A DNA stretch of 64,000 bases. It comes from Acidobacteriota bacterium (lineage in GTDB: Bacteria; Acidobacteriota; UBA6911; RPQK01; CBDAPI01). This document shows positions 1-64,000 of the stretch, piece by piece. The notes beneath the pieces were generated by a model. That model was not told where the DNA came from and ran no database searches. It saw nothing but the letters and a program-made list of their open reading frames with translations. Both the position numbers and the translations under genes were made by a program. The stretch is from positions 86,224-150,223 of the forward strand of contig CBDBHK010000020.1 of NCBI GenBank assembly GCA_965205615.1, in the 5' to 3' direction. Every line of letters begins with the position of its first letter. The first letter of the stretch is position 1.

Positions 1-458
1 TACTGACCCGGGTGCAGGGCAAGGCTGTGGGCGGCGGCGTGGGCATCATTGCTGCCTCCGACTATGTCCTGGCGCTGGATGCAGCCTCCTTGAGGCTGGG
101 CGAGTTCGCCCTGGGCTTCGGCCCCTTCGTGATCGGCCCGGCGCTTCAGCGCAAGATCGGCCTGGCCGCCTTTGCCGGGGCCTGCATCGATACGGAATGG
201 CGGGATCCGGAGTGGGCAACGAGCCGCGGCCTCTACACTCGAACCTACCCGACTCTTGAAGCCCTGGATCAAGCCTTCGATTCCCTGGCGATGAAGCTGG
301 CCGCCAGCGATCCGGAGGCGACGGCCGCCCTGAAGACGATTCTCTGGGAGGGGACGGAAGAGTGGGCAGAGCTGCTGGCCGGCCGGGCTGAGATAAGTGG
401 ACGCCTGGTCCTCTCCGATTTCACCAGGGACACCATCGAGGCGTTCAAAAAGCGCTAG
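1..458 (+). CDS. enoyl-CoA hydratase/isomerase (crotonase) family protein, C-terminal part; 5' end lies outside the window
   Basis: ORF 12..458 translation has the crotonase-fold motif GGGVGIIAASDYVLALDAASLRLGEFALGFGP. The reading frame is open to position 1. It is adjacent to a paaK-like ligase. Confidence 0.65.
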   Translation, partial: LTRVQGKAVGGGVGIIAASDYVLALDAASLRLGEFALGFGPFVIGPALQRKIGLAAFAGACIDTEWRDPEWATSRGLYTRTYPTLEALDQAFDSLAMKLAASDPEATAALKTILWEGTEEWAELLAGRAEISGRLVLSDFTRDTIEAFKKR

Positions 459-545
459 CAGGTCACCAGGCGGCAAAGTGTAGGAGCCGCTTCCATGCGG
501 CGATCAACAGAACGGTAGAGCGTGAGCGGACCACGGAGGGTCCTC

Positions 546-755
546 CTACGCTGTGCCTTCCGGAGAATCTTCGGAAAGCACTTCAACGGGGTCGCAGATC
601 TCGATCTCCAGCATCTCGATATGCCTGACAATGGCAACCAGGTTCCTTTCGGCAGCCGGGTTCTCCCCCGCAAGCGCGGCGGCTCGATCGGCCAGGCTTT
701 TCAATTCTCTCACCAGGCCGGCCAGGTCTTTCATGTCGGTCGTAAAGTGCGTCAC
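546..755 (-). CDS. small hypothetical protein (69 aa) translationally coupled to the upstream ligase gene
   Basis: Its start overlaps the stop of the 752..2068 ORF in an ATGA arrangement. Codon usage matches the locus. No family recognised. Confidence 0.35.
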   Translation of the reverse strand: MTHFTTDMKDLAGLVRELKSLADRAAALAGENPAAERNLVAIVRHIEMLEIEICDPVEVLSEDSPEGTA

Positions 756-2068
756 CCTGTCCCCTTTTCTCCTCTCAAGTCCACTAGTCTCGTGGTCTTA
801 ATCTCGTCCTCCGGAAGAGTCCCGCCCGGTACCAGGTCGACGTGGAAACGCAGCTGGATCCTGAGCTTGAGGGCGTCAACCAGATCCTCAGCAAGTCCCT
901 CCAGTGCACCCTCGCTCTGGCTGGTTTCCGCCTGAATCGTGAGTTCATCCATCCCCTGGCTTCTCGAAATGACGACGCGGTAATCGATGATCTGTTCGAA
1001 CGCCCGCACTACATCCTCGATGGCCCGAGGCGAGACCAGGACACCCCGGATCTTGATCAAGTCGTCGGCCCGGCCCAGAACCCCGCCCTCCACCCACCGG
1101 AAGGAGCGGCCGCAGGGACAGAGGGACTCCGATACTCTGACGAGGTCCTTGAGATCCCACCGAATCACAGGCTGAGCGTATTTCTCGAGAGACGTCATCA
1201 CGATCCTGGAGAGTTGCCCGGGGCGAGCCGGCTCCAGAGTCTCAGGATCCAGGAATTCGGGAAGAAAGAAAGACTCGCAGACATGCACGCCACCAGGATG
1301 AGCGGAGCACTCGTATCCCCAGGGACCCACCTCGCTGGCACCCAGATGGTCAAACACTTCGGCGTCCCAGGCCTCCTCCAGGCGCTTTCGCATAGCCGGA
1401 ATGGATCCACCCGGCTCGGCCCCGCAGATCAGTCTTCTGACGTGGAGATCGCGCGGACCGGGTCCCGCTTCTGCAGCACCAATCAGGGCCAGGCGGAGTA
1501 GATAGCTGGGCGCACCCATCAGAGCCGTAATGCGGTGGTCGCGGATCACCTTCCATCGTTCGCTGGTGCGCATCCCCCCTCCCGGGTACACCCTGCAGCC
1601 CAGGAGTCGCGCCGCGTCCAGCCCACCCCACCAGCCGACGAAAAGATTGAAAGGGAAGCAAACCAGGACCCTGTCCTGAGCCGTGAGCCGGCAGGCGGAG
1701 AGACCGTACCCCCAGCACTCCAGCCAGCTCTGCCAGTCCCTTAGAGAAAAAACCAGTCCCAGCGGACGACCCGTCGTACCGGAGGTCCGGTGGTAACGGA
1801 TCAGCTCTGACTCAGGGACCGCCAGAGTCGTCCCCAACGACTGGTGTTCGGACCCCTGGGTCTCGAGCCACTCGGATTTTCCGGTCAGCGGAAGCCGGCG
1901 CAGATCGTCGAGCGTGTGAACATCCTCCGGGCTGACTCCAGCGCTCTCGAATTTTTCCCGGTAAAAGGGGGAGTTCAGCCAGGCCCACTCCAGGATCCGT
2001 TTGAGCTTGCGAAGTTGTACGTCCCTCAGCCGGGCCGGGGGAAGAGTCTCCATGAGGGGATTCCACAC
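752..2068 (-). CDS. paaK: phenylacetate-CoA ligase family protein (PaaK / coenzyme F390 synthetase-like AMP-forming ligase)
   Basis: 438 aa. The N-terminus LRDVQLRKLKRILEWAWLNSPFYREKFESAGVSPEDV..LDDLRRLPLTGKSE and the AMP-binding core TSGTTGRP are typical of the PaaK family. Confidence 0.75.
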   Translation of the reverse strand: MWNPLMETLPPARLRDVQLRKLKRILEWAWLNSPFYREKFESAGVSPEDVHTLDDLRRLPLTGKSEWLETQGSEHQSLGTTLAVPESELIRYHRTSGTTGRPLGLVFSLRDWQSWLECWGYGLSACRLTAQDRVLVCFPFNLFVGWWGGLDAARLLGCRVYPGGGMRTSERWKVIRDHRITALMGAPSYLLRLALIGAAEAGPGPRDLHVRRLICGAEPGGSIPAMRKRLEEAWDAEVFDHLGASEVGPWGYECSAHPGGVHVCESFFLPEFLDPETLEPARPGQLSRIVMTSLEKYAQPVIRWDLKDLVRVSESLCPCGRSFRWVEGGVLGRADDLIKIRGVLVSPRAIEDVVRAFEQIIDYRVVISRSQGMDELTIQAETSQSEGALEGLAEDLVDALKLRIQLRFHVDLVPGGTLPEDEIKTTRLVDLRGEKGTG

Positions 2069-2166
2069 AATTCAAAGACTCGCCAAAGCGATGGGCTTTG
2101 TCAAATCGCACCGGCAGCCCCGAAGACGGACCACAGGCCCCAGACTGCGCTATACTCTCCTGCGCT

Positions 2167-2756
2167 TGGAAACAAAAAGGCTCATCATCGGAATCACAGG
2201 CGCCACCGGGACCATCTTCGGGATCCGAATGCTGGAGGTCCTGCAGGGGTCGGAGGTCGAAACTCATCTGATCGTCAGCAAATGGGGAGCTCAAACGCTC
2301 GCCCACGAGACCGACTACGATCTAGGCCGGCTGAAGAAGATGGCGACAGCCGCGTATGCTCCCGGCGACCAGGCCGCCGCCGTTGCGAGCGGGTCCTTCA
2401 CGACCGCCGGCATGGTGATCGCTCCCTGCAGCATGAAGACCCTGTCTGCCATCGCTCACGGCCAGGGCGACGATCTCATCAACCGGGCCGCGGATGTGGT
2501 TCTCAAGGAACGCCGCAAGCTCGTGCTGATGCCTCGCGAGGCTCCCCTGAGTGAGATCCACCTCGAAAACATGCTCAAGCTCTCCCGGATAGGAGTCGTC
2601 ATCTTTCCTCCGGTTGCCGGCTTTTACAGCCTGCCCGAAAGCCTGGAAGATATGGTGGATCACATTGTCATGCGGGTGCTGGATCAGTTCGGGTTCCACC
2701 TGGACCTGGCAAAGCGCTGGAACGGGCGCCTGTCCCCTTCCATCGAGTCGGCCTAG
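2167..2756 (+). CDS. ubiX: UbiX/Pad1-family flavin prenyltransferase
   Basis: The motif KRLIIGITGATGTIFGIRMLEVL..APCSMKTLSAIAHGQGDDLINRAADVVLKERRKLVLMPRE is the UbiX signature. The start is probably TTG near 2167; the ORF-track M at 2001 is an upstream extension. Confidence 0.85.
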
Positions 2757-2781
2757 TGCGAGATTTTCACGTCACTGCAGG

Positions 2782-3399
2782 CTACAGAGCTTTCCCGACA
2801 ACTTCGCGAACTTCGACAGGTAGCGTCTCGATAAGTTTCAGGGCGGCTCGATGACCCTGCGGAGACATTTTTTTCCAGGTCTTCCGGAGGACGTCGATGA
2901 CCTTTTCCTGCTCGTGGCTGTCCAGAAAGTCGGCTAACTCGTTCTCCAGAAACACCAGGCAGATCGCATCTTCAAAAAGCTGAACCTCGGGGTCCAGCTT
3001 CATTCGCAGCTTCTGCACCAGTCCCTGGACCCGCCGGATGGTCTCCTGGTCGTAGCCGCTTTCTTCAAGAATGGCCCCGGCCTGCTGAGCATGAAAGCGC
3101 AAGAGTGTCTTCCGCCAGCGATGGTACCCGCTCCGATCCATGGGAAAGTCGCTGCGGGGAATCGTCCAGCGCCTCAGATGCTGGCACCGAGCGGCCAGCA
3201 AAAGACTCTCCGAGGCGTCGACGGCCAGTTGCTCCACCCAGTGATGGAGGCGCCGGTGATAATGTAAGGACCAGGGCACGTCCCGGCCCCCGACGGTGAT
3301 CGTTCTGGCATCCTCCCGGTGGGCCGCATCAAACCCCTGCAGTGCTTTGCGGTATCGAGCACTCTCGGGGCCGGAAACCTTTTTCACCTCACGGGTCAC
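2782..3399 (-). CDS. DUF4202-like hypothetical protein
   Basis: 205 aa. The motif AARCQHLRRWTIPRSDFPMDRSGYHRWRKTLLRFHA matches my recollection of the DUF4202 family. This is a memory-based call. Confidence 0.55.
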   Translation of the reverse strand: MTREVKKVSGPESARYRKALQGFDAAHREDARTITVGGRDVPWSLHYHRRLHHWVEQLAVDASESLLLAARCQHLRRWTIPRSDFPMDRSGYHRWRKTLLRFHAQQAGAILEESGYDQETIRRVQGLVQKLRMKLDPEVQLFEDAICLVFLENELADFLDSHEQEKVIDVLRKTWKKMSPQGHRAALKLIETLPVEVREVVGKAL

Positions 3400-4985
3400 T
3401 GTCTCTTCCCTTCCACTTCCTCATACAGAGCGTACTCTTCAAATTCCTGGACTTTTCGGATCAGCTTGAGAATCTCCGGGAAGCGCGTCAGATCTTCGCT
3501 ATAGATCACGTAGTAGTTCACGCTTTCGTCATTTATGTGCGCCAGGAACTCTTCCGTAATGCTCTCTCTCTCGAGCTGCTTTGCATAGCCCCGAGCATAG
3601 AAGTCGGCGGAGTGGGGCATCCTTCTAGGGTAAACTAGTGTCCCTGTGCCGTCCTGATTCCTCTGGTCAAAATACTCTGCAACTGTTTTGTGTGACCGTT
3701 CTAAACCGAGTGGCGGCAGGGCCAAAAAGGCGAGGGCCGTGAACCCGAGCGGCACCAGCAGGGCTAGAAGGACGGCCACCCTGGAACGCGTGAACCCGAT
3801 ACTCTCGGCAGGGTGCTCGGGAGTCTGGTTGGCCTGCACCAGAAGGGCCGTCAGGAGTGCAAAAGCCGGCAACCCCGGCAACACATACGTTATGACGATG
3901 TTGCCGGCGAACGTGAACAATACCAGCGGTGTCAGGAACCAGAGCAGGAGATACTGAATCCAGTCGTCCTGGCTGATCAAAGACCCCAGTCGTCTCTCCT
4001 TGCGAGCCTGGTAAAGACTCCACAGGAACACGAAAAACCAGGGCAGGGTCGCTGGTATCAGAAACAGCCAGATCGCCCCCTGCGGATAGGAGTGCGCCGT
4101 TCCATAAAGGTCCCCTTCCCAGCCAGCCACGAAGAAGCGCTGGAAATGTTCTCCAAGAAGATTGTATGTCAGGAAACCCGGCGTCCTGATCTCCGCCAGG
4201 ATGTACCACGGTAAGACAATGCCTGACAACAGGATACCCCCGGTTACCCATGGAAACGCCCCCGCAACCCGGATCCGCTCTTTCGCGAGGACGGTCCACA
4301 AAACGACTGGAACGAAAACCAGTACGATTCCGAGAAGTCCCTTGGCCAGGAGACTCAAGCCGATGCCCACAAAAAACAGATAGCCCCAGGACAGCTTCGC
4401 AACCCTCCCGGCGGCTCGCAATCTCAATATGAAGGCGCTCAAAGCCAGTGTGACGCCAAACGAGAACGCAGGGTCCGTCATCACCCCGCCCAACATGAAG
4501 TAAAACAAGGCACTTGTCGTCAGGATGATGGCGGCAAGGAGTGCAAAGATCCTTCCTCGGAGGCTGGCCCCCACCAAGAGCACCAGCAGTGTCGTCAGGA
4601 TTGAAAAGGCGAAGGACGAAAACCGCGCTGAGAACTCTGAACATCCGAACACCTTGTAAGACAGCGCTGTGGACCAGATCGACAGGGGAGGCTTCCCCCA
4701 GTAAGGCTTCCCGGGATCGAGTTGAGGGGTCACCCAGTTGCCCGTGGCCACCATCTCTCTCGCGATCTCGGCATACCGGCCTTCAGTGGAGTCCATCAGC
4801 GGATAGGCGCCAAGAGTGATCAGGCGAAGCAGCACGATGGCTACAAGAAACATTGAAAGCAGCAAAACGGCCCGTCCCTCGGAACCCGGCAGGGCCTGGG
4901 GACGGGGTCTTGAAACCGGTGTGTTTTCCGCCGGGCTGGCGGAAGTTCGGCTCTGGCGGCTCAGCATCAAGGCGAACATCGTCAA
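3396..4985 (-). CDS. ArnT/PMT-like (GT39/GT83) integral-membrane glycosyltransferase
   Basis: 529 aa and polytopic. The N-terminal loop motif YPLMDSTEGRYAEIAREMVATGNWVTPQLDPGKPYWGKPPL is typical of 4-amino-arabinose / dolichyl-phosphate-mannose transferase-like enzymes. Confidence 0.8.
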   Translation of the reverse strand: MTMFALMLSRQSRTSASPAENTPVSRPRPQALPGSEGRAVLLLSMFLVAIVLLRLITLGAYPLMDSTEGRYAEIAREMVATGNWVTPQLDPGKPYWGKPPLSIWSTALSYKVFGCSEFSARFSSFAFSILTTLLVLLVGASLRGRIFALLAAIILTTSALFYFMLGGVMTDPAFSFGVTLALSAFILRLRAAGRVAKLSWGYLFFVGIGLSLLAKGLLGIVLVFVPVVLWTVLAKERIRVAGAFPWVTGGILLSGIVLPWYILAEIRTPGFLTYNLLGEHFQRFFVAGWEGDLYGTAHSYPQGAIWLFLIPATLPWFFVFLWSLYQARKERRLGSLISQDDWIQYLLLWFLTPLVLFTFAGNIVITYVLPGLPAFALLTALLVQANQTPEHPAESIGFTRSRVAVLLALLVPLGFTALAFLALPPLGLERSHKTVAEYFDQRNQDGTGTLVYPRRMPHSADFYARGYAKQLERESITEEFLAHINDESVNYYVIYSEDLTRFPEILKLIRKVQEFEEYALYEEVEGKRQ

Positions 4986-5000
4986 AAGAGCGCAGGCTCT

Positions 5001-5068
<68 letters not shown>

Positions 5069-5077
<9 letters not shown>

Positions 5078-5122
5078 CCGAAGAGAAAAAGATTCTAGCA
5101 CGCACGGAGTTACAGGGCTTTG
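5069..5122. repeat. promoter-like 52-bp repeat, copy 1: tRNA-Thr 5' end plus the upstream TGCTAGAAT element
   Basis: About 50 of 54 positions are identical to 14128..14181. It contains the extended -10-like TGCTAGAAT about 22 nt upstream of the tRNA 5' end. Confidence 0.6.
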
Positions 5123-5373
5123 ATCTCCGGTGGGCGGAGGGGCGACACGCCACCCGTTGAGTTCGAGTAGATGTATTATCTGAATCAACCGGCTTCGGCC
5201 ATGGTGGCTGGAGTCAACTAAAACTGTCTCCGGGAAACCCGGGGCGGTTCATGATCCCAACAGTTCGCAGGTGAGTAATCTGAGATGAACTTGTCCACTA
5301 TCGGCAATATCCACACTCCGCCTTAGACTCAGCAGGTCTCTGCTATCGAGTCTTGAGAATGATGAGGTACGTA

Positions 5374-7311
<1,938 letters not shown>

Positions 7312-7315
7312 TTAG

Positions 7316-9053
7316 CCCGCATAGATCACCGATAGGACCTCAAAAGGCCGCCCTGTTTGGTATAAAGCGTTTTGAATGAACGTTTTCACACGCCAAACGG
7401 AGGCGGTCCTTATGAGAACAGAGTGTAAACAAGCCAGGTTCGAATTTCACGGACTATTTCAACGCAAAGTGAAGGCGCGGTTCGACGGCGGGAAGATCAC
7501 CTCCGATGCAGGGGTGCTGCTGTTGCGAGAGGTCGAGAGGGGGACGGGTCTGATCGCCGGACTGGCTGAGTGTTTCAGGGATCACCGGGATCCGCGGTTG
7601 ATCGAACACACGGTCGAGGAGTTGTTGGGGCAGCGCATCTACGGACTCTGTCTGGGGTACGAGGATCTGAACGATCATGATCAGTTGCGCACCGATCCGA
7701 TGCTGGCGGTGGCGGTGAATAAGGCCGATCCGTTGGGGGAGAGGCGGCGGCAGGCCTCAGATCGGGGGAAGGCGCTGGCGGGCAGGTGTACGCTGAACCG
7801 GTTGGAGTTGACCGGCGCCGAGGTCGATGAGCAGGAGCGGTACAAGAAGATCGCGATGGACCCGGACCGGATCGACGGCTGGATGGTGGATGCCTTCGTG
7901 GAGTCCCACGAATCGGCGCCCGAGGAGATGGTGCTGGATCTGGATGCGACCGACGACCCGATCCATGGCCAGCAGGAAGGCCGGTTCTTTCACGGTTACT
8001 ACCGCCACTACTGTTATCTCCCGCTGTACATCTTCTCGGGGGAGCATCTGCTGTGCGCCCGGTTGCGGTGTTCCAATATCGATGGGGCCGCGGGATCGGT
8101 GGAGGAACTGGAACGGATCGTCGGCCGGATTCGGCAGAGCTGGCCGGAGGTCTCGATCGTCATCCGGGCCGACTCGGGCTTTTGCCGGGATGACTTGCTC
8201 CGCTGGTGTGAAGACCATCACGTGGATTACGTGATGGGGTTGGCCAACAATGATCGGCTCAAGTCAGAGAGAGCCGAAGCGATGACTCAGGCCGAAGCCG
8301 AGTTCAACGCCACCGGGCGACCGGCGCGGGTGTTCAAGGATTTCCGCTACCGGACTCGCCACAGTTGGACCTCGGAGCGACGCGTCGTCGGCAAGGCCGA
8401 GTTCCTGGACAAAGGCGCCAATCCCCGATTCGTCGTCACCTCCCTGTCGCCGGAACGCCTGGGGGCCCGCGCGCTCTACGAAGACTTCTACTGTGCGCGG
8501 GGCGACATGGAGAACCGCATAAAAGAACAGCAGTTGGGTCTGTTCGCCGACCGGACCAGCGCGGCAACGATGCGCGCCAATCAACTCCGGCTGTATCTGT
8601 CCTCCGCCGCCTACATGCTCATGCACGCCTTGCGTCGTCTCGGACTGAAGCAGACCCCCCTGGCTCGCGCTCAGTGTCAGACGATTCGCTTGAAGCTCCT
8701 CAAGATCGGCGCCCAAGTCCGCCTCACGGTCCGCCACGTCTGGATCTCCATGTCGGAAGCCTATCCCTACAGCGAGGTCTTCGCTGCCGTCGTTCGAAAC
8801 CTCCAGGCCATTCCTCTGCGCTGCTGAGGTCTGTCCCGATCAAACGCCCCCAAAAACGAAATCGTTCCATCGCTCAGGCCGAGCTCTGCCTGAATACATT
8901 CCGTCACGCTCTTCCGAACCCGAAAAACGCTCCATTCACGACCCTCCACACCACCGCATCACTCGACCTGGACCGGATCGATAGCGAAACTCTCAGAAAA
9001 CCGTTCCGGCCTGCCAAAATCACCTTCATTTCCAAATCGGTGATCTATGCGGG
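7316..9053 (+). mobile_element. IS1380-like insertion sequence, copy 1 (1738 bp), with 4-bp TTAG target duplications
   Basis: Terminal inverted repeats CCCGCATAGATCACCGAT at 7316 and its complement ending at 9053. TTAG lies at 7312..7315 and 9054..9057. It contains a single DDE transposase gene. Confidence 0.8.
7376..8827 (+). CDS. DDE transposase (IS1380/IS4-like family)
   Basis: 483 aa. It is nearly identical to the reverse-strand ORF 50476..51849. The family call rests on the fold FHGYYRHYCYLPLYIF..SIVIRADSGF and a ~1.7-kb IS with CC-initiated inverted repeats. Confidence 0.8.
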   Translation: MNVFTRQTEAVLMRTECKQARFEFHGLFQRKVKARFDGGKITSDAGVLLLREVERGTGLIAGLAECFRDHRDPRLIEHTVEELLGQRIYGLCLGYEDLNDHDQLRTDPMLAVAVNKADPLGERRRQASDRGKALAGRCTLNRLELTGAEVDEQERYKKIAMDPDRIDGWMVDAFVESHESAPEEMVLDLDATDDPIHGQQEGRFFHGYYRHYCYLPLYIFSGEHLLCARLRCSNIDGAAGSVEELERIVGRIRQSWPEVSIVIRADSGFCRDDLLRWCEDHHVDYVMGLANNDRLKSERAEAMTQAEAEFNATGRPARVFKDFRYRTRHSWTSERRVVGKAEFLDKGANPRFVVTSLSPERLGARALYEDFYCARGDMENRIKEQQLGLFADRTSAATMRANQLRLYLSSAAYMLMHALRRLGLKQTPLARAQCQTIRLKLLKIGAQVRLTVRHVWISMSEAYPYSEVFAAVVRNLQAIPLRC

Positions 9054-9403
9054 TTAGGCCTCCCAGCGGAGCGCACGCCAACATCTTCAGTATCGTTCGA
9101 AACGAGAACTGCTGCTATGGTCGTGGAACCAGCCATCTACTTAACTATTACAGTATTTTACTGTTATCGAGCACATCGGCCACACTCAGGCGCGCGTCTT
9201 ACCGAATTGGCTTCTCTCCACATCTTTGAACCAGCCCCAGACCTTGCAGTCACGGGCACAGCGTGGCGCCCAGGCCGCCTTCTCTTACCAAGAGGGATAG
9301 GGGGGGGCTAAGCCAGGGGACGCGTTGAAGGGAACAAGCTGCGTTTTTGGTGCCCGTATACGGATGAGGAAAAAGAGATGAGGAGATGAGCTGCACAGAA
9401 GAA

Positions 9404-10225
9404 TCAGCAAACGGGACCAGGGTGTTGAAGATCGGGTTGTTTCGCGCCTTTTCTGACCACGAGAAGGATGTTTTGGTCGGACCATCGAATGTCTTTGAGA
9501 TCTGAAAAGCAGCTTCGAAGATTCTTTTCGAACTCCTCACAGCAGCGCTCGAATTCGCTTCTGGAGTAAAGCGAGAATGTGGAATAGTGGTGATTCCGGG
9601 CTCGCTCGATCAGTCGGTTCAAACCAGCCTCTCTTTCGTACCCAAAGTACTCCGTCTCTTCTAACTCCAGGTTTTTCGCCGTTCTCAAAAGGTCTTCCAG
9701 CTCCCATAATTCAAACAGGCGGGTCTCCATTTGATGAAACAAGGGGAAATACCGGCCCCAGATGCTTCGCCTGTTCTGACTTCTCAGTCGGGTGTAAATA
9801 AACAAGCGGCCTTCATCTTTGAGCACCCTCTTCGTCTCCTCCAAGAATCTTGGCAGGGTGAAATGGTGAATTGCATTAAAGGTAAGTAGACAGTCGAGTG
9901 AGGCATCTTCAAAGGGGAGTTGTTGGTCCAGAGATCGTTTGATCTTGAAGTCTCGGATTCCATGCCTGGTGAGATATCCGTCGGCCTCGTTCAGCATCTG
10001 ACGATTGCTGTCCACACAATAGAGAAAAAGCCGCTCACCTAAATAGTGAAACAGCTCCAGATCATACCTGCCATCTCCACAACCGATGTCTGCAGCTACG
10101 ATCCTGGACGGGAAACCCCTGAGTCTGATCTTGATCGAGAGAATGGGGTCGAGATCGGTAATCCTCAAGCCTCGATACTTTGGCGCCAGCCGCGAAAAGT
10201 GGGACGCAACGTTTTCCAAAGGCAT
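9404..10225 (-). CDS. class I SAM-dependent methyltransferase
   Basis: SAM-binding motif IVAADIGCGDGRYDLELF...LDCLLTFNAIHHF. The segment has lower GC than its neighbours. The start is probably MPLENVAS at 10225. Confidence 0.7.
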   Translation of the reverse strand: MPLENVASHFSRLAPKYRGLRITDLDPILSIKIRLRGFPSRIVAADIGCGDGRYDLELFHYLGERLFLYCVDSNRQMLNEADGYLTRHGIRDFKIKRSLDQQLPFEDASLDCLLTFNAIHHFTLPRFLEETKRVLKDEGRLFIYTRLRSQNRRSIWGRYFPLFHQMETRLFELWELEDLLRTAKNLELEETEYFGYEREAGLNRLIERARNHHYSTFSLYSRSEFERCCEEFEKNLRSCFSDLKDIRWSDQNILLVVRKGAKQPDLQHPGPVC

Positions 10226-10952
10226 TTCTCCCCCTCCTTGCTGTGTGTCTCTGCGCAAGTCTCACCTGAGCCAGGGACACCAGATTGTCCCCCCAAAACG
10301 CCTGGGGGCACACGCTCCACCGCGCCACCTTGCAGCCGCTTGAACTCGCCTCCATTGCCTATGATGCGGAACCTGATGTTCGCAGTGGGGCGACTGGAGT
10401 GACCAAACACGGGCCAGAAGGTGATGCCACGGCGTCTCTGTGCCGTGGTCTGTGAGCCCCGTCGCCCGCCATTGGTGGATCGATTGAGGCGTGCCACTCC
10501 ATCCGGCACAACGAGAGGATTTGTCTAACTGTGGCTTCCGGTTGAAGAAACAGCTAGTTGGACTATCCCGCTCTCGAAAGTGAGATCATGGAGTCACTGA
10601 ACAAACAATGATTATAGTGGAACCAGGAGTTAGAAGGTAGTCACAATGGCAGGGCTGTGATCTCAGGGCTTGGTCGGCCAAGAAGGCTCTCAGCCATTTG
10701 CATGATTCAGACATCATAAATCACGAAACCAGAGCTGCCTGAGGCGCCCACATGCTCTGTTGCGAGCCGAGCGGCACCCCCGATACGACAAGCAAGCTTC
10801 CATCTTGGTGCCTGAGAAATACCGACCGACAACGTGGTAACTTAGACACACAGGTGTGAGTTGGAGAGGTAGCCACCTCATTGCCCCCGCGTTCATCCAG
10901 GGTACTTACCATCTTTGGGAGTTCGTGCCTCCACGGCAGGGGAAGGGAAAAG

Positions 10953-12652
10953 AATTGTCCAGAGAAGAACAATACGACGGGCTTAAAGAATTAATCATGA
11001 TCGGCAAGGAAAAAGGTTATCTTTCGTACGACGAAGTGGATGATGCCCTTCCCGAGAGCATTCTCTGCTCCGAGAGTTTGGATCGGGTTTTCCACTTTCT
11101 CGGGGCTTCTGGAATTGAAGTGATCGATTGCGAGCAGTTCAAGGTGTCTCTCCAGAAAAACCGTGGGAATGGGGAGAAGGAGAACCGAGACGCCAGGTTG
11201 ACACACGAAAATCTGGGGAAGACGGATGATTCCGTCCGTCTTTACATGCGGGAAATGGGGACGGTGCCACTGCTTAATCGGGAAACGGAGGTTGAAGTCG
11301 CCCAGCGTATAGAAAGAGCACAGATGAATGTGCTTAAAGCTGTCTCACGTTGTCCGCTCGCTGTGGCGGAGCTTGTGGGTTACGGGAGGGATCTCCGTGA
11401 GGGCATGTTTCCCATCACCAAGCTGGTCAACTTCAAGAAAGAAGCACTGACCGAGGAGAACCTCGCAGCCCGCCAGTCAGAGGTGTGCGGCCGAATTGCG
11501 GAGGTGGGGAAATTGCAGGCGAAGGTTTGCCAGGTTCGTCGAGGACTGCGCCATACCAGCCAAGATTCGCCCGAGTACAAACAATTACTTTCTCAGCTGG
11601 CCCGTTACCAGATTCCCATCTTCCGACACATCCGCAGTTTGAATCTGACGTTGGCTACTCAAGAAAAGCTGGTGAGTGTGATTCGAACCACCCTCGAGCG
11701 GATTGTGGCGTTGGAGCGGGAAGGGGAACGGCTGGAGAAATTGCAGACGTCTTCCCTGGCACCGGAGAAAGTTGGGAAAGTGAAGGACCGGCTTCGGCAA
11801 CTTGAAAAGGAGCTGAAGGAGATTGGCGATGAGGTTCAAGCCAGCCCCGGGGAACTCAAGCATACTCTCTCGACCATCAAGCAGTTTGAACTGGAAGAGG
11901 ACATTGCCAAAAAGGAACTGGTGGAAGCCAATCTCCGATTGGTGGTTGCGATTGCCAAGAAATACACCAACCGGGGTGTGCCTTTTTTGGACCTGATCCA
12001 GGAAGGAAACATTGGCTTGATGAAGGCAGTCGATAAGTTCGAGTATCGACGAGGCTACAAGTTCTCCACCTATGCACACTGGTGGATTCGTCAGGCGATT
12101 ACCCGAGCGATTGCCGATCAGTCACGCACTATTCGACTCCCGGTGCATATGACGGAACGGGTCAACAAGCTGATCCGGACTTCTCGAGCCCTCCTCCAAG
12201 AAAAGGGCCGGGAGCCAACTCTAAAGGAGATCGCTCGTGAGACCGGTATTCCTGTCAGCCGGGTTCGACAAACCTTGAAGGTGGCGCAGCAGACGATTTC
12301 GCTCGAAACTCCAATCGGCCAAGAACGAGACAGGCAATTGGGAGACTTCCTCGAGGATAGCCGGGCAGTCTCACCGGCAGACCTGGCGATCAATCTTAAT
12401 CTGAAGGAGCAAACGGCGGCAATGCTGCAAACCCTCGCGCCCCGCCAAGAGCAGATTCTTCGCATGCGTTTCGGAATTGACGACGGTGGGCGATGTACCC
12501 TGGCGGAGGTCGGTCAGCGGTTTTCGGTCACACGGGAGCGCATCCGTCAGATTGAGGTGCAGGGGCTGCGCAAACTGCGGTATTTGTCGCAAAGCAAAAA
12601 CCAAAAGACCGTTCTGAATGCAGCAGGTGGGAACTCTCAGGCCCATTCTTGA
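10953..12652 (+). CDS. rpoD: RNA polymerase sigma-70 (primary sigma factor RpoD-like)
   Basis: Region 1.1 ([13 protein letters not shown]), region 2 ([54 protein letters not shown]), and regions 3 and 4 are all present. The start is probably TTG at ~10953 after GGGAAGGG. The ORF-track start at 10856 is an upstream extension. Confidence 0.85.
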
Positions 12653-12783
12653 GTATAGGTTGGGTCGATCTCACTTCTTCCTCGCTTCCTCGAATGTTTG
12701 GCGCCAGCAACAATGAGACAAATTGAGCCTACGGTCTTAGAGCAATTCGGCAGGGTCGAAGTGAGCTCTGTCTTGTATATGAC

Positions 12784-13017
12784 CTATTCGCCGCCGCGTC
12801 CCTTGCGGTATTCCTCGAGCACCCTTTGCGCAAAACGCTTGAGTCCGAGCTTGGCGTGTTCGATCTTGGGTTGAGCCTCCCGCCAAGCCTGCTCGGCGTG
12901 GGGCCTGACTTGTTCTTCCAGCACCTGCGAGGCCTTGGCGCGAGCTTCCGGGTTATGGCGCAGTTCCTGGGCGGCGCGAATCACGAATCGGCGAAGAAGA
13001 TTCATCTCAGGATGCAT
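12784..13017 (-). CDS. small hypothetical helical protein (77 aa)
   Basis: Open frame with locus-typical GC bias, downstream of the SDR gene. No family recognised. Confidence 0.3.
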   Translation of the reverse strand: MHPEMNLLRRFVIRAAQELRHNPEARAKASQVLEEQVRPHAEQAWREAQPKIEHAKLGLKRFAQRVLEEYRKGRGGE

Positions 13018-13134
13018 CCAGTATAAGCGAAACTGGGCAGCTGACCTGCGTGTGGACCACCCATCCCTCCATCTGACCAGGGGAGGTCCATTCGTAGCTC
13101 CGAGGCCCAGTGCAGGTACCGTTTCTCCCGGAAC

Positions 13135-13911
13135 CTACTCGAAACTTTGAGCATCTTTGGCTTTTTCACCAAAGGTGATGGGCTGCTGTAGTTCGTGAGG
13201 TTCTTTGACCACCGTTCTAATCTCTTCCAAACCAACACGAAGATCATCGGCCATCACGTCAGGGTACACGTCTGCAATCCCCCGGATCACTGCGTCCAGC
13301 GCTGAATCGGCTATTTGAGCGGGTGGCACCTTGGGGAGGGTATCCGTTGTCGACATATCGGTATCCACCGGTCCCGGAAACACTCCAACCACCTGAGTTC
13401 CCTGGCGGGAGAGTTCGGCCCGAACTCCCAGAGTCATCGAGCGGGCGGCGGCTTTTGAGGCGCAGTAGGACCCTACAACCGGGAAGTTGACCAGGGAGGC
13501 AAGGGAAAGCACGTTGATGATTGTACCGCCGCCGTTTGCGGCGAGAACCGGCGCGAAGGCGCGGCACATCACCAATGTTCCAAAGTAGTTCGTCTCCATT
13601 TCGGTGCGAGCACCATCCAGGTTCTCTGCTCCGATCAGCGCGGCCCACTGGTTGACACCGGCATTGTTGACCACCAGATCGACGTCACCGCAGCGTTTCG
13701 CAGCGTCCTGGACCAGGTCAGGATTAGTGATATCCAAGGCAACCGCAACAATGCGCCCCGGATCATCTGCAACAAGGGAGGCCACGGATGTGACATTGCG
13801 CGCGGCGGCGTAGATTCTGTCCGCCCCGGCCTTCACGAGTGCCTCTACAAAAGCCCTTCCAATACCTCTGTTGGCACCTGTGACGAAGCCGACGCTTCCT
13901 TTGATTTCCAT
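13135..13911 (-). CDS. SDR-family short-chain dehydrogenase/reductase
   Basis: N-terminal VGFVTGANRGIGRAF, NNAG, and a YxxxK-type catalytic region SYCASKAA. Confidence 0.85.
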   Translation of the reverse strand: MEIKGSVGFVTGANRGIGRAFVEALVKAGADRIYAAARNVTSVASLVADDPGRIVAVALDITNPDLVQDAAKRCGDVDLVVNNAGVNQWAALIGAENLDGARTEMETNYFGTLVMCRAFAPVLAANGGGTIINVLSLASLVNFPVVGSYCASKAAARSMTLGVRAELSRQGTQVVGVFPGPVDTDMSTTDTLPKVPPAQIADSALDAVIRGIADVYPDVMADDLRVGLEEIRTVVKEPHELQQPITFGEKAKDAQSFE

Positions 13912-14127
13912 CGTGTTTGCCTAGCTGCTTTGGATGGCGCTTCCTGGGTCTTCTTCCTCCGCCGCAATTCCCTCCGGGCAGAGTCCGTCTGTTTCAACGT
14001 ATCAGCGATCGGTAAGAGTCGAGCAGCACGAATGCGCCCTCCCTTAGGCGGCTGGTCACTCTATAGGCAGCTCACATGAGCAGGACCAGTGGACACCCAC
14101 CTGAACCCACTGTCCAAATATACATAT

Positions 14128-14181
14128 ACGCCGGCTCCGCAGAGAAGAAGATTCTAGCACGCAGGGAGTTACAGGGCGGGG
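14128..14181. repeat. promoter-like 52-bp repeat, copy 2, upstream of the SDR gene; includes a 12-nt copy of the tRNA-Thr 5' end
   Basis: Near-identical to 5069..5122. No tRNA body follows it. Confidence 0.6.
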
Positions 14182-14203
14182 CCGACGCGGCTTAGCCGAA
14201 GGA

Positions 14204-14968
14204 TCATTTGACCCCAGTGGGCCGGCCCTTCGGTGGTGCTGGTGGAACATCCGGGGTGATCCTCTCAACCTCCTCCGAGATCAACTCTTCCACCTTCCCC
14301 CAGACTTCGGGGTCCAGCCCCATCCTGGTGTGGGCAACCCGAAACAGCTTCTTGAACCAGTGAACTCCGGACGTGTCGATCCTTTTTTCCCCGTAGTCGA
14401 ACAGGAAGTTCCCGATGATCTCCGTCTTCCCTGGGTCTTCAGCCTGGACGCCGGCCTGGCCACGAATGAACCAGCCGTTGGACTGGTACAGATTGGCGGC
14501 GCGAAGAACGTTAGGCGGAATCAACCTGTCATTCCGATCCACACTGTCGATCTGAATGGTCAGGAGCAGGGGAATCTCGAGCTGGTGAAGCTGCCGCGCC
14601 AGCTTCACGACCGCCGCCCCACCAAAACTCTGCCCATACACGACGATGCGGGCATTCTCTCTTTCCGGCTGGCTCAGGGCACCGTCGCTGTCGAGATCGA
14701 AGGCGGCTCTGATGAGACGGATGGCCACATTGCGCTTCGTGTTCTCAACGGTTTCCACCTGCACGGGGAGGCCCACGTCGCGCAGCCTGATGGCCAGCCT
14801 CCGAACGCCCTGGCGATCATCGTCCCAGGAATCCCGTCCCCCCATGAATCCCAGGACCAGCGTCTGGGAGGGTTGAATCGGAGTGGGGATCGTGAAGTCC
14901 TCAAAGGCCTGTCCGTGGGAGTGGAGAACACTCAGGAGCAGGGTGCCGAGCGCCGCGGCGGCGCTCAC
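14204..14968 (-). CDS. secreted alpha/beta-hydrolase (lipase/esterase-like, GQSFGG nucleophile elbow)
   Basis: Signal-peptide-like N-terminus MSAAAALGTLLLSVLHS and a GxSxG motif VYGQSFGGA. Confidence 0.65.
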   Translation of the reverse strand: MSAAAALGTLLLSVLHSHGQAFEDFTIPTPIQPSQTLVLGFMGGRDSWDDDRQGVRRLAIRLRDVGLPVQVETVENTKRNVAIRLIRAAFDLDSDGALSQPERENARIVVYGQSFGGAAVVKLARQLHQLEIPLLLTIQIDSVDRNDRLIPPNVLRAANLYQSNGWFIRGQAGVQAEDPGKTEIIGNFLFDYGEKRIDTSGVHWFKKLFRVAHTRMGLDPEVWGKVEELISEEVERITPDVPPAPPKGRPTGVK

Positions 14969-15528
14969 CCTTTGGCCCGCTCCAGATAACGTCCTTCCTG
15001 AGGATCGACCCGAACCACTTCTCCAACCGAAATAAAGGGAGGGACTTGAATCACAACACCTGTCTCCAGGGTCGCTGGCTTGGGTGAGTTGCTGGCTGTG
15101 GCTCCTTTGAGCTCGGGCTCGGTCTCCACAATTTTCAGTTCCACCACCGGAGGGAGTTTAAGCCCGATGGGGGATCCCTCGTAGAACTCCACCTCGAGCT
15201 GCTGGCCCTCTTTCAAATAGTCCTTGAAACCTCCCAGGGCACCCTCATCGACGGCGGTCTGCTCATAGGTTTCGATGTTCATGAAATGGAAAAGGGCGCC
15301 GTCCGTGTAGAGGTACTCCATCTGGTGCTGTTCCAGTGTGGCTCTTTCTATCGACTCCTGGGAGTTAAAGCGTATTTCGTAGGAGGAGCCTGTTTTCAGA
15401 TTGCGTAGACGAGCTCGCACGATGGCCGCACCCTTGCCTGGCGTCCGGTGCTGGAAATCGAGAACCCGGTGGGGCTCTCCCTTATAAAGAATGATGTTCC
15501 CTTTTCGGATTTGAACAGCTGAGATCAT
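14965..15528 (-). CDS. efp: translation elongation factor P
   Basis: 187 aa. MISAVQIRKGNIILYKGEPHRVLDFQHRTPGKGAAIVRARLRNLKTG is the canonical EF-P N-terminus. Confidence 0.9.
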   Translation of the reverse strand: MISAVQIRKGNIILYKGEPHRVLDFQHRTPGKGAAIVRARLRNLKTGSSYEIRFNSQESIERATLEQHQMEYLYTDGALFHFMNIETYEQTAVDEGALGGFKDYLKEGQQLEVEFYEGSPIGLKLPPVVELKIVETEPELKGATASNSPKPATLETGVVIQVPPFISVGEVVRVDPQEGRYLERAKG

Positions 15529-15547
15529 GGGGGGAATAAGATAGCAG

Positions 15548-15577
15548 GGTCCAGGTTTCAGGTTCCACGTTCCACGG
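15548..15577. repeat. GGTTYCAYG tandem octamer motif, site 1
   Basis: CCAGGTTTCAGGTTCCACGTTCCACGG lies between the stop of the PQQ-repeat gene and the efp start. Confidence 0.5.
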
Positions 15578-17107
15578 CTAGAGAACCGGCATCTCGTAGC
15601 AGGCCGCTTCGCGGTCGGTTCTCACCAGCAGGAAGCGCCCGGCCAGTGCAGGGCTGTTCCAGGTCTTGCCCTCGAAAACGCGAAAACGCGCCACTTCCGT
15701 CAGCCGCTCAGGAGTCGGCTCGATCAAGGCGATCTCGCCCTTTTCCGTCTGCACCAGCAGATGCGAACCGACGAGAAGCATCTGGCCGTGCCCATAGCGA
15801 CCCCGCTTCCACATTCGCTCACCGTTTTCAGGATCAAGACAGACCAGGACCCCGTCATCCAGGCCGTAAACATACCCCTCATGGTAAACGATGTTGGCAA
15901 ACTTGGACTTCATGCGGGGGCTTTTCCACAGGAGTTCAACCGAGAGTCCGGACTCGTGAGTGGACCGAACCCTGAAGAGTCTGGCACCCACACCATAACC
16001 ACTGGAAGCCAACAGTCGGTCGCCCGGCAGCGGCAGCGGCTGCATCACGTTGGGCTGCGACCCGGGCCACGGCTCTTCCCACACAACCCGGCCAGTCTCG
16101 GGATCGTGAGAGGTGAGGCTGTTCCGGTTGAAGCTGATGACCTGGGGAACGCCGGCCAGCCACATAAGCGTGGGGGAACTGTAGCCGATCCGGTCGTTGC
16201 CTCCTGACCACAAGAGTTTCCCGGAGTCGCGGTCATAGGCGACCAGCAGCTTTCCTTCCCCTCCGGCCGTCACGATGACCCGGTCTTCGAGGACCAGGGG
16301 AGAGGCCGTGTAACCCCACTCGGGAACCGAGCTGCCGTTTGCTTCAAGCACATTCCGGCTCCACCTGACGGCACCGGTCCGGAGATCCAGGGCGTTTAGA
16401 AGACCGGTGCCTCCCGTGGTAAAGACCACTTCTCCATCGATGGTGGGCGTGGACCGTGGGCCGGTGCCACCGAGCGAATCGTGAAAGCGGGCCCGATCCT
16501 CATGGGCCCAGCGAACCTCTCCGCTGCCCAGATCGTAGGCCACGACAAGCTCCTTTTTCTTGCGTTGCTCCAGGGTGATGGCCAGGTCGCCGACCACCGC
16601 AAATCCGGACCAGGCCGACCCCACCGGCCGCCTCCAGATCTCCCGGGGAGCGACCGCCGTCCAGTCTGTCTGCAATTGCACGCTTCGGATGGTGGCATTC
16701 CGGTCAGGGCCAAGAAACTGCGGAAAAGCGTGGTCGCGACCAACCTGCAACGGCTCAGACCGGTCCCCGGCCACCCGAGCCTCTGTGAGACCCGCCTCCC
16801 AGCGCCAGGCGAGAATGGGCATCATGTCTCCGTTGACTCCCCGAACGCGCACCAGATTGACGGACAGCACCACCAGAACCACCATCACTCCCAGCCCGGC
16901 CAGTCGCTGGCGGCCGGTCAGGCGGGAGAAGAAAAGGAACCACACCAGAAGCAGCAGCGAGGTGACGAGTAACAGGAAGACAGAGGACATAAAGCGGTCC
17001 TGGCGAATTCCGGCCTTCAGGAACCAGGCCCAGATCTGGGAGGCAGCCGCCAGCGCCAGAATAGCCCAGGCCGGCCACCAGCGAATACGTCTTCCGGTCG
17101 GATTCAT
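15578..17107 (-). CDS. PQQ-like beta-propeller repeat protein with an N-terminal membrane anchor
   Basis: Repeated WxxxxGxxxxSPxV-type blades (WSRNVLEANGSSVPEWGYTASPLV, WAHEDRARFHDSLGGTGPRSTP). The likely start MNPTGRRIRWWPAWAILALAAA is followed by TM helices. The ORF-track 5' extension to 17452 is probably untranslated. Confidence 0.7.
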   Translation of the reverse strand: MNPTGRRIRWWPAWAILALAAASQIWAWFLKAGIRQDRFMSSVFLLLVTSLLLLVWFLFFSRLTGRQRLAGLGVMVVLVVLSVNLVRVRGVNGDMMPILAWRWEAGLTEARVAGDRSEPLQVGRDHAFPQFLGPDRNATIRSVQLQTDWTAVAPREIWRRPVGSAWSGFAVVGDLAITLEQRKKKELVVAYDLGSGEVRWAHEDRARFHDSLGGTGPRSTPTIDGEVVFTTGGTGLLNALDLRTGAVRWSRNVLEANGSSVPEWGYTASPLVLEDRVIVTAGGEGKLLVAYDRDSGKLLWSGGNDRIGYSSPTLMWLAGVPQVISFNRNSLTSHDPETGRVVWEEPWPGSQPNVMQPLPLPGDRLLASSGYGVGARLFRVRSTHESGLSVELLWKSPRMKSKFANIVYHEGYVYGLDDGVLVCLDPENGERMWKRGRYGHGQMLLVGSHLLVQTEKGEIALIEPTPERLTEVARFRVFEGKTWNSPALAGRFLLVRTDREAACYEMPVL

Positions 17108-17188
17108 TTCGGTTCCTTCACTCCTGGCAGTGCCCGTAGCGGAAGTCCCGGGGACAGCCTGCGGGGAAATGGTACACCACACGGCCCC

Positions 17189-17974
17189 ATGGACGGGTGG
17201 TCCCGACAGCGCTATGCTGGCTTCATGATCGCTCAGCGTTCGCCGGTTCGGTTGCTTCTTAGCCGATACATCCTCCACACGGCATTTCCCTTGAGCCTTG
17301 TCGTGACCCACACTGCCTCGTCCGGCCAGTGGGTCTGGGGACAGGAAACGGACGCCACCGCCGAGATTCGTGAACCCCTGGCGGACGCGGATGTGGACAG
17401 CTACATCAAACGCTTCGAAAGAGACGGCCGGGAAGTATTCGACAAGCGTCACAAGATCGTCGAAGCCTGTCTGCTCAAAGAGGGGATGGCGGTCGCCGAC
17501 ATTGGTGCCGGCACCGGGTTTATGACCCGGCTTTTTTCAAAGGCAGTCGGGAACACCGGGACCGTATGGGCCGTCGACACCTCAGAGGAGTTCATCGAGC
17601 ATATCCAGGAGTCGGCCAGGAACGAAGGTTTATCCAATATTCGTGGACTTGTGTGTGCCCGGGATGACACCAGACTTCCCCCCGGCTCCATCGATCTGGC
17701 CTTCATCTGCGATACCTACCATCACTTCGAGTCACCCGCCAGAACCATGGCTTCCCTGTACCGGGCGCTGCGCAAGGGCGGTCGCCTGATCGTGATCGAC
17801 GATGACATCCGGGAAGGCCAGACCGATGGGTTGCCTCCCGATTCCGTGAGGGCCGACACCGGGACGGTCATCCGGGAGATCCAGAGAGCCGGATTCGGGA
17901 TGGTCGGAGACGCTAACTTTCTGGATGGCAAGTACTTGCTCCGTTTCTTTAAGGTCGAGCCATCGAAAAAGTGA
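17189..17974 (+). CDS. class I SAM-dependent methyltransferase
   Basis: VADIGAGTGFMTRLF ... LAFICDTYHHF ... GGRLIVIDD. Confidence 0.7.
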   Translation: MDGWSRQRYAGFMIAQRSPVRLLLSRYILHTAFPLSLVVTHTASSGQWVWGQETDATAEIREPLADADVDSYIKRFERDGREVFDKRHKIVEACLLKEGMAVADIGAGTGFMTRLFSKAVGNTGTVWAVDTSEEFIEHIQESARNEGLSNIRGLVCARDDTRLPPGSIDLAFICDTYHHFESPARTMASLYRALRKGGRLIVIDDDIREGQTDGLPPDSVRADTGTVIREIQRAGFGMVGDANFLDGKYLLRFFKVEPSKK

Positions 17975-18193
17975 GTACGGATTTCGGGGCCCTTTCCCCC
18001 GAAACTCTCCACAAAACCCGACTCTCCCGGAAGTCGTGACGGCCGTCACTGACGGGTACGTCACAATAAGTTGCACTCTCTATATTGTGTGTGATATTTC
18101 CTAGATTAGGATTAAACGTAAGACAACGAATGTAACCAAGTTAGGTCAATCAAGAGTCTCCGTTAATCTGTACACACCCTCCATTTAAGAACT

Positions 18194-18224
18194 GGCGGAG
18201 CAGCCCCCTCCGCCGGTTTTTTTT
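18194..18224 (+). terminator. intrinsic terminator hairpin
   Basis: GGCGGAG-cagcccc-CTCCGCC stem-loop followed by GG and T8, about 220 nt downstream of the methyltransferase. Confidence 0.55.
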
Positions 18225-18257
18225 GCCTCTTCAGCTCCGGGCCCGGAGACCCTGGCG

Positions 18258-18288
18258 AGATCCGCCGGTTCCAGGTTCCACGTTTCAC
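18258..18288. repeat. GGTTYCAYG tandem motif, site 2
   Basis: CCGGTTCCAGGTTCCACGTTTCACGAACGG, about 75 nt upstream of the DUF885 gene. Confidence 0.5.
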
Positions 18289-18360
18289 GAACGGGGCCCT
18301 CCCGAAGCATCCACGCCATTTCTGCTATAAACTCCTTGCTCGACTCAAGGAGGGACCTCG

Positions 18361-20115
18361 ATGCTCAACAAGGTGACGTTTTATGCCCTGCTCTTGAGCC
18401 TGGCTGGCTGCTCGTCGGATGGAGCCGGCCCCGCCGGGGAGTTGCACCGACTCTTTGAGGAAGAGTGGGAGTTTCGACTGAGAGAAGACCCCCTTTTCGC
18501 CACCTTTGCCGGCGTGCACGACTTCAATGACCGGCTCACCGACGTCAGCAGAACAGCCCATCAGCGGCGCGCCGCTTATCTGGAGAAACTGCTGGAGCGA
18601 CTGATCCGTATCGACCGGGATCGACTCAGCCGCCAGGACCGGATCAGCTACGATGTCTTCAGGCTTCAGCTCGAAAACCGCATCGCTGACTTCCACTATC
18701 GCACTTACCTGATCCCGATTCTGGCCGACGGCGGCTTCCATACCGACTTCGCGCGTCTTCCTGAAAACGTCCCGCTGGTGACCGTGCAGGACTACGAAAA
18801 CTACATCCTTCGTTTACAGGCGTTCCGCCACTACGCCGGCCAGCACATTGAGTTGATGCGCGAGGGTTTGCAGACCGGTTTCACCCAGCCGCAGATCATC
18901 CTGGAGGGGTACGAGGGATCGATCCGGGCTCAGGTTCGGGAGGATCCCGCCGAGAGCGTTTTCTACGAGCCTTTCCGAGCTTTTCCGGCAACGGTCCCGG
19001 AAAACCAGCACGAGCGACTTCGGGCGTCCGGGAAGGGCGCCATTCGGGAGTCGATCGTGCCGGCCTACCGGGAGTTCCTGGACTTCATGGTCGAGGAGTA
19101 CCGACCCGGAGCACGCACCTCCCTGGGGGCCTCGGAGCTTGTCGATGGTCGCGACTACTACACTTACCTGATTCGCCGTTTCACCACTCTGGATTTACCC
19201 CCCGATGAGGTCCATCAGATCGGTGTCGCCGAAGTGGCTCGAATCCGGACGGAGATGGACGAGATCATCCGGGATGTAGAATTCAAGGGCGATTTCGCGG
19301 CTTTTCTCGATTTTCTGCGCACCGAGCCCCGCTTTTACACTAAGACTCCCCAGCAACTGCTCAGGGAAGCATCCTTCATTGCCAAGAAGATGGATGCCCG
19401 GCTCCCGGCCCTTTTCAGGACCCTTCCCCGGCTTCCCTACGGCGTGGAGCCGGTCCCTGCTGCCATCGCTCCCAGGTACACCGCAGGCCGCTATGTCACT
19501 GCTCCCATCGGCAGCGCACGTCCGGGGCTTTACTGGGTCAATACTCATGCCCTCGAGAGCCGCCCACTCTATACGCTCGAGGCGCTCACGCTCCACGAAG
19601 CCGTACCGGGTCATCACCTGCAGTATGCCCTCCGACAGGAGCTGACGGACCTCCCGCATTTCCGCCGGTTTTCGAACTTCAACGCCTTTGGAGAGGGGTG
19701 GGCCCTCTACTCTGAGCGGCTGGGGCTGGAGGCCGGGTTTTACACCGACCCCTACAGCAATTTTGGGCGCCTCACCTACGAGATGTGGCGGGCCTGCCGG
19801 CTCGTGGTGGACACCGGGCTGCATGCCAAGGGCTGGACGCGCCGGCAGGCGATGGACTATCTGGCGGCCAACACGGCCCTGTCCCTTCACGAGATCCGCA
19901 CCGAGACCGACCGCTATATCTCCTGGCCCGGCCAGGCTCTCGCCTACAAGATGGGTGAGTTGAAAATACGAGAACTGCGGGCAAAGGCAGAAGAAGCCCT
20001 GGGGGAGCGCTTTGACATTCGGGACTTCCATGACGCGGTGCTCCTCAACGGTTCGATTCCACTGTCCGTGTTGGGTGATCAGATTGATCTCTTTATCGAG
20101 CAAAGGATGAAATAG
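18361..20115 (+). CDS. DUF885-family lipoprotein (putative metallopeptidase-like)
   Basis: Lipoprotein signal LLLSLAGCSS. Length ~580 aa. HEAVPGHHLQ motif typical of DUF885. Confidence 0.8.
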   Translation: MLNKVTFYALLLSLAGCSSDGAGPAGELHRLFEEEWEFRLREDPLFATFAGVHDFNDRLTDVSRTAHQRRAAYLEKLLERLIRIDRDRLSRQDRISYDVFRLQLENRIADFHYRTYLIPILADGGFHTDFARLPENVPLVTVQDYENYILRLQAFRHYAGQHIELMREGLQTGFTQPQIILEGYEGSIRAQVREDPAESVFYEPFRAFPATVPENQHERLRASGKGAIRESIVPAYREFLDFMVEEYRPGARTSLGASELVDGRDYYTYLIRRFTTLDLPPDEVHQIGVAEVARIRTEMDEIIRDVEFKGDFAAFLDFLRTEPRFYTKTPQQLLREASFIAKKMDARLPALFRTLPRLPYGVEPVPAAIAPRYTAGRYVTAPIGSARPGLYWVNTHALESRPLYTLEALTLHEAVPGHHLQYALRQELTDLPHFRRFSNFNAFGEGWALYSERLGLEAGFYTDPYSNFGRLTYEMWRACRLVVDTGLHAKGWTRRQAMDYLAANTALSLHEIRTETDRYISWPGQALAYKMGELKIRELRAKAEEALGERFDIRDFHDAVLLNGSIPLSVLGDQIDLFIEQRMK

Positions 20116-20123
20116 GTGACGGG

Positions 20124-20160
20124 GTTCCGGTTCCAGGTTTCATGTTTCAGGTTTCATGAT
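20124..20160. repeat. GGTTYCAYG tandem motif, site 3
   Basis: GGTTCCGGTTCCAGGTTTCATGTTTCAGGTTTCATG between the DUF885 stop and the tctC start. Confidence 0.5.
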
Positions 20161-20178
20161 CTCGTGTACGCGCTCCTG

Positions 20179-21483
20179 ATCCTGATAGTGTTCACCGGTT
20201 GCGTGAGCCGGTCTGACTACCCGAACCAGCCCATTACCCTGGTCTGTCCCTGGGCTGCCGGGGGCGGGACGGATCGAATCTCGCGACTGGTGGCCCTTTA
20301 CCTCGAGGAAGACCTGGGGGTACCGGTCAATGTCGTTAACGTCACGGGTGGCGGAGGGGTGACCGGACACCGTTACGTGGCCAGATCCCGGCCCGACGGC
20401 TACACGCTGGGGATGATGACCGTCGAGCTGAATATGCTTCACTGGCGCAATCTTACACACCTCTCCTGGCAGGACTTTCAACCGGTTGCCCTCATCAACC
20501 AGGATGCGGCCGCACTTTTTTCGCTGGAGGGGGAACAGCGCTGGACCGACCTGGCGAGCCTGACCCGCTACATCGCGGAAAACCCGGGAAAGCTGACCGC
20601 CTCGGGAACAGCCACCGGAGGAATCTGGCATCTGGCTCTGGCCGGATGGATGGATGCCGCGGGGTTGAAGCCGGACATGGTCCGCTGGGTTCCGATGACG
20701 GGGGCCAATCCCTCCCTCCAGGAACTGGTCAGCGGCGGTCTGGACCTGGTGAGCTGCAGTCTCCCGGAGGCCCGTGTGCTGATGCAGTCCGGCCAGGTGC
20801 AGAGCCTGGGGGTCATGGCCGACCAGCGTTCTCCCGGTTACGAAGACGTTCCGACTTTTCGGGAGCTGGGTTCAGACTGGAGCCTGCAGGCCTGGCGGGG
20901 AATCGGACTGCCCGCCGGCACTCCTCTCGCCACCACCCGGAGAGTCCTCGGTTCTCTGGAGAAGGCTTTTCAAGGCCGCACTCTCGTGAACCGGAAATCC
21001 CTACCCGAGATTCTGAAGGATCAGGGCTTCAATGTGAGCTGGGCGCCGATCGAGGAGTTCGAAGCCATTCTTGTGAGGGTCGATCGGGACCTGGGGCGTT
21101 TACTGGACGCAAAACGGTTCGAGAGCTTGCAACAAGGATCGATTGGTCCTCTGGTCTTCCCGATTCTGACTGCCCTGGCACTGTTGACGGCACTGGTGAT
21201 CGGTTGGTTCCGCTCCTCTTTCGTTTCTTCGCCCTTTCCGACAAGCCCCGGGGGGCTGCGGACCTGCCTGGAAATCGGGCTCCTGCTCGGTCTCTTTCTG
21301 GCGGTGGTGGAGTGGACAGGGTTTCTCCCGGCGGGAGCCCTGCTGCTGTTTCTGGCTTTGTGGAGACTGAAAAACCGGTGGTGGGTCAGTGCGGTGGTTT
21401 CCCTGGTGAGTGTTTCTGTGGTCTACGAGCTTTTTGCGAAGCGCCTTGGAGTTGTCCTGCCGCGCGGATGGCTGGGATGGTGA
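20179..21483 (+). CDS. tripartite tricarboxylate transporter substrate-binding protein TctC (Bug family) fused to a TctB-like small membrane component
   Basis: Lipoprotein-like start LLILIVFTGC. The Bug-family body runs to ~aa 330. A C-terminal ~100 aa forms 3-4 TM helices (LVFPILTALALLTALVIGW..., LLLGLFLAVVEW...). The start is assigned to a GTG. Confidence 0.7.
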   Translation: MLIVFTGCVSRSDYPNQPITLVCPWAAGGGTDRISRLVALYLEEDLGVPVNVVNVTGGGGVTGHRYVARSRPDGYTLGMMTVELNMLHWRNLTHLSWQDFQPVALINQDAAALFSLEGEQRWTDLASLTRYIAENPGKLTASGTATGGIWHLALAGWMDAAGLKPDMVRWVPMTGANPSLQELVSGGLDLVSCSLPEARVLMQSGQVQSLGVMADQRSPGYEDVPTFRELGSDWSLQAWRGIGLPAGTPLATTRRVLGSLEKAFQGRTLVNRKSLPEILKDQGFNVSWAPIEEFEAILVRVDRDLGRLLDAKRFESLQQGSIGPLVFPILTALALLTALVIGWFRSSFVSSPFPTSPGGLRTCLEIGLLLGLFLAVVEWTGFLPAGALLLFLALWRLKNRWWVSAVVSLVSVSVVYELFAKRLGVVLPRGWLGW

Positions 21484-21490
21484 ACCCTTG

Positions 21491-22969
21491 CTGGAAGCGT
21501 TAGAACACGTACTGCAGCCGCACGTCATCCTCGTTATCTGCTGCTCCGCACTCTACGGCGTCTTCATGGGCGCGGTTCCGGGCCTGACGGCAACCATGGC
21601 CGTGGCTCTGCTGGTCCCGGTCACCTTCTTTCTGGACGATATCCCTGCGCTGGCCGCGATCGTCACGCTCGAAGCCTGTGCGATCTTTGCCGGAGACATA
21701 CCCGCAGCCCTGCTTCGCATCCCCGGAACACCGTCTTCCGCCGCTTATGTCGCGGACTCCTATGCGCTGACGCAACAGGGCAAGGCCAGAAAGTGCCTCC
21801 TGGTGGCCCTCGTATTCAGCGTGGCCGGGGGATTGTTTGGGGCCGCCGTCCTGATCTCGAGTGCACCCTGGCTGGCCCGCATGACCCTCTACTTCTCCAC
21901 CTACGAGTTCTTCTGGCTGATTCTACTGGGCCTGACCTGTGGTGCATTCCTGTCCCGCCGCTCAGCTCTGAACGGGGTCATTGCGCTCTTGATCGGCCTG
22001 CTTCTCGCCGCAGTCGGGCTGAGTCGCGTTCACAACGCTCCCAGGCTCACTTTCGGCTACGACGAGCTCCTTGCAGGCATCAGCTTTATTCCCGCCATGA
22101 TCGGACTGTTCGGGGTTTCCGAGGTGTTCAAGGGGCTCCTGTCCCTGTCATTAGCGAAGGGAACCGGCGCCTCCCGGGCCACCAGGGATTCGTCGCTTCT
22201 GGCGGCTATCCGGGAACTGAGCCGGCGTAAGATGATCTGGCTCCGCTCCAGCATCACCGGGGCATCCATCGGAATGCTGCCGGGCGCCGGAGCGGATATC
22301 GGAGCCTGGGTTTCAATGGGAATTTCAAAGAGGCTGTCGCGAGAACCTCAGGAGTACGGGAAAGGCTCGCTCGAGGCAGTGGCTTCCGCGACTGCCGCCA
22401 ATAGTGCGGCACTGGCCGGATCGTGGATTCCTGCCCTGGTTTTCGGAATTCCGGGAGACTCCATAACGGCCATTGTTATCGGGGTCCTGCTCATGAAGAA
22501 CATCACACCCGGGCCCCGGATGTTCACGGATCCCGAGCAATCGGTCCTCGTCTACTCTATCTACTGGTGCTTCATCCTGGCCAACCTGGTCCTGATTCCC
22601 GTGGGAATCCTTGCAGTGAGAGCCAGTGCGCAGCTCGTCCGAGTTCCACGCAGTATCCTACTCCCCGTCATTCTTCTCTTCTGTTTTCTAGGGTCTTTTG
22701 CCATCAGGGGAAGCTACTTTGATGTGTGGGTGATGCTGGCCATGGGTGTACTGGGTCTGCTGCTCGAGGCCAGGACCGTCCCGCTCGGTCCCGTGGTTCT
22801 GGGAATCATCCTGGGGGCGAGACTGGAAGAGGCTTTTGTACAGAGCCTGGCCAAATCCACGTCCGCTCTTGACTTCGTGTCTCGCCCGGCAGCGGCAGCG
22901 CTGGCCGCAGTCTGTTTCCTGCTCTGGTTGTCGCCCTGGCTGTTCGGGAAAGCCACAGTCAAACGGTGA
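21491..22969 (+). CDS. tctA: tripartite tricarboxylate transporter permease TctA
   Basis: About 490 aa and polytopic. Duplicated TctA motifs (GAVPGLTATMAVALLVP ... GMLPGAGADIGAWVS). It overlaps the end of the tctCB gene. Confidence 0.8.
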   Translation: MEALEHVLQPHVILVICCSALYGVFMGAVPGLTATMAVALLVPVTFFLDDIPALAAIVTLEACAIFAGDIPAALLRIPGTPSSAAYVADSYALTQQGKARKCLLVALVFSVAGGLFGAAVLISSAPWLARMTLYFSTYEFFWLILLGLTCGAFLSRRSALNGVIALLIGLLLAAVGLSRVHNAPRLTFGYDELLAGISFIPAMIGLFGVSEVFKGLLSLSLAKGTGASRATRDSSLLAAIRELSRRKMIWLRSSITGASIGMLPGAGADIGAWVSMGISKRLSREPQEYGKGSLEAVASATAANSAALAGSWIPALVFGIPGDSITAIVIGVLLMKNITPGPRMFTDPEQSVLVYSIYWCFILANLVLIPVGILAVRASAQLVRVPRSILLPVILLFCFLGSFAIRGSYFDVWVMLAMGVLGLLLEARTVPLGPVVLGIILGARLEEAFVQSLAKSTSALDFVSRPAAAALAAVCFLLWLSPWLFGKATVKR

Positions 22970-23115
22970 CGTCTCACTTGAGACTCTCGACTGGCCACTT
23001 TCATTCCAGTGCGCAGCACCACCATGCTTTTCACTTATAATCTGTAAGGTGCCATTGTGATTCTTGACTGGACGTGCCCCAGCCCATCCATAGTCAAAAA
23101 GGTGCTCAGGTGACA

Positions 23116-24042
23116 ATGAAAGCAACCATACTGGTAACCGGGGGCGCCGGATTTATCGGCTCTCACGTGGTGGATTTATTGCTCGACGAAGGCTACGAGG
23201 TTGCGGTGGTCGACGATCTCTCAACTGGGACGATCGGCAACATCCCCTCCAGAGCGTCGTTTTACAAAAGCGACATTCGAGGTGAGGGCCTGGAGGACGT
23301 TTTCCGGGTTATCCACCCCGACTATGTCTTACATCAGGCTGCCCGGGCCAACGTCCGCGAATCGCTCGAAAAGCCCGTTCTCTACGCCGACGTCAACCTT
23401 GTCGGCTCGGTGAACGTGTTGGATTTATGCCGAAAATACGGCGTGAAAAAGTTGGTCTATGCTTCCACCGGGGGGGCCGTGTACGGCGAACCTGAACAGC
23501 TTCCGGTTGAAGAGAACCACCCCGTCCGCCCTCTAGATCACTACGGCGCCAGCAAACACCACGTGGAGCACCACCTGCACATTTCCTGGCTCAACCACGG
23601 GCTGAAGTTCACGACCCTGCGCTATCCGAACGTATACGGACCGCGCCAGGATCCCTATGGCGAAGCGGGTGTGGTGGCGATTTTTGCTTCCAGCATGCTG
23701 GCGGGCGAGGAAGTAACCATTAACGGAAGCGGCGACCAGGAGCGCGACTTCGTGTATGTCGAAGACATCGCCAGAGCGAATCTCCTGGCGTTGACCGCCG
23801 GAGGCTGCAAGGAATACAACCTCGGCACCGGTGCGGTGACTTCGGTGAACCAGGTCTTCCAGGCGCTTCAGGAACTAACGGGGTACGAGAAGGAACCCGT
23901 TTACGGACCGCCCAAACAGGGGGAAGTCTTAAAGACGTCCCTGGCCTCCGAGGCGGCACTCGAGGATCTGGACTGGATTGCAGAGGTCAATCTGGAGGAT
24001 GGACTGGCCCGAACCGTCGAGAGCTTCAGCCGCCCAGGTTAG
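23116..24042 (+). CDS. NAD-dependent epimerase/dehydratase (UDP-glucose 4-epimerase GalE-like)
   Basis: MKATILVTGGAGFIGSHVV, the YxxxK motif YGASKHHVE, and length ~308 aa. Confidence 0.85.
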   Translation: MKATILVTGGAGFIGSHVVDLLLDEGYEVAVVDDLSTGTIGNIPSRASFYKSDIRGEGLEDVFRVIHPDYVLHQAARANVRESLEKPVLYADVNLVGSVNVLDLCRKYGVKKLVYASTGGAVYGEPEQLPVEENHPVRPLDHYGASKHHVEHHLHISWLNHGLKFTTLRYPNVYGPRQDPYGEAGVVAIFASSMLAGEEVTINGSGDQERDFVYVEDIARANLLALTAGGCKEYNLGTGAVTSVNQVFQALQELTGYEKEPVYGPPKQGEVLKTSLASEAALEDLDWIAEVNLEDGLARTVESFSRPG

Positions 24043-27000
24043 GGGTGTCCGTTTCATCCCCGTCCGCCACCGACACCCGGATCTCGTCGCTGTTACACCG
24101 GATCTCAGGCACATACATGGCATAACCCACAGGGGCAGCGCATGAAACTCCCCCGGGGTTTCCGCACGCAGCTCGTAGCGCAACTCCCAGAAACCCTGGG
24201 GCAGTTTGTCCACGAAAAAAGCCACCTTACGGTCACGCAGCTCGCGGTGCACCCATCGAGTTCTGCCCGTCAGCCGATTGGGATCGGCTTCCATAACCTT
24301 CTGGACCTTCGGGTTGGATCCTGCGACCGCGACCGCGTTCGATTTGAGCTGGCGGGCATAGACCGGGCCCCCGCTGCGCAGGGCGACCGATTCCAGCCCG
24401 GCCGGCTTCAGATCTTCGAAAACCAGGTACTCGTAGTTGTTCTTGGCTTCGATCTCGAGTACGACCTCAACGCGGTCGCCGCTCTTCACAACATCCCCTT
24501 CCTTCATCGCGACTCGCTCCAGCGAGTGGCCGTTCAGGAGGGTCGGCCGCGGCACCAGCCGATAGTACTCACGGCGGCTGAAAATCTCATGCCCTTCAGC
24601 CCGAATCGGCTCTTCCAGGCTGAAGAACCGGGCTTCCACCATGTAGTAGAGGGGAGAGTCTCCGCGGGTTCGCTGAATCTCAATCTGGTTCTCACCATCC
24701 AGGACCCAATCGGCCTCAACCAGGAAGCGACTGGGGGCGGAGAGGAGCTCGGCACCCGCCAGGGAACGCTCGGCAAGCGTTTTTCCGTTGACCCTGACCA
24801 GGAATCCGACCTCCTGTTCGAGCTCCCCGCTGGCTTCCAGGTAGTCGTTGAGCGCCAGGACGACGATCGCTGTGTCGCGAGTGCTGCTCCACTGCGCCCC
24901 TCGGCGATTCTTGATCAGCCAGTTGATCACGGGTTCCACGAGCTCGTGATCGGGACGGATCTGAAGCAGGGCCCGCAGGGCAAAGGCGGTCGCCTCCACT
25001 CCTCCCTCAGACCACCGCCAGCGGATTCCATCCTCGCCCCAGTGAGCCGTGGGCAGTCCGGTCGTGCCTCGAGACGCCCCTTGAAGCAGACGGGAGTGAG
25101 TGGGCAGGCCGTCGCGCTTGACTCCATTCTCCAGATTCTCCAGTAGTGTTTCCGCCCTGGGCCGATTGTTCATCTGATGGGCACTGAGCGCCAGCAGGGC
25201 GCGAGTGTAGGCGTTCAAGCGGTCGCGATGATCCCAGAGATGATTGAAAGCATTGACCTGAAAGGAGCTGGGGCCGCTGCGACTCACGGACCGGTAGGCA
25301 CTGAGTGCGTGCAGCATCCAGGACTGCAGATCCGGAGTCGTCTCGGCCTCCACGATTTCCTGGTCGAGAAACCGGGCAGCGCGCTGCAGAACATCACTCC
25401 TGACATCCATTTCAGCTTCCAGCGCCACACTCAATCCCCACACCACATAAGCCGTCATGAAGTGATCACTGTCCCCTTCTTTCCACCAGCCCCACCCGCC
25501 GTCGGCGTGCTGAAAGTCGTAGAGACGGCCGAGGCCCCTCTCCATCATGTCGTTCAGCAACTTCAGGTCCCTGGGGCCCTTTCTGTGGGTCTGAGAAGCC
25601 GTTTCCGCCTCGATGCCTCCAAACATCTTCCCGGCGATGTCTTCGGGTCGGAGTCCGAGCCGCTCCAGGGTTCTGGCCGTGATGGCAGCCGGGAGGAAGC
25701 GGCTCATGGTTTGCTCGACACAGCCGTACGGGTAGTCGATCAGGTAGGGAAGGGCATCCAGCATAGTCACCGCCAGGCTGGGGGTAACCTGCACGGTCAA
25801 GCGGGTGCTGCCGGGCTTTCGGTCCGGCAGGTCGAGTGGAATCCGCACCAGCTCGCCGATCGATTTTCCGGAGGTCGCGATCAGCTTCTCAATTCCATGC
25901 TCGAAAACGGGATACAACTTCTCCATCGCGTCCGAATGCGATGCAGCCCGGGCCACAACCTTGAGACGCGCCTCCCCTGGATGCTTCACCTTGAACTGCC
26001 AGTCGACCCGGGCGTCATTGTCCGCTTCCACTAAAACGTGCTGCCTCTGGGCCGTCAGGGGAGTGCCCAGACCGGCCGCCAGCAGCTCGACCTGTGCGGT
26101 CAGTCTTTTGCGGGTGTGGTTGTTGACCACTGCGGAGACGGTCACGGTGTCGCCGGCCAGAAAGAAACGGGGCGCCTGCAAGCGGACCATAAGGGGCTGG
26201 TTGGTGACGACCGTTGTGGTCCCCTGCCCAAAGTTGTCGCCAGCGCTGACGGCTCGAGCCGTAGCCCGCCAGGTCGTGAGGGTGTCATTGAAAGTAACCG
26301 GCACGATCGCCTTGCCATCCTCGCCGGTGACGACACCGGGAACCCAGGCCACCGTGGTCCTGAAGTCACTGCGAACCTGGACAGCTCCCGGTGGTGGGGC
26401 GCCGGCCGGTGCCGATGCCTTCTGGGCAACCGCGTAGCCTGCAACTTCCATACTTGCGTTCAAGGCGAAGCCTTCGCGGCGGACCTCCGATTCCGATACG
26501 GCATCCGCGGCCATGTAGCGCTTGGCACTCCCGCGATTCCGCGAGTCCCGACCCAGTTCACCGCCGGCGATGCCCCGCGCTACGCCTCCCCCCCGGTCTT
26601 GCCGGGCCCCCGCAACAACGAGGTCCCCTGCTTTGTTCTCCTCCAGACGCAGATATTGCTTCTGCTGAAAGGTGCTCTGGGTCTGCACGTTGAGCCCTCT
26701 CTTCTTGCCGAAGAAAAAACGCAGCGGATCGGATGCATAGTCGTCCTGAATGGCGTAGACGGATTCGTCCACAACCCCGAGGGCAACCTCAGCTGAAACC
26801 GGATTCCCGTTTTCATCGCGGGTGATCAACGTGATGCGGCCACTTCCTCCGGGACTGTACTCCTCCCGATCGGCTGAGAGTTCTACGCTGATTGCGTTTT
26901 GAGAAGGAGGGACCATCAACTGTTCGGTGTCCTCGTAGATCTGCGTGTCGGACACCATGACGGCTCTGAGGAAGACATTGGGCACGTGTTCGGCCCCGAT

Positions 27001-29930
27001 GTCGATTTGAACCAGCTTGACCGTCCCTTCCAGATGGATGACCTGGTAGCTGTGGAGATCTTCAGCCTCGACGCTCAGAAGCACCCAGCGATCGCTGGTA
27101 TGGCCGGCGAGCATGGCCGTCAGGGGCTGTCCGACCCGGGCCATATCACTGTCCAACACAATATCGAGACCGCTGTGACGGTATCCGAGCTCACGACTCG
27201 TGTTGTCTCCGACCCAGATCTGGCCTCCGACTGGACCGGAAAATCGGCTTCGCGGTCACTGACCCAGCGAATCCGATAATAGCCCTCACTGCGGGTGGGA
27301 AAGGTCAACTTCGCCTTCCCTTCCTGATCTGTTCGAGTGCGGCGGACAAGCACTTCTTCGTCTCGATAGCCGCGGTGCTTGAGGCGCCAGCCCGGCGGAA
27401 GACTCATGGAGGGGCCCGTCCGGCTCTTGCGCAACTCCGACCCAGAGACCTCGCGACCCCGATGATCCACCCACACCTCTGCCCACCGGCTCTGATAGAC
27501 GGTCACGGTTCCTGCGGCCGGGAAGGGCTGCTGATTCGCATCCAGAGTCCGCACTTCCATCTCGACCCGGTCCCCGGGCCGATAGAGATGATGACCCGGT
27601 TCCAGGTAGGCGAAGTAACGTTGCCGGGTCACCCGGACGTTTCCGCTGGAAACGACCTCGCGGCGGGAGGAATCGCGTACCCGCGCCTCGATCTCGTACT
27701 CGACGTCCTGCAACCCCACGGATCCCGTGTCGATCTTGACCGAGGCATACCCGGCCTGGTCCGTCTTCACGCTCACCCGCTTGACCTCCTGACCTCGCCA
27801 CCCTCCGTAGTGACGGTTCCAGGTCTGGCCGGGATCTCTCAGCCAGGAAAATTCGTCCGTCTGTCGCCAGAAGTGTTGAAACGGTCGCTGGAAGACGATC
27901 ACCTCGGCTTCGGCTCCGACCACGGGCCCTCCAAAGTAGTACTCGGTCCTGATCTTGACCTCGACCTCTTCCCCCAGGGAAAAAACCCGGGCGCGATCGT
28001 CTTCGCGGGGAGGCTCGACCTGGACCCGGAATTCGGGCAGTTTGTATTCCTCCAGCCGGAGCAGGGTGGCTGAGCCGATGTGGTGTTGCCAACCCTGATC
28101 CCAGAAGTTGATCTGGTACTCTCCCAGAGGCATGCTCGCCGTCAGGTCCAGGCTGCCCGAGGCGCTGCCGAAGCGATTGAGGGTGACCGTGGCTTTCTCG
28201 ACTCGGACCCCCTTGGGATCCGTGATCTCGATATCGATTTCCTCATCCGAGGGGGTCCGGTAACCCTGTGGAGACTCCAGTCTGGCCACCAGTTTCCAGT
28301 GTGCCGATTCTCCCGGACGGTAGGCCGGGCGATCGGCCAGCACATACACCTTCCAGTCTGATGCCTGGGGAGAGTACCCGTAGCCCAGGCTGAAGGCCTG
28401 CTGGTCTTTGCGCGAAACAGCGGCAAAGAAGCTGTGGCTGTTGTTTCCTTCCCGGCTGAATCTGACCATGGCGATCCCTTCGTCATCCGCTCGCCCCCGG
28501 CGCACCTGCCAGGTGTCATTCCGATTGGAATAACGCCAGATGGCGTATTCGGCTCCAGCCACGGGAGACCCGTCCAGGGCGCTGCAAACGTAGAGGAGCG
28601 TATGGGTGCCCTGAGTCTTGAGGATCAGAGAGGTCTCGGTGACGAGGATCAGGTCACGCGCTTCCTCACCGCCTGCTCTGGCAACCACGAGATAGGCTCC
28701 CGGCGGCAGCTTTTCCACTCTTTCCTGGGCTGAGCCCGGGCGGTGATCACCTGCATCGTCAATTGATTTCGACCAGGTCCGAAGGGGCTCCCTGCCCCGG
28801 ACGTGAACCGTGTCAATCCAGTTGACCTGTTTTGTTTCTACGTGCAGGGTCACCTCATCGACCAGGTCTACCGGATACACTTCCAGGCGAACGGAAGAGA
28901 CATTGCGCCAGTTGAGGTGGAGCTGGATCTCGGAATCCGGCAAAAAGACACTCGAGACAGTGATTCCGACCTTCGGCCTAGTCGTCTCGCGGAGTAGATT
29001 CCGTGCCTGGTCGTAAAAGCGTGTTTCACCCTTGGAGTACTCCTGGAGCAGTCTTGTCAGGAGCTGAACCGCCCGGACATAGTCGGGCTGGTTGTACCAC
29101 TGGCCGTTTTCCCGGAGACGGATTTCGCCGGTGTTGGCCATGAATTGAGCAAACCGAAAAAGGGCGTCGTCATACCAGTTCGCTTTTCGTCCAGCCTCCA
29201 ACGCCGCCGAGAAGTGTTTTTCGGCCCGCCGCTTCTGGGTCCAGTTGCCCTGGGACGTCAGGGTCGTCGCCAGCAGGTAGTGGGCCCGGGTCCTTTCCTC
29301 GTCGCTGCGGGCGAGGTTGAGAACGTTCTGGAGAACGGGCAGCGGTAAATAGTTGCCGTAGTACCCGTAGTAGTAATGCTGCTCCTGCCAGTGAGGAAGG
29401 CTCACTGCAAAAACCAGTCCCAGATATCGGAGGCGCGCCGCCTCCAGATCCTGTAACCCGGCCCAGTAATCGAGCGCCTTCTGATAGTAGGGCCAGGCCT
29501 GATGCCAGTTGCGGGAATCGCGGCGCATCCAGTAGTAGTCTCCCAGCGACTGGTTGATCTCTGCCGCAACCAGGTCATCCGACTCTTTTTGCAGCAGGTC
29601 CCGGAGTTGCCGCTCTGCCTCCTCGAGTTGAGAAGAATCAGAGGATTGAGTGGAGGCCCTGGATCTCCACAGGGTATCCGCCAGTCGAAAGTCCAACCAG
29701 CGCGCCTGAGCGGGGCCGAGTTGCAGTTCTCTGGCCCGGAGATAGGTTTGATGGGCCCGCTGAAAAGATTTTTCGGAATAATGCTGCTCTGCGGCCCTGC
29801 GAATGGAGGTGTAGTCCCCGTAATTGACGGGTTCGGGCTGAGGGCGCCCCGAGAGCGGGCTCTGTCCCGTCTGCCAGGTCAGGATGGTTAGAAAGGCTAA
29901 CGACAGAAGCGCTGAAACGGTAATTCTCAT
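23929..29930 (-). pseudogene. alpha-2-macroglobulin family protein (~2000 aa) split into two ORFs by an apparent frameshift near 27160..27245
   Basis: ORF 27120..29930 has a signal peptide, an N-terminal repeat region and MG domains. ORF 23929..27159 continues with MG, thioester/TED-like and receptor-binding-like regions. The second frame stays open upstream of its M (…IWVGDNTSRELGYRHSGLDIVLDSD), so the two ORFs overlap by 40 nt. A T4 run lies at the likely slip site. Confidence 0.75.
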
Positions 29931-30140
29931 GACATGTCCCTTCCCGGGAATGGATTCTCTTGCTCTTGGTCACCCGGAGGCCCCAATTGTGCCCCTTCCG
30001 TCTGTTAACGCACGAGAACTCCTTTTCTTAGAGTAAGAGACGGGAAGTTTGGTTCTGTTTCGCTCGGGGCTGACAAGCTGACATTCTTTTGAGGGTGGGT
30101 GGCGCTTTGGGGGGGCGGCCTTGGGGCGGCGGCGGGCCTG

Positions 30141-31283
30141 TCAGCCGGTCCGGGCGTGCCGGTGAAGGGCTTTCCGGATCAGCAGAAACTCTCCCAGATT
30201 CTCAGAATTCACAATCCCGAGCAGTCGGCCGTCGCGGACGACCGGAAGGGTCCGACACTCGCACTCCTGCAAACGCTGAAAGGCGCTTTGCGCCATTTCG
30301 GCAGGGTCGGCCACCTGAAACTCCCGGTCCATGACCTCCGTCACGTATCCGTCCTGGCCCTGGCTGGCCAGAGCCGACATCAGCCGAGAGCGGGTCAGAA
30401 CGCCCACCACAACCCCCCGGTCAAGCACCGGGAAGTCCTGCTGCGATCCGGCCAGGATGTGGTTGACGGCGCTGGAGAGCCGGTCCTGGTCAGAGAGCGT
30501 CTGGAAATCGGTCATCATCAAATGGCTGACGGGAATACCCCGCAAAGCCGTTCTCATCTGGATCATACTGGCCTCCCCGGCCGCGCCCATCCACACGAAA
30601 AGGGCGATGAAAACCAGGAAGGGGTTGCTGAACAGACCGACGAATCCGAAAAGAAGGGCCAGAACCTGCCCCGTCGTGGCGGCGATTTCCGTGGCACGAA
30701 CATAGTCGAGGCGAAGAGCCAGCAATGCTCTGAGCACTCTGCCGCCATCCATCGGGAATGCCGGAATCAGGTTGAAGACGGCCAGCACGATGTTGACCCA
30801 GAACATCTTGACCAGGAAGTTGCCGCCCACCATCTGCAGATTCTGCGGCTCTGCAAGGGTACCGGTTGGGCCCAGAAAGAGCGCCAGCGCGGCAGCCAGC
30901 GCAATGTTGACAGCCGGTCCCGCCAGTGCCACCAGGAGTTCCTGGCGCGGGTCCTCGGGCATGCGCTCGAGTCGTGCAACCCCTCCTATGGGCAATAGCG
31001 TAATATCCCGGGTGGCGATCCCGAAGCGCCGGGCCGTGAGAGCGTGGCCCAGCTCGTGCAGCACCACGATCCCGAAAAGAATGGTGATGAACACGAGACC
31101 GTACAGAGCGTCGGTGAGACTCTGTCGGTCCAGATAATAGTTGAGGCCGACCCAGACCAGGAGCAGTAGAAACGTGACGTGCATGAACACGTCGATTCCG
31201 GCGAGTCTGCCCAGATTCCAGGACCACTTCATTCCGGATCCATTGTGGCCGACCGCGGGAGTGAAGACAAATTCCTTCATTCT
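30141..31283 (-). CDS. site-2 protease (M50 family) with a C-terminal CBS-domain pair
   Basis: HELGHAL (HExxH) in a TM helix, then LPIGGVARL, multiple TM helices, and two C-terminal CBS-like repeats. The probable start is MKEFVFTPAV. The ORF-track extension to 31610 is a 5' artefact. Confidence 0.8.
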   Translation of the reverse strand, partial: RMKEFVFTPAVGHNGSGMKWSWNLGRLAGIDVFMHVTFLLLLVWVGLNYYLDRQSLTDALYGLVFITILFGIVVLHELGHALTARRFGIATRDITLLPIGGVARLERMPEDPRQELLVALAGPAVNIALAAALALFLGPTGTLAEPQNLQMVGGNFLVKMFWVNIVLAVFNLIPAFPMDGGRVLRALLALRLDYVRATEIAATTGQVLALLFGFVGLFSNPFLVFIALFVWMGAAGEASMIQMRTALRGIPVSHLMMTDFQTLSDQDRLSSAVNHILAGSQQDFPVLDRGVVVGVLTRSRLMSALASQGQDGYVTEVMDREFQVADPAEMAQSAFQRLQECECRTLPVVRDGRLLGIVNSENLGEFLLIRKALHRHARTG

Positions 31284-31320
31284 TCGCTCTTTGATATACT
31301 CCCGCCGAGGTTGAAGAATC

Positions 31321-31869
31321 ATGAATCTACTTGACGCAATCCTGAACGCAAAGGAGGGTGGGGCAGCCCGACAGCTGGGCAGTGACTTCGGACTCGGAGC
31401 CGCAGAGACCAAGTCGGCCCTCTCGCAGCTGCTCCCGGCACTCTCCAGCGGCCTCAAACAGAACGCCTCATCGCAGGACGGTCTGCAGAGTCTGCTTTCG
31501 GCCCTGGGGAAAGGCAACCATTCCAAGTATCTGGACAACCCTTCCTCACTTGGGGCCTCTGATACGGTCAAGGATGGTAACGGAATTCTGGGCCATTTGC
31601 TGGGGAGCAAGGACGTCAGCCGTCGTGTGGCCGGGCAAGCCTCTCAACAGACCGGGCTGGGCGAGGGACTCCTGAAGAAGATGCTGCCCGTGGTCGCCCC
31701 CATGGCCATGGGGGCCCTGAGCAAGCAGGCCTCTCAGCCCGGCTTCCAGAGCCAGGTCGCGGGAGGGAGTTCGAGCGGTATTCTCGGAATGCTCTCGCCG
31801 TTTCTGGACGCCGACAAGGACGGCTCGGTGGCGGATGATCTCCTGGGCATGGCAAAGAAGTTCTTTTAG
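31321..31869 (+). CDS. DUF937 (YidB-like) family protein
   Basis: MNLLDAILNAKEGGAARQLGSDFGL… and a Gly/Ser-rich low-complexity body typical of DUF937. Confidence 0.75.
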   Translation: MNLLDAILNAKEGGAARQLGSDFGLGAAETKSALSQLLPALSSGLKQNASSQDGLQSLLSALGKGNHSKYLDNPSSLGASDTVKDGNGILGHLLGSKDVSRRVAGQASQQTGLGEGLLKKMLPVVAPMAMGALSKQASQPGFQSQVAGGSSSGILGMLSPFLDADKDGSVADDLLGMAKKFF

Positions 31870-31967
31870 GCCAGAGGCTCCCTTTCCCTGAGTTGAGGAA
31901 CGGATTCTCCGGGAGAATCCAGCGGAGCGCCCGGATCGCGCTTCGAAAACCCGTTGGAGGGAACCCT

Positions 31968-33458
31968 ATGGATACCCGTCTCGCTCGAATGTCGCTGGTT
32001 TTCTTTCTGTTCCTGGGCCTTTTCACTTCGCCGGTCCGGAGCCAGACCAAAGTGAAACCCGGCTTCAACCTGTTCTCCGCCGAACAGGACATCGAGATCG
32101 GGAAACAGTCAGCTCAGGAGGTGGAAAAGCAATTACCCGTACTCAAGGACTCCACGGTGCAGACCTACGTGGCGCGTATAGGAGACCGGCTGGCCAAGGT
32201 CGTCCAGGGGCCCGAATATCCGTATCAGTTCAAAGTCATCAACGTTTCGGATGTCAACGCGTTCGCCCTTCCGGACGGCTTCATGTACGTGAATCGAGGC
32301 CTGATCGAGGCCGCCAAGAGTGAAGCGGAGCTGGCCGGGGTGATGGCTCACGAGATCTCGCATGTTGCGATCAGGCACGGCACCAACCAGGCGAGCAAGG
32401 CCTATATGGCCCAGGCCGGCCTCGGCGTGCTGGGCGGCGTGCTGGGCGGAAGTGCAACCGGGGACATCATTGGCGCGGTGGGTGGTTTTGGCCTCAACAC
32501 CGTCTTCTTGAAATTCGGCCGCCAGGCCGAGGAACAGGCCGACGTCGTGGGAGCTCAGACGTTGGCCAGAGCCGGGTACGATCCGCTGGCCATGGCCGAC
32601 TTCTTCGAGACACTGCGAGAAATGTCGGGCAGGGACCCGGGCAGATTTCAAACTTTTTTCAGCAGCCACCCGGCCCCCGGCAACCGGGCCGCGCGCATTG
32701 AAGAGGAAGTCCAGCTCCTGGGGCCGACTCAGAAGCGCCGCGACGTCGGAAGCTTTTACCGTATCAAGGCCCATCTGGACCGATTGCCGGATGCACCGTC
32801 CATGCAGGCACTGGCGGGAGCGCCCACCGATTCGGCCCCCGAGTCGGGGAGTGGCCGGTCCCCCGATCCGGCCCCGGATCAGGTTGAAGCTCCCTCCGGT
32901 CAGATGCAGCTTTTTGAGCAGCGCGAAGGGGCCTTTCGAATCCGCTACCCTTCCAACTGGAGCTCTTATGAGTCAGAGAACGACTGGAGCACGACCCTGG
33001 CCCCTGCGGGAAGAGTCCAGAAGGGAGCTGACGGAGAGAGCCAGATTGTGTATGGAGTTCTGGTCAGTCACTTCAAGCCACCCGACGGCTCCTCTCGCGA
33101 CGCAGACGAGGGCACTTCCGCCCCCTTCCGGGGCAAAGGCGCACTGGAACGCTCCGGGAACGCTCTGGTTGAAGCGCTACTCCAGGGAAACGACTACTTG
33201 CGGCCCATGGCGAGGTCGGCGGGAGAACAGCTAGTCGATGGCGAAAGAGCCCTCTCCCTGAAGCTTTCCGGCCGGTCGCCCACCACCGGGGAGATTGAAC
33301 GAGTCACTCTTGTGCTCAGGCCCCTCCCTAACGCCGAGCTTGTTTTCCTGGTCCTGGTGGCACCGGTGAAGCGCTCGACCGAGGTCGAACGGCTCCTCAA
33401 ACCGATGCTGTCGAGTCTCAGCGTCAATGACCGGGCGATCGCCGGTCCTAGTCGGTGA
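31968..33458 (+). CDS. M48-family zinc metallopeptidase (BepA/YfgC-like) with a signal peptide
   Basis: MDTRLARMSLVFFLFLGLF signal. HEISHVAIRH is the HExxH motif. A downstream E is present in AEEQADVVGAQ. Confidence 0.8.
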   Translation: MDTRLARMSLVFFLFLGLFTSPVRSQTKVKPGFNLFSAEQDIEIGKQSAQEVEKQLPVLKDSTVQTYVARIGDRLAKVVQGPEYPYQFKVINVSDVNAFALPDGFMYVNRGLIEAAKSEAELAGVMAHEISHVAIRHGTNQASKAYMAQAGLGVLGGVLGGSATGDIIGAVGGFGLNTVFLKFGRQAEEQADVVGAQTLARAGYDPLAMADFFETLREMSGRDPGRFQTFFSSHPAPGNRAARIEEEVQLLGPTQKRRDVGSFYRIKAHLDRLPDAPSMQALAGAPTDSAPESGSGRSPDPAPDQVEAPSGQMQLFEQREGAFRIRYPSNWSSYESENDWSTTLAPAGRVQKGADGESQIVYGVLVSHFKPPDGSSRDADEGTSAPFRGKGALERSGNALVEALLQGNDYLRPMARSAGEQLVDGERALSLKLSGRSPTTGEIERVTLVLRPLPNAELVFLVLVAPVKRSTEVERLLKPMLSSLSVNDRAIAGPSR

Positions 33459-33468
33459 CGGCAGGGTT

Positions 33469-33675
33469 TTATTCTTTTTCTACAACGAAGGAAATCTTGG
33501 CATTGAGCCTGTAGTTCGTAACTTTTTCGTCTTTCACGATGGCCTGCAGTCCTTCGATATAGACGTGCTGAATGTTGCGAACGGTCTCCGACGCCTGGCT
33601 CACGGCGTTCTGGGCGGCCTCCTCCCACCCTTTCTTCGATTGAGCGATAACTTCAACAACTTTGACCAGAGACAT
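33469..33675 (-). CDS. dodecin-family flavin-binding protein
   Basis: 68 aa. MSLVKVVEVIAQSKKGWEEAAQNAV..IVKDEKVTNYRLNAKISFVVE matches dodecin architecture and length. Confidence 0.75.
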   Translation of the reverse strand: MSLVKVVEVIAQSKKGWEEAAQNAVSQASETVRNIQHVYIEGLQAIVKDEKVTNYRLNAKISFVVEKE

Positions 33676-33889
33676 ACGGGTTCTCCTTTCTTAACGGGGT
33701 GAGACAGTCACCCGACTCCACTTTACCTGCCTGATAGCTTCTCCGCCAATCTCGCGCCGGCGCACCCGTCGGTTTGGTAGCTTTTCCAGGTCGACATCGT
33801 GTGATACAAAGGGGCGTTCTGATAGCTGAGCTTTTTCAGCCTTATCGGAAACCACAACGCATTTTACTAATGTACAGGAGGGAGTCGAA

Positions 33890-34294
33890 ATGGCAAGCTT
33901 AACCAGTATTGAGGGCATCGGAAAAAGGACCGCCCAGAAGCTTCAGAAGTGTGGCATCGGGTCGACAGCGGCATTGCTGAAACACTGTGCGACGAAAAAG
34001 GGCCGCAAGGCCGTGGCCGCCGAGGCCGGGCTCAGTGAAAAGGTCCTGCTGGGCTGTGTGAACAAGGCCGACCTCTTCCGCATCAAGGGCGGCGGCGAAG
34101 AGTATTCAGACTTGCTCGAGGCTTCTGGCGTCGATACGGTCCCCGAGCTGGCTCAGCGCAACTCCGACAACCTGCACGCCAAGATGACGGGAGTAAACGC
34201 CAAAAAGAAGCTGGTTCGTCAGCTCCCCAGCGCCGGCCAGGTATCCGGCTGGGTCAAGCAGGCCAAGAAACTGCCCCGGGTCATCACCTACTGA
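33890..34294 (+). CDS. DUF4332 (helix-hairpin-helix) domain protein
   Basis: LTSIEGIGKRTAQKLQKCGIGSTAALL and a second HhH-like motif VDTVPELAQRN. This is the typical DUF4332 pattern. Confidence 0.65.
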   Translation: MASLTSIEGIGKRTAQKLQKCGIGSTAALLKHCATKKGRKAVAAEAGLSEKVLLGCVNKADLFRIKGGGEEYSDLLEASGVDTVPELAQRNSDNLHAKMTGVNAKKKLVRQLPSAGQVSGWVKQAKKLPRVITY

Positions 34295-34321
34295 AGGCCC
34301 GACCTCAACGCGTTCAAAGGC

Positions 34322-34783
34322 TCAAGATTCCAGAGGCGGGATCCTCAGAACCTGACCCGGATAAATCCTGTCCGGGTCTTTCAGCATCGGCCGATTGGCC
34401 TCGAAGATCACCGGGTATTTCATGGCGTTGCCGTAGTGCGTTTTGGCGATCGCCGAGAGGGTGTCGCCGCTCTTGACAGTATAGAAGGTCGCTTGCGACT
34501 CCGGGATAACTTGGATGCGATCGTCAACCTGAGCGACTCCCTGGGTATTTCCGACCACTAGAATCACCTTTTCTCGCTCGACCTGATTCTCAACCTGCCC
34601 GGAAACGGTGGCGACGGAGTCCTGGAAGGTGATCGAAAGGTCTTCGACCTTCAGGCCGTTCTTGTGCACCTGTTCGACAAGGCCATCAGCAACGGCCTGG
34701 TTGGCGGCTTCCGGATCCGGTTCATCCCCCCCCAATCCGATCATCTTTCCTGCGTCCCTCACAAAATCGAACAATCCCATACT
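34322..34783 (-). CDS. BON-domain plus LysM peptidoglycan-binding protein
   Basis: BON-like VATVSGQVENQVEREKVILVVGNTQGVAQVDDRIQV, followed by a C-terminal LysM YTVKSGDTLSAIAKTHYGNAMKYPVIFEANRPMLKDPDRIYPGQVLRIP. The start is taken at MGLFDF. Confidence 0.75.
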   Translation of the reverse strand, partial: SMGLFDFVRDAGKMIGLGGDEPDPEAANQAVADGLVEQVHKNGLKVEDLSITFQDSVATVSGQVENQVEREKVILVVGNTQGVAQVDDRIQVIPESQATFYTVKSGDTLSAIAKTHYGNAMKYPVIFEANRPMLKDPDRIYPGQVLRIPPLES

Positions 34784-35116
34784 TTTTTCTCCTTGTTTGC
34801 GATTTGATTTAAAATCTAGAGGGTGAATGAACCCCGAGCACCCTGCTTTCGGGATGAAGGAACCGAACGCCCTTGTGCGACGCGCGGGCTGCACACTGGC
34901 AAAGTAGCAGCTTTTGAGATCGGGACGCAATCCGCTTTCTTCAAACCGGGAGCGGGGAACGGGCGGCAGTCCATGAAGTCCACGGGTGCACTGTGCTCCG
35001 CGATCTCTGAACTTGACGTGGCCTCTGAGCCCCGTTCACTTTTTCGGGCTGCAGAGAAGGCTTGACGCTATGATGGCTGAACCGCGGTAACACGCCAGTA
35101 CGGAGGAAAGCAGAAC

Positions 35117-36175
35117 ATGCGTCACAGGATCTCGGTGATCCCCGGAGATGGAATTGGAGTGGAAGTCATAGCCGAAGGCCTGCGCGTGCTGCAACGAGTC
35201 GCGGCCACCCACCATCTGGATTTACAGTTCGAGCACCACCCCTGGGGCAGTCGCCACTACTTCGAGCACGGGTCGATGATGCCGGACGGGGCCCTGGACC
35301 ACCTCCGGGAGGTGGACGCCATCTACCTGGGCGCGGTTGGTGACCCGAAGCTTCAGGACAACTTCACCCTGAACGGGTTGATTCTGCCCATCCGTCGGAC
35401 ATTTGACCAATTTGCCAACGTGCGGCCCAGCTTTCTCTTCGAGGGCGTCAACTCACCCCTGGCAGGCAAGGCAGCGGGTACGATCGATTGCGTGGTGGTG
35501 CGAGAAAACACGGAGGGAGAATATTCTCAGGTGGGCGGGCGGTCCCACAGCTCTTCGGAGGCCGAAGTCGCGCTTCAAACGTCGGTGTTCACCCGCCACG
35601 GCACCGAGCGGATCATCCGGTTTGCCTTCGATCTGGCCGAGCGGCGGAGAGAGCGCCGCAAGGTCACTTCGATCACCAAGTCGAATGCTATGGGCTACGG
35701 AATGACCTTGTGGGACGAGGTGTTCCAGAGGGTGGCTACAGACCACCCTTCCGTCCAGACCGAGTCTCTGCTCGTTGATGCCGCCTGCATGGACCTCATC
35801 CGGCGCCCGGAAGACTTTGATGTCCTGGTCGCCTCGAATCTCTTCGGAGACATCATCAGCGAGATCACCGCCGCGACCACCGGCAGCCTGGGCCTTGCAG
35901 CCAGCGCCAATATCGATCCATCCGGCACCCATCCGTCCATGTTCGAACCGGTGCATGGATCGGCGCCTGACATTGCGGGAAAGGGGATCGCCAATCCCAT
36001 CGCCGCAATTCTCGCCGGTCAAATGATGCTGGAGCATCTGAATGAACGAGAAGCCTCCAAGGCGATCTATGGAGCTGTGGCCCACTATCTGAAAGAGGGA
36101 GCGAACAAGACCGGAGATCTGGGAGGAACCGCCACCTGCCGGGAAGCCACAGACCAGATTCTCTCTTTCCTCTAG
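35117..36175 (+). CDS. tartrate dehydrogenase / 3-isopropylmalate dehydrogenase family oxidative decarboxylase
   Basis: 352 aa. MRHRISVIPGDGIGVEV… NLFGDIISE… are isocitrate/isopropylmalate dehydrogenase-family hallmarks. It is closest to TtuC-like tartrate dehydrogenases. Confidence 0.8.
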   Translation: MRHRISVIPGDGIGVEVIAEGLRVLQRVAATHHLDLQFEHHPWGSRHYFEHGSMMPDGALDHLREVDAIYLGAVGDPKLQDNFTLNGLILPIRRTFDQFANVRPSFLFEGVNSPLAGKAAGTIDCVVVRENTEGEYSQVGGRSHSSSEAEVALQTSVFTRHGTERIIRFAFDLAERRRERRKVTSITKSNAMGYGMTLWDEVFQRVATDHPSVQTESLLVDAACMDLIRRPEDFDVLVASNLFGDIISEITAATTGSLGLAASANIDPSGTHPSMFEPVHGSAPDIAGKGIANPIAAILAGQMMLEHLNEREASKAIYGAVAHYLKEGANKTGDLGGTATCREATDQILSFL

Positions 36176-36316
36176 TCCTGCTCCGGGCCGAGCGGTCGGA
36201 GCCCCTGACGGAAGCCAGGGGAGAAGCGAGCGGCACTCTTTCGTACACCCTCACCGAGTCCCGGTCGGATCGACCACCCCGCCCGGTTCTGCTACACTTC
36301 GCACCATTCAAACGGC

Positions 36317-36393
36317 GCGCCCGTAGCTCAGTTGGATAGAGCGCTGGTCTCCGGAACCAGAGGCCGCAGGTTCGAATCCTGCCGGGCGTACCA
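36317..36393 (+). tRNA. tRNA-Arg (anticodon CCG)
   Basis: GCGCCCG-TA-GCTC-AGTTGGAT-AGAGC-G-CTGGT-CTCCGGA-ACCAG-AGGCC-GCAGG-TTCGAAT-CCTGC-CGGGCGT-A-CCA. Confidence 0.9.
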
Positions 36394-36799
36394 GTATAAT
36401 CCTTTATCCATCAATAACTTAGCAGCATTATGGCTCTCAACAACCCGTCGGAAAACAGCGGTTTTCTGGCAGATTTCTAACAACTCAGAGAGTTTCAAAG
36501 TCGCCGCCCTGTTTTCCAGGCGGAGATCGGAAGGATGGGCGGCATGATTCAGCGGATCATGTGCATGATGATCGGGTAGTCTTTGACCACCAGATCGCGA
36601 ACGATCAGGTTACCGTTCTCAGTCTCTGTGATCAGTTCGTGCTCGAAGCCATTCAACGCTCAACCACCTCTTCCTAATTCGAGATCACAGTACTAAACCT
36701 GATCTTTCTAACGCTTAACCCTAGCTCCTACAGCAGTTAGCTTCGATTTGGAAACCACTGAAGTGATGGCTTGCTGGAAATTTCAGGGCCCGGGCTCGT

Positions 36800-38881
36800 T
36801 CACGGCGCGGGACAGAGGCTCTCATGTCCGGGCAGGCATTGTTCGACCTCTCCCCCCACCATTGTCATCAGCACGTCGATATCGACGATGCGATCCGGAT
36901 CCACGGTGAGCGGGTTTTCGGAAAGGATAATCAGGTCGGCGAACTTTCCGCTCCGAAGGCTGCCGATGTGGTCCTCCATGAACAGTGCGTGCGCGCCGTT
37001 GATTGTCATCATGCGTAGCGCCTCTTCGACCGTGACCGCTTCGGCAGCCAGCCAGTCCGGCGGATCGCAGACAATGCTGTCGTCGTTCGGGTCGATTTGT
37101 CTCTTCGTTACCAATTCGTAAAGGTCGTGTATCGGCCGGCGACCCCGAGCCAAGACGTCACCGTGCCACGCCACGGGCAAACCCGGATTCAAGTCGATCA
37201 GGGACCGCGCCACACGCACCCACCCATGGACCGCGTCACCGAACGGATGCACGTTACCGATCGCATTAAGGCGGCAAGCGTTTGGCCGGCCTCTCACGAT
37301 CGGTAGAGCACCCAGTTCCCCAAAGCGCGCAAGCTGGTCGGGCCGGATGAAATCAGTATGGTCGACCCGATGCCGCAATACGTTCGGACCACCGCCCAGT
37401 GCTATTTCGATGGCGTCCAGCGTGGCCTCGAGAACTGCGTCTCCACGGGTGTGGATCAGGACCTGGTAACCCCGGTCCTGAACGTCGGTAATCAGCTCGG
37501 CCATCTCTTCTGTGCTGACAAGGAGGTCGCCCCGGTATGGCTGCATGGCGCCCGGCGGGACGAAGATCTCAGGCAGCGGCGGAATGATCGTGCCCATCTT
37601 GGCCCATCCGCAAGGAGGCGGAACAGATCTCAGTTCAGACCCGGCGGCGGGATCTGCGAAAATCTTGACGCCCAGGATGCGAGCCATCTGGTCGGGACGC
37701 CGGTCGGGCGGATAGTCCAGATACCACCCGGCTGGCTGCTCGAGGCCGTCGCACTTGGTGTTGTACGTCAGGTAGAGACTCGGTCGGAGGCGAAGATCCG
37801 TAGTCCCAATCGCGGCCAGGAAGTTCTCCAATTTCTCAGGCGACATCCCGGGTTCGCCGATACTCGTGACACCGCCCTCCAGAACCCACTGCTGGAATGT
37901 GTCCAGCGAGTCGAAGTTTGTAAACCCAAGCGGGTGGGAATGTGTGTCGACGAATCCGGGGAGCAACGTCCGTCCCTGCAGATCGATGTGTTGAGCGTTG
38001 GGTCCAGCGAGGCTCTGGACCTGCTCGTTAGAACCCAGCCCAACGATGGTGGCCCCTCTGACGGCCAGCGCCTGGGCCTGAGGCATGCCGGGCTCCATTG
38101 TCAGGATCTGACCGTTTAAAAAGACAACGACGCCAGGTACTGGACCCACGGGCATGGTGACGAACTCACCCGTCTGGGCTTGAATCACTGTAGCGGCAAT
38201 TCTTCCGCTGGTGGTCGTTCCCTTGATGAGGCCTTCGAAGGTACTCAGGTCCAAAGCGACGCCGGGCTCCGGCTGCCAGGAAATCTGGTCGAAGAAAAGC
38301 GCCCGCTGGCCCATCGGCGGGATCGTCACACTCGCCCTGGCCAGCAGATTGCCGTCTTTGTCAATGAGGCGCAGGTCGACGGTGACTTTGGTGGTTGCCG
38401 GGTTCATGATGGCGAATCCCGTATTCGTCGTGGCGTTCTTGACCATAGCAGCCAAGAATCCGGACTGTCTTTGACTGGCCCCTACGCCGGCAGCGCCAAA
38501 GGCGCCGCTGAAATTGATCACCCCGGTCAACGGTTTGTCTGAGATCACGGCGGCCGATCCCTCTGTCACCGGGCCCATCCCGTCAGTCGTCAGGATCCTC
38601 ATGCCGCAGGCCGGAACGGTCACATCCAGCGTTCCATCGGAAAGGACTTGACCGTTGAGGTCCATTCCACTGAGAGGGTTCCCGGCGTTGTCTTTGATCG
38701 TGATCGTGGCCCGGGCCTCCATGCTCTCGTCAGAGTTGAGCAGGATGAACTGACTGATAATGCGTCCCCCCGCTGACCCGCCGTCTCCAAAGTGGGCAAA
38801 GAGAAGCTCGTGCTCAGTCCGGGCCAGAGCAATACCCGAGAACGTCGAGAAAAGGCACAGCGCTAGACTGACATTCCTCAT
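36800..38881 (-). CDS. secreted amidohydrolase-family (metal-dependent hydrolase) protein with an N-terminal beta-rich domain
   Basis: C-terminal amidohydrolase hallmarks (…LLPGFVDTHSHP… HGD…). The start codon and first four codons (ATG AGG AAT GTC) lie inside an IS-terminus remnant. Confidence 0.75.
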   Translation of the reverse strand: MRNVSLALCLFSTFSGIALARTEHELLFAHFGDGGSAGGRIISQFILLNSDESMEARATITIKDNAGNPLSGMDLNGQVLSDGTLDVTVPACGMRILTTDGMGPVTEGSAAVISDKPLTGVINFSGAFGAAGVGASQRQSGFLAAMVKNATTNTGFAIMNPATTKVTVDLRLIDKDGNLLARASVTIPPMGQRALFFDQISWQPEPGVALDLSTFEGLIKGTTTSGRIAATVIQAQTGEFVTMPVGPVPGVVVFLNGQILTMEPGMPQAQALAVRGATIVGLGSNEQVQSLAGPNAQHIDLQGRTLLPGFVDTHSHPLGFTNFDSLDTFQQWVLEGGVTSIGEPGMSPEKLENFLAAIGTTDLRLRPSLYLTYNTKCDGLEQPAGWYLDYPPDRRPDQMARILGVKIFADPAAGSELRSVPPPCGWAKMGTIIPPLPEIFVPPGAMQPYRGDLLVSTEEMAELITDVQDRGYQVLIHTRGDAVLEATLDAIEIALGGGPNVLRHRVDHTDFIRPDQLARFGELGALPIVRGRPNACRLNAIGNVHPFGDAVHGWVRVARSLIDLNPGLPVAWHGDVLARGRRPIHDLYELVTKRQIDPNDDSIVCDPPDWLAAEAVTVEEALRMMTINGAHALFMEDHIGSLRSGKFADLIILSENPLTVDPDRIVDIDVLMTMVGGEVEQCLPGHESLCPAP

Positions 38882-38950
38882 TTCAGCTTCGGATCCGATT
38901 TCCCCTGGCCGCCCGGTGATGAATGATCAAACCCTATCACCCCCCCAACC
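38866..38950 (-). repeat. solo terminus remnant (~85 bp) of the nested IS1380-like element, oriented outward into the amidohydrolase gene
   Basis: About 88% identical to the right end of the 48889..50527 element (…GGAAATCGGATCCGAAGTTGATATGAGGAATGTCGG). It ends exactly at the amidohydrolase ATG. Confidence 0.65.
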
Positions 38951-39188
38951 TTGCATCAACCATGCTCTCGTGCTTCTTGTGACCATCTGGCTGCCCTCGC
39001 AAAGAAAGTTCGTTCAAGGCTGCGGTCTTCAGATCTCGTTCTCTAACACTTTCTAACCAGACCAGCCAAAATGACAAAGATGAGAGAAACTGAGATGAAA
39101 AGCTCGACCCTCAGTAAGTCCTTGTTCTTGAAGATGATAGGTACTGAGATGAAATGAGAGAAAGTGAGCTAAAAACCTCTGCGTCTTA

Positions 39189-39219
39189 TCTCCGGAACCA
39201 GAGGCCGCAGGTTCGAATT
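39189..39219 (+). repeat. tRNA-Arg(CCG) internal fragment (anticodon arm to T-loop) lacking both ends
   Basis: TCTCCGGAACCAGAGGCCGCAGGTTCGAAT is identical to 36342..36371 of the intact tRNA. It then diverges. Confidence 0.7.
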
Positions 39220-39319
39220 GTTCACTTCGCTCACTGCCGTCCTTCAAGAGGGAATCATTGTCCTCAAGATCAGGCGCGGGCTAGATGCACAATAAGTCGC
39301 CGACGTTTTCTGCCGAGCT

Positions 39320-39420
39320 TACCAGTTATTTATCAATAACTTACGCTGATTCCCACCTTGCGGAAACACCTCTAACCCGGCGATTGTCTGACAGATTTCT
39401 GACAACTCAGAGGAATTCGA
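39320..39420 (+). repeat. diverged (~75% identity) copy of the tRNA-Arg(CCG) 3' flank (36394..36490)
   Basis: Shared blocks TTATCAATAACTTA … CAGATTTCT(A/G)ACAACTCAGAG. Confidence 0.55.
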
Positions 39421-39479
39421 AGAGGACTAACCTTCGTCTATGGATCCTCGTGAGGGGTGTACCGTTCTTTCTGTAATTT

Positions 39480-40900
39480 GAGGAAGGTGAGCTAAAAGGA
39501 TCAGAGGTCTGGGGCAGGATTTCTCCAAAAACTCAAGACAAGAGCAAGGAGGATCCGAATGACCCCAGACCCAGAACAGAGGCTACCACGAGAATTGTTG
39601 AAAGAACTGATCGAAGAAGGCAGCGACGCGTTTCGAGGAGTGTTGGAGAAACTGCTCAACACCGCCATGCAGATGGAACGAGAAGAGTTTCTGGGAGCTC
39701 GACGCTGGGAGCGGAGCGAGCAGCGTCGAGACCACGCCAACGGGTACAAGGCCAAGACGCTGTCAACTCGAGTGGGACAGCTTCAAATCCGGATTCCACA
39801 AGTACGTCACCTGGACTTCTATCCCCGATCCCTGGAGCGAGGGTGCCGCTCGGAGAAAGCCCTGAAGCTGGCCATCGCCGAGATGTACGTGATGGGCGTG
39901 TCGACGCGCAAGGTCACTGAGATTACCGAGCAGCTGTGCGGCACCGAGATCTCCGCCAGCCAGGTCTCAAGAATCTCCAAGCTGCTGGACGACGAACTCG
40001 AGCAGTTTCGCAACCGCCCTTTGGGCAGCTATCCAGTTGTGTACCTGGATGCCCACTACGAGAAGGTCCGTCGCCAGGGCAGCATTCAGGATGTGGCCGT
40101 CTTGAAAGCGACCGGAGTCAACTGCTGGGGCAAGCGGGAGGTGATTGGGGTCAGCTGCCGACTCAGCGAGGCGGAGGTCCACTGGCGAGAGTTTCTGCAG
40201 CAGCTTCAAAAGCGTGGTCTGGAGGGTGTGCAGCTGATTGTCAGCGATGACCACTCAGGACTACGAGCTGCCAGAAGAGCTGTCTTTCCTTCAGTGCCCT
40301 GGCAACGCTGTCAGTTTCACCTGAGCCAGAATGCTCAGCGATACGCCCGCCGATCCGACCAACGTGCCGCCATCGCCACTGACATTCGAGACATCTTCAA
40401 TGCCCCGTCTGGAGGCGAAGCTGAGGCGATGCTTCGGGCCAGAGTCGAGCAATACTACGACCGCAACCCGGAGCTGGCCGATTGGATGGAGACCAATCTG
40501 CCGGAAGGCTTTACGGTCTTTCGTTTTGCACGTTCTACCTGGCGGCGCATTCGCACCAACAACGGGCTGGAGAACCTAAACCGTCAGATTCGCCGGCGTA
40601 CCCGGGTCGTCGGTATCTTTCCAAACACCGAGTCCGCACTACGACTCATCACCGCTGTCGTCGAGGAGATTCACGAAGACTGGCTGATCGGGAAACAGTA
40701 CCTCAGCCTGGTCGATTTCAAACCACAGGAGAATCCGATCTCAGATCACTCTCAGTCAAATTACAGAAAAATAGTTGCTTAGCCTCCTCGTGACGCCTCT
40801 GGTGCCGATCCACCCAGGCGTCCTTATCCCGGCAGGAGGGGGCTAACTTCAGTTTTCGGGTCGCAATGAGCTCGTTCTGTTTAGGTTAGCTGAGTGATTG
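39480..40900 (+). mobile_element. IS256-family insertion sequence (boundaries approximate)
   Basis: A single mutator-type transposase ORF with ~80 nt of 5' flank and ~120 nt of 3' flank. Terminal repeats were not confidently resolved. Confidence 0.5.
39559..40782 (+). CDS. IS256-family (Mutator-type) transposase
   Basis: 407 aa. EEFLGARRWERSEQRRDHANGYKAKTLSTRVGQLQIRIPQVR… YLDAHYEKVR … the DDE core is typical of the IS256 family. Confidence 0.9.
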   Translation: MTPDPEQRLPRELLKELIEEGSDAFRGVLEKLLNTAMQMEREEFLGARRWERSEQRRDHANGYKAKTLSTRVGQLQIRIPQVRHLDFYPRSLERGCRSEKALKLAIAEMYVMGVSTRKVTEITEQLCGTEISASQVSRISKLLDDELEQFRNRPLGSYPVVYLDAHYEKVRRQGSIQDVAVLKATGVNCWGKREVIGVSCRLSEAEVHWREFLQQLQKRGLEGVQLIVSDDHSGLRAARRAVFPSVPWQRCQFHLSQNAQRYARRSDQRAAIATDIRDIFNAPSGGEAEAMLRARVEQYYDRNPELADWMETNLPEGFTVFRFARSTWRRIRTNNGLENLNRQIRRRTRVVGIFPNTESALRLITAVVEEIHEDWLIGKQYLSLVDFKPQENPISDHSQSNYRKIVA

Positions 40901-41143
40901 TTGGATCGACTTCTTGGTGAAAGACTATAAGCTAATTCGGTCTTTCCTTTAATAAGCGGCGCCTCCCCGACGTGCTTGGTGAAGAGCTATTCGACGAACC
41001 GAGTAGATAGGAGAATCCCCATTGCGTCATCTGCGTCCCCTCCCGATGAGCGGGAACGCTGTCGCGCACGGAGGAGGAAGAATTCACCTCCGGGGTTGAG
41101 CCCCTTCGACATACATGTCATACTCGTACATCGAGGAAGAGAA

Positions 41144-41356
41144 ATGCTGTCAGTTCGACTGGACCCGAAGATCGAGAAGCGCCTGAAGGCTCTGGCCGCG
41201 AAGACGGGCCGAACCAAGACCTACTACGTCCGCGAAGCCATTCTGGAACACCTCGAGGACATGGAAGACCGCTATCTGGCGATCGAGCGACTGGAAAACC
41301 CTGGCCGGAGATGGACTCTGGAAGAAGTGGAGCAGGAGCTTGACCTGGAAGGTTGA
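41144..41356 (+). CDS. relB: RelB/DinJ-family (ribbon-helix-helix) antitoxin
   Basis: 70 aa. MLSVRLDPKIEKRLKALAAKTGRTKTYYVREAILEHLEDMEDRYLA. Its stop overlaps the start of the toxin gene. Confidence 0.8.
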   Translation: MLSVRLDPKIEKRLKALAAKTGRTKTYYVREAILEHLEDMEDRYLAIERLENPGRRWTLEEVEQELDLEG

Positions 41357-41606
41357 GTTTGACGACCGCGCGCTGAAAGAACTCCGGAAACTTGACCCGC
41401 CCGTTCAGAACCGAATCCTCCTTTTCCTCCGGGAGCGTATCGCCACCGCCGAGGATCCGAAACGATTCGGTAAGCCTCTGACGAGAGGGCAACCTATCTT
41501 GTGGCGTTACCGCATTGGACCCTACCGGCTTATTTGCAGGATTGAGCAAGACCGGCTGGTCGTGTTGGTGCTGGCTGCGGGTCACCGCAGGGAGATTTAC
41601 CGTTAA
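41340..41606 (+). CDS. relE: RelE/ParE-family type II toxin
   Basis: 88 aa. WKVEFDDRALKELRKLDPPVQNRILLFL… YRIGPYRLICRIEQDRLVVLVLAAGHRREIY. Confidence 0.85.
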   Translation: MTWKVEFDDRALKELRKLDPPVQNRILLFLRERIATAEDPKRFGKPLTRGQPILWRYRIGPYRLICRIEQDRLVVLVLAAGHRREIYR

Positions 41607-41684
41607 ACCAGGATTCCATACTTGGATTTCTAAGATCGTCAGGTCTCCGACTTGCAATGGATTCTTGCGCTCCATAGAGACGGG

Positions 41685-42932
41685 TCAGGCCGATTCCGCT
41701 GATTTCCTCTCTACCTGCAACGCCCGACGAACGAGGCGTCCCTTGAAGCGAGTGAGGGGTCTCCAACCCCTGATTGTCAAAGTTTCGAGGTCATCGGGAG
41801 AACTCGTTAACAGCTCGTGGCCGTCACGGGTTACAAGAACTGTGTCCGAATGGCGAACGCCACCCGTACCCTTGATATAGATACCCGGTTCGATGCTGAT
41901 AACCATGTTCTCAGCCAGGACATCCTTGCTTCCCTCGGCAATCCAAGGCGCCTCGTGGTTGCCCAGGCCGAAGCCGTGACCGGTTCTGTGTAGCCTCTGG
42001 TCCCCGGAACCGTAGCCTTCGCTCCGCAGAAAGTCGTTCAATTCTTGGTCCAGATCGGCGCAGGACATGCCCGGTCGCACCAGCGTGAAGGCCCGGCGTC
42101 GAGCCTCCAACATTGCATCGAAAGCCTTCCAGGTCTCACGATCCGGAGGGATGGTGAAGTAGGTGCGTTCGCACTCGGCCGCATAGCCGTTGACGCGCGT
42201 AAGAACCAGAGCAACATGCGGCCCCCCTCCGAGCCGGTCGTTCAATCCTGGAACGGAGTGGGGCTGGGCACTGCGGGGGGCTGCCCAGGTTGCCATGATC
42301 ACTTTCGTCGTCAAAGGTTCAAAATCGTCGACCTCTTTGATGATCTTTCTGGTGATGACACTTGTTCGTGCGAAGCCCTCGGCCACGGAGGCACCTTGAT
42401 AGGAGGCGTCCAGGAGCTGAGTCACACCCTGATCAGCGTACTTCGCGGCACGACGGATCATTGCCAATTCGGTCGGTGTCTTGATTAGACGGAGCTGTTC
42501 AACCAAAGGGTGCATCTCAGTGGCCAAATCCAGGAGCTCATGGAGAGTCTCCAGCCTGAGACTGGGTTCGACACCTACCTTCTGGGCAGTTCCAATCAGT
42601 GAGCGGAGCCGATCCGGCCAGGAGCGGTCCTCCGGGGCCGGATAGTCCCAGTAGGAGTGGACTTCATCTATGTTGTGGGCTTTCCTCAAGTGCTCCTGAT
42701 CCAATCTCGGCACAAGGAGGAGAGGAGCTCTTGCGTTCAGGGGAAATACGACGAGAAAGAAGGGCCTCTCAAGAGGTTCGAAGCCCGCTCCCGTAAGGTA
42801 ATAGATGCTGTCAAACGAAGTGACGAGGAAGAGATCGAGCCCGGCTCGCTCTATGGCGACCCCAAGCTTCGCGAGCCGGTCACGATACTCTTCCTTCGTA
42901 ATGGACAACACTGAGTTCGTCGAGCTCATCAC
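41685..42932 (-). CDS. M24-family metallopeptidase (Xaa-Pro aminopeptidase / creatinase-like)
   Basis: N-terminal creatinase-like domain plus the pita-bread core (HRTGHGFGLGNHEAPW… VISIEPGIY). Confidence 0.85.
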   Translation of the reverse strand: MMSSTNSVLSITKEEYRDRLAKLGVAIERAGLDLFLVTSFDSIYYLTGAGFEPLERPFFLVVFPLNARAPLLLVPRLDQEHLRKAHNIDEVHSYWDYPAPEDRSWPDRLRSLIGTAQKVGVEPSLRLETLHELLDLATEMHPLVEQLRLIKTPTELAMIRRAAKYADQGVTQLLDASYQGASVAEGFARTSVITRKIIKEVDDFEPLTTKVIMATWAAPRSAQPHSVPGLNDRLGGGPHVALVLTRVNGYAAECERTYFTIPPDRETWKAFDAMLEARRRAFTLVRPGMSCADLDQELNDFLRSEGYGSGDQRLHRTGHGFGLGNHEAPWIAEGSKDVLAENMVISIEPGIYIKGTGGVRHSDTVLVTRDGHELLTSSPDDLETLTIRGWRPLTRFKGRLVRRALQVERKSAESA

Positions 42933-43129
42933 AACCCCAAGTCGATCCCGTCAAAGGCTCCACCCATCGACTCTAAGCCGTCTCCAATCATCTCCAAGAC
43001 CTTCCACAACATTCTCAAGATGTCGATAACATCCACCGCGTCCAACGTCCTGGTCGCCGCATCCGTGGCCCTGGCTCTCAAGCTCTCGACTGCCCTCTCT
43101 ATGTCCCTTCCTTTGTTGATATTGTTCAT
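42929..43129 (-). CDS. small hypothetical protein (66 aa) overlapping the M24 peptidase start (ATGA)
   Basis: Translational-coupling geometry only. No family recognised. Confidence 0.3.
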   Translation of the reverse strand: MNNINKGRDIERAVESLRARATDAATRTLDAVDVIDILRMLWKVLEMIGDGLESMGGAFDGIDLGL

Positions 43130-43269
43130 TGCCTTCGACCTCCGTTCTATGAAGGAGGTTTCAGTCTAGCTGGAGAGTGCCCGGTCAGGCCGCAACCAGG
43201 GTGACGGTTTATGGAGTGTCACAACTGGGGGCAAAGTGGGATCGATCAACCTTTATTGTCCCATTCCCT

Positions 43270-44601
43270 TCAAGGGTACTTCGGTTCAGGTGCACGCCCT
43301 TCAGCTTGAAACGCCAGTACCACTGCCTGTTCGATCAACTCCGCGCCCCGCCGAAGTACTGACTTTCTCCAGGTCGCGTCCTGGGGGCAGAATGCATCCC
43401 CGAGCTTTCGTTTGGAGGGGTGATCGATATGCCCCTTTCCATGCTGGTGCCAGCGGTTCTCTTCTCTGAGGGCATGCAGTTGTCGCACCGGATGGTAGGT
43501 TCCAAACTCCTGGCAAACGAAGTCGGCCTTCGCCCTGGGAAGGACGCGAGGATAAAATCCACCCCTGATTCGATAGGCCACACTCTCATCGGGATCTAGC
43601 GGCTGGACACGAGGGCCAAAGATGTCACGCATCCGGTTTTGTTCCTCAGTAGAGACCAGCAGCGAGTCCTCTCCGAACGGCCCCAGTCCGGTGTGCACAT
43701 CGATGGCCACAACCTTCTCGGCTGTGTCCAGATGCTCCCCGACAAAGTCCTGATAGAGCTGCGGGCCCTGTTCCAGACTCTTCCCTCCGAAAAACAGGCC
43801 GTTCGGGTACTCGAACTGCCCTCCCGCCACGGCCTGTTTCAGAGTTGACATCCCATGTCGGAGGATCAGCCAGGCAGCTCTCAAGTAAAAGAAGTCCGCG
43901 GACGGCGGAGTGGGAGGGTTCAGAAAACTATTCAGCTTTGCATAGGATTCAGGAGCTCCGGCATAATCTTCATCTCCGGCAAGGAAGTTCCGGTTGAGAT
44001 CCACATTGTTCTCATTGACTCTTCTCAGCCAGCTCATGCCGTATGGATTGAGAACGTGGACAAGGACAATCGCTCCGTCGGCGGGAATGGCAGGCACCTC
44101 CTCCAGAAACTGCAGCTGAATGGCTGAGCCGGCAAAGCCCTCGACCCCATGTAGCCCCGACGAGTGAAGAAGGACACGGCGGGGTGCGGGATTGCCGAAC
44201 CAACCGATGTCGATGGTCAAGTCTTCACCATCCGGCCCTTTTGCATTCAGATTGAGGACTCTCAGTCGTCCCCCAGAGCTCTCGACTGCTCTTCTGAATC
44301 GAGACCGGGCTGTGACGTAATCAGGCGAAAAGTGCTCGCTGGCCATCGTATTGTCCTCCGCCCTAGTTCTTTCTGATTGTAGGAAGAAGAAGAATCCACT
44401 TCCGGCCATCAGCGTGAGGATCAAGACAATTGTGGCGACCAGAACTCCCCCAACTCTTACAGGCTTGAACCATCCTTGACCCATCAGGCTCTCCCAGCTG
44501 AGGAGTCCAACATTACTTCTGTCACCCCTTCCGAGATTCTTTCCAGCCAGTTGGGCTTGATCTCTCAATCCTGAAACGGCGCTTTTACCTGATTCACGCA
44601 T
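43270..44601 (-). CDS. membrane-anchored DUF2817 / M14 zinc-carboxypeptidase-like (succinylglutamate desuccinylase/aspartoacylase-related) protein
   Basis: A TM helix near aa 50-75. The HxxE-type zinc site LLHSSGLHGVEGFAGS, and the motifs DLNRNF, IDVHTG. Confidence 0.65.
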   Translation of the reverse strand: MRESGKSAVSGLRDQAQLAGKNLGRGDRSNVGLLSWESLMGQGWFKPVRVGGVLVATIVLILTLMAGSGFFFFLQSERTRAEDNTMASEHFSPDYVTARSRFRRAVESSGGRLRVLNLNAKGPDGEDLTIDIGWFGNPAPRRVLLHSSGLHGVEGFAGSAIQLQFLEEVPAIPADGAIVLVHVLNPYGMSWLRRVNENNVDLNRNFLAGDEDYAGAPESYAKLNSFLNPPTPPSADFFYLRAAWLILRHGMSTLKQAVAGGQFEYPNGLFFGGKSLEQGPQLYQDFVGEHLDTAEKVVAIDVHTGLGPFGEDSLLVSTEEQNRMRDIFGPRVQPLDPDESVAYRIRGGFYPRVLPRAKADFVCQEFGTYHPVRQLHALREENRWHQHGKGHIDHPSKRKLGDAFCPQDATWRKSVLRRGAELIEQAVVLAFQAEGRAPEPKYP

Positions 44602-44763
44602 TTGCTTTCTCCTTCTCTGCTATCCACGATAGTTGTGATCCAGACCGAGAAGCCACACCGGTGGGGACAGTTTTCAGAAGTGTCACCATTCGACAGGTTA
44701 GAATTGGGCAAAGCCATCAACTGGAGTTCCCCCGGTTTCGTGGACACCTAATCCTTTGGGAGA

Positions 44764-45090
44764 ATGGAGGACACGATGCCAAGAACAAGACGAGCTTATC
44801 CACCCGAGTTTCGCCAGCAGATAGTCGAGCTTCATCGAGCCGGGCGCAGCCCCGGTGAGCTGGCCCGAGAGTTTGAACCCAACGAACAGACGATCCGCAA
44901 CTGGATCGCCCAGGCAGACCTGGATGAAGGCCGTCGTAGAGACGGCCTGACGACGGTAGAACGAGCCGAGCTGCGGAAGTTGCGCAAAGAAAATAGGCAG
45001 CTGAGGGTTGAGCGGGAAATATTGGCAAAAGCCGCGGCCTGGTTCGCACGGGAGAGCGATCCGATTTCCAAGAAGTCTTCAGGTTCGTGA
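44764..45090 (+). CDS. IS3-family transposase OrfA (HTH)
   Basis: MPRTRRAYPPEFRQQIVELHRAGRSPGELAREFEPNEQTIRNWIAQ plus a leucine-zipper-like C-terminus. Confidence 0.85.
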   Translation: MEDTMPRTRRAYPPEFRQQIVELHRAGRSPGELAREFEPNEQTIRNWIAQADLDEGRRRDGLTTVERAELRKLRKENRQLRVEREILAKAAAWFARESDPISKKSSGS

Positions 45091-45474
45091 AAGTGAATCA
45101 GGCCGACTATCCAATCACCACCATGTGCCGTTTGCTGGGTGTCTCCACCAGTGGCTACTACGCGTGGGTCGATCGCGGACCTTCGACTCGAGATGAAGCG
45201 AATGCTCGTCTTCTGGAAACAATCAACGGGATCCACCAGCAAAGTCGTCGGACCTATGGAGCTCCCCGCATTACGGCGGAACTTCGAGAGGAAGGTCACC
45301 TGGTGGGCAAAAACCGGGTGGCCCGACTGATGAAAGTCGCCGGCATTGAAGGCGTTAGCCGCAGACGCAAGACACGCACGACCCTGAGAGGCCAAGACAG
45401 CCGTCCGGCTCCGGATCTGGTGGAGCGAAACTTCCAGGTCAGCCGCCCCAACCGACTGTGGGTTGCAGACATCA
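45087..45474 (+). CDS. IS3-family transposase OrfB, exon 1 (ends ..RLWVADI-)
   Basis: YGAPRITAELREEGHLVGKNRVARLMK… NRLWVADI, then interrupted. Confidence 0.8.
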
Positions 45475-46096
45475 GTGTGCCGCAGCAAGCGGCGTGAGAG
45501 ATGGGAGTAGGCCTCCCGCAACCGGCTTGCAGGAGCAGGTTGCAAACCACCGTAAGTGGCTGTGGTCAAAAGCCGCGGTCGTGAGCGTTACGGAAAAGGT
45601 GCTCTAGAAGCATCAGGTGTGGATCAGGAAGACGAACACAAGTGAACCACCGTTCAAGTGCCGAAAGGACGAGATGGTGTCGAAACCGGGGAGTTGATGT
45701 TGCCCCGGGACGAATCTGGCGGAAACCTGTCTACTGGCCAGGTGGCACCCGGCATAGAGGTGGCGTGAGCTTGATCTGGGCTCTCATGTTGAACTGCGGG
45801 AACCTGGAGCAACGATGCTAAGAGAAAGGCACAAGCAGAGAACCTGCGAGGCCGACAGTATCGAAGCGTTGCCCAGGGGCGGACAAGCTCGTAGTAGCGA
45901 TGAGGCTGTCGTAATGGCAGCGGAGCGAAGGGGCTTGGTCACTCGGCTACAGACAAGCGGCCAACTGCTAGGCAGGAGGAGCCCTTGAAAGTAGCAAAGC
46001 CATTTTGTGGCTTGAGTGATAGGAGCCGGATGAGCTGAGAGGTTCACGTCCGGTTCTTGGAGGGGCTGGGGGTGAGACTCCCCCGGCCTACTCAAC
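45475..46096 (+). ncRNA. ORF-less group II intron (622 nt)
   Basis: The 5' end is GTGTG. An EBS1 loop TGATGT at 45695..45700 sits inside hairpin CCGGGG…CCCCGG and is complementary to the exon-1 terminus ACATCA. Domain V at 46023..46056 (GAGCCGGATGAGCTGAGAGGTTCACGTCCGGTTC) carries the AGC triad and a GAGA tetraloop. Domain VI has a bulged A at 46090, 7 nt from the 3' end. Removing the intron restores the IS3 consensus [32 protein letters not shown]. Confidence 0.8.
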
Positions 46097-46557
46097 CGTA
46101 CGTGCCGAGTTGGGCAGGTTTCGTCTACCTGGCCGTAGTGGTCGACGCTTTCAGTCGTCGAGTGGTCGGCTGGTCGCTCAGAAATGATCTCAAGACCCGG
46201 CTAGTGACCGATGCCCTGCAAATGGCACTTCAAGAGCGTGAATCCAACGGGGTGATCCATCACTCGGACCAGGGGACGCAATACACGTCGATCGAGTTCG
46301 GGCTGCGCTGCAAGAGAGCCGGCATCAGACCCTCCATGGGCTCGGTCGGTGACTGTTATGACAACGCGCTGTGTGAGAGCTTTTTTGCCTCTCTGGAGTG
46401 TGAACTGATCGACCGGCACAGCTTCCGCAGCAAGCTGCAGGCCAGGCTTGCTGTCTTTGACTACATCGAGGGCTTTTACAACCCTCACAGGCGGCACTCG
46501 TCACTGGACTATCTGTCGCCGATCAACTATGAATCGAGGCACTCAGATGTGGCTTGA
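46097..46557 (+). CDS. IS3-family transposase OrfB, exon 2 (DDE integrase core)
   Basis: …[27 protein letters not shown]… HHSDQGTQYTS… DNALCESFF…. Confidence 0.8.
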
Positions 46558-46629
46558 TTCGAAAGCCGTAAACTGTCCACAAAAGTGGGGTAACTTCAAA
46601 CTGGAGCTGCGCACGAAACGGGCCCCGAA

Positions 46630-47571
46630 ATGGATCTTCGTATCAACCGGGAAAGTGAAGTCCCCATCCGAGATCAGCGGCGCGAGCAAATCATCTTTCT
46701 GGTGGCCACGACACAATTGAAACCTGAGGAGAAACTGCCGAGCGTTCGGGGTCTTGCTCGCCGACTTGGGATTCACCCCAACACGGTCAGCCGAGCGTAT
46801 GGGGAACTGGTTGAAAGGGGCTGGCTGATACGACATCGGGGGGCTCGCCTGGTGGTTCGTTCCGAGAGAGAAGACAAATCGTTGAAGCAGCCTGAGAATC
46901 TGGATGACCTTATTGACGAGATTCTGGAGAAATCAAGATCGCTTGGCTACGCGCCTCAAGATCTGAAGCAGCGCTTTCAAGAACGCATGGCAGTCCCGCC
47001 GCCCAGATCGCTTTTGGTGGTCGGACAGGAGCGAGCCCTGCGACATCTACTGCGAGCCGAGCTGAAGGAGGAGCTGTCCATGGCGATCGAGACGTGCTCG
47101 CTCGAGAGCCTGAAATCTCTGGGAGAGATTCCGGGCGTTCTAGCCGCCGCAACACCCGGTTCCTATCCGGGGGTGCGATCTCACATCGACAAGACTTGCC
47201 AGGTCGTGCGACTTGAGATGTCTCCTTATGAGGAGCACGTAAAGCTTATTCACAACCTGGGGAAGTCGGCCGTGATCGGGGTGGCTTCAATCAGCAAACA
47301 ATTCCTGGACATAGCCCGGGGCGTCCTGGCGCCAGTCGTGGGAGACAGGCACACGCTGCGAACCTTTCTCCTTCCGCAGGAACCTCCGCGAAGCCTGAAA
47401 GCCATCGATCTGATCTTTTGCGACTCGCTCGTGTTCCAACAGTTGAAGCTGTCTCATCCGGGCGATCATTCCCGGTTGGTTCTTTATCGAGCCCTTGCTC
47501 CAGCCTGTCTGGAGGAGATCTCAGGATTGCTCAATCCATCAAGATTGGATTCAACCGGGGTCTCAGATTAG
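46630..47571 (+). CDS. GntR-family transcriptional regulator
   Basis: N-terminal wHTH LPSVRGLARRLGIHPNTVSRAYGELVERGWL. The C-terminal ~230 aa domain is not assigned. Confidence 0.7.
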   Translation: MDLRINRESEVPIRDQRREQIIFLVATTQLKPEEKLPSVRGLARRLGIHPNTVSRAYGELVERGWLIRHRGARLVVRSEREDKSLKQPENLDDLIDEILEKSRSLGYAPQDLKQRFQERMAVPPPRSLLVVGQERALRHLLRAELKEELSMAIETCSLESLKSLGEIPGVLAAATPGSYPGVRSHIDKTCQVVRLEMSPYEEHVKLIHNLGKSAVIGVASISKQFLDIARGVLAPVVGDRHTLRTFLLPQEPPRSLKAIDLIFCDSLVFQQLKLSHPGDHSRLVLYRALAPACLEEISGLLNPSRLDSTGVSD

Positions 47572-47729
47572 CTATTGAGGCAAAGGTGCCGACACTTCTT
47601 ATAAGTCCGGCTTGTGAATCTCCACCCACTTCGGAAACGCTCAAACTGTCTCAAAGACCACAGGCTCAATGTGTCTCATTGCTGCTCACGGGAAACACCG
47701 GAAGTTACGCCTACCTCAACCCCTCAGTT

Positions 47730-48497
47730 CTATTGGAGCTGAGGGTCGAAGTGCACCTGGACCGAGGACGGCCCCAGGGGCTCCAGTCGGAGTTTCTTGC
47801 CTCCTTCAATCAAGGCTTCAGATAGCTTCAGCAGCTCATCCCTGATCAGCTTCCACCGATCTTGAAAACGCCGAATCTGCCAAACGTCTCCAGGGGAGGG
47901 GATTCCATCCGCGTCAGCGTCGATCACCAGGATTTCTATTTCATCGCCTTTTATTACCAGCGTGGCACCCCAAAAGAAATCTGGGCGGATTTCGATCCGC
48001 TCTGGAACAGGCTCTTCCTGCTGGTCTTGTTTTTCCGGCCATCCGGCGGTGAGGTGGTACAGTTGTCCTTCTCCGAGCAGATCGACATTGCTCCATTGAG
48101 CCTGCCTGGTCGACCAACGGCTGGAGCGGATCAGCCTGTCGTTGTAAGGGTCCCCGTCTCCGTTCTTGTCAACAAAGAGATTCCAAGGAGAATGGGGGCG
48201 GTCTCTCTTGATCCCTAGCCTGATCTCGGTGCCAGCTATCTCCAGTCCGGCTTGATTGTTTGTTACCGTCACGACTTTTGGTTTGGCCAGGTTGCTGGGG
48301 ACGCGCGGACCCCCGATGGGGGTGAGTGAGAGCTCAACGGTGGTTGCCTCTGAACCGGAAATGCTGTCCGGAGACTGATCGAAGCTCGAGTAAACCAGCT
48401 TCGGCGTCACCTGTCCGCCTTTGTCAATATGTACGTGCAGGATCCGGTCGGTCTCAACCCAGGGAGCGTCAAGCCTGCGGACTTCCTCCTGTCTCAA
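47730..48497 (-). CDS. hypothetical protein, possibly 5'-truncated by the adjacent IS
   Basis: 255 aa with no recognised domain. Its frame stays open through the IS terminus at 48525, so the native start is uncertain. Confidence 0.45.
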   Translation of the reverse strand: MRQEEVRRLDAPWVETDRILHVHIDKGGQVTPKLVYSSFDQSPDSISGSEATTVELSLTPIGGPRVPSNLAKPKVVTVTNNQAGLEIAGTEIRLGIKRDRPHSPWNLFVDKNGDGDPYNDRLIRSSRWSTRQAQWSNVDLLGEGQLYHLTAGWPEKQDQQEEPVPERIEIRPDFFWGATLVIKGDEIEILVIDADADGIPSPGDVWQIRRFQDRWKLIRDELLKLSEALIEGGKKLRLEPLGPSSVQVHFDPQLQ

Positions 48498-48888
48498 GAG
48501 GGAGTCGTCTCCCTCCAGCCTTAGCCCGCATAGATCACCGATTTGGAAATGAAGGTGATTTTGGCAGGCCGGAACGGTTTTCTGAGAGTTTCGCTATCGA
48601 TCCGGTCCAGGTCGAGTGATGCGGTGGTGTGGATGGTCGTGAATGGAGCGTTTTTCGGGTTCGGAAGAGCGTGACGGAATGCATTCAGGCAGAGCTCGGC
48701 CTGAGCGATGGAACGATTTCGTTTTTGGGGGCGTTTGATCGGGACAGACCTCAGCAGCGCAGAGGAATGGCCTGGAGGTTTCGAACGACGGCAGCGAAGA
48801 CCTCGCTGTAGGGATAGGCTTCCGACATGGAGATCCAGACGTGGCGGACCGTGAGGCGGACCTGGGCGCCGATCTTCAGGAGCTTCAA

Positions 48889-50527
48889 CCCACATTCACC
48901 ATATAGGACCCCAAGATTGCTTGTCTGAATCGATGTAAACTACTATAATTAAAGGAGATATAGCACATAAAGGGGGCAAGGAATGGCTCACCCCAAGGGT
49001 GAAGGTGTGAAGGTCGGTTTTGATGGCAGTATCAGGCTTGAGTTTCATGGTGCTAAGGTCACATCGGATGCCGGACTTCTCGCCTATCGTGATCTGGATG
49101 AGGCGTTGGGTTTATTCGATAGTGTGCCCTTCGTGTTTCACGATTCGCGGACCGGGCGCAACATCCAGCACCACCTCACGGCCTTGATGCGTCAATCGGT
49201 ATACAGCCGTCTCGCTGGCTATGAAGATGTCAACGATGCCCATCGCTTATCGGTTGATCCGACGATGCGAAGGATCACCGGAAAGAAGCTCGACGATAAG
49301 AATGCCGCCAGCGCCAACACGATGGGTCGATTTGAGACCCAGATGCTGTCCGTCGAGAACAACCTGCAAGCCCTTTCGGAAGTCAATGGTCGATGGGTGG
49401 AAAGAGCGCTGCAGAAAACAACTCATCGACGCATCATTCTGGATATGGACAGTTCAGCTAGTCCGGTCCACGGCGAGCAAGAAGCCTCTGCCTACAACGG
49501 GCATTTCGGATGCACTTGCTACCATCCGCTGTTTTGCTTCAACCAGTTCGGAGATTGCGAAGGTTTCATGCTTCGGCCCGGCAACGTGCACAGTGCGGAC
49601 CGTTGGAAGGAGATGCTGGAACCAATCGTGGCTCGGTACGAGAAGAAGAAAGTCCGCAAATACTTTCGGGGTGATGCAGCCTTCGCCAAGCCAGAGATTT
49701 ATGAATACTTGGAGGAGAAGGGCTTTTTGTATGCCATCCGGCTTCCCGCCAACCAGGTGCTTCAAGAAAAGATCGAACACCTGCTGACCCGACCGGTGGG
49801 GCGCCCACCCAGAAAACCCGTTGTTTGGTTGGCCGATTTCAAATATCAAGCCGCCAGTTGGGACCGGCCTCGTCGGGTGATTGCCAAGGTCGAGTGGCAT
49901 CGCGGCGAACTCTTTCCGAGAGTCGGTTTCATCGTGACCAACAGGAGCGCACGAGCCCAAGGGGTGGTTCACTTTTACAACGGTCGCGGCACGGCTGAGC
50001 AGTGGATCAAGGAAGGCAAGTATGCCTTGAACTGGACGCGGTTGTCCTGCCAGCACTTTGTCCCGAATCAGGTGAGGTTGGCTCTGTTTGTTTTGGCCTA
50101 CAACCTGGGCAATTTTCTGCGCCGTCTGGTCCTTCCCAGAAGAATCAAACACTGGTCCCTTCGAACCCTATTGGCCAAGTTGATCAAGATCGGAGCGAAG
50201 GTGGTTCACCATAGTCGAATCGTGACGTTTCAGATGGCGGAAGTCGCGGTCAGCAAGGAGGTATGGGCCGAGATGTTATCTCGGATTGACCGCTTGAGAT
50301 GGATCAGAGCCTAGCACCAAGTGTTTCTGATCGAATGGGTGGAGAGGTGTCTCCACTGATCAGATTTCGGCAAAGGCGCCTGGATAACTCTGGGCTTAGA
50401 GGCCCTTTTCAGGCGGAAAGATGCCGAGGGAATCGTTGACGCGAGGGTGGAGGGCTGATAAGTTTTGATCATTCATCACCGGGAGGTCAGAGGAAATCGG
50501 ATCCGAAGTTGATATGAGGAATGTCGG
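48889..50527 (+). mobile_element. second, distinct IS1380-family element (1639 bp) nested inside copy 2, with a 5-bp TTCAA target duplication
   Basis: Terminal inverted repeats CCCACATTCACCATAT and CCGACATTCCTCATAT. TTCAA at 48884..48888 and 50528..50532 occurs only once in the uninterrupted copy 1. Confidence 0.8.
48983..50314 (+). CDS. DDE transposase (IS1380-family, distinct from the 7376..8827 type)
   Basis: 443 aa. IRLEFHGAKVTSDAGLLAYRDLDEALG…YEDVNDAHRLSVDPTMRRI is homologous to, but diverged from, the other IS1380-like transposase. Confidence 0.85.
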   Translation: MAHPKGEGVKVGFDGSIRLEFHGAKVTSDAGLLAYRDLDEALGLFDSVPFVFHDSRTGRNIQHHLTALMRQSVYSRLAGYEDVNDAHRLSVDPTMRRITGKKLDDKNAASANTMGRFETQMLSVENNLQALSEVNGRWVERALQKTTHRRIILDMDSSASPVHGEQEASAYNGHFGCTCYHPLFCFNQFGDCEGFMLRPGNVHSADRWKEMLEPIVARYEKKKVRKYFRGDAAFAKPEIYEYLEEKGFLYAIRLPANQVLQEKIEHLLTRPVGRPPRKPVVWLADFKYQAASWDRPRRVIAKVEWHRGELFPRVGFIVTNRSARAQGVVHFYNGRGTAEQWIKEGKYALNWTRLSCQHFVPNQVRLALFVLAYNLGNFLRRLVLPRRIKHWSLRTLLAKLIKIGAKVVHHSRIVTFQMAEVAVSKEVWAEMLSRIDRLRWIRA

Positions 50528-51849
50528 TTCAAGCGAATCGTCTGACACTGAGCGCGAGCCAGGGGGGTCTGCTTCAGTCCGAGACGACGCAAGGCGTGCA
50601 TGAGCATGTAGGCGGCGGAGGACAGATACAGCCGGAGTTGATTGGCGCGCATCGTTGCCGCGCTGGTCCGGTCGGCGAACAGACCCAACTGCTGTTCTTT
50701 TATGCGGTTCTCCATGTCGCCCCGCGCACAGTAGAAGTCTTCGTAGAGCGCGCGGGCCCCCAGGCGTTCCGGCGACAGGGAGGTGACGACGAATCGGGGA
50801 TTGGCGCCTTTGTCCAGGAACTCGGCCTTGCCGACGACGCGTCGCTCCGAGGTCCAACTGTGGCGAGTCCGGTAGCGGAAATCCTTGAACACCCGCGCCG
50901 GTCGCCCGGTGGCGTTGAACTCGGCTTCGGCCTGAGTCATCGCTTCGGCGCTCTCTGACTTGAGCCGATCATTGTTGGCCAACCCCATCACGTAATCCAC
51001 GTGATGGTCTTCACACCAGCGGAGCAAGTCATCCCGGCAAAAGCCCGAGTCGGCCCGGATGACGATCGAGACCTCCGGCCAGCTCTGCCGAATCCGGCCG
51101 ACGATCCGTTCCAGTTCCTCCACCGATCCCGCGGCCCCATCGATATTGGAACACCGCAACCGGGCGCACAGCAGATGCTCCCCCGAGAAGATGTACAGCG
51201 GGAGATAACAGTAGTGGCGGTAGTAACCGTGAAAGAACCGGCCTTCCTGCTGGCCATGGATCGGGTCGTCGGTCGCATCCAGATCCAGCACCATCTCCTC
51301 GGGCGCCGATTCGTGGGACTCCACGAAGGCATCCACCATCCAGCCGTCGATCCGGTCCGGGTCCATCGCGATCTTCTTGTACCGCTCCTGCTCATCGACC
51401 TCGGCGCCGGTCAACTCCAACCGGTTCAGCGTACACCTGCCCGCCAGCGCCTTCCCCCGATCTGAGGCCTGCCGCCGCCTCTCCCCCAACGGATCGGCCT
51501 TATTCACCGCCACCGCCAGCATCGGATCGGTGCGCAACTGATCATGATCGTTCAGATCCTCGTACCCCAGACAGAGTCCGTAGATGCGCTGCCCCAACAA
51601 CTCCTCGACCGTGTGTTCGATCAACCGCGGATCCCGGTGATCCCTGAAACACTCAGCCAGTCCGGCGATCAGACCCGTCCCCCTCTCGACCTCTCGCAAC
51701 AGCAGCACCCCTGCATCGGAGGTGATCTTCCCGCCGTCGAACCGCGCCTTCACTTTGCGTTGAAATAGTCCGTGAAATTCGAACCTGGCTTGTTTACACT
51801 CTGTTCTCATAAGGGCCGCCTCCGTTTGCGTGTGAAAACGTTCATTCAA
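50528..51849 (-). CDS. DDE transposase of IS copy 2, C-terminally truncated by the nested insertion
   Basis: The ORF-track frame 50476..51849 matches the 7376..8827 protein up to …QCQTIRL. It then reads into the nested IS terminus. Confidence 0.75.
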
Positions 51850-51855
51850 AACGCT

Positions 51856-53214
51856 TTATACCAAACAGGGCGGCCTTTTCAGGTCCCATCGGTGAGAAAT
51901 GGCGGCTAGAGAGGATACCAGTTCCTGGGCTGCCTTTGAGAACCCGGGGATTAGCCGATACCCAGGGTAGATCGGCCGCTCCGTGTCTTCTGCGTTTCGC
52001 AACGCAGTCAAGACGAGGAACTTTACCAGTGAAGCCTGGAACTCCTCTTCACTTGAGAATGCAACTTCCAGGTGCGGGGACCGCTCATACAGTCCGGCGA
52101 TCTGCTTGACCGCAAGGTCCGCGTAACCTAGCAGCGCCTCTGGATGAAACAGATCGCTATGTCGAGAGAGCGGCCGGTATTCCGGTTGTCCCCCAGGGCG
52201 CTGGATCGGCATGGGATCGTTGATCAACGCAGCGGCGAACGCAAAGGCGTCCTCATCAACAGACTTTGCACCGGCGATCAAGACGAGCCGCCACGCGAAG
52301 TACGCTGGAAGCCCGGCGGAAAAACGAAGTCCCGAGAGCCCGTCGCCAACGGAGACCAACGCGCCAGCGATTCGTAGCACGGCACGTGCGCCAGGGGGCC
52401 AATCCTCTGACGCTAAACCACTCGCCAGAAGCTCGGTGCCCGTCATCAGGGGCGCGAAAGCGCTCTCGAATCGGAGCGCTTCTCCTGCGATCTCGTCGCT
52501 CTGGATCTGACCGCCTTCGCGCAGAGAGCTAAGCGAGCTGACGCGACCTGGCACGTCCGCCTGTATCTCCCGGACAGCTAGACGAATCAGACGATTCAGC
52601 GTTCGTGTGTCCCGCGACGACGCCAGCCCCATGCCAGCCTCGAACCATGAGGCTTCGGGCTCCACGGCCCCGAAAGGAGAGGTATCCTTCAGCACAGTCA
52701 ACGCGCGATTGGTCGTCCGGGGCGGCGCACCGTGGCTACCGAACAACGATAGAGCGTCCTCCAAAGTGTCCACTCGGCATTCGATGTCCTCAATCCGTGC
52801 ATCTGACATCGGCGGCTTCTCGCGTCCTGAGGGATTCTCCAGGAAGTCGCTGACCGGATTGTCCGCCCTGCTCGGATCTCGGTCTACGTCTGATAGCAAG
52901 TCAGCAAGCTGCCGGGTGAGTTCCGCGCATCCCTCCGACGTACGCCAGTCGTAGACATGAGTAGCATATGACCGGAGATCGAAGGGAATGTCCTTTCGGT
53001 CTTGCGCAATGAGTATCGTCCGGTTCCTAAGAACGTGGCGTACGCCAAGCTCGTAGAACACATTCGGATTCCGATCGGTGAGGTCGGCCAGAACCACCCA
53101 GGCTGCGTCGAGATCCTGAACGATCCCCTTGATGAGATTGCCGCGTGTTGCGGTCGATCGGCGGCACTCGTAGCCCGCAGCTTCGACAGCAGGCCGTATG
53201 ACCTCCTCGAACAC
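51856..53214 (-). CDS. hypothetical protein with an N-terminal nucleoside 2-deoxyribosyltransferase-like / TIR-like domain; the native C-terminus is replaced by IS-encoded residues
   Basis: N-terminus VVLADLTDRNPNVFYELGVRHVLRNRTILIAQD (the family pattern h-ADLT..NPNV-YELG-AH). The last ~15 aa (AISHRWDLKRPPCLV) are encoded by the terminus of IS copy 2. The IS630 left end lies 17 bp upstream of the start. Confidence 0.55.
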   Translation of the reverse strand: MFEEVIRPAVEAAGYECRRSTATRGNLIKGIVQDLDAAWVVLADLTDRNPNVFYELGVRHVLRNRTILIAQDRKDIPFDLRSYATHVYDWRTSEGCAELTRQLADLLSDVDRDPSRADNPVSDFLENPSGREKPPMSDARIEDIECRVDTLEDALSLFGSHGAPPRTTNRALTVLKDTSPFGAVEPEASWFEAGMGLASSRDTRTLNRLIRLAVREIQADVPGRVSSLSSLREGGQIQSDEIAGEALRFESAFAPLMTGTELLASGLASEDWPPGARAVLRIAGALVSVGDGLSGLRFSAGLPAYFAWRLVLIAGAKSVDEDAFAFAAALINDPMPIQRPGGQPEYRPLSRHSDLFHPEALLGYADLAVKQIAGLYERSPHLEVAFSSEEEFQASLVKFLVLTALRNAEDTERPIYPGYRLIPGFSKAAQELVSSLAAISHRWDLKRPPCLV

Positions 53215-53231
53215 CCGAGTCCACTCGTCCC

Positions 53232-54398
53232 TAGTGTACTGTCCGGAAAGTTCTTGTAGTTAATAGTCAGGGTACTTTTCTATCCTTGGGCATGGCAAGA
53301 CCACATATTCGACTCGATCTACCCCAACAACACAAAGCAATTCTACAGTCCTGGCTGCGGGCCTCCAACACCAAAAGAATCCTCGCCGAGCGAGCCCAGA
53401 TGATCTTACTGTGCGGGGACGGACTCACAGCAATTGAGGTCTCCCAAAGGCTGTCCAAGCGCCTGGGCAGCATACAGAAGTGGCGAAAGCGCTACCTTGA
53501 GGTGGGGCTATCAGGGTTGGAGGATCAGCCCCGTTCGGGTCGACCACGGCGACTATCGCCAGCGAAGGTACGAAAAATTCTCAAGGCCACCGTGCAGACC
53601 ATCCCCAGGGAATCGACTCATTGGAGCCTGCGCCTCATGGCAGAGTATGCCCAAGTCAGCAAACATCAGGTGACTGAAATCTGGAAAGCCGCAGATCTTA
53701 AGCCCCACCGGATTCGCTCTTTCAAGATCAGCAACGATCCTGATTTCGCCGAGAAGGTGATCGACGTGGTGGGCCTGTACATGGACCCGCCCGACAACGC
53801 TTTGGTTTTGTCTGTAGACGAAAAAACTCAGATTCAGGCTCTGGACCGAACCCAGCCCATGCTTCAGCTCAAACCCGGGCAGGTCCAACGCAGAACCCAC
53901 GATTACAAACGCCACGGGACGGCCAGTCTGTTTGCCGCCTTCGACGTGGCCACCGGTGAAGTAATGGGCCGAATCACGAAACGGCATCGGGCCATAGAGT
54001 TTTTAGCCTTCTTACGTCAGATCGAGCAAGTCGTCCATCCAGATCTGGACGTTCACCTCATTCTCGATAACTCGAGCACTCACAAGACCCAGAAAATCCG
54101 AAACTGGTTCCTACGACGCCCACGTTTTCATCTCCACTTTACTCCTACCAGTGCTTCCTGGTTAAACGCTGTCGAAACCTGGTTTTCACAGCTTGAGCGG
54201 CGTTCCCTTTACCGCAACTCTTTCACTAGTGTTCAAGAGTTGAGGAACGAAATACGAAGATATATTCGAGTGCATAACCAACACCTGGCCAAGCCCTTTA
54301 AGTGGCGGGCCAACGCTACTTCGATCTTAGACAAGGTCGAAAGAGCTCAAAGATCCATCGATCAATGTTAACAACAGGAATTTCTCGGACAGCACACT
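53232..54398 (+). mobile_element. IS630-family insertion sequence (~1.17 kb)
   Basis: Terminal inverted repeats TAGTGTACTGTCCGGAAAGTTCTTGTAGTTAATA and TGTTAACAACAGGAATTTCTCGGACAGCACACTA. A single transposase gene lies inside. Confidence 0.8.
53286..54371 (+). CDS. IS630-family transposase
   Basis: 361 aa. A helix-turn-helix N-terminus and a DDE core (…LDNSSTHKTQKIRNWF… TPTSASWLNAVETWFSQLERR) typical of IS630/Tc1. Confidence 0.9.
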   Translation: MGMARPHIRLDLPQQHKAILQSWLRASNTKRILAERAQMILLCGDGLTAIEVSQRLSKRLGSIQKWRKRYLEVGLSGLEDQPRSGRPRRLSPAKVRKILKATVQTIPRESTHWSLRLMAEYAQVSKHQVTEIWKAADLKPHRIRSFKISNDPDFAEKVIDVVGLYMDPPDNALVLSVDEKTQIQALDRTQPMLQLKPGQVQRRTHDYKRHGTASLFAAFDVATGEVMGRITKRHRAIEFLAFLRQIEQVVHPDLDVHLILDNSSTHKTQKIRNWFLRRPRFHLHFTPTSASWLNAVETWFSQLERRSLYRNSFTSVQELRNEIRRYIRVHNQHLAKPFKWRANATSILDKVERAQRSIDQC

Positions 54399-54530
54399 AG
54401 TACACGATTGCGAAGTCGAGAAGGGCATTATGACGAAGCAAGTCCGTCCACCAGATCGGTCGGATTGTTCGAGGTCTTTAGCCACCGTTAACGCCAGTCG
54501 TCTGGTGGCCGAGCGCCCCAGCCGCCGAAA

Positions 54531-54821
54531 TCACCCCTCCTCGTTAATCTCCGGGACGGGTTGGATTATCAGTTTCTCCTTCTTCAGATGCAGTTCCCTG
54601 AACCCTGCGACAACGGAAGCCAAGAGCTCAAGCTCATCCCTGCTAACCTGGCTCTTGTCACGGCGGTAGCGCCTTGCCGCAGCATAGACATCCTTCGCTT
54701 TGAGGAACTTGCCGGCCTTAGATTTCCAAACGAGGATGTCTCGTTTTCCGTTGGGCGCTAGGCCGCGATCGAATCCGAAAACAGAGTTCGGGTCATCGAA
54801 GACCTGGGGAGGTTTGGGCAC
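54531..54821 (-). CDS. small hypothetical protein (96 aa). Its start and first ~20 codons lie in a 60-bp segment duplicated at 54937..55000
   Basis: ORF only. No family recognised. Confidence 0.3.
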   Translation of the reverse strand: MPKPPQVFDDPNSVFGFDRGLAPNGKRDILVWKSKAGKFLKAKDVYAAARRYRRDKSQVSRDELELLASVVAGFRELHLKKEKLIIQPVPEINEEG

Positions 54822-54825
54822 CTGG

Positions 54826-54936
54826 CCAAGCCCTTTAAGTGGCGGGCCAACGCTACTTCGATCTTAGACAAGGTCGAAAGAGCTCAAAGATCCATCGATC
54901 AATGTTAACAACAGGAATTTCTCGGACAGCACACTA
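54826..54936 (+). repeat. duplicated 3' terminal 111 bp of IS630 (copy of 54288..54398), bracketed by a 60-bp direct repeat
   Basis: Identical to the IS630 right end through …CACACTAG. The flanking segment GGCCGCGATCGAATCC…GGTTTGGGCA occurs at 54767..54826 and again at 54937..55000. Confidence 0.8.
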
Positions 54937-54968
54937 GGCCGCGATCGAATCCGAAAACAGAGTTCGGG

Positions 54969-55827
54969 TCATCGAAGACCTGGGGAGGTTTGGGCATCCG
55001 CCTGTCTCATCAGGTAGATCGCCTCAATGATTTGATCTTCCGATACAGAGTCCCCTCGGAGCAATCTAGCCATAATGCTTTGGATCCTGACAAGATCTGT
55101 GACTCCAAAGACCCGGGTGTAAGCGGCCAGATCGGGTTCTGTTGGGCGGCCCAGGTGGCGACGTTGCAGATGCGTGAGCATCTCGTGAAGGAAATGAGCA
55201 AGCGCATTACAGCCTCCCTCCCCGGTGTCTTTGGGAAAGAAGGTCATCCCAGTTTCCTGATGCGTGAAAAAAACCTGAGTGTCCGCCCGGATCACTGAGA
55301 ACACACAGCATGTCAGCCCTGGGTCGATTCTCCGTCAGCTTTTGCCTCAACCTCTTGAGAGAGACATCGGACCTAAATGCAAAACCCGCACTCAGGATGC
55401 CAGACGATCCTTGGCTACCACTTTGTTCGAGGAAGTTCGATTTCTCGGCAAGACGGCGCACGCTTTCGGCCTTCAAGCCGATATCTCTTAGATCTTGAGC
55501 CCTCAGCGTTGACTTGACCTCGATTGTGGCCTGCACTGACTCAACGAGGATGATCTTCCCTCTCTGCCCCCGATCTCCTGCCAGAGGCGAGTTTGCACGA
55601 TCGCACACGATTACATCCTGCTGCTTGCTCCATTCGTCGTGCGCGTTTACAACCAAACCCGTACACACCCCATATCGACCGTGCAACTGCTTCTCCAGGA
55701 AACGGATCAGGATATCTTCTCGAATGTCGCCTTTAGTGCCTGGATGAGGTACGGGCAGATCTCGGTCGAACTCGGCAAGCATGGCCTTTCGATCAGCTTC
55801 CAGAATCTCTTCAATACGACGGGACAT
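54969..55827 (-). pseudogene. NERD-like / PD-(D/E)xK restriction-endonuclease-fold protein, apparently frameshifted
   Basis: ORF 55207..55827 has GTKGDIREDILIRFL… DVIVCD… IILVESVQATIEVKS, giving D…E-V-K spacing. An overlapping out-of-frame ORF 54969..55304 continues downstream. Confidence 0.45.
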
Positions 55828-56006
55828 GATCTCTTATTATCAACCAAGCTTCTTCGTAACGCTCGGGTTGTTGGTTATGTGCCAGCAGTCTCGGCTCGAC
55901 AAAAGAAAAAGTCCTGCGGGCACATTTTGGGCACAATTCGCCCGATTTAGCATCGGAGTGCAGAAGAGGTGAAATCTAGTAGACCTTGTGTACGCAAAGG
56001 TTTAGC

Positions 56007-56083
<77 letters not shown>

Positions 56084-56210
56084 ACCGGGACTAGAATTTA
56101 ACACGGAAGTCGGCCGGGGGTCCCCACAACCTGTCTTCTCTCAAGTGACCTTGCGAGCCATGCTAGCATTTGCTAGCATGGCTTAGAACTCGTGAAGGAG
56201 TCCGGGTGGC

Positions 56211-56435
56211 ATGAAGACAGTCCAGATTAGCGCTCGAATCGACGGGACGCTCAAGCAGGCAATTGAGAACTATTGCCGTTCGCGCGGCATCGTGATCAAC
56301 CATTTCGTCCAGGAAGCACTGTTCGATCGACTCGAGGAGTTGGAGGACATCGAAGATCTCAAGAGAATCCGCCACGAACCGACCCGCCCTCTTGCAGACG
56401 TCCTGGCAGACCTGAAGCGCGATGGCAAGCTATGA
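56211..56435 (+). CDS. ribbon-helix-helix (CopG/RelB-like) antitoxin
   Basis: 74 aa. MKTVQISARIDGTLKQAIENYCRSRGIVINHFVQEALFDRLEELEDIEDLKRI. It overlaps the downstream toxin gene. Confidence 0.75.
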   Translation: MKTVQISARIDGTLKQAIENYCRSRGIVINHFVQEALFDRLEELEDIEDLKRIRHEPTRPLADVLADLKRDGKL

Positions 56436-56685
56436 AATCGAAATCACCCGGACAGCAGAAAAACGGTTCAGAAAGCTGCCCAGCCAGGACCAAGGCCGGT
56501 TAGCGAAGGCACTCCTGGCGCTGGCCACAAATCCCCTGCCCCGCGGAGCCAGAAAGCTCCAGGGCTACGAGGATGTCTTTCGTATCAGGGTGGGTGCCTA
56601 TCGGATCCTCTACAGCATTGAAGAGCGCAGGCTGATCGTAATCATCCTCAAGATCGGACATCGGCAAGATATATACAGCCGTTGA
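56422..56685 (+). CDS. RelE/ParE-family type II toxin
   Basis: 87 aa. YEIEITRTAEKRFRKLPSQDQGRLAKAL… YRILYSIEERRLIVIILKIGHRQDIY. Confidence 0.8.
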   Translation: MASYEIEITRTAEKRFRKLPSQDQGRLAKALLALATNPLPRGARKLQGYEDVFRIRVGAYRILYSIEERRLIVIILKIGHRQDIYSR

Positions 56686-56797
56686 AGACGCGGTTCGGTT
56701 CCGGTCCGGTCGCCGCCTTGAGGTGTCTCCCACGCTCTTGATTCGAGGATCGTAAACGGCCGCCGCCACTCTCTTTGTTCCGGCCTCCCGCTCTCTT

Positions 56798-59700
56798 TTA
56801 CCTTGGGGGCTCCAGGACAGGGAAGGCCGTCAGGGTTCCCACGTCTCCTGGAAACGGATTGGAAGGGTCGTCGTTCTGGAGCAGGGTCACGGCGATGATC
56901 GGGAAGGGGCTCGAAATAGCCAGCAGACCTCGCATCTCGTCGATTCCCTCTACGTCCGGAAACAACTGGGTTACGAATTGAGCGGTGTGCTGGCCGGCCA
57001 GCAGTTCCAGCTCCCGGGTCGCTAACTCGGCTCCCGACGCGTCCTCGAGTCTCAGCTCCATGAATCCGCCCCCTCCTCCTCCGGCCGGACCCGGCACCGG
57101 GTTGGCAAGAGCGACACCCGTCTCGGCGTTGCCGGTGGTGTCGACGAACAGGAAGAAGCTGGTCCCTGGCCGCGACGCCGGCACTCCAGATTCGGTCTCC
57201 AGGAGCCCCGAGGGAAGATCAACCCTGGAAAAAACGGCTGAGCCGCCCAGGCCCTCCTCGGAGGTCACCCGCGCGTAGCCGGCCTGTATGGCCGCTTGGC
57301 CGCTGGTTTCCAGGACCCTGGACTGCCCCGATCCCAGCTGAAAGTTAAACGTCGAGTCGGTTCCCAGGCCGTCTATCCTGAGGACCATCGGATCCCCGTT
57401 GGGGTCGAAGACGTCCAACTGGACCGGTACCTGGCCGGCGGCCACGTTGGCCAGGTTGATCGCCGTCTGCAGTCCAATCGGCCCCGCCTGCCCGTTTCCG
57501 ATCTGGGCAAAAAAGAACTGGATCGGTATCGCGCCCTGTGGTTCCGGCCCCAAAAACTCGGGAGCTCTCCCCTCCAGCACGGGGAAGGCGGCCAGGGTCG
57601 GGACTTCCTGGGGGAATTCGACTCCCGGGGCATCATTCTGTCGCAAGGTGACCAGCGCGATCGGATCCAAGCTCCCCACAGTCAGGACGCCCCGCATCTC
57701 CGGGGCCTGCTCGACATCCGGGAAGAGCTGGGAGACAAAGGCGGCTTGATGCCGGCCCGCCCCCAGTTCCAGAACCGTCTCCCCCAGCAGGGTGAATTCC
57801 GGGTCGAAGAGCTTGAAAAACATCTCGCCCGGGAGGCCTGTCGGGGAGCTGCCTGCGCGAAAGGTCTGCTCCGAAGGAAAGACCTGACGATCGACGACGT
57901 TGACGATGGCCAGCCCCGTCTCCAGGTCGCCGAGCGAGTCCACGAACAGAGTCGCTTCCTGCAGCCACTCCGACGCCGGCACCCCAGCCTGGTAGAGGAT
58001 CGTCCCCGTGGGCACGTCCCGGCGTGTGAAGATCCCCGTCACGCCGATGCTCGCTCCACCCCGGATGCGAGCGTAGCCGGCCTCGATTGCGCCGGTGCCC
58101 GAGGTCGTCAGATTCCATGTCTCTCCAGGTCCCAGGCTTGCTGAAACGGACGAGACCTTGTTTTCTCCAGCCGGATCCTGACCATTCAGGTCCAGCTCCC
58201 ACCGTCCTCCTGTGGGATCGAAGAAATCGATCGTGAAAGCGGCGTGCCGTCTCTCGAGAGTGCTGGCGACATCGATCTCGGTGCTCAAAATGATATTGCC
58301 GGTCTGACCGTTCCCTACCTGGGTGAGGTACTGGACGTGCTCGAGGGACTGCAGCTCAAAGGCACCGATATCCACGGCGGGGCCGAAGACCCGGTCTTGC
58401 TCGTTCAGGTCGAGGTCACCCAGGCCGCCCGGGGGATCATTGTTGCCGGCATTGATGCCGGGGGAGCCGGCCAGCAATCGATAGTCGCCGTTTTCAGGAT
58501 CGGCGAACAAGGGATCGACGCAGATCAGGTTATTGTTCCCCGGCAATCTCTCGGGGTGCGTCAGGTCCGTTCCATTCCCGTAAACAATGGTATTGTCCAT
58601 CCCGGCGAACAGGAACCGGATGCCGTTCTCTGCGTTGTTGGCGATGGTCAGGTTCGTGAGTTGGATATCAGGGCCGTCACCATTGATGCCGTTCTGGAGG
58701 CCATCCGCAATCAGTGAATCCGTAAGGGCGAACGACGCCTCGAAGGCGCTGAGGTAGACCTGTGCCGAATTGCTGCTCTCGGTTCCCGAGTTGTCCAGCC
58801 AGGTGTTCCTCCTGGCCGTGAGCTGGCTCCCGCTGCCGGCTGAAAAAAAGCTCCGGCACCCCTGGGTCTCCCCGCCCCCTGAAACCGATTCCCCCGCATA
58901 AAGTTGTCGTGGAACTGGACCTGAGCGTTCTCGAATGCATCGATCTCGGCGGCCCCGCCGCTCACATTGCCCTCAGAGATCACAGTGTTGTTGAGAAAGA
59001 CGTTGTCCGTGATCTCGAGCGTTGTTTCGCCTGTGCCTCCTGCCGAAAGCCCGCCTCCGATGGCGCATTCCGTCGCGGCACTCCACCACATTGTCCTCAA
59101 ACCGGTTGTTCAGGATCTGAATCGATGAGTTCCCGGTCGCGAAGAGATTCAGTCCACCACCCACCGAGTTGTGCAGAACGGAACGGGCCTCGTTTCCGAT
59201 GAACCTGCAGGAACTGACCTCAACACTTGCATCCTGGCCGGGCGAGATTTCTACGGGCCCGCCGGCTGAACTGCTGCCCTCGGCAACGTTGCCCTCAAAA
59301 ATACAGCCGCGCATCACGAGACTGGATGCGTCGTTGACGTCGGCGGTGATGGCTGACGCAAAAGGCGCTTCGGAAGATCCGTCGTCGAGCCCACCCCTGT
59401 TATCTGTGAAATTGCAGCCAATAATCTCAACGGTCGCGGTGCCGGAAGCGATCAGAAACATTGCCGCCCCCGCCTGCTCGCTGAACCCTTCGGTAAGCGT
59501 CAGATTCTCCAGCCGCAGCTCTCCGCTTCCGATGGCGCTGACGGACAGTATCTCGCTGCTGGTCCCACCGCTAAGGTACGTCAGCGAGGCACCCGGCGTC
59601 ATTTCGCTGAAAGCACCGTTCCATCCCCCCGAAATGGTCAGGGAGCGGTTGTCGTTCACGGCCACACTGGTTTCCCCGTCGTCGAAGACTCCCTCCTGGA

Positions 59701-59854
59701 TGCGGATCTCGTTGTCACCGCCCACTACAACCGCAGCGGTAACAGCGGACTGGAGGGTGGTGTGTGTTCCGGCCGGTCCGACCGTGAAGACATCGCCGAA
59801 CACGAGCGTGGCGGACAGCAGTAAAGTCATTGCGAAGCAGCAGAAACGGATCAT
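56798..59854 (-). pseudogene. secreted right-handed parallel beta-helix protein with two C-terminal ~250-aa repeat modules, paralog A, with at least two frameshifts
   Basis: The signal peptide and beta-helix N-terminus (ORF 58973..59854) fall out of frame into ORF 58711..59100, then resume as ORF 56798..58600 (…DPLFADPENGDYRLLAGSPGINAG…DIGAFE, followed by QVGNGQ… modules). It is collinear with the 59851..62903 paralog. Confidence 0.7.
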
Positions 59855-62800
59855 GGCGAGGTCTCCTCGAGTACTGGAAAGGCAGTCAAAGTCCCGATGT
59901 CCTGGGGAAAGGCAGTCGCCGGATCGTCGTTCTGAAGCAGGGTCACGGCCACGATCGGCACCAGACTCGAGACTTCCAGCAGGCCTCTCATCTCGTCGAT
60001 CCCTTCGACCTCGGGGAAGAGCTGGCTGACGAACTGGGCGGTGTGTTGACCCGTTCCCAGTTCCAGCTCCCGCTCGGCCAACAGCTGACCGGCCATATCC
60101 AGCAGTTTCATGTCGATCAAAGCCATCTCACCGGCGGGCACGGGACCGGGATTGGCCAGGGCCAGACCGGTGTCGGCGTCGCCCGTGGTGACCACAAAGA
60201 GGGAAAAAGAGTTGAGCGGACGTGCCGAGGGCACTCCGGATTCGGTTTCCAGAATCCCGCTTGGGACATCTATCCTCCGGAAGACCGCCGAACCCCCGAC
60301 TCCCTCCTGCGTGGAGACGCGCGCATAACCGGCTTTGATACCCCCAAGCCCATCCGTCCGCACCACCCTCGACTCGCCTCGGTTCAAATTAAAGTTGAAA
60401 GAAGAGCCCGAGCCGAGACCTTCCAGGGTTAAGACCAGTGGATCTCCCGAGCTTTCAAAAAAATCGATCTGTACGTCACCGTCCTGGAAAATCGTATTGG
60501 CAACGCTGAGAGAGGTCTGAAGACCAATCCCGCCCAGCTGTCCGTTGCCGATCTGGGCAAAGTAGTAGATGTCGGGGTCGATACCGGAAGGCGTCTGGCC
60601 GGCTGGTACAGGCGACCGACCGGAAAGGACCGGGAAGGCAGCAAGAGTGGGGACTTCATCGGGATAGTCCAGCCCCGGCCTGTCGTTCTGGCGCAAGGTC
60701 ACCAGCGTAACGCAGTCAGTGCCGTCCATGCACTCTGCGGTCAGAACGCCCTGCATCTCCAGAGCCTCTTGCGACTCGGGGAAAAGCTGGGAGACAAAGA
60801 GCGCCTCGTGCTCTCCCGGCTGCAGCAGCTTCTGTGTCTGATCGATCTGATTGAACTCGGCGTCATAGAGCGTCAGGGTCAGGTCCGCATCCCTGATGAA
60901 TTCCGAGGGATCAATGGGGTTGACCATGGCCACACCGGTTTCGAGATCACCCAGAGTATCCACGAATAGTGTCGCCGACCTGACCCCTGCACCACTAGAA
61001 GCAGGGATTCCCGCCTGATAGAGGACCGTGCCGCTGGGGCCGTGTCGCCGCGTAAAGATGCCGGTCACGCCAGTGTTTTCGCCGCTTCGAATACGAACAT
61101 AGCCTGCTTCTACGTCCCCAGTCCCGAAGTCTCCAGGCTCCAGCTCTCGCCCGGATCCAGCAGGACAGAGACCGAGGACAGTCTGTTTTCCCCGGCCGGC
61201 AGTTCTCCCTTCACGCCTACCTCCCAGGGAGCCCCCGAGGAGTCAAGAAACTCGAGGGTGAAGCCTTCGGCTCCCTCACTTGCCGTGCTCGCAGCATCGA
61301 TCTCGGTGCTGAGGACAATGGTGCCGGCCTGACCATTCCCGACCTGGGCAAGGTACTGGATGGTCTGATCGGAGGGGGCGACTTCATAAGCCCCGATATC
61401 CACCCGGCCGCCCCAGTCCCGATCCTCCCCGTCCAGGTCAAACTCTCCCAGACCTCCGGGTGGGTCGCTGTCGGCGACGTCAACCGCAGGGGAGCCGGGC
61501 ATGAGATGGTAGTCGCCGTTTTCGGCGTCCACAAAAAATGGGTCGGTTTCGACCAGGTTGCTTCCAGTCTCTGTTCCCTCATCCGGAGTGGAATTGCTCC
61601 CATTGTTGAAAACGATTGAGTTGTAAAAACTCATGGTTCCGACTCTGAACGTTGAAATCGCAGACCCTGCGTTATCGGCAAGCGTGAAGTTTGAGAGACG
61701 AAGAATTGACTCCTCGTGATCGGTTATGCCACTAATCCCTCCTGCGTTCGATCCGGCAACCACCGAGTCTCTCATGATCAGTGCCGAGGAGTTGGCGGAG
61801 ATAAGGGAAAGACTATCTGACCTCTGGTTAACGAGATCCAGGGTTTGGAACCAGAAGTTCCGCTCCGCTGCAACTCGAGCTTCGTCTCTGAGCCAGATCG
61901 CAGCACCCGGGCCGCTTGCTGAGCCCTCTCCCATGGCCTGGTTGTCGACGATGGTGTTGTAGGAAAAGCTCCCTTCCGCCTGACCCTCTACCTCAAGGTA
62001 GACACCCGCACCCGTGCTGGAATTGGTGGAAGTCACCGTACGGTTGCTCCGAAAATCGTTGCCTTCAACTAAAAAACTCGACGTGTCCCGAGCGGCCATT
62101 TCCATTCCACCACCGGCAGTCGTAGAGCCGCCCGAAGTCACCGTGTTGTTCCTGCAGGTGTTCCCGGTCAGAGTCAAACCACTGTTGTCTTCCAGGAAGA
62201 CTCCGATCGCCCCTCCCCCGGCGCTCCTATCCTGGCTCTCGACCAGGTTGTCGTGGATGCTGTTGTCACGTACGGTGACCGTCGAGGTTCCCCGTGTGCG
62301 CAGGTTGACCGTGGCGCTTGCATTGTTGACGGCGTCAATACGATTACCGTATATCTCGCAGGAGTCGACGATGAGGTGGGTGTCCCCCCGCAGGAGGGCG
62401 TGGATGGCCGAGCCTCTCATCTGGGAGTTCTGATCATTTCCGACCAGGTTCTCGACGATCTGAAGATCCAGCAGCTCAACCTGGCTCTGCTGACAATCGA
62501 TTCGGATGCCCGCTCCCTCTTCCATGTCAAACCCGTCCCGCACCGTGAGGTTTTGGATAGAAACCACGGAACCGGTTCCAATTCCCGAGATATCGATCAC
62601 GCGGCTGGCCATGTCCCCTGACAAGGCTGTAAGAGAAGCATCCTCAGTCTGAACATCGAAGGTGTCGTTCCAGCCGCCGCTGATCACCACATCACCGGTC
62701 AGATCCTGTGCCGGGACAACCACAGTCCCGCTGAACATGCCTTCCTGCACCCGGATCTCATTGTCCCCTCCCGTGGCGACCGCCGCGTCGACCGCGGACT

Positions 62801-62903
62801 GCACGGTGGCATGGGCTCCGGAGGGGCCCACCGTGAAGACGTCGGCGAGCAACGGCGTGAGACTAAACTGCAGAGCAAAGCAGAAGCAGAGGATTCGGGA
62901 CAT
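59851..62903 (-). CDS. secreted right-handed parallel beta-helix protein with two C-terminal repeat modules, paralog B (~1010 aa), with a single frameshift near 61110..61130
   Basis: ORF 61110..62903 has a signal peptide MSRILCFCFALQFSLTPLLA, beta-helix repeats, and ends at …DPFFVDAENGDYHLMPGSPAVD… then QVGNGQAGTIVLSTEID…. ORF 59851..61068 continues after a G-run. Paralog A is continuous at this point (TSGTGAIEAGYARIRGG…GIFTRR). Confidence 0.7.
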
Positions 62904-63003
62904 GGCTCAACTCCAGGTTGGCAGAACGTGCAATCGACTCGATTGATTCTGGCAGATTCACGGGTTGCAACGCCACCGGTAACTGGCATCCAGAACCCGG
63001 AAA

Positions 63004-63603
63004 TCAGTGAATCATGCTCTGTCCGGGCGGAGGCATGTCGACCGGAATGACGTTGCGGTTGATGTGGTCGTCGAGATTGATCACGTAGGTGTCCGGAGAG
63101 TCGAGCAGCACGGGCGAATGGGTGGCCGCCACAATCCTGAATCTCTTCTGATCAACCAGCTCCATGAGCATTTTCAAGATGCGGCGCTGGTTGGAAACGG
63201 ACAGCGCCATCTCCGGCTCATCCAGAAGCAGTACGGTTCCATCGGGCAGACTGGGAAAAGACTGCTGAAAAAGGCTCAGCATGATCTGACCGTGGCTGGC
63301 CATTTCCAGAAACTCCCGCATCTCGGGATCGTCTCCGAAGAACTCGACCTGCTTGCGCGGGTTGTGCTGCTCGGCATCAAAAAGGAAGACCCGGCCCAGC
63401 TCGTCCGGTTCCTTCAAGACCCGGTAAGAGAAGTTCTCGACCTCTTCACCATTGAACGCATAGTAAAGGGAGTGCAGAAGCGTGGACTTCCCGGAACCGT
63501 TTTCACCTGCCAGCATGATGAGCGGGTGGGAGAGATCGATCACCATGGGCATGTGGAAATTCAGATTCATGAAAACGGGATGCGCCAGTATTTTGAGGAC
63601 CAT
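63004..63603 (-). CDS. small AAA-family (ABC/RecF-like) ATPase, 199 aa
   Basis: Walker A LAGENGSGKST, Walker B LLLDEPEMALS, and an H-loop-like ATHSP. It has no adjacent nuclease or partner domain. Confidence 0.65.
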   Translation of the reverse strand: MVLKILAHPVFMNLNFHMPMVIDLSHPLIMLAGENGSGKSTLLHSLYYAFNGEEVENFSYRVLKEPDELGRVFLFDAEQHNPRKQVEFFGDDPEMREFLEMASHGQIMLSLFQQSFPSLPDGTVLLLDEPEMALSVSNQRRILKMLMELVDQKRFRIVAATHSPVLLDSPDTYVINLDDHINRNVIPVDMPPPGQSMIH

Positions 63604-63669
63604 CGTGTCTCCGGGACGCCTGAACCTGACATTGTCCCGCTTCGACCTCCAACCTGCAACCTGGAAGCT

Positions 63670-64000
63670 TCAACCTTCAGCGGACCCGTTCATGATCTCG
63701 GCCAGATGTTTGAAACCGGGGAGATGCCTCTGGCCCTCCCGCCGGTTGAAATTCACCTGCACCATGGCCCCGTCGGCACCCACCTGGCGACAGGCCTCGA
63801 TCAGCGGACGAACCCGCTGAGCCCGCGTCACACACTGGCTGGGATCCACGATGACCGGGAGATGGATCCTGTGTTTGAGGGCCATGATCGCTCCCAGATC
63901 GAGTGTGGTCCGGGAGGCGCTTTCGAAGGTTCGGATGCCGCGCTCGCAGAGCACTACATCCTGGTTTCCCTCCTCCAGGATCGTCTCCGCTGAAGCCAGG
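63670..64000 (-). CDS. 3-deoxy-7-phosphoheptulonate (DAHP) synthase, type I-beta (AroA(G)/KdsA-fold), C-terminal part; 5' end lies outside the window
   Basis: …ILEEGNQDVVLCERGIRTFE… LPVIVDPSQ… GADGAMVQV. The frame is open to the window edge. The ORF-track M at 63954 is an internal GTG. Confidence 0.75.
   Translation of the reverse strand, partial: LASAETILEEGNQDVVLCERGIRTFESASRTTLDLGAIMALKHRIHLPVIVDPSQCVTRAQRVRPLIEACRQVGADGAMVQVNFNRREGQRHLPGFKHLAEIMNGSAEG

Follow-up and report, generated by a model that had tools for sequence, protein, structure and literature searches.

An eroded IS1380-family end as the probable source of the start codon of an Acidobacteriota gene family

Elements of the IS1380 family, such as ISEcp1, express and mobilise adjacent genes as transposition units (PMC12589106). 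The ends of transposable elements can also contribute to coding sequence. For example, in Acinetobacter the outward-reading terminal repeat of MITEAba12, a 113-bp MITE, encodes the first four residues (MQQS) of neighbouring genes, as was deduced from sequence (PMC6382973). Further cases are outward IS promoters and hybrid promoters, e.g. that of ISAba1 upstream of blaampC (PMC6382973). Start donation by terminal repeats is already described, as are gene mobilisation and expression by the IS1380 family, and our results leave the view of IS1380 elements unchanged. Here we describe a gene family whose start codon and leader appear to be the permanently retained end of a transposable element that itself decayed long ago. 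This would be a clean natural case of IS domestication at translation initiation, from a poorly studied phylum.

The window, by which we mean the whole 64,000-nt stretch of Acidobacteriota DNA that was analysed, holds a gene for a 693-aa protein whose open reading frame and domain matches identify a C-terminal Amidohydro_3/Amidohydro_1 domain (36800..38881, minus strand). The protein has a signal-peptide-like N-terminus (MRNVSLALCLFSTFSGIALA) and is probably secreted; it also carries an N-terminal module of ~235 aa that is common to its relatives, the MRNV family. Giant proteins (P0008-P0015) have copies of this module too, at their C-termini. Exact look-ups of the 693-aa protein and of P0007 returned no match.

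An eroded IS1380-family right end (~104 nt; 38868..38970, minus strand) makes up the leader of this gene and its first 14 nt, and corresponds to approximately positions 1537-1639 of an intact IS at 48889-50527. In an alignment anchored at the tip, where 50527 pairs with 38868, identities are 59/67 (88%), 87/104 (84%) and 49/55, so that the homology is 84-88% over 104-67 nt, and the match reaches the IS terminus and stops there. BLASTN reports 109 nt at 84% (E=2.6e-28), extending to 38978, and a repeat search pairs the arms 38867-38970 and 50425-50528 (104 nt, 85%). The local alignment score is 73, compared with 11.6 +/- 1.4 (maximum 17) in 300 dinucleotide shuffles. The original prediction for this DNA was of a solo right-end remnant of an IS1380-family element, ~85 bp long and ~88% identical, to be checked against shuffled controls. 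The similarity is real and the remnant is as described, with the exception of its length, which is about 104 nt (to 38978 by BLAST). BLASTN and TBLASTN searches found no remainder of the IS, neither transposase gene nor left end, beside the 693-aa gene. The segment 38868-38970 is a fossil IS end, not a complete element.

The intact element used as the reference is 1639 bp long (48889..50527, plus strand), with its transposase gene at 48983-50314 (+). Members of the IS1380 family are ~1.6-1.7 kb in size, have short terminal inverted repeats and duplicate 5 bp of their target (PMC12589106), and the live IS has all of these features. Its transposase matches NF033539 with 383.7 bits (cut-off 180; E=8.4e-115) and PF13701 with E=2.8e-130. 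The 16-bp terminal repeats, CCGACATTCCTCATAT (IRR, reverse complement) and CCCACATTCACCATAT (IRL), are identical at 13/16 positions, and the duplication is TTCAA, at 48884-48888 and 50528-50532. This IS is nested in a second, different IS1380-family element (48517..51908, minus strand) that it splits into 48517-48888 and 50528-51908; an uninterrupted copy of the split host at 7313-9061 (+) represents the empty target site. The duplication and the uninterrupted copy fix the position of the IS terminus independently of the remnant. At the right tip an ATG reads outward at 50514-50516, one position from the 50513 that had been given for it, and the tip sequence is identical in every sampled context of the live IS. 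The tip is native to the IS, since it pairs with the left repeat at 13/16, is flanked by a 5-bp duplication whose empty site is known and is constant across the sampled contexts.

The live IS thus resembles ISEcp1 and the other IS1380-family units that carry genes such as blaCTX-M, with which it shares the transposase family (NF033539), a size of about 1.6 kb, short repeats and a 5-bp duplication. The amidohydrolase locus also has an ISEcp1-like arrangement, with the gene downstream of the right end and in transposase orientation. However, the IS before the amidohydrolase is cut down to about 104 nt and is immobile, whereas a transposition unit has an intact IS. Furthermore, what the IS contributes here is a start codon and a leader, i.e. 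a translational fusion, as opposed to a mapped promoter.

The coding sequence starts with ATG AGG AAT GTC AG (codons for M R N V plus two bases of the fifth; 38868..38881, minus strand), inside the former terminal inverted repeat. The start codon (38881-38879, minus) and the next 11 nt all belong to this repeat, the ATG being 14 nt inside the tip, and the earlier proposal that the gene begins in the IS terminus is correct for the ATG and the first 14 nt. Read outward, the ATG of the repeat is in frame with the 693-aa ORF, and the signal-peptide-like segment begins at it. There is no other ATG, GTG or TTG in this frame before codon 54, which lies inside the conserved module. Across eight family members the only changes in the 14 IS-derived nucleotides are AGG>AGA, ATG>TTG, GTC>ATC and AGT>ACT, all of them synonymous, conservative or start-preserving; as family members are non-independent samples, such conservation of the first codons is weak evidence. 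ATG 38881 is the only plausible start, and we infer that it is the one used. The likeness to MITEAba12 is close, in that a start and four codons come from a terminal repeat read outward, in both cases as judged from sequence. That said, the end involved here is a decayed one from an autonomous IS1380 element, of a different class and family, and the MITE fusions are sporadic and recent, whereas here the fused end is fixed in different species and throughout a protein family that has diversified.

Could the IS-derived ATG be unused, the gene being a 5'-damaged pseudogene or one with an internal start, and the MRNV start an artefact of ORF calling? We consider this very unlikely. It would accord with the lack of a Shine-Dalgarno-like motif at -20..-4 of ATG 38881, several window genes having strong ones in a survey of long ORFs that is crude and only indicative, as it assumes the longest start for each ORF. 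One gene caller also took a downstream Met in the relative L030, and the 5' end of another relative, L031, is visibly disrupted. However, relatives cover 100% of the 693-aa frame, which is intact, MRN[VI]SL and a hydrophobic segment are kept in frame in all compared members with an intact 5' end, the next possible start falls inside the conserved module, and the upstream ATG of L030 is in frame.

Signals for transcription are harder to place. A scan of 36200-39600 for sigma-70-type promoter consensus gave 0 sites. By eye we could pick out the hexamers TTGATG-17-TAGGGT, which are weak and below the scan threshold, and which are deleted in a 55-nt version of the remnant that still precedes an intact 930-aa ORF. 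Any transcriptional signal in the IS remnant would be a putative one. The locus is similar to those with outward or hybrid IS promoters of the ISAba1 type in that the IS end is directly upstream of the gene and in the activating orientation; the difference is that the consensus scan predicts no promoter here and the effect we see is on the coding start. The leader RNA is no more stable than shuffled sequences in the window (z=+0.79), in the IS end (z=0.03) or in L029 (z=0.62), only the short L005 version being more stable (z=-2.6), and an Rfam search found nothing except the tRNA discussed below.

The family provides the evidence for the history of the junction. We compared eight intact or truncated relatives of the amidohydrolase, NosD/beta-helix and BACON types, from several Acidobacteriota assemblies. 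All eight (8/8) start with M-R-N-V/I and have the same IS-gene junction, and a ninth, L031, retains a disrupted copy of it. The amount of the IS right part that is retained varies: 55 nt in L002-L008, 76-78 nt in L022 and L027/L028 (L027/L028 with a separate 60-nt internal IS piece), about 100 nt in the window, L001, L009 and L020, 260 nt in L030 and 327 nt in L029. The piece in L030, the longest before an amidohydrolase relative, reads through the equivalent of the transposase end and its stop, and that in L029 includes the last 38 transposase codons. Because the relatives carry different lengths of the IS, with the transposase 3' end present in the longest, the direction is from IS to gene. 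Together, remnants of 55 to 327 nt document the steps of erosion. They are also a warning for annotation, as an IS can be the source both of common 'MRNV...' N-termini and of conserved sequence upstream.

Two apparent exceptions were examined and rejected as non-IS starts. P0002 (L030) was assigned a later Met by the gene caller, its IS-derived end and the in-frame upstream ATG being present, and the disrupted 5' end of P0019 (L031) is still IS-derived. Among the relatives we found none that has kept a 5' end from before the insertion.

We regard as extremely improbable the opposite direction, in which the 5' region of an MRNV gene became the right end of the IS by ISEcp1-type read-through and the start of the gene is native. 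It is known that elements of the IS1380 family can use imperfect sequences downstream of them as new right ends (PMC12589106), and the 213 nt from the transposase stop to the tip of the live IS would leave room for a captured segment. The match of the tip to the left repeat (13/16) opposes this, as do independent right-end fragments of the IS (54-495 nt) that adjoin unrelated sequences. Moreover, the similarity in L029 and L030 spans the whole 213-nt tail into transposase coding sequence, which cannot be gene-derived.

The age of the fusion can be judged from the divergence of the family. Upstream identity between members is 84-95% where ungapped, near the third-codon-position identity of 75-85%, and L020, which belongs to a different GTDB species, has a family member beside tRNA-Arg(CCG) where the boundary of the remnant and the spacer are similar. 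On both grounds the junction is old: the IS insertion is older than the divergence of the family, and the junction ancestral to it. This is a further difference from ISEcp1, which is a case of recent resistance-gene capture, whereas the amidohydrolase fusion is ancient and family-inherited.

On the reading that follows the original prediction, the event was recent and genome-specific: an IS1380-like element landed beside the amidohydrolase in this lineage, switched it on or brought it by ISEcp1-like one-ended transposition, and was then deleted. We find this unlikely. It draws some support from the behaviour described for ISEcp1 (PMC12589106) and from the live sister IS, which does travel with a gene in an ISEcp1-like manner, as had been suggested: the same junction of IS and AP_endonuc_2 gene is found behind at least 7 different left flanks. 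These contexts have up to 2042 nt of shared right flank. A 5-bp duplication of this transposition unit, TTCAT, is seen in L019 and none in L010 or L015, and the right boundary of the unit is for this reason only partly established. The amidohydrolase junction itself occurs in at least 3 genomic contexts, namely the tRNA-Arg locus, a PhdYeFM/AraC locus (L002-L008) and an OPT locus (L030), which ordinary duplication or rearrangement explains equally well. Against a recent event, identity between the remnant and the live IS is only 84-88%, compared with 99.5-100% among copies of the live IS. The junction is common to paralogues with other C-terminal domains, and another species has a similar boundary. 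In addition, no left IS end was identifiable at the amidohydrolase locus, which leaves no 5-bp flanking duplication to be paired, nor was an alternative right end outside 36394-36800. Relatives elsewhere already start with MRNV and have the same upstream sequence, formally the second outcome that the original prediction gave as refuting it, and a recent capture or activation here is not borne out. The IS origin that was proposed with it survives this finding, as the relatives carry longer pieces of the same IS (L030 and L029).

It is likely, in our view, that an old IS1380-family insertion at the 5' end of an ancestral gene gave the family its start codon and leader, and that the window contains an inherited fossil, not the trace of a recent activation. 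A sister of the live 1639-bp IS would have inserted, co-oriented with the gene, at the extreme 5' end of the gene ancestral to a probably secreted protein family. The outward ATG of the right terminal repeat (ATG AGG AAT GTC) would have fallen in frame with the signal-peptide coding region, and from then on the tip ATG would have served as start codon and the IS right end as leader. The family may then have diversified into proteins with one or two copies of the N-terminal module (1-2) and amidohydrolase, NosD/beta-helix or BACON C-terminal domains. In the meantime the body of the IS would have decayed to a differing extent in each family copy, leaving ~104 nt in the window. A variant in which the IS truncated a longer gene, and the inter-repeat linker of its N-terminal module became the signal peptide, is unsupported: with L005 aligned in register, 22/72 positions agree ahead of the ELLF motif, no more than expected by chance, and the only local match is of 16 nt with a frame-breaking gap.

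A broader and more speculative idea, which we hold to be doubtful, is that this IS1380 lineage has in its right end a portable cassette of translation start and leader. This end would have formed in-frame fusions at at least 3 independent junctions (the MRNV family, a Tat-signal AP_endonuc_2 and an HflC-like gene), one of which would have been domesticated and have seeded a secreted multi-domain family in uncultured Acidobacteriota. The IS may even have helped to move a block of start, signal peptide and N-terminal module onto new C-terminal domains.

The amidohydrolase gene is located at a tRNA locus. An intact tRNA-Arg(CCG) (36317..36393, plus strand) lies 407 nt past the gene's 3' end, and on the other side of the gene is the 3' half of a tRNA-Arg(CCG), from the anticodon loop onward (39189..39325, plus strand). 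Here 39189-39218 equals 36348-36377 (30/30), followed by a ~90-nt insert (39219-39308) and a degenerate acceptor end (39309-39325), and the flank to about 39420 resembles 36394-36500. The two bracket a 2.8-kb segment that holds only the amidohydrolase gene and the IS remnant. This is reminiscent of tRNA-integrated islets, where a gene likewise lies between a tRNA and a direct repeat of its 3' half. However, the 2.8-kb segment has no integrase, its sole long ORF being the amidohydrolase, and the repeat is interrupted and degenerate. We regard the tRNA as context only, separate from the donation of the start codon. The 407-aa ORF at 39559-40782 was considered as the integrase of the tRNA repeat and rejected, as it is an IS256-family transposase.

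Sequence comparison delimits a low-GC spacer from the IS remnant to the tRNA fragment (38971..39188). The tRNA-Arg fragment had been noted before, along with ~600 bp of low-GC debris. The fragment is confirmed at 39189-39218, at a distance of 218 nt from the remnant; the ~600-bp figure is that of all the non-coding, low-GC sequence (47-50%) as far as the gene for the IS256-family transposase. Part of the spacer and the tRNA fragment (39042-39218) are 94% identical to the region upstream of the 930-aa paralogue in L002-L008. The IS256-family element (39453..40784, plus strand; transposase 39559-40782) inserted recently, its site being empty in the closely related contig L001, which has the same IS at a position equivalent to 39095-39102 of the window.

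Finally, the tip of the live IS also forms N-termini away from the MRNV family. It gives the in-frame start of the AP_endonuc_2 gene (MRNVGL-MVSNRRKFL), and elsewhere its MRNV replaces the MSSKT-type N-terminus of an HflC-like gene, at a junction independent of AP_endonuc_2.

The amidohydrolase gene of the window (36800-38881, minus strand) is a 693-aa ORF whose start codon and leader are, on well-supported sequence evidence, of insertion sequence (IS) origin. An IS right-end remnant at 38868-38970, also on the minus strand, lies directly upstream of the gene, extends into it and aligns with the final ~104 nt of an intact element at 48889-50527. This live element is a genuine member of the IS1380 family, and its right terminus, or tip, is well defined. 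It is 1639 bp long, with terminal repeats, a 5-bp duplication and a 443-aa transposase that matches both NCBIfam NF033539 'IS1380 family transposase' (383.7 bits; cut-off 180) and PF13701 (E=2.8e-130). Its left end, CCCACATTCACCATAT, and its reverse-complemented right end, CCGACATTCCTCATAT, are identical at 13 of 16 positions, and TTCAA is duplicated on either side (48884-48888 and 50528-50532). The insertion splits a second, different IS1380-family element (48517-48888 and 50528-51908), an uninterrupted copy of which, at 7313-9061, provides the empty site. In the outward direction the right tip reads ...GAT ATG AGG AAT GTC GG, and the same terminal sequence is found in all further sampled contexts of the live IS in Acidobacteriota assemblies.

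The original prediction, that the gene takes its start from an IS1380-like end, is confirmed at the level of similarity, with slightly corrected coordinates. A repeat search of the window aligned the remnant with the live right end over 104 nt at 85% identity, and BLASTN over 109 nt at 84% (E=2.6e-28); anchored at the tip, 59/67 (88%) and 87/104 (84%) positions are identical. Local alignment gives a score of 73; 300 dinucleotide shuffles gave 11.6±1.4, with a maximum of 17. The ATG of the gene (38881-38879) and the 11 nt that follow it are the IS tip. The match stops after ...GTCAG, therefore host-derived sequence begins in codon 5. The live copy has GTCGG at this point, while GTCAG also terminates separate right-end fragments in the related loci L021 and L023. 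Right-end fragments in L021, L022, L024 and L029 extend to the tip from IS coordinates 1144, 1293, 1312 and 1311. The internal starting points of several lie close together (about 1293-1312), which may mark a site where truncation recurs or point to one ancestral fragment inherited in common. Across eight family members the best conserved part of the remnant is the block CCAGAGGAAATCG (38895-38909, -28..-15 from the ATG), with 4 differences in 112 positions versus 12 in the 14 nt adjoining the ATG; it holds a GAGG whose distance from the ATG is too great for a canonical Shine-Dalgarno (SD) sequence.

The product begins MRNVSLALCLFSTFSGIALA, which by eye looks like a signal peptide, with one Arg, a hydrophobic stretch and Ala-Leu-Ala. 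A ~235-aa module and an Amidohydro_3/Amidohydro_1 domain (domain E=5.5e-42) follow. The module (residues about 22-255, ELLFAHFGDG...EFVTMPVG) is found in one or two N-terminal copies, attached to unrelated C-terminal domains, in proteins that start M-R-N-V/I (the MRNV family), and also as tandem C-terminal repeats of about 60% identity in the giant 900-1200-aa proteins P0008-P0015.

Three observations speak for the donated ATG as the probable working start. There is no other ATG, GTG or TTG before codon 54, which is inside the conserved module; the hydrophobic segment comes straight after the donated ATG; and the 14 IS-derived nucleotides differ among eight family members only by AGG>AGA (twice), ATG>TTG, GTC>ATC and AGT>ACT, changes that are synonymous, start-preserving or conservative. 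On the other side, no SD-like motif was found at -20..-4, several window genes having strong ones, and a consensus scan of 36200-39600 found no promoter; these absences count against the donated ATG, or as unknowns. The leader contains no unusual RNA structure, and no Rfam match other than the tRNA was found.

The MRN[VI]SL start is shared by the closest relatives, P0001 (930 aa, two N-terminal module copies), P0004 (697 aa), P0006, P0007, P0016 (BACON C-terminus) and P0017 (NosD/beta-helix C-terminus), and by a 1276-aa NosD-type protein in L020. Upstream of the relatives the junction is of identical type and varying lengths of the IS right part are kept: 55 nt in L002-L008, 76 nt and, apart from these, an internal piece of 60 nt in L027/L028, 78 nt in L022 (a truncated copy), about 100 nt in the window, L001, L009 and L020, 260 nt in L030 and 327 nt, with the last 38 transposase codons, in L029. 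The longer remnants reach into transposase coding sequence, which sets the direction of transfer: the IS was the donor of what is shared and the gene the recipient. Upstream identity among family members (84-95% in indel-free stretches) is similar to third-codon-position identity (75-85% over the first 240 codons), therefore the junction and the family are of about the same age. The evidence gives good support to an IS-derived start codon and leader, and none to the proposal that an IS since deleted captured or activated the gene recently in this genome. In L020, a different species-level genome, the family member likewise sits beside tRNA-Arg(CCG), and both its spacer and the boundary of its remnant resemble those of the window.

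Among the relatives compared, none with a 5′ end of other than IS origin was found. Two candidates were rejected. The L030 amidohydrolase relative (about 2 kb aligned with the window gene at 91.6% nucleotide identity) is called as a 918-aa product, the gene caller having picked a later Met; the MRNV ATG is in frame upstream. The L031 copy (359-2520) has a disrupted 5′ end, in which an insertion and duplications separate the signal-peptide region from the ATG contributed by the IS; about 240 nt upstream of its old remnant lies a fresh, full-length variant of the IS (89% identical).

The tip is also joined to other genes. In L010 (where the IS occupies 2907-4545), L012-L015 and L017-L019 the live IS recurs in identical form and shares up to 2042 nt of right flank, and left flanks differ in at least seven ways; only in L019 does a 5-bp duplication (TTCAT) surround the IS and flank. 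The arrangement resembles that of an ISEcp1-type transposition unit (PMC12589106), here in Acidobacteriota. Its first gene encodes an AP_endonuc_2 protein with a twin-arginine motif (Tat-type MVSNRRKFL start), and the ATG of the IS lies six codons before the called start and in the same frame, giving MRNVGL-MVSNRRKFL. In L026 552-1849 (OZ252114.1, an Acidobacteriota MAG) 75 nt of the IS right end, with 97% identity, survive upstream of an HflC-like SPFH gene, and MRNV takes the place of the homologues' MSSKT/MKRQH-type N-terminus at the same alignment position. With the MRNV-family, AP_endonuc_2 and HflC-like junctions, the tip ATG thus appears to have given in-frame starts at three independent junctions; the remaining tip junctions yield short ORFs only. 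Past about residue 205 the L026 ORF diverges from HflC homologues, apparently through fusion to, or a frameshift into, a second SPFH domain.

Both gene mobilisation by the IS1380 family and start donation by terminal repeats have already been reported (PMC12589106, PMC6382973). ISEcp1 and other members of the IS1380 family have 14-bp repeats and 5-bp duplications as their defining features; they move downstream genes via imperfect right ends and provide -35/-10 signals (PMC12589106). The terminal repeats of MITEAba12 give a neighbouring gene its start codon and first four residues, as inferred from sequence (PMC6382973). The window case unites traits of both; unlike either, its junction is ancient and fixed across a gene family, and the IS itself has decayed.

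The segment holding the gene and remnant is bordered on one side by tRNA-Arg(CCG) (36317-36393). On the other side is a direct repeat of the tRNA 3′ half, beginning in the anticodon loop: 39189-39218 equals 36348-36377, and beyond about 90 inserted nt (39219-39308), which split the repeat, come a degenerate acceptor end and a flank like the one downstream of the tRNA. The tRNA with its flank spans 36317-36500, and the repeat with its flank 39189-39420. There is no integrase in the 2.8-kb segment between the tRNA and its repeat. The same tRNA half and spacer are found upstream of the 930-aa paralogue in L002-L008, with no intact tRNA nearby. Non-coding 38900-39500 has a GC content of 47-50%, versus about 60% in coding sequence. 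Right of the segment is an IS256-family element (39453-40784; 1332 bp, 407-aa transposase ORF), which is missing at the equivalent site of the near-identical contig L001, whose own copy (8448-9779) is about 350 nt away. Each shows the empty site of the other, therefore transposition is recent and ongoing in this population. Elsewhere in the window, 54282-54996 and 56810-61360 contain direct repeats of 63-207 nt; a periodicity of roughly 3 kb (56810/59866, 57447/60497 and 58260/61285, at 74-80% identity) suggests tandemly duplicated genes.

Follow-up and report, generated by a model that had tools for sequence, protein, structure and literature searches.

An ORF-Less Group II Intron in an IS3 Transposase Gene of an Acidobacteriota Bacterium, a Deletion Derivative of Protein-Encoding Siblings

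Results

The locus described here is an IS3-family insertion sequence (IS) whose transposase gene orfB is split by a 622-nt group II intron, located within a 64,000-nt stretch of Acidobacteriota DNA (contig CBDBHK010000020.1), the whole of which is referred to as the window. Nested IS elements abound in the window. The insertion sequence is composed of the following parts.

44719..44721: left target-site duplication AAC, 3 bp (empty site ...CATCAACTGGAGCTG...)
44722..46598, + strand: IS3-family insertion sequence of 1,877 bp, or 1,255 bp if the intron is subtracted (empty allele L001, NF033516)
44722..44746, + strand: left terminal inverted repeat TGGAGTTCCCCCGGTTTCGTGGACA, TG...CA ends, 20 of 25 positions shared with 46574-46598 read in reverse complement
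44764..45090, + strand: orfA, 108 aa, HTH_Tnp_1 (ORF and domain match)
45087..45474, + strand: orfB exon 1, ending ...LWVADI plus the A of a Thr codon, in the -1 frame relative to orfA
45475..46096, + strand: group II intron, ORF-less, 622 nt (Rfam, exon joining, comparison with full-length copies)
46097..46557, + strand: orfB exon 2, from the CG of the Thr codon through YVPSWAGF... to the stop (exon joining)
46574..46598, + strand: right terminal inverted repeat, partner of 44722-44746 (TGGAG...CTTCA)
46599..46601: right target-site duplication AAC (empty site)

The boundaries of the element, 44722..46598, are defined by Logan contig L001, an empty allele in which both flanking genes, encoding a DUF2817 protein and a GntR-type regulator, are 99.6-99.7% identical and not separated by an IS. 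The hallmarks of IS3 are present, namely 25-bp imperfect inverted repeats with TG...CA ends, a 3-bp duplication, an OrfB with an rve domain and a -1 frame overlap, the orfB start at 45087 overlapping the end of orfA (stop 45088-45090). No canonical A6G/A7 slippery heptamer was seen on reading positions 45020-45095 by eye. Read-through of exon 1 into the intron meets a stop after 8 codons and gives a 136-aa product, and in silico removal of the intron joins GAC ATC A^CG TAC (the caret marks the point of insertion) into an uninterrupted 282-aa OrfB with HTH_21 and rve domains that scores 345.9 bits against the NCBIfam IS3 model NF033516 (cut-off 160). The original prediction of a 622-nt insert at 45475..46096, with a GTGTG 5' end and with restoration of orfB on its removal, is thus exact in its coordinates and borne out in both respects; its placement of the insert between two codons needs correction, as the insertion is in phase 1, inside the Thr codon. 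An exact-protein look-up with the exon-2 ORF (46057-46557) returned no record.

At Rfam gathering thresholds the whole 64,000-nt window has five matches, among them three tRNAs. The group II model matches, both on the + strand and both to the full-length model, are RF01999 (group-II-D1D4-2) at 45503-45618, with 111.9 bits and E 3e-22, and RF00029 (Intron_gpII, domains V and VI) at 46021-46096, with 59.6 bits and E 3.4e-9 (gathering score 40), the latter stopping exactly at the proposed 3' splice site, 46096. The GUGYG 5' and AY 3' termini of group II ribozymes are both found, as GTGTG at 45475-45479 and as ...CTCAAC ending at 46096. No reverse transcriptase (RT)/maturase ORF resides in domain IV, where a 17-codon remnant is all that is left; open stretches in the insert reach 103 codons at most, the longest containing no RT motif, and no YADD motif, and with it no gene for an intron-encoded protein (IEP), occurs in any frame of the 64-kb window, in agreement with the predicted lack of such a protein. 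The 64-kb window also holds no second intron and no second IS3 copy. Positions 45475..46096 are a complete group II intron without an IEP.

The domain map below was derived from an RNAalifold consensus of 17 relatives that are 68-100% identical, together with the Rfam matches and comparison with full-length copies of the intron.

45468..45474, + strand: IBS1 GACATCA, including the codon for the DDE triad's first catalytic Asp (scan, relatives)
45480..45799, + strand: domain I (intron 6-325), holding the RF01999 match 45503-45618; 106 RNAalifold pairs, none of them non-canonical in the window copy and 55 showing compensatory changes
45695..45701, + strand: EBS1 UGAUGUU, in the loop of a CCGGGG/CCCCGG hairpin (intron 221-227; complementarity scan)
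45800..45880, + strand: domain II (intron 326-406; RNAalifold consensus)
45884..45937, + strand: domain III (intron 410-463; RNAalifold consensus)
45938..46020, + strand: domain IV remnant (intron 464-546), with basal stem, D4a arm and D4b stub (RNA fold, full-length copies)
45975-45981, + strand: Shine-Dalgarno GGAGGAG in the D4a arm (comparison with full-length copies)
45985-45987, + strand: UUG start codon in the D4a arm (comparison with full-length copies)
45985..46038, + strand: residual 17-codon mini-ORF, IEP codons 1-7 in frame with the last 10 codons, stop in the domain V loop
45997..46013, + strand: D4b stub hairpin AAGCCAU-UUU-GUGGCUU with the deletion junction 46005^46006 (fold, comparison)
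46023..46056, + strand: domain V (intron 549-582), with the AGC triad including a G.U pair, a 2-nt bulge and a GAGA loop (RF00029)
46060..46094, + strand: domain VI (intron 586-620), with a bulged branch-point A at 46090, intron 616 (Rfam, consensus fold)

The consensus recovers the usual six domains, and its 196 pairs, drawn from the same alignment, are canonical in the window copy without exception (196/196), 94 of them showing two-sided changes among the relatives. In the predicted domain V the AGC triad, the 2-nt bulge and the GNRA loop hold, and the lower helix has 8-9 bp in place of the 10 proposed. The bulged A of domain VI, foreseen 7 nt from the 3' end, is A46090, the seventh base counted from that end, and is unpaired in both the Rfam alignment and the consensus fold. 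The remaining domain IV of this deleted (ΔORF) form folds at -36.5 kcal/mol with a z-score of -3.6. As modeled, the ribozyme core of the window copy, comprising domains I-III, V and VI, is intact, and the retained D4a arm would, by analogy with subgroup IIA introns in which D4a is a critical IEP-binding region (PMC2882425), represent the site of IEP binding.

Exon recognition was assessed in an unbiased scan pairing every 5-nt window of domain I with every exon offset in 24 relatives. The top result is the EBS1-IBS1 pairing, with 114-115 of 120 possible pairs formed compared to 93-102 (sd 2.4-3.3) when exons are shuffled among sequences; the loop TGATGT(T) at 45695-45701, proposed earlier as complementary to the end of exon 1, pairs with exon positions -7 to -1 (GACATCA) at 7/7 positions. 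Position 45697 within EBS1 is polymorphic (A/G) among sibling copies. EBS1 covaries with the exon in six relatives (L120, L049, L142, L079, L033 and L054), five of which read as follows.

L120: EBS1 UGAAGU, IBS1 ACUUCA
L049: EBS1 UCUCGU, IBS1 AUGAGA
L142: EBS1 UGACGU, IBS1 AUGUCA
L079: EBS1 AGAUGU, IBS1 ACAUCU
L033: EBS1 UUUCGU, IBS1 AUGAAA

C46097 is a candidate IBS3, and a C at +1 is conserved throughout the clade. No segment complementary to exon positions -8 to -16 rose above shuffled controls as an EBS2/IBS2 pairing, the hypervariable intron stretch 193-199 and the 240-268 loop included; the TGG at exon -16 to -14 is conserved in the targets.

Related introns are numerous. BLASTN against plasmids returned 488 records with related introns, among which full-length introns of Gloeocapsopsis and Cupriavidus can be aligned with window-intron 1-530 and 534-622, an ltrA gene occupying the interval, and a domain V pattern scan over one genome per species gave at least 116 loci. 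Within the Acidobacteriota, MAG CBDEGM carries at least 10 copies of a 1,837-nt intron on a single 3.4-Mb contig, these being 99% identical to window-intron 1-531 and 100% identical to 531-622, as well as an ORF-less copy of independent derivation (L103). The closest MAG, CBDBGQ, contains a second whole IS3 with intron (L084; 1,879 bp, 99.7% identical, different flanks) and a copy truncated by an IS1380-type element (L040), and among the matches listed its copies are exclusively ORF-less. Six full-length copies differ mutually at 0-6 sites, and their 422-aa IEP starts at UUG, contains the YADD motif and RVT_1 and GIIM domains (TIGR04416, 395 bits, cut-off 300), lacks an endonuclease (En) domain and ends with its stop codon inside the domain V loop. 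Homologous copies, which the original prediction had flagged as worth seeking, are thus available as 1,837-nt siblings with an intact 422-aa RT/maturase in other Acidobacteriota genomes and metagenomes.

Aligned with these siblings, the window intron covers positions 1-531 and 1746-1837 of the full-length form. The missing 1,215 nt are in frame, with the junction ...CCATTT^TGTGGC... at 46005^46006 and IEP codons 1-7 and the last 10 codons kept, and the cut falls exactly at the base of D4b, the domain IV helix by which the ORF loop is closed. Outside the deletion the window copy differs from the consensus of the six 1,837-nt copies at 4 sites, namely one in a loop, the EBS1 A/G polymorphism, one change from G.U to G-C and one from C-G to U.G. 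From this comparison of sequences, the window intron is a non-autonomous deletion derivative of a 1,837-nt IEP-encoding intron and not an orphan. In related Acidobacteriota the 1,837-nt parental intron is probably active.

When OrfA and the 136-aa truncated OrfB were looked up as exact proteins, 20 loci came to light in ENA long-read assemblies and JGI metagenomes. In every case the IS arms match those of the window at 99-100% identity, and among these loci the same IS3 occurs in three states. Intron-less elements with an intact 282-aa OrfB are found at L154, L157 and L158. Full-length 1,837-nt introns with an intact IEP occupy the identical IS3 site at L164 and L173; partial contigs of this group are L160 and L161, and at L167 and L172 the IEP is interrupted by another IS. 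The ΔORF intron with the identical junction occurs in the window and at L084, L040, L165/L168, L169, L170, L171, L163, L155 and L166, with at least 10 distinct flanks, a further IS lying inside the intron of L155 and of L166, and L156 is a 635-nt variant. One of the ΔORF loci, L165/L168, is plasmid-like: it is a 39.5-kb contig with RepA_C and ParA genes, taken as circular from a name ending in "_c". Duplications of 3 bp (AAC, CCA, AAG, TAC and CAG) are present at several loci. The ΔORF copies share SNPs 93C, 223A and 264C with IS3-resident full-length copies and 435T with L160 and L161, and the deletion therefore arose within the IS3-resident lineage; JGI sample 3300047102 holds a full-length and a ΔORF copy with the same 5' haplotype. 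Linkage between IS-arm and intron haplotypes, as judged from few variable sites, is not strict and hints that the intron invaded IS3 more than once. Every copy with the 46005^46006 junction sits at the same site of the same IS3, and trans mobility of the intron therefore cannot be told apart from hitch-hiking with the transposing IS3; the composite of IS3 and ΔORF intron may have spread by IS3 transposition, by trans-mobilized retrohoming into IS3 copies, or by both. A metagenome scan with a junction-specific pattern gave 0 matches.

The ORF loss seen here has parallels in the clade. The two strands of the stub correspond, in full-length introns, to IEP codons 5-6 and to a stretch close to the C-terminus, so that the helix closes the ORF-containing loop. 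This D4b helix covaries among relatives (AAGCCA/UGGCUU, AAACC/GGUUU, AACCG/CGGUU, AGUCG/CGGCU and AGUCU/AGGCU), and in a small formal test 87% of cells are paired compared to 78.1 ± 2.1% after shuffling, with 0 of 500 shuffles as high, and slid registers are paired at 12-52%. ORF-less L103, on the same contig as the full-length CBDEGM copies, has its junction 6-7 nt away with 1,216 nt removed, and L042 of the Competibacteraceae has a homologous junction. A single ancestral ORF-less lineage common to the window and L042 is ruled out, L042 being nearer to the full-length L132 (95.8% identical) than to the window (88.9%). Longer stubs occur in L142 and 35 metagenomic relatives, L194 is another case, and a gapped-pattern metagenome scan yielded 36 ORF-less relatives, none with the junction type of the window. 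ORF loss is therefore recurrent, having occurred independently at least four times, and is clustered at one domain IV helix. The deletions could plausibly have been caused by slippage or template switching across the helix base, a compact domain IV then being favored by selection.

For most relatives of at least 76% identity the target is TGG-N6-GAY-(ATC/TTC/GAA)-A^C, translated as W-x-x-D-(I/F/E)-T^(Y/F), the Asp of which is the first residue of the DDE triad. When the exons of ten host genes were joined and run against NCBIfam, an IS3 model was best and above cut-off for six (L111, L138, L132, L042, L056 and L079), the joined L120 host had IS481 as its best match slightly under cut-off, and of the IS6-family hosts that of L033 scored above cut-off and that of L049, a partial ORF, below. 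The distant relative L052 lies in an IS66 gene at a different position. Further hosts of near-identical copies in CBDEGM are an IS1380 transposase gene, occupied four times (GFIVT^N), and a small number of non-IS sites, and all of these are EBS1-compatible if G.U pairs are allowed.

Discussion

The window intron is a ΔORF derivative of the 1,837-nt intron, and we propose that it probably depends in trans on the 422-aa IEP of its siblings for splicing and for any retrohoming. The parental intron has its home site at GAC ATC A^CG in orfB of IS3, coding D-I-T and including the first catalytic Asp, and an in-frame deletion of 1,215 nt removed the entire RT/maturase ORF, leaving the ribozyme and a D4a arm with ribosome-binding site and start codon. 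Without splicing, the transcript can yield no more than the 136-aa truncated OrfB, devoid of most of the DDE core. Given an IEP from sibling introns at other sites in the cell, splicing, and possibly mobility, could proceed in trans, so that exon ligation would restore orfB and IS transposase would be made; we infer the presence of this IEP in the genome from which the window derives. Splicing by a trans-acting IEP is the best explanation because the core is intact, the intron is near-identical to IEP-dependent siblings, and D4a is retained, and it agrees with the original suggestion that a maturase from elsewhere would be needed, full-length IEP-encoding siblings now being found in a sister MAG and in the identical IS3 element. 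ORF-less and IEP-encoding relatives reside together at the genome level in MAG CBDEGM (L103) and at the sample level in JGI 3300047102.

The alternatives fare less well. That the insert would be a fragment of some other transposable element, as the original prediction had allowed, or a chance structure, is refuted and retains practically no probability: two independent Rfam models match at gathering level with correct spacing and ends, the insert is co-linear with and 99% identical to IEP-encoding introns, it has neither terminal repeats nor a target duplication of its own, and its removal restores the frame exactly. Unlikely, too, is a dead intron that neither splices nor moves and inactivates each IS3 that it occupies, its copies being spread by transposase acting in trans from intron-less IS3. 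Such elements exist (L154, L157 and L158 could supply transposase), all same-junction copies are at one site of one IS3, the 3-bp duplications at several copies fit IS transposition, and RmInt1 has been reported as a poor splicer in vivo that consequently blocks its host IS (PMC5894124, PMC4238363). Against this stands a ribozyme free of decay, with 4 structure-neutral differences only, all 196 pairs kept and both D4a arm and EBS1-IBS1 pairing intact; identical introns in different IS3 haplotypes, and vice versa, hint at independent invasions, albeit from few SNPs, and ORF-less relatives of other lineages are found at several targets with matching EBS1.

Protein-independent self-splicing in vivo, by which the loss of the ORF would be costless, we hold to be most improbable. 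The complete catalytic core and compact fold are compatible with it, and one bacterial precedent, C.te.I1 of Clostridium tetani, has been proposed (PMC4424553), but the siblings, to which the window intron is 99% identical, encode an IEP with its maturase (GIIM) domain intact, the D4a arm is retained in the window copy, no sign of adaptation to protein-free splicing is apparent, and group II splicing in vivo is as a rule protein-dependent (PMC4238363). Dependence on a sibling IEP therefore remains our preferred reading. For the clade as a whole, we consider it possible, though rather doubtful, that two habits are combined: targeting of one homologous site, located two codons past the first catalytic Asp (W-x-x-D-[I/F/E]-T^Y), in DDE/rve transposases of IS3, IS481-like and IS6 type with retuning of EBS1 across phyla, and repeated, structure-guided shedding of the ORF at D4b, such that a transposase becomes conditional on sibling IEPs, as a layer of hyperparasitism that would control IS activity. 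In the literature searched, we found neither the single homologous target nor the D4b-guided ORF shedding described as a habit of a clade.

Comparison with Known Systems

ORF-less introns next to IEP-encoding relatives and homing of group II introns into IS transposases have both been described (PMC4424553, PMC2882425, PMC3522654), bacterial ORF-less introns residing nearly always in the company of related IEP-encoding ones (PMC4424553). RF01999 and RF00029 model sub-structures of group II introns and are silent on ORF content, phylogenetic class and target. The nearest parallel to the mechanism proposed here is Thermosynechococcus elongatus, in which mobilization of ORF-less TeI3 in trans by TeI4 IEPs has been demonstrated and some copies lie in an IS (PMC2882425). 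In both systems ORF-less copies come from an IEP-encoding intron by deletion in domain IV, and some TeI3 copies likewise reside in an IS element (ISEL1). The TeI IEP possesses D and En domains, whereas the 422-aa IEP is En-less; one ancient deletion gave rise to all 17 TeI3 copies, which then diverged to new targets, whereas the deletion here is recent (99% identity to the parent), is confined to one IS3 site, and belongs to a clade with recurrent ORF loss; and trans mobilization, experimental in T. elongatus, is inferred for the window intron.

RmInt1 of Sinorhizobium meliloti (ISRm2011-2; class D/IIB3) resembles the parental intron in having an En-less IEP of about 420 aa and in homing into an IS transposase gene (PMC5894124, PMC4238363), and in both cases the state of the intron would limit the host IS. 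It differs in being full-length and in its host, which is of IS630 type and not IS3. En-less IEPs are known from classes A, C, D, E and F (PMC3552965). An IEP from an S. meliloti accessory plasmid is 55% identical to the 422-aa IEP. The megaplasmid records of S. meliloti 1021 and 2011, which we presume to carry RmInt1, match the window intron in domains V-VI only, at 77%, and on that presumption the window intron does not appear to be of RmInt1 lineage.

E.c.I4 of Escherichia coli and Shigella is also reported to occupy defined sites within IS3-like transposase genes (IS629, IS911, ISEc16 and ISEc31), its proliferation being limited by the available IS copies (PMC3522654), and differs in that its copies encode their IEP. 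No close DNA relative of the window intron was found in E. coli genomes, the best match reaching 66% over positions 49-459; one E. coli relative, L210, has no recognizable GUGYG at the expected place. Alongside these systems, the present intron joins the few known ORF-less group II introns of bacteria as one more well-documented case, from the Acidobacteriota. For specialists its value lies in a natural series, comprising three states of one IS3, at least four independent, clustered ORF losses and one homologous target in three IS families, which offers a tractable system for the origin of non-autonomous introns, for retargeting, and for gating of host transposon activity by an intron.

Remnant of the IEP reading frame

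In the full-length copies (e.g., L062 and L164), the frame of the intron-encoded RT/maturase (IEP) continues along domain IV's 3' strand to a stop within the GAGA loop of domain V. In-frame deletion leaves the ORF-less (ΔORF) intron with a 17-codon mini-ORF (MKVAKPFCGLSDRSRMS, window positions 45985-46038), ahead of which the Shine-Dalgarno sequence is still intact.

Genomic setting and carriers

The IS3 element that hosts the ΔORF intron lies in the spacer (44602-46629) between two divergent genes:

43270-44601, minus strand, DUF2817 gene, on one side of IS3
46630-47571, plus strand, GntR-type regulator gene, on the other side of IS3

Without IS3 this spacer measures approximately 146 bp, and the element ends about 30 bp upstream of the GntR-type regulator gene; its insertion could affect the promoters of both genes. 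The empty allele is present in Logan run ERR13605531 (contig L001), and the IS3 insertion is therefore polymorphic. IS3 with its ΔORF intron also adjoins RepA_C and ParA genes at L165/L168, on the 39,499 bp ENA contig ctg234457_12x_c. The name ending '_c' is taken to mark this contig as circular; on that reading it is probably a plasmid, one that may carry IS3 and the intron horizontally.

Other damaged intron copies occur among loci L094, L086, L155, L166, L167, L172 and L040, including one of 1,488 nt whose ORF is rearranged and one that is 5'-truncated; several, ΔORF and full-length alike, are broken by additional IS insertions. The intron population is under heavy IS traffic.

ORF-less sister lineage and distant relatives

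A sister lineage includes 36 more ORF-less relatives (JGI metagenome loci L174-L209, alongside L123 and L142), with variable domain IV stub (D4b) hairpins and a common target that is conserved, hairpin-like and non-IS3 (GAGACATTTTGGnGACAnGAtGTCA|CCTGrAAATCAG). Several distinct copies carry C, not G, at intron position 1 (CTGTG). More distant relatives, both matching RF01999, reside on E. coli plasmid NZ_CP148580.1 (L210, encoding a 408-aa IEP) and a Rhizobium plasmid (L034, ORF-less); GUGYG was not seen at the expected 5' end of either (AATGTG...). Rfam also places three tRNA genes in the window, unrelated to the intron:

5003-5076, minus strand, tRNA gene
36317-36390, plus strand, tRNA gene
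56010-56083, minus strand, tRNA gene

EBS1 variation and movement between IS families

The window also contains IS1380-family elements:

48889-50527, inner element (transposase 48983-50314)
48522-51697, outer element, enclosing 48889-50527
7376-9057, sister copy

In the Acidobacteriota MAG CBDEGM, the full-length intron occupies the 88% identical homologue of the inner element four times, at GFIVT|N. No intron interrupts the window copy; its corresponding site, at 49935/49936, reads CATCGTGA|CC, where the G at -2 is a mismatch to EBS1. EBS1 itself varies between A and G at intron position 223 (window position 45697) in copies that are nearly identical elsewhere. With A it pairs perfectly to the ACATCA (D-I-T) site; the G variant occurs in the IS1380-gene copies L121, L089 and L096, as well as in L114, whose site is not in an IS. 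Introns L033 (Gloeocapsopsis plasmid) and L049 interrupt transposase genes of the IS6 family at the homologous codons, W-x-V-D-E-T|Y/F, their EBS1 altered to fit the IS6 targets (UUUCGU/AUGAAA and UCUCGU/AUGAGA). The intron clade has moved between IS families without shifting its insertion point with respect to the first catalytic Asp.

Follow-up and report, generated by a model that had tools for sequence, protein, structure and literature searches.

The locus considered here, part of a 64,000-nucleotide stretch of Acidobacteriota DNA (the window), is one disrupted accessory gene rather than the two genes proposed in the initial annotation. Judged by alignment, its intact form of ~530 residues is visible in homologues and can be reconstructed from a sister strain (L086). 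In the window, insertion sequences have cut the gene and joined it to the 3' end of another, unrelated one; therefore, there is no operon of two genes here, and what remains is almost certainly a pseudogene without present function. Where intact, the protein may be a stand-alone abortive-infection N-glycosidase. For this reading as a whole, that is, the anatomy and insertion history of the gene together with the proposed role of its product, we would put the probability at about 0.6.

Both ORFs first described are present at the positions given for them, as is the motif VLADLTDRNPNVFYELGVRHVL in the longer one. This 452-aa ORF (51856..53214, minus strand) is the middle part of a gene of ~530 codons, which an IS630-family element cuts at codon 36 and an IS1380-family element cuts at a CTAG near codon 470 (Table 1). 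The IS630 had been placed upstream of the gene; it actually lies inside. Removal of the element with one TA restores the in-frame sequence MAKDLEQSDRSGGRTCFVIMPFSTSQSCTRDEWTR, with a likely GTG start at 54485, and this restored N-terminus aligns with those of intact homologues (490-530 aa), the best of which is 60% identical over an alignment that includes it. The detached 5' fragment comprises ~29-35 codons, among them the first strand, CFVIMPFS. Two sister strains (L086 and L092) have no IS630 and are 99-100% identical across its junction. Along with a DDE_3 transposase, the element carries the terminal inverted repeats GTGTACTGTCCGG and GTGTGCTGTCCGA with TA on either side, as expected of the IS630 family; the duplicated TA lies at 53232-53233 and 54398-54399. 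At the other end of the gene, the C-terminal domain is truncated at the CTAG (51906-51909), ~61 codons short of the natural stop. Homologue tails stop matching at 51907, and the final ~61 codons were found nowhere in the whole window. As had been suspected, the C-terminus of the 452-aa ORF is instead IS-encoded: alignment to the intact IS-A copy 1 and translation identify its last 16 residues as AAISHRWDLKRPPCLV.

Table 1. Features of the disrupted locus and its surroundings (window coordinates)
Feature	Position	Strand	Evidence
IS-A copy 1, intact reference, perfect TTAG duplication	7316..9053	+	repeat and end alignments
3' remnant of 1362-aa gene (255-aa ORF 47730..48497)	47730..48524	-	99% identity to P0135 C-terminus; L085 colinear
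IS-A copy 2, IS1380-family, chimeric, interrupted	48525..51905	-	repeats; end alignments; flanks from different genes
IS-B, other IS1380-family element (transposase 48983..50314), nested in IS-A	48889..50527	+	NF033539 E 8e-115; junctions
IS-encoded tail closing the 452-aa ORF, 16 residues and stop	51856..51905	-	IS-A copy 1 alignment; translation
C-terminal domain, all-alpha, no function assigned	51906..52809	-	AF2 model; homologue tails match to 51907
NDT/TIR-like N-domain, remainder	52840..53233	-	PADLOC TIR model; invariant columns; fold matches
IS630-family element (transposase 53286..54371)	53234..54397	+	NF033545 E 2e-82; inverted repeats; TA flanks
NDT/TIR-like gene, 5' fragment	54398..54485	-	in-frame reconstruction; alignment to intact homologue N-termini; contiguous here in L086 and L092
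tRNA-Arg(tct), borders IS-rich stretch	56007..56083	-	

The N-terminal domain was originally described as NDT/TIR-like, and the profile and fold matches uphold this. The best profile match is the PADLOC model PDLC00733 (labeled 'Effector' and 'TIR'), at E 2e-10 for the window protein and 8.5e-12 with the N-terminus restored; the model also matches five homologues. The Pfam matches predicted at the outset (PF05014, PF15891, TIR) are absent: a Pfam scan covering the TIR families (clan STIR), PF05014 and DUF4062 left both the window protein and its close homologues unmatched (E<=10), and NCBIfam gave no match for the NDT/TIR-like protein. Among 63 more distant relatives of the domain, four reach PF05014 (best E 2.8e-8) and two reach PF10137. 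The fold was searched with an AF2 model of a homologue (P0001, pLDDT 86), which displays a flavodoxin-like beta-alpha fold of TIR type. Foldseek matched this model to the TIR domain of TLR1 (7nt7; probability 1.00, TM 0.45, E 0.064) and, as an NDT-type fold, to DNPH1 (8qhr_B; TM 0.60, probability 0.98); in BFVD, the matches were a CMP/hmCMP hydrolase (E 4.5e-5) and a viral NDT (TM 0.56, rmsd 3.8). By E-value (0.06-0.5) the TIR and NDT matches in the PDB are weak; fold probability and TM-score are what carry them.

In the homologue alignment the glutamate of FYELG is invariant, along with an arginine and the motifs N-x-x-Y-E-L-G-x-x-H and P-F-D; the window protein presents NVFYELGVRH and IPFDL, followed by the conserved linker motif DNPVSDF, within the part of the domain downstream of the IS630. 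HMM alignment lays NVFYELG over GVGYELG of DNPH1 (E 0.16-0.8, not significant alone); the glutamate of this DNPH1 motif we take, from the glycosyl-enzyme structure 8QHR, to be the nucleophile. On sequence and model, then, the domain is flavodoxin-like and a predicted member of the NDT/TIR N-glycosidase superfamily, with its glutamate probably at the DNPH1 YELG position and the corresponding activity predicted.

The remainder of the 452-aa protein had drawn no recognition at the start, and nothing known matched it. The C-domain (~340 aa) is modeled as all-alpha (AF2 pLDDT 92, pTM 0.89), and Foldseek found no analogue for it in the PDB. The family has at least 383 members in metagenomes, most of them Chloroflexota. 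The accessory, possibly defensive, setting first suggested is borne out by the homologues, which lie in defence-island or mobile contexts: their neighbours include a complete Shango system, a Pycsar cyclase with PycTM, type I and II restriction-modification systems, PD-T4-6, BrxH and DrmD. No conserved neighbour or partner gene accompanies the intact homologues across 12 loci; the one nearby Pycsar cyclase (at L003) is paired with its own PycTM effector. Among relatives of the N-domain there are fusions to TPR-S and Macro domains, typical of conflict systems.

These defence contexts, the lack of a conserved neighbour and the analogy with Swarozyc suggest that the intact protein probably acts alone as an abortive-infection enzyme. 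In such a scheme, the helical C-domain would hold the N-glycosidase head inactive until a phage cue is sensed; the head would then cut the N-glycosidic bond of NAD+ or another nucleotide, and this cleavage would arrest the cell. Swarozyc is a single-protein TIR-like NADase in which an auxiliary domain is needed for defence and the phage portal is the activator (bioRxiv 10.64898/2026.05.01.722283). The resemblance to it (KpSwz, DUF4062) lies in the single polypeptide, an N-domain on the TIR/NDT borderline, a conserved catalytic glutamate (predicted here), a C-terminal auxiliary domain and, for both, a place in defence islands with no partner required. However, only the architecture is analogous: the family here has no DUF4062 match, carries motifs of its own (MPF..NVFYELGxRH..PFDL..DNPVSDF), and its C-domain is unrelated and unclassified.

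Two multi-gene systems invite comparison. The TIR effectors of CBASS and Pycsar (PDLC00733; PF10137 CAP12-PCTIR_TIR) supply the best profile match and share the motifs NV-x-[FY]-E-L-G and P-[FS]-D-[LI]; but the 12 loci show no conserved adjacent CD-NTase, Pycsar cyclase or other signal producer, the family protein contains no SAVED, CARF or other Pfam-known nucleotide-sensor domain, and PF10137 does not match it directly (hhalign gives a probability of only 21% when one PF10137 protein is compared). ThsB of Thoeris, a TIR sensor and signal producer, likewise offers a TIR-type domain in defence islands; Thoeris requires an adjacently encoded effector of ThsA type, whereas the family here has no conserved neighbour.

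The head, being NDT-like, could just as well use dNMPs or modified nucleotides as substrates. A more ambitious proposal is offered tentatively: the intact family might be a previously undescribed single-gene anti-phage system whose C-domain, a new all-alpha fold, would sense the phage, and whose head, NDT-like rather than a canonical TIR, would attack not NAD+ but another nucleotide, such as dNMPs or hypermodified phage nucleotides.

One way to dispense with defence altogether is to suppose an enzyme for nucleotide housekeeping or sanitation, of the DNPH1/CMP-hydrolase type, which would clear modified or damaged (deoxy)nucleotides, the C-domain being a regulatory or oligomerisation module. The fold speaks for this: the top TM-scores belong to DNPH1, NDT and CMP/hmCMP hydrolase (PF05014, clan Nribosyltransf; TM 0.56-0.60) over canonical TIR, and the pattern '..ADVV-A-[DE]-[LV]-T....V-x-Y-E-L-G' aligns over the YELG motif of DNPH1, at the E 0.16-0.8 noted above. 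At two loci (L008 and L009), the gene sits between housekeeping genes (Sua5, purD, purE), though beside a PIN/HTH toxin-antitoxin pair. We nevertheless consider it unlikely. The family differs from these enzymes in the lack of a PF05014 match, in the extra ~340-aa C-domain and in a defence or mobile rather than salvage context; it is patchily distributed and has no metabolic genes as conserved neighbours, and most contexts, judged from the homologue loci alone, are defence or mobile islands. The best profile match is to a defence-system TIR effector model, the domain relatives include the TPR-S and Macro fusions, and the gene is dispensable and has been inactivated repeatedly within one species.

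A less probable arrangement inverts the roles: the N-domain would be a non-catalytic, SLOG-like sensor of a nucleotide or signal, and the helical C-domain the effector, for example a membrane-active one. The C-domain is indeed the larger part of the protein, highly conserved and very confidently folded; it contains the hydrophobic helix GLPAYFAWRLVLIAGA, and its weak Foldseek matches include the alpha-pore-forming toxins ClyA, SmhB and AhlC. At probabilities <=0.06 and rmsd >30 A, however, these matches are noise. No conserved partner able to produce a signal lies nearby, and the invariant YELG glutamate, with R, N, H and D beside it in the conserved set, favours a catalytic N-domain.

The initial annotation took the 255-aa ORF as the second gene of a small accessory, possibly defence, operon, with insertion sequences accounting for the 3.4 kb gap. 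The two ORFs share a strand, and deleting the IS with one 4-bp flank even brings them into frame. Comparison with sister strains and intact homologues refutes such an operon. At 99% identity, the 255-aa ORF matches the C-terminus of a 1362-aa protein (P0135) of secreted type, with a TPR-thioredoxin/redoxin-PD40 propeller architecture (Pfam); what the window retains of that gene is the last ~262-264 codons, with 'DxDxDG' modules. One strain (L085) is colinear with the window from 48524 and runs on upstream into the 1362-aa gene, continuous over the breakpoint, rather than into the NDT/TIR-like gene. In L086, the NDT/TIR-like gene is 100% identical at the nucleotide level; its CTAG is likewise occupied, but by a different IS1380 element, flanked by a perfect duplication; after this element come the gene's own 3' end and no relative of the 255-aa ORF. 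The two parts joined in the window thus occur in separate contexts in L085 and L086. L092 has the same chimeric junction as the window, without IS630 or IS-B. All same-species copies found are broken, none being intact. A search around the intact homologues, the check proposed in the initial annotation itself, brought up no relative of the 255-aa ORF near any of them.

The insertion sequences account for the juxtaposition. Three had been reported, and three elements exist: the IS630 within the gene, IS-A copy 2, and IS-B nested in IS-A copy 2. Two IS1380-family transposases (DDE_Tnp_1_4) are encoded (NF033539, E 8e-115 and 7e-108), which, with terminal inverted repeats and 4-5 bp duplications (TTAG for IS-A copy 1, TTCAA for IS-B), assigns both elements to that family. 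IS-A copy 2 survives as 48525..48888 and 50528..51905, and the TTCAA duplicated by IS-B stands at 48884-48888 and 50528-50532. The flanks of copy 2 do not match, being CTAG on the side of the NDT/TIR-like gene and TTAG on the side of the 1362-aa gene; copy 2 is therefore recombinant. Over its left 84 nt it shares only 90% identity with copy 1, and this mosaic end, with the mismatched flanks, points to recombination between two IS1380 copies. Such an event would have removed or relocated the 3' end of the NDT/TIR-like gene and ~1100 codons of the 1362-aa gene; IS-B, the second IS1380-type element, landed later inside IS-A. By sequence comparison, the 1362-aa gene is unrelated to the NDT/TIR-like gene and was brought beside it by this IS-mediated rearrangement, via the chimeric copy. 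The IS-rich stretch is bounded, as first described, by tRNA-Arg(tct), of whose 3' end no att-like repeat was found.

The weakest proposal, that a single ~734-aa gene was simply split by an IS into the 452-aa and 255-aa ORFs, draws on the single open frame of 715-734 codons that results when the IS630 and the IS1380 composite are removed with one duplication, but is rejected: such continuity arises by chance about one time in three and extends over only 8 untested codons, homologues (490-530 aa) cover only 62-64% of the fusion, their last ~55 residues are unmatched in the window yet present in L086 at the 3' end of the gene, and P0135 accounts for the downstream part.

One way to read two minus-strand ORFs of 452 and 255 aa is as a small operon, possibly for defence, torn apart by three IS insertions; this was the initial annotation. 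Both ORFs exist, two IS1380-family transposase genes lie between them (NF033539, E 8e-115 and 7e-108), an IS630-family transposase gene lies upstream of the longer one (NF033545, E 2e-82), and the IS damage had been described correctly in outline. The operon itself does not survive. A word-based homologue search with the 255-aa ORF found nothing; an exhaustive HMMER search led to the database protein P0121 (E 7.5e-32), and a cluster look-up to P0135, a 1362-aa TPR, AhpC/redoxin/thioredoxin and PD40 beta-propeller protein whose C-terminal ~262 residues match the 255-aa ORF plus eight codons upstream at 99% identity. From 48524 downwards the window is matched colinearly by L085, a locus from a strain 97–99% identical in nucleotide sequence; on the upstream side of that point L085 runs on into the body of the 1362-aa gene. 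The flanks of IS-A copy 2, the IS1380-family element separating the ORFs, are therefore from different genes, and the 255-aa ORF is the end of an unrelated one.

The locus illustrates how spurious operons and fusion ORFs arise in IS-rich genomes. Here the two fragments even lie in frame: cutting out IS-A copy 2 together with one of its 4-bp flanks leaves a single frame of 715–734 codons. A fused gene of 734 aa was nevertheless rejected. Intact homologues of the NDT/TIR-like protein, drawn from a collection of 5.8 billion proteins, are 490–530 aa long (best 60% identical) and cover 62–64% of the fusion; their tail is missing from the window yet present in the sister-strain locus L086; and the downstream part is the C-terminus of P0135. 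IS-A copy 2 has unequal flanks, CTAG on the side of the NDT/TIR-like gene and TTAG on that of the 1362-aa gene, and a mosaic left end: its left 84 nt are 90% identical to copy 1, and the adjoining 1301 nt are identical. These features mark IS-A copy 2 as the product of recombination between two IS1380 copies. The sister-strain locus L092 has the same chimeric junction without IS630 and without IS-B, the element that splits copy 2; the rearrangement therefore predates both insertions.

The 452-aa ORF is the surviving middle of the NDT/TIR-like gene. IS630 had been placed 17 bp upstream of that gene, but lies inside it. When IS630 and one TA are excised, the frame runs upstream to '...GGRTCFVIMPFSTSQSCTRDEWTR', joined to 'VFEEV', with a GTG at 54485, and intact homologues have the same N-terminus ('GRICFVIMPFSSSATCTEAEWTQIFEEVIKPA'); the insertion is thus at about codon 36. 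L086 and L092 lack IS630 and are 99–100% identical across its insertion junction. At the other end, IS-encoded residues have replaced the C-terminus, as had been proposed: the ORF closes with 16 of them. Homologues extend about 55–61 residues past the gene-derived end, and when the tails of 30 of them were compared with the window by tblastn, matches stopped at 51907, with none elsewhere. Relocation of the lost 3' end within the window, by inversion between the IS-A copies, was rejected on this ground and because the TTAG duplication of copy 1 is perfect. In L086 the gene is broken at the same CTAG by yet another IS1380-family element, with a perfect CTAG duplication, and the 3' end lost in the window directly follows that element ('...VTDPDYLDSVSQVFDRNGAQLRNTWKDLAQKANEAVLGSGYW...'). 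Eight versions of the gene fall in the same-species cluster, all of them fragments (maximum 459 aa) and none intact. At least six distinct lesions are represented, including IS630, the CTAG site, a site after VRHVLR, sites near LASSRD and RPGGQP, and a deletion of ~78 bp in L092. The RpoD of this host, probably an uncultured relative of Acidobacteriota, shares 63–64% identity with the nearest named proteins. For the window, then, the result is mainly corrective: what looked like an operon is a single dead gene, shredded by IS elements into a pseudogene, which IS recombination has joined artificially to a fragment of another, unrelated gene. The decay is ordinary for an IS-rich organism.

Features at and around the locus, in window coordinates
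Feature	Coordinates	Strand	Remarks
IS-A copy 1, intact IS1380 element	7316..9053		perfect TTAG duplication
IS256-type (Transposase_mut) element	39454-40784		absent in L092
IS3-family element	44727-46598		absent in L085
622-bp insert within IS3-family element	45475-46096		absent in L092
255-aa ORF	47730..48497	-	end of 1362-aa gene
IS-A copy 2	48525..51905		inverted relative to copy 1; adjoins 452-aa ORF; from repeat search
IS-B, a different IS1380-family element	48889..50527		splits IS-A copy 2; TTCAA duplication
452-aa ORF	51856..53214	-	middle of NDT/TIR-like gene
IS630	53234..54397		inverted repeats, TA either side
Fragment of IS630 right end	54821-54933		113 bp; ends on proper TA junction
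DUF6602 / PD-(D/E)xK protein	55207-55827	-	Pfam E 1.7e-23
tRNA-Arg(tct)	56007..56083		

Three different IS1380-family elements use YTAG targets. At CTAG 51906-51909, in the NDT/TIR-like gene, two different ones occupy the identical site in different strains (L086: 11356-11360 and about 9670), which suggests either strong target specificity for a rare tetranucleotide or the replacement of one IS by another. On both sides of the IS630 fragment stands the same 63 bp of host sequence, a perfect direct duplication (54758-54820 = 54934-54996). This structure is absent in L092, sits at a CTAG that holds an IS-A copy in L086, and leaves the flanking 111-aa and 96-aa ORFs both open; the idea that these were one gene was discarded, as removal of the fragment still yields two adjacent small ORFs. 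No att-like copy of the 3' end of tRNA-Arg(tct) that would mark an island boundary was found. P0135, part of whose end lies in the window at 47730-48524, finishes at residues about 880–1362 with a tandem pair of ~200-aa modules that share 32% identity, carry DxDxDG motifs (DxDGDGDP / DADADG, calcium-loop-like) and have no Pfam match; the short motif recurs in giant proteins of 2000–7900 aa.

What the gene encoded is approached through its relatives. Pfam and NCBIfam gave no match to the window protein, its restored N-domain or five homologues, and searching the PDB by sequence profile with the family gave nothing significant. PADLOC model PDLC00733 ('Effector', 'TIR') matches all of these proteins (E 2e-10 to 8.5e-12). 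An AlphaFold2 model of the intact homologue P0001 (pLDDT 86) matches the TLR1 TIR domain (probability 1.0) and human DNPH1 (TM 0.60) in the PDB; its matches in BFVD are a CMP/hmCMP hydrolase (E 4.5e-5) and, with TM 0.56 and rmsd 3.8, viral nucleoside 2-deoxyribosyltransferases. With the motifs, these matches bear out in outline the original call: by PADLOC profile and predicted fold, the N-terminal ~150 residues are NDT/TIR-like. The N-domain alone occurs in many phyla, joined to other C-termini. Among 63 relatives, four reach PF05014 and two PF10137 (CAP12/Pycsar TIR), and the fusions seen include 8 proteins with TPR-S / MAP3K_TRAF_bd and 4 with Macro. Its invariant residues are R, N-x-x-Y-E-L-G-x-x-H and P-x-D. 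The relatives' profile aligns 'ADVViADLTdrNPNVFYELG' weakly (E 0.16) onto DNPH1 'ADVVVAEVTQPSLGVGYELG'; the invariant Glu would then fall on the Glu of the DNPH1 YELG motif, a suggestive correspondence only. We take that Glu to be the DNPH1 nucleophile, an assignment that fits entry 8qhr ('glycosyl-enzyme intermediate'). The other ~340 residues are predicted to form an all-alpha domain with one beta-hairpin; the model from the window's own sequence (pLDDT 92, pTM 0.89) has no credible analogue in the PDB (best E 0.28, TM 0.35 or less).

No neighbour is conserved over the 12 loci that carry full-length members; the one exception is the synteny of L008 with L009, where Sua5 and purD/purE flank the gene and an accompanying PIN/HTH pair. 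A PADLOC scan of neighbours within 8 kb of intact homologues found a complete Shango system (SngA/B/C), a Pycsar cyclase with PycTM, type I and type II restriction-modification genes, PD-T4-6, BrxH and DrmD; transposases are numerous, and one segment resembles a prophage. On this inventory of neighbours, the intact gene appears to be a free-standing gene of defence islands that moves horizontally.

Swarozyc is a single-protein TIR-like NADase that needs an auxiliary domain for defence and is switched on by the phage portal; one conserved Glu is indispensable (bioRxiv 10.64898/2026.05.01.722283). The present protein is likewise single. By analogy, its helical C-domain may keep the N-glycosidase head inactive until a phage cue appears; the activated head would then hydrolyse NAD+ or another nucleotide, and infection would be aborted. 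Two other roles, a nucleotide sanitiser like DNPH1, or a sensor N-domain with the C-domain as effector, are less consistent with the observations, each fitting context and conservation less well. The family has no Pfam or NCBIfam entry, has a defence-island setting, and on the models pairs a putative N-glycosidase head at the TIR/NDT border with a confidently predicted helical domain lacking a solved analogue. It is a modestly interesting candidate for a new variant of single-protein TIR/NDT-type defence, and a reasonable candidate for a new single-protein abortive-infection system, via an intact homologue and not the window copy.

Other features lie nearby. Among PADLOC models, 'PD_DExK, CAS-associated' (E 7.7e-30) and NucC-like effectors (E 1e-22) match the DUF6602 protein. 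Its gene comes immediately after tRNA-Arg(tct) on the downstream side and precedes two small orphan ORFs (54969-55304, 54531-54821), with which it may form a separate defence-type gene set beside the pseudogene. On the other side of the tRNA gene, at 56211-56685 (+), an 87-aa ORF is overlapped by a small one of 74 aa that is antitoxin-like; a gene of L092 colinear with the pair is annotated PF05016 ParE_toxin, and the pair looks like a toxin-antitoxin system. Paralogous large ORFs occupy 56798-62900 and have in common 65–80% identical repeats about 3.05 kb apart. The 600-aa ORF among them (56798-58600) may be another broken gene: its cluster representative is 1018 aa, and pieces of 600 and 293/380 aa occur in other strains. 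Far from the locus, a 51-nt direct repeat, 94% identical (5068-5118 and 14127-14177, 9 kb apart), overlaps the 5' end of tRNA-Thr(cgt) at one of its two positions, with IS-A copy 1 and rpoD between its copies.

Follow-up and report, generated by a model that had tools for sequence, protein, structure and literature searches.

In an Acidobacteriota bacterium, two adjacent genes for large secreted proteins, here called paralogs A and B, are both disrupted by frameshifts, and these appear to be mostly real gene decay and not phase variation. The overall explanation that we favour, which seems to us probable though well short of certain, is that the pair encoded tandem secreted beta-helix proteins with glycan-binding tails of the ASRAH fold, and that these proteins were lost stepwise in this lineage. 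The modules that form the tails make up a very large family which is uncurated, the ASRAH superfamily itself being already known. Throughout, "the window" means the whole stretch of 64,000 nucleotides that was analysed.

Results

Within the window, A and B are adjacent minus-strand paralogs of about 1017 aa each, B coming first and then A (Table 1), with a 4-nt overlap between the start codon of A (ATG) and the stop codon of B (TGA), read as ATGA at 59854-59851. They are old tandem duplicates: reconstructed B aligns with the intact A allele P0008 at 47% identity over about 1017 aa, and the same pair is present at the equivalent locus in other Acidobacteriota species. The architecture proposed in a preliminary description of this DNA (in both proteins a signal peptide, a beta-helix and a cap, then a tandem pair of modules of some 250 aa) is confirmed, with modules of 235-255 aa, and the ORFs, together with three-frame translation, bear out that both paralogs are frameshifted where that description had placed the breaks. 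The module motifs are likewise there, the starts being YLAQVGNGQAG or YFAQIGNGQLG and the ends ...GQHTAQFVSQLFPEVE...MRGLL...VTLLQNDD...TLTAFPVLE. The genes adjoining the pair code for an AAA_21 ATPase and a ParE/antitoxin.

Table 1. Features of paralogs A and B in the window (positions are those of the window)
Feature	Position	Strand	Basis
Paralog B, pseudogene, 1017 aa reconstructed	59851..62903	-	two ORFs joined; orthologues P0002, P0003
B predicted signal peptide, MSRILCFCFALQFSLTPLLA/DV, Sec type, without lipobox	62844..62903	-	read from sequence
B right-handed parallel beta-helix passenger	61515..62843	-	PF13229, AF2, Foldseek
B choice-of-anchor Q cap, DPFFVDAENGDYHL...GSPAVD...DIGAYE	61380..61514	-	NCBIfam NF041518
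B module 1, residues 515-760, frameshift inside	60625..61361	-	module HMM and alignment
B lesion, 1 nt missing, CTG GGG AC/GTA	61113..61119	-	identical in L001, L011, L012
B module 2, residues 779-1012, the sequence modelled	59869..60570	-	AF2, Foldseek to 1nc7 TM1070
Paralog A, pseudogene in the window strain; intact allele P0008, 1018 aa	56798..59854	-	ORFs, strain alleles
A predicted signal peptide, MIRFCCFAMTLLLSATLVFG/DV	59795..59854	-	read from sequence
A lesion 1, extra T, GGAA[T]GCGCC, not a homopolymer	59067	-	absent from L001, L011, L012
A lesion 2, T7 versus T8 in intact alleles	58843..58849	-	T7 in window and L012; T8 in L001 and L011
A cap, DPLFADPENGDYRLLAGSP...DIGAFE, homologous to B choice-of-anchor Q	58355..58516	-	alignment with B
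A module 1, P0008 residues 507-760	57575..58336	-	module HMM/alignment
A module 2, P0008 residues 779-1014	56813..57520	-	module HMM/alignment

B is read in two ORFs whose frames are one base apart, of 597 aa (62903-61110) and 405 aa (61068-59851), a stop codon (TAG, 61112-61110) following directly after the lesion; P0002 and P0003 are intact, full-length orthologues at 64% identity, and the N-terminal helix of the signal peptide is kept across the alignment. At the site of the lesion the orthologues have GGC GAY, so that losing the C of GGC would by itself yield the GGGG of B. The "single-base slip in a G-run" of the preliminary description is thus correct as to the single missing base, but a slip in a G-run is not required.

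Paralog A falls into two ORFs, of 293 aa (59854-58973) and 600 aa (58600-56798), and an open stretch of 132 aa that lies in another frame (59109-58714). When its lesions are placed by DNA alignment to the intact allele of a sister strain, the interval 58600..59100, said earlier to hold at least two further disruptions, contains exactly two. The first of these, seen in the window only, leads to a stop at 58975-58973. Mutual compensation of the +1 and -1 lesions was considered and rejected, because this stop falls between them, within the shifted stretch.

Three other ENA assemblies, L001, L011 and L012 (11x, 18x and 35x), are 99.6-99.8% identical to the window. The B lesion is the same in all four, and B has suffered a further 2-nt deletion in L001 and a 1602-nt deletion in L011. 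Intact alleles of A, 1018 aa and 1020 aa long, occur in L001 and L011 respectively, and the T tract of A divides the four (T7 in the window and L012, T8 in L001 and L011) just as 8 SNPs and a 7-nt indel do. The 9 kb in common with the sister strains has two tracts that are T8 in them, and both are T7 in the window, so the window's own T7 calls could be consensus errors; other 1-nt indels unique to the window lie nearby, at 55267-55273 and at about 54985. The window-specific changes, including the unique T insertion in A, could be consensus or assembly errors.

Whether orthologues in related genomes are intact had been left to be checked. Some are (both of L002; L003; L010), but 7 of the 11 A/B-family copies in other Acidobacteriota species are broken: both copies of L004 carry in-frame stop codons, an IS21 element in L005 and an IS3 element in L007 split their copies, and those of L006, L008 and L009 are frameshifted. 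Long ORFs cover 78-88% of the flanking DNA, a normal coding density (which is a crude gauge of the background pseudogene rate), and the neighbouring genes give full-length Pfam profile matches. The synteny CM/PDT, AAA_21, paralog(s), ParE is retained in L002-L004, where the neighbours are 69-88% identical as against 47-69% for A and B. The setting is IS-rich, with copies of IS630, IS21, IS3 and DDE_Tnp_1_4. The remaining 53 kb of the window carries unbroken ORFs, the longest of 1108 aa, as well as full-length Pfam matches, and the idea that the whole window is error-ridden was rejected on account of them.

For the N-terminal region, PF13229 (Beta_helix) has a precomputed match on P0004, which is the window's 597-aa ORF, and TIGR03804 stays under its cut-off on B (13.5 vs 19.45). 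AF2 folds residues 20-440 of the A allele as a beta-helix with a pLDDT of about 90; at full length it is confident for the helix only, the modules coming out poorly with a shallow alignment of 13 sequences. The best PDB matches of these N-terminal 440 residues (Foldseek, probability 1.0) are glycan-active beta-helix proteins, namely PL6 alginate lyase/chondroitinase B, AlgG and CE8 pectin methylesterase, together with phage tailspike depolymerases, but sequence identity to them is 9-14% and no CAZy family is assignable. Sequence relatives of the helix are scarce (15 matches in a word-indexed search), and NCBIfam gives a weak N-terminal match of B to PRK10531/YbhC (27 bits vs a cut-off of 436). 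To judge from the modelled fold, the helix may be enzymatic in nature. The cap motif of B resembles choice-of-anchor Q proteins above the cut-off of NF041518 (33.7 bits against 25, E 3.1e-8, residues 464-508, profile positions 16-57 of 58); in NCBIfam naming, a choice-of-anchor domain precedes alternative anchoring signals.

Identity between the two modules of a protein is 39-46%, and each module matches the module HMM at an E-value of about 1e-100. Nothing covers the module when reconstructed B is searched against Pfam and NCBIfam, nor when 37 modules and 38 distant multi-domain relatives are searched against Pfam, and PDB sequences searched with the module profile gave chance-level matches only, 1nc7 being absent at E <= 10. 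The module had been described as impossible to place in a known family, and this stands for curated families (Pfam, NCBIfam, PDB sequences); however, it belongs to a large family, with 11,553 cluster representatives at E <= 1e-3, and its predicted fold resembles that of TM1070/ASRT (ASRAH). It is usually C-terminal, in tandem and repeated 2-4 times, behind varied N-terminal partners (Sortilin/BNR, NosD/beta-helix, FG-GAP, subtilase, BACON, glycosidase-like). The copies that were located in genomes are all from Acidobacteriota.

Structure prediction of one module, suggested in the preliminary description as a check, gave a confident AF2 model for B module 2 (pLDDT 94.1, pTM 0.88) with two beta-sandwiches. 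Its best PDB fold matches by Foldseek, in an alignment that took in about half of the module, are TM1070 (1nc7_D; E 3.2e-5, probability 1.00, TMt 0.70, rmsd 3.6 over 129 columns) and ASRT (2ii8_F; probability 1.00, TMt 0.71); the second sandwich was assigned by strand pattern and weak internal similarity (hhalign P 9e-4, probability 23%). A nearly invariant Asn, N27, closes strand E17-27 of the module, and the Asn of G(D/H)xDTGLAxAN (the ALAN motif) closes strand E134-141 in its second half. The strand-1 Trp of ASRAH is never present in the alignment of 37 modules, which have Tyr/Phe instead (YYFAQ / YFPQ), and at E <= 1 the Pfam ASRT model matches neither B nor any of these modules.

Discussion

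The ASRAH superfamily comprises the Anabaena sensory rhodopsin transducer and Thermotoga TM1070 (Pfam ASRT, formerly DUF1362; De Souza, Iyer and Aravind 2009, PMC2739507). Its hallmark is a nearly invariant Asn that ends strand 2, before a tight turn; where its domains are secreted they come in dyads or tetrads, joined to enzymes, and are predicted sugar binders (PMC2739507). A sugar or another small molecule would be bound in a cleft on one of the sheets. The module would share with it an eight-stranded beta-sandwich that, as modelled, is superposable on 1NC7 and 2II7/2II8, and the Asn closing strand 2 in both module halves; the two modules of two sandwiches each that stand behind the beta-helix in A and B recall the secreted dyads and tetrads. 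It differs in that the Pfam model does not match its sequence significantly, in having Tyr or Phe for the strand-1 Trp, in its signature FPQxADGGGYxT ([YF][LF]xQ[VI]GNGQxG in the A/B clade), in the conserved His of GxHxAxFVxQL, in the fusion of two sandwiches into a fixed unit of about 235 aa, in its partners (beta-helix, propellers, proteases) and in its phylum, which is Acidobacteriota for all copies located in genomes. The preliminary description would have given up the novelty of the module had it matched a well-characterised domain with high confidence; we do not count ASRAH as such a match, because this superfamily is known but has been characterised only computationally.

A second family to be compared is DUF5719 (PF18986, actinobacterial, function not known), which a handful of remote members of the module family match near or at the gathering score with their first 50 residues or so. 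P0092 is the sole distant relative that passes (29.0 bits against a gathering threshold of 26.2), but the matches span about 50 of the 319 profile positions. DUF5719 does not match B, and among isolated modules it matches 1 of 37 (E 2e-4), with none for the other 36 or for the modules of the window. A literature search for DUF5719 returned no papers. We presume that it may be the actinobacterial ASRAH-dyad lipoprotein that De Souza, Iyer and Aravind described in 2009.

According to the explanation we favour, each product would be exported by the Sec route and would consist of the beta-helix, the cap and then two modules of about 235 aa, whose four sandwiches (a "tetrad") may bind glycan. The tetrad might keep the helix passenger on, or target it to, a polysaccharide layer, be it the cell's own envelope, an exopolysaccharide or an external matrix. 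More generally the modules would act as a C-terminal retention or targeting cassette, and a generic one, given that in thousands of proteins these tandem modules stand behind widely differing passengers. The same placement after very diverse passengers would also suit another reading, to which we give appreciably less credence without dismissing it, namely that the tandem modules are a sorting or secretion signal or a cell-envelope attachment signal, like the C-terminal domains of T9SS, and not glycan binders. It would fit this reading that they come after a "choice-of-anchor" domain and that one module has a weak Por_Secre_tail match (E 0.0065); but a unit of about 235 aa present 2-4 times far exceeds the known sorting domains in size, the ASRAH sandwich, a predicted ligand binder (PMC2739507), is its best match in fold, and beside the A and B genes no export machinery turned up.

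As to the loss itself, B would have been inactivated by the 1-nt deletion before the four sampled strains split and would have gathered more lesions since, and A would have been inactivated later, on the branch of the window and L012, by the change from T8 to T7, with a second lesion in the window strain. We consider it unlikely that the lesions are sequencing or assembly errors and that both genes are truly intact in the organism. It is true that short homopolymers lie at two of the three lesions, and the two T7 calls and the neighbouring indels peculiar to the window also speak for errors. However, the B lesion is common to four separate assemblies, in two of which B bears other deletions besides; the GGC GAY of the orthologues means that no long homopolymer is involved at this site; the T7 of A is found in two assemblies, in agreement with the SNP phylogeny; stop codons and IS elements elsewhere are not indel errors; and the rest of the window is intact. 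Homopolymer error, which the preliminary description had kept as an option, is excluded for B and could account only for those changes in A that are peculiar to the window.

Phase variation, another of its options, finds no support among the four strains compared, and we think it even less probable than error that these are contingency loci at which slippage in G or T runs reversibly switches surface proteins. Such loci might be expected of secreted or surface products in a family that is often inactivated, and the T8/T7 tract of A is indeed polymorphic among near-identical strains; but the tract of B is only G4, is invariant in the four strains and probably results from a lost C, and the congruence of T7 with the SNP tree indicates a single event and not repeated switching. 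Moreover, the added lesions are at sites that are not repeats (the T at 59067, the 2-nt and the 1.6-kb deletions), and the stop codons and IS insertions of other species are irreversible. The least credible proposal, to our mind very improbable indeed, is that B is expressed by programmed -1 ribosomal frameshifting at G GGG, the P-site tRNA-Gly re-pairing one base back. The re-pairing, from GGG 61118-61116 to GGG 61119-61117, would be perfect, with a stop two codons on, and the lesion is kept in four strains; yet P0001, P0002, P0003 and L002-L010 are single-frame here (GGC/GGN GAY), so that the shift is not a conserved feature, the site has no X XXY YYZ heptamer, and 2 of the 4 strains have further destructive lesions in B. 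Of the options first listed, decay is the one that finds support, from a B lesion fixed in four strains with extra lesions in two of them, from a T7 in A that follows the SNP tree, and from nonsense codons and IS insertions in other species.

Decay of this kind is like the formation of pseudogenes in accessory surface-protein genes generally, with stepwise lesions along the strain tree and mechanisms that differ between species; nothing sets it apart as unusual except the high share of broken copies (7/11 at the species level) against normal-looking flanks. A wider suggestion, which takes in the cause of the repeated loss, is only tentative, and we would not wager on it: the modules would be a very abundant and hitherto unrecognised extracellular ASRAH-dyad cassette (>10,000 sequence clusters), which Acidobacteriota and other environmental bacteria would employ as a general C-terminal means of displaying or retaining a wide range of exoenzymes and binding domains on polysaccharide. 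Some lineages, the one sampled here among them, would preferentially discard the proteins that bear it, the displayed proteins having become liabilities or being left without a target.

Conclusion

The pseudogenes of A and B are ordinary in themselves, and they offer a clean record of stepwise gene loss among near-identical strains; the case also illustrates that frameshifts in assemblies of long-read metagenomes are not all to be dismissed as homopolymer errors. The module, for its part, is predicted with high confidence to be a compact double beta-sandwich, and it occurs in more than 11,000 protein clusters without a Pfam or NCBIfam model. Were it curated and linked to ASRAH, thousands of secreted proteins now called "hypothetical", most of them from environmental metagenomes, would gain an annotation for their C-terminal third, and there would be a testable hypothesis for the deployment of exoenzymes, that of glycan-mediated retention at the surface.

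Gene pair and architecture

Paralogs B and A form an operon-like pair, since the ATG of A overlaps the TGA of B (ATGA), and each is broken into several open frames (see table). Reconstructed B is 1017 aa long and shares 47% identity with the intact A allele and 64% with intact orthologues of 1021-1024 aa. A Sec-type signal peptide, recognised by reading the sequence, opens both proteins and is followed by a beta-helix region, the cap DPxFxDxxNGDYxL..GSPAxD...DIGAxE and two C-terminal modules of 234-256 aa (39-46% identical to one another); in B, the cap scores as a choice-of-anchor Q domain, above the NCBIfam cut-off. ORFs, alignment and this cap match confirm the tandem architecture announced in the preliminary description, and the module motifs named there are present in A and B. 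A poly-Gly stretch in A module 2 (PAGGGGGGF; window 57056-57073, L011 10998-11003) shows an in-frame 6-nt length polymorphism, giving 1020 aa in the sister strain L011 and 1018 aa in the other strains.

Features of the paralog pair and of neighbouring elements, in window coordinates
Feature	Position	Strand	Basis
B ORF 1, 597 aa	62903-61110	minus	ORF calling, three-frame translation
B ORF 2, 405 aa, frame differs from ORF 1	61068-59851	minus	
A ORF 1, 293 aa	59854-58973	minus	
A open stretch, 132 aa, second frame	59109-58714	minus	
A ORF 3, 600 aa, first frame again	58600-56798	minus	
AAA_21/ABC-like ATPase, 199 aa	63004-63603		
ParE-family toxin	56422-56685		
Antitoxin-like ORF, 74 aa	56211-56435		
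Second ParE-like sequence	41343-41600		
IS630-family element	53236-54396		
DDE_3 transposase of this element, 361 aa	53286-54371		
DDE_Tnp_1_4 transposase copies	7376-8827; 50476-51849; 51856-53214		
3' end of IS630-family element; its 109-nt copy	54300-54408; 54837-54945		
63-nt direct repeats	54758-54820; 54934-54996		

The ATPase lies directly upstream of the paralogs, a position kept in L002, L003 and L004 (loci of other species); it is 86-88% identical across species, well above the paralogs, and is truncated in L011, where 55 nt are inserted and 7 nt deleted. The ParE toxin, with its upstream antitoxin-like ORF, lies directly downstream of A, and the pair is syntenic in L002-L004; the second ParE-like sequence is 35% identical. 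The IS630-family element is absent from the sister strains L001, L011 and L012 and is thus a recent insertion; together with the DDE_Tnp_1_4 copies, the last two in tandem, it marks the genome as IS-rich. The 109-nt copy, 97% identical to the 3' end of the adjacent element, is bracketed by the perfect direct repeats. A segment of ~176 nt within 54758-54996, missing from all three sister strains, breaks up the 179-aa ORF that follows the DUF6602 gene; either a genuine IS-mediated rearrangement or an artefact of assembly may explain it.

The lesions and their history

In B, one base is missing in CTG GGG AC|GTA (61119-61113), leading to a stop TAG at 61112-61110. Orthologues read CTG GGC GAT/GAC GTG at this site, so that the lesion may be a lost C from GGC, itself making the GGGG run: the single-base change proposed earlier stands, and slippage in a pre-existing G-run is not required. 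Further disruptions of A, suspected around 58600..59100, were located by DNA-level comparison with the intact allele of L001 (99.65% identical; its 1018-aa product is P0008). Relative to it, the window carries an additional T at 59067 (GGAA[T]GCGCC) and T7, not T8, at 58843-58849. Mutual rescue of these +1 and -1 changes is ruled out because the shifted stretch holds a stop at 58975-58973.

Sister copies of the locus, 99.6-99.8% identical to the window, come from three more assemblies of different ENA samples (coverage 18x for L001, 11x for L011, 35x for L012). The B lesion is present in all four copies, with an extra 2-nt deletion in L001 (61441-61442) and the removal of 1602 nt in L011 (62740-61139), indicating that B died before the strains diverged and that its decay continues. 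L001 and L011 have an intact A, L012 an A with T7 alone, and the window one with both T7 and the T insertion. The split of window and L012 from L001 and L011 is backed by eight SNPs and a 7-nt indel; the T7 allele agrees with it, which points to a single inherited event. A died later than B, in one branch, and its second hit came afterwards.

With one genome scanned per species, nine loci came up, every one in Acidobacteriota MAGs. L002, L003 and L004 share the gene order of the window (chorismate mutase/prephenate dehydratase fusion, AAA_21 ATPase, paralog or paralogs, ParE/antitoxin), with 69-88% identity for neighbour genes and 47-69% for A and B; since L002 has orthologues of both, the duplication is old. 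Among the 11 copies in L002-L010, four are intact (two in L002, one each in L003 and L010), so that the question of intact orthologues receives a divided answer: both L004 copies have an in-frame stop codon, an IS21 element (IstA/IstB) splits that of L005 and an IS3 element that of L007, and frameshifts number one in L006, two in L008 and one in L009. The ends of the proteins P0001 and P0006 are likewise out of frame. The L004 stops, on a complete 5.75-Mb Acidobacteriota chromosome (OZ240092.1), lie at 11633-11635 and 14846-14848, one in place of the Trp of PGETW, a parallel inactivation of both tandem copies by substitution. The flanks of all these loci are 78-88% covered by long ORFs (median 240-400 aa), a normal coverage that speaks for genomes without gross erosion; the family seems to be lost preferentially, as far as so crude a flank comparison goes.

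We consider gene decay well supported as the cause of the frameshifts: the B lesion is in four of four copies, two of which have additional deletions in B, T7 follows the SNPs, and stops and IS elements break the genes elsewhere. Homopolymer sequencing error, suggested at the outset, is contradicted for B by the recurrence of the lesion in four assemblies, and miscalled homopolymers do not account for stops, IS insertions or kilobase deletions. Elsewhere the window is not riddled with errors: ORFs reach 1108 aa, and Pfam profiles match from end to end (e.g. DUF885 1-532/532, TctA 1-423/423). Within the 9 kb shared with the sister strains, however, the window has T7 at both sites where those strains have T8, so some consensus error is possible among the changes found only there (the inserted T at 59067, the T7 of the DUF6602 gene at 55267-55273, an additional C near 54985). 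In the DUF6602 gene, whose end holds this T7 (T8 in L001, L011 and L012 alike), the product becomes 206 aa versus 179 aa (L001) and 201 aa (L012), and the 4-nt overlap with the following gene is upset; as for the T7 of A, either a true mutation or a miscalled homopolymer could be behind it. Phase variation, also raised initially, conflicts with the inheritance of T7 as one event along the SNP split and with the fixation of the B lesion in four copies, and programmed frameshifting is likewise contradicted by specific results.

Passenger and C-terminal module

When the intact A allele is modelled at full length, confidence is confined to residues 20-440, a right-handed beta-helix. Its PDB neighbours, at 9-14% identity (phage tailspike depolymerases, PL6 alginate lyases, chondroitinase B, AlgG epimerase, pectin methylesterase), indicate a predicted glycan-active or glycan-binding helix, and fix neither family nor catalytic site.

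No Pfam or NCBIfam model spans the module in B, in 37 isolated modules or in 38 distant multi-domain relatives, among which any covering family would rank top; a few distant members reach or approach the Pfam DUF5719 threshold over ~50 residues. Profile search of PDB sequences gave chance-level matches alone. A 13-module profile matched 157 proteins in a word-indexed search, and exhaustive HMMER with a 37-module profile over 1.84 billion cluster representatives found 11,553 at E <= 1e-3 (7,179 at <= 1e-10; 2,188 at <= 1e-30). The best of these typically have 600-1700 aa and 2-4 tandem copies, usually C-terminal, behind highly varied N-terminal partners: Sortilin/BNR propellers, NosD and beta-helix domains, FG-GAP and SBBP repeats, Ig-like and BACON domains, subtilases, Vgb lyase, NHL repeats and glycosidase-like domains. 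The common form reads FPQxADGGGYxT...N, the A/B clade [YF][LF]xQ[VI]GNGQxG, and all sequences of the 13-module alignment keep the His of GxHxAxFVxQL. Common soil-type proteins among the distant relatives (P0136-P0285) often lack the N-terminal part of the first copy and carry, after the last full module, a partial one of ~45 residues at the extreme C-terminus (FPQIADGGGYxTQxILL...G.DG.PL), an arrangement suggestive of strands complementing one another from copy to copy; A and B, by contrast, have exactly two complete modules.

AlphaFold2 models B module 2 (37-sequence alignment; mean pLDDT 94.1, pTM 0.88) as all-beta, with ~17 strands. The top Foldseek match in PDB is Thermotoga TM1070 (1nc7; E 3e-5, probability 1.00, target-normalised TM 0.70, 14% identity), with a further match to 2ii8, the Anabaena sensory rhodopsin transducer (probability 1.00, TM 0.71); each of the two alignments takes in roughly half the module. 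It was from TM1070 and this transducer that De Souza, Iyer and Aravind (PMC2739507) derived the ASRAH superfamily, described as an eight-stranded sandwich with a Trp in strand 1, a nearly invariant Asn closing strand 2 and a predicted sugar-binding cleft, whose secreted versions always come as dyads or tetrads, with amidases among the fusion partners. The module likewise has this Asn in both halves (N27; ...LAxAN motif) and is modelled as a dyad, with two modules making up a tetrad; unlike ASRAH it has Tyr or Phe in place of the Trp. No significant sequence match of the module to ASRT was found, and its halves resemble each other weakly (hhalign P 9e-4); ASRAH membership rests on structure, not sequence. 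The view that the module could not be placed thus holds for curated models and yields as to its fold and its 11,553 relatives; we class it as a new uncurated family that would work like ASRAH domains and is probably related to them.

Meaning

Whereas fold and architecture of the A/B proteins are shown, glycan binding and retention by the modules are what we infer from the fold, the published ASRAH predictions and the C-terminal place behind many unrelated passengers. The protein would be exported by Sec, its beta-helix would bind or act on polysaccharide, and four ASRAH-like sandwiches would anchor it to a glycan layer or direct it there; the main rival to such retention is that the module is a sorting signal. 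The A/B pseudogenes are ordinary, and the strain series records their decay unusually clearly. The module, an abundant uncurated domain family with a predicted ASRAH-like double-sandwich fold, implies no categorically new mechanism; it is useful for annotation and yields a testable hypothesis.
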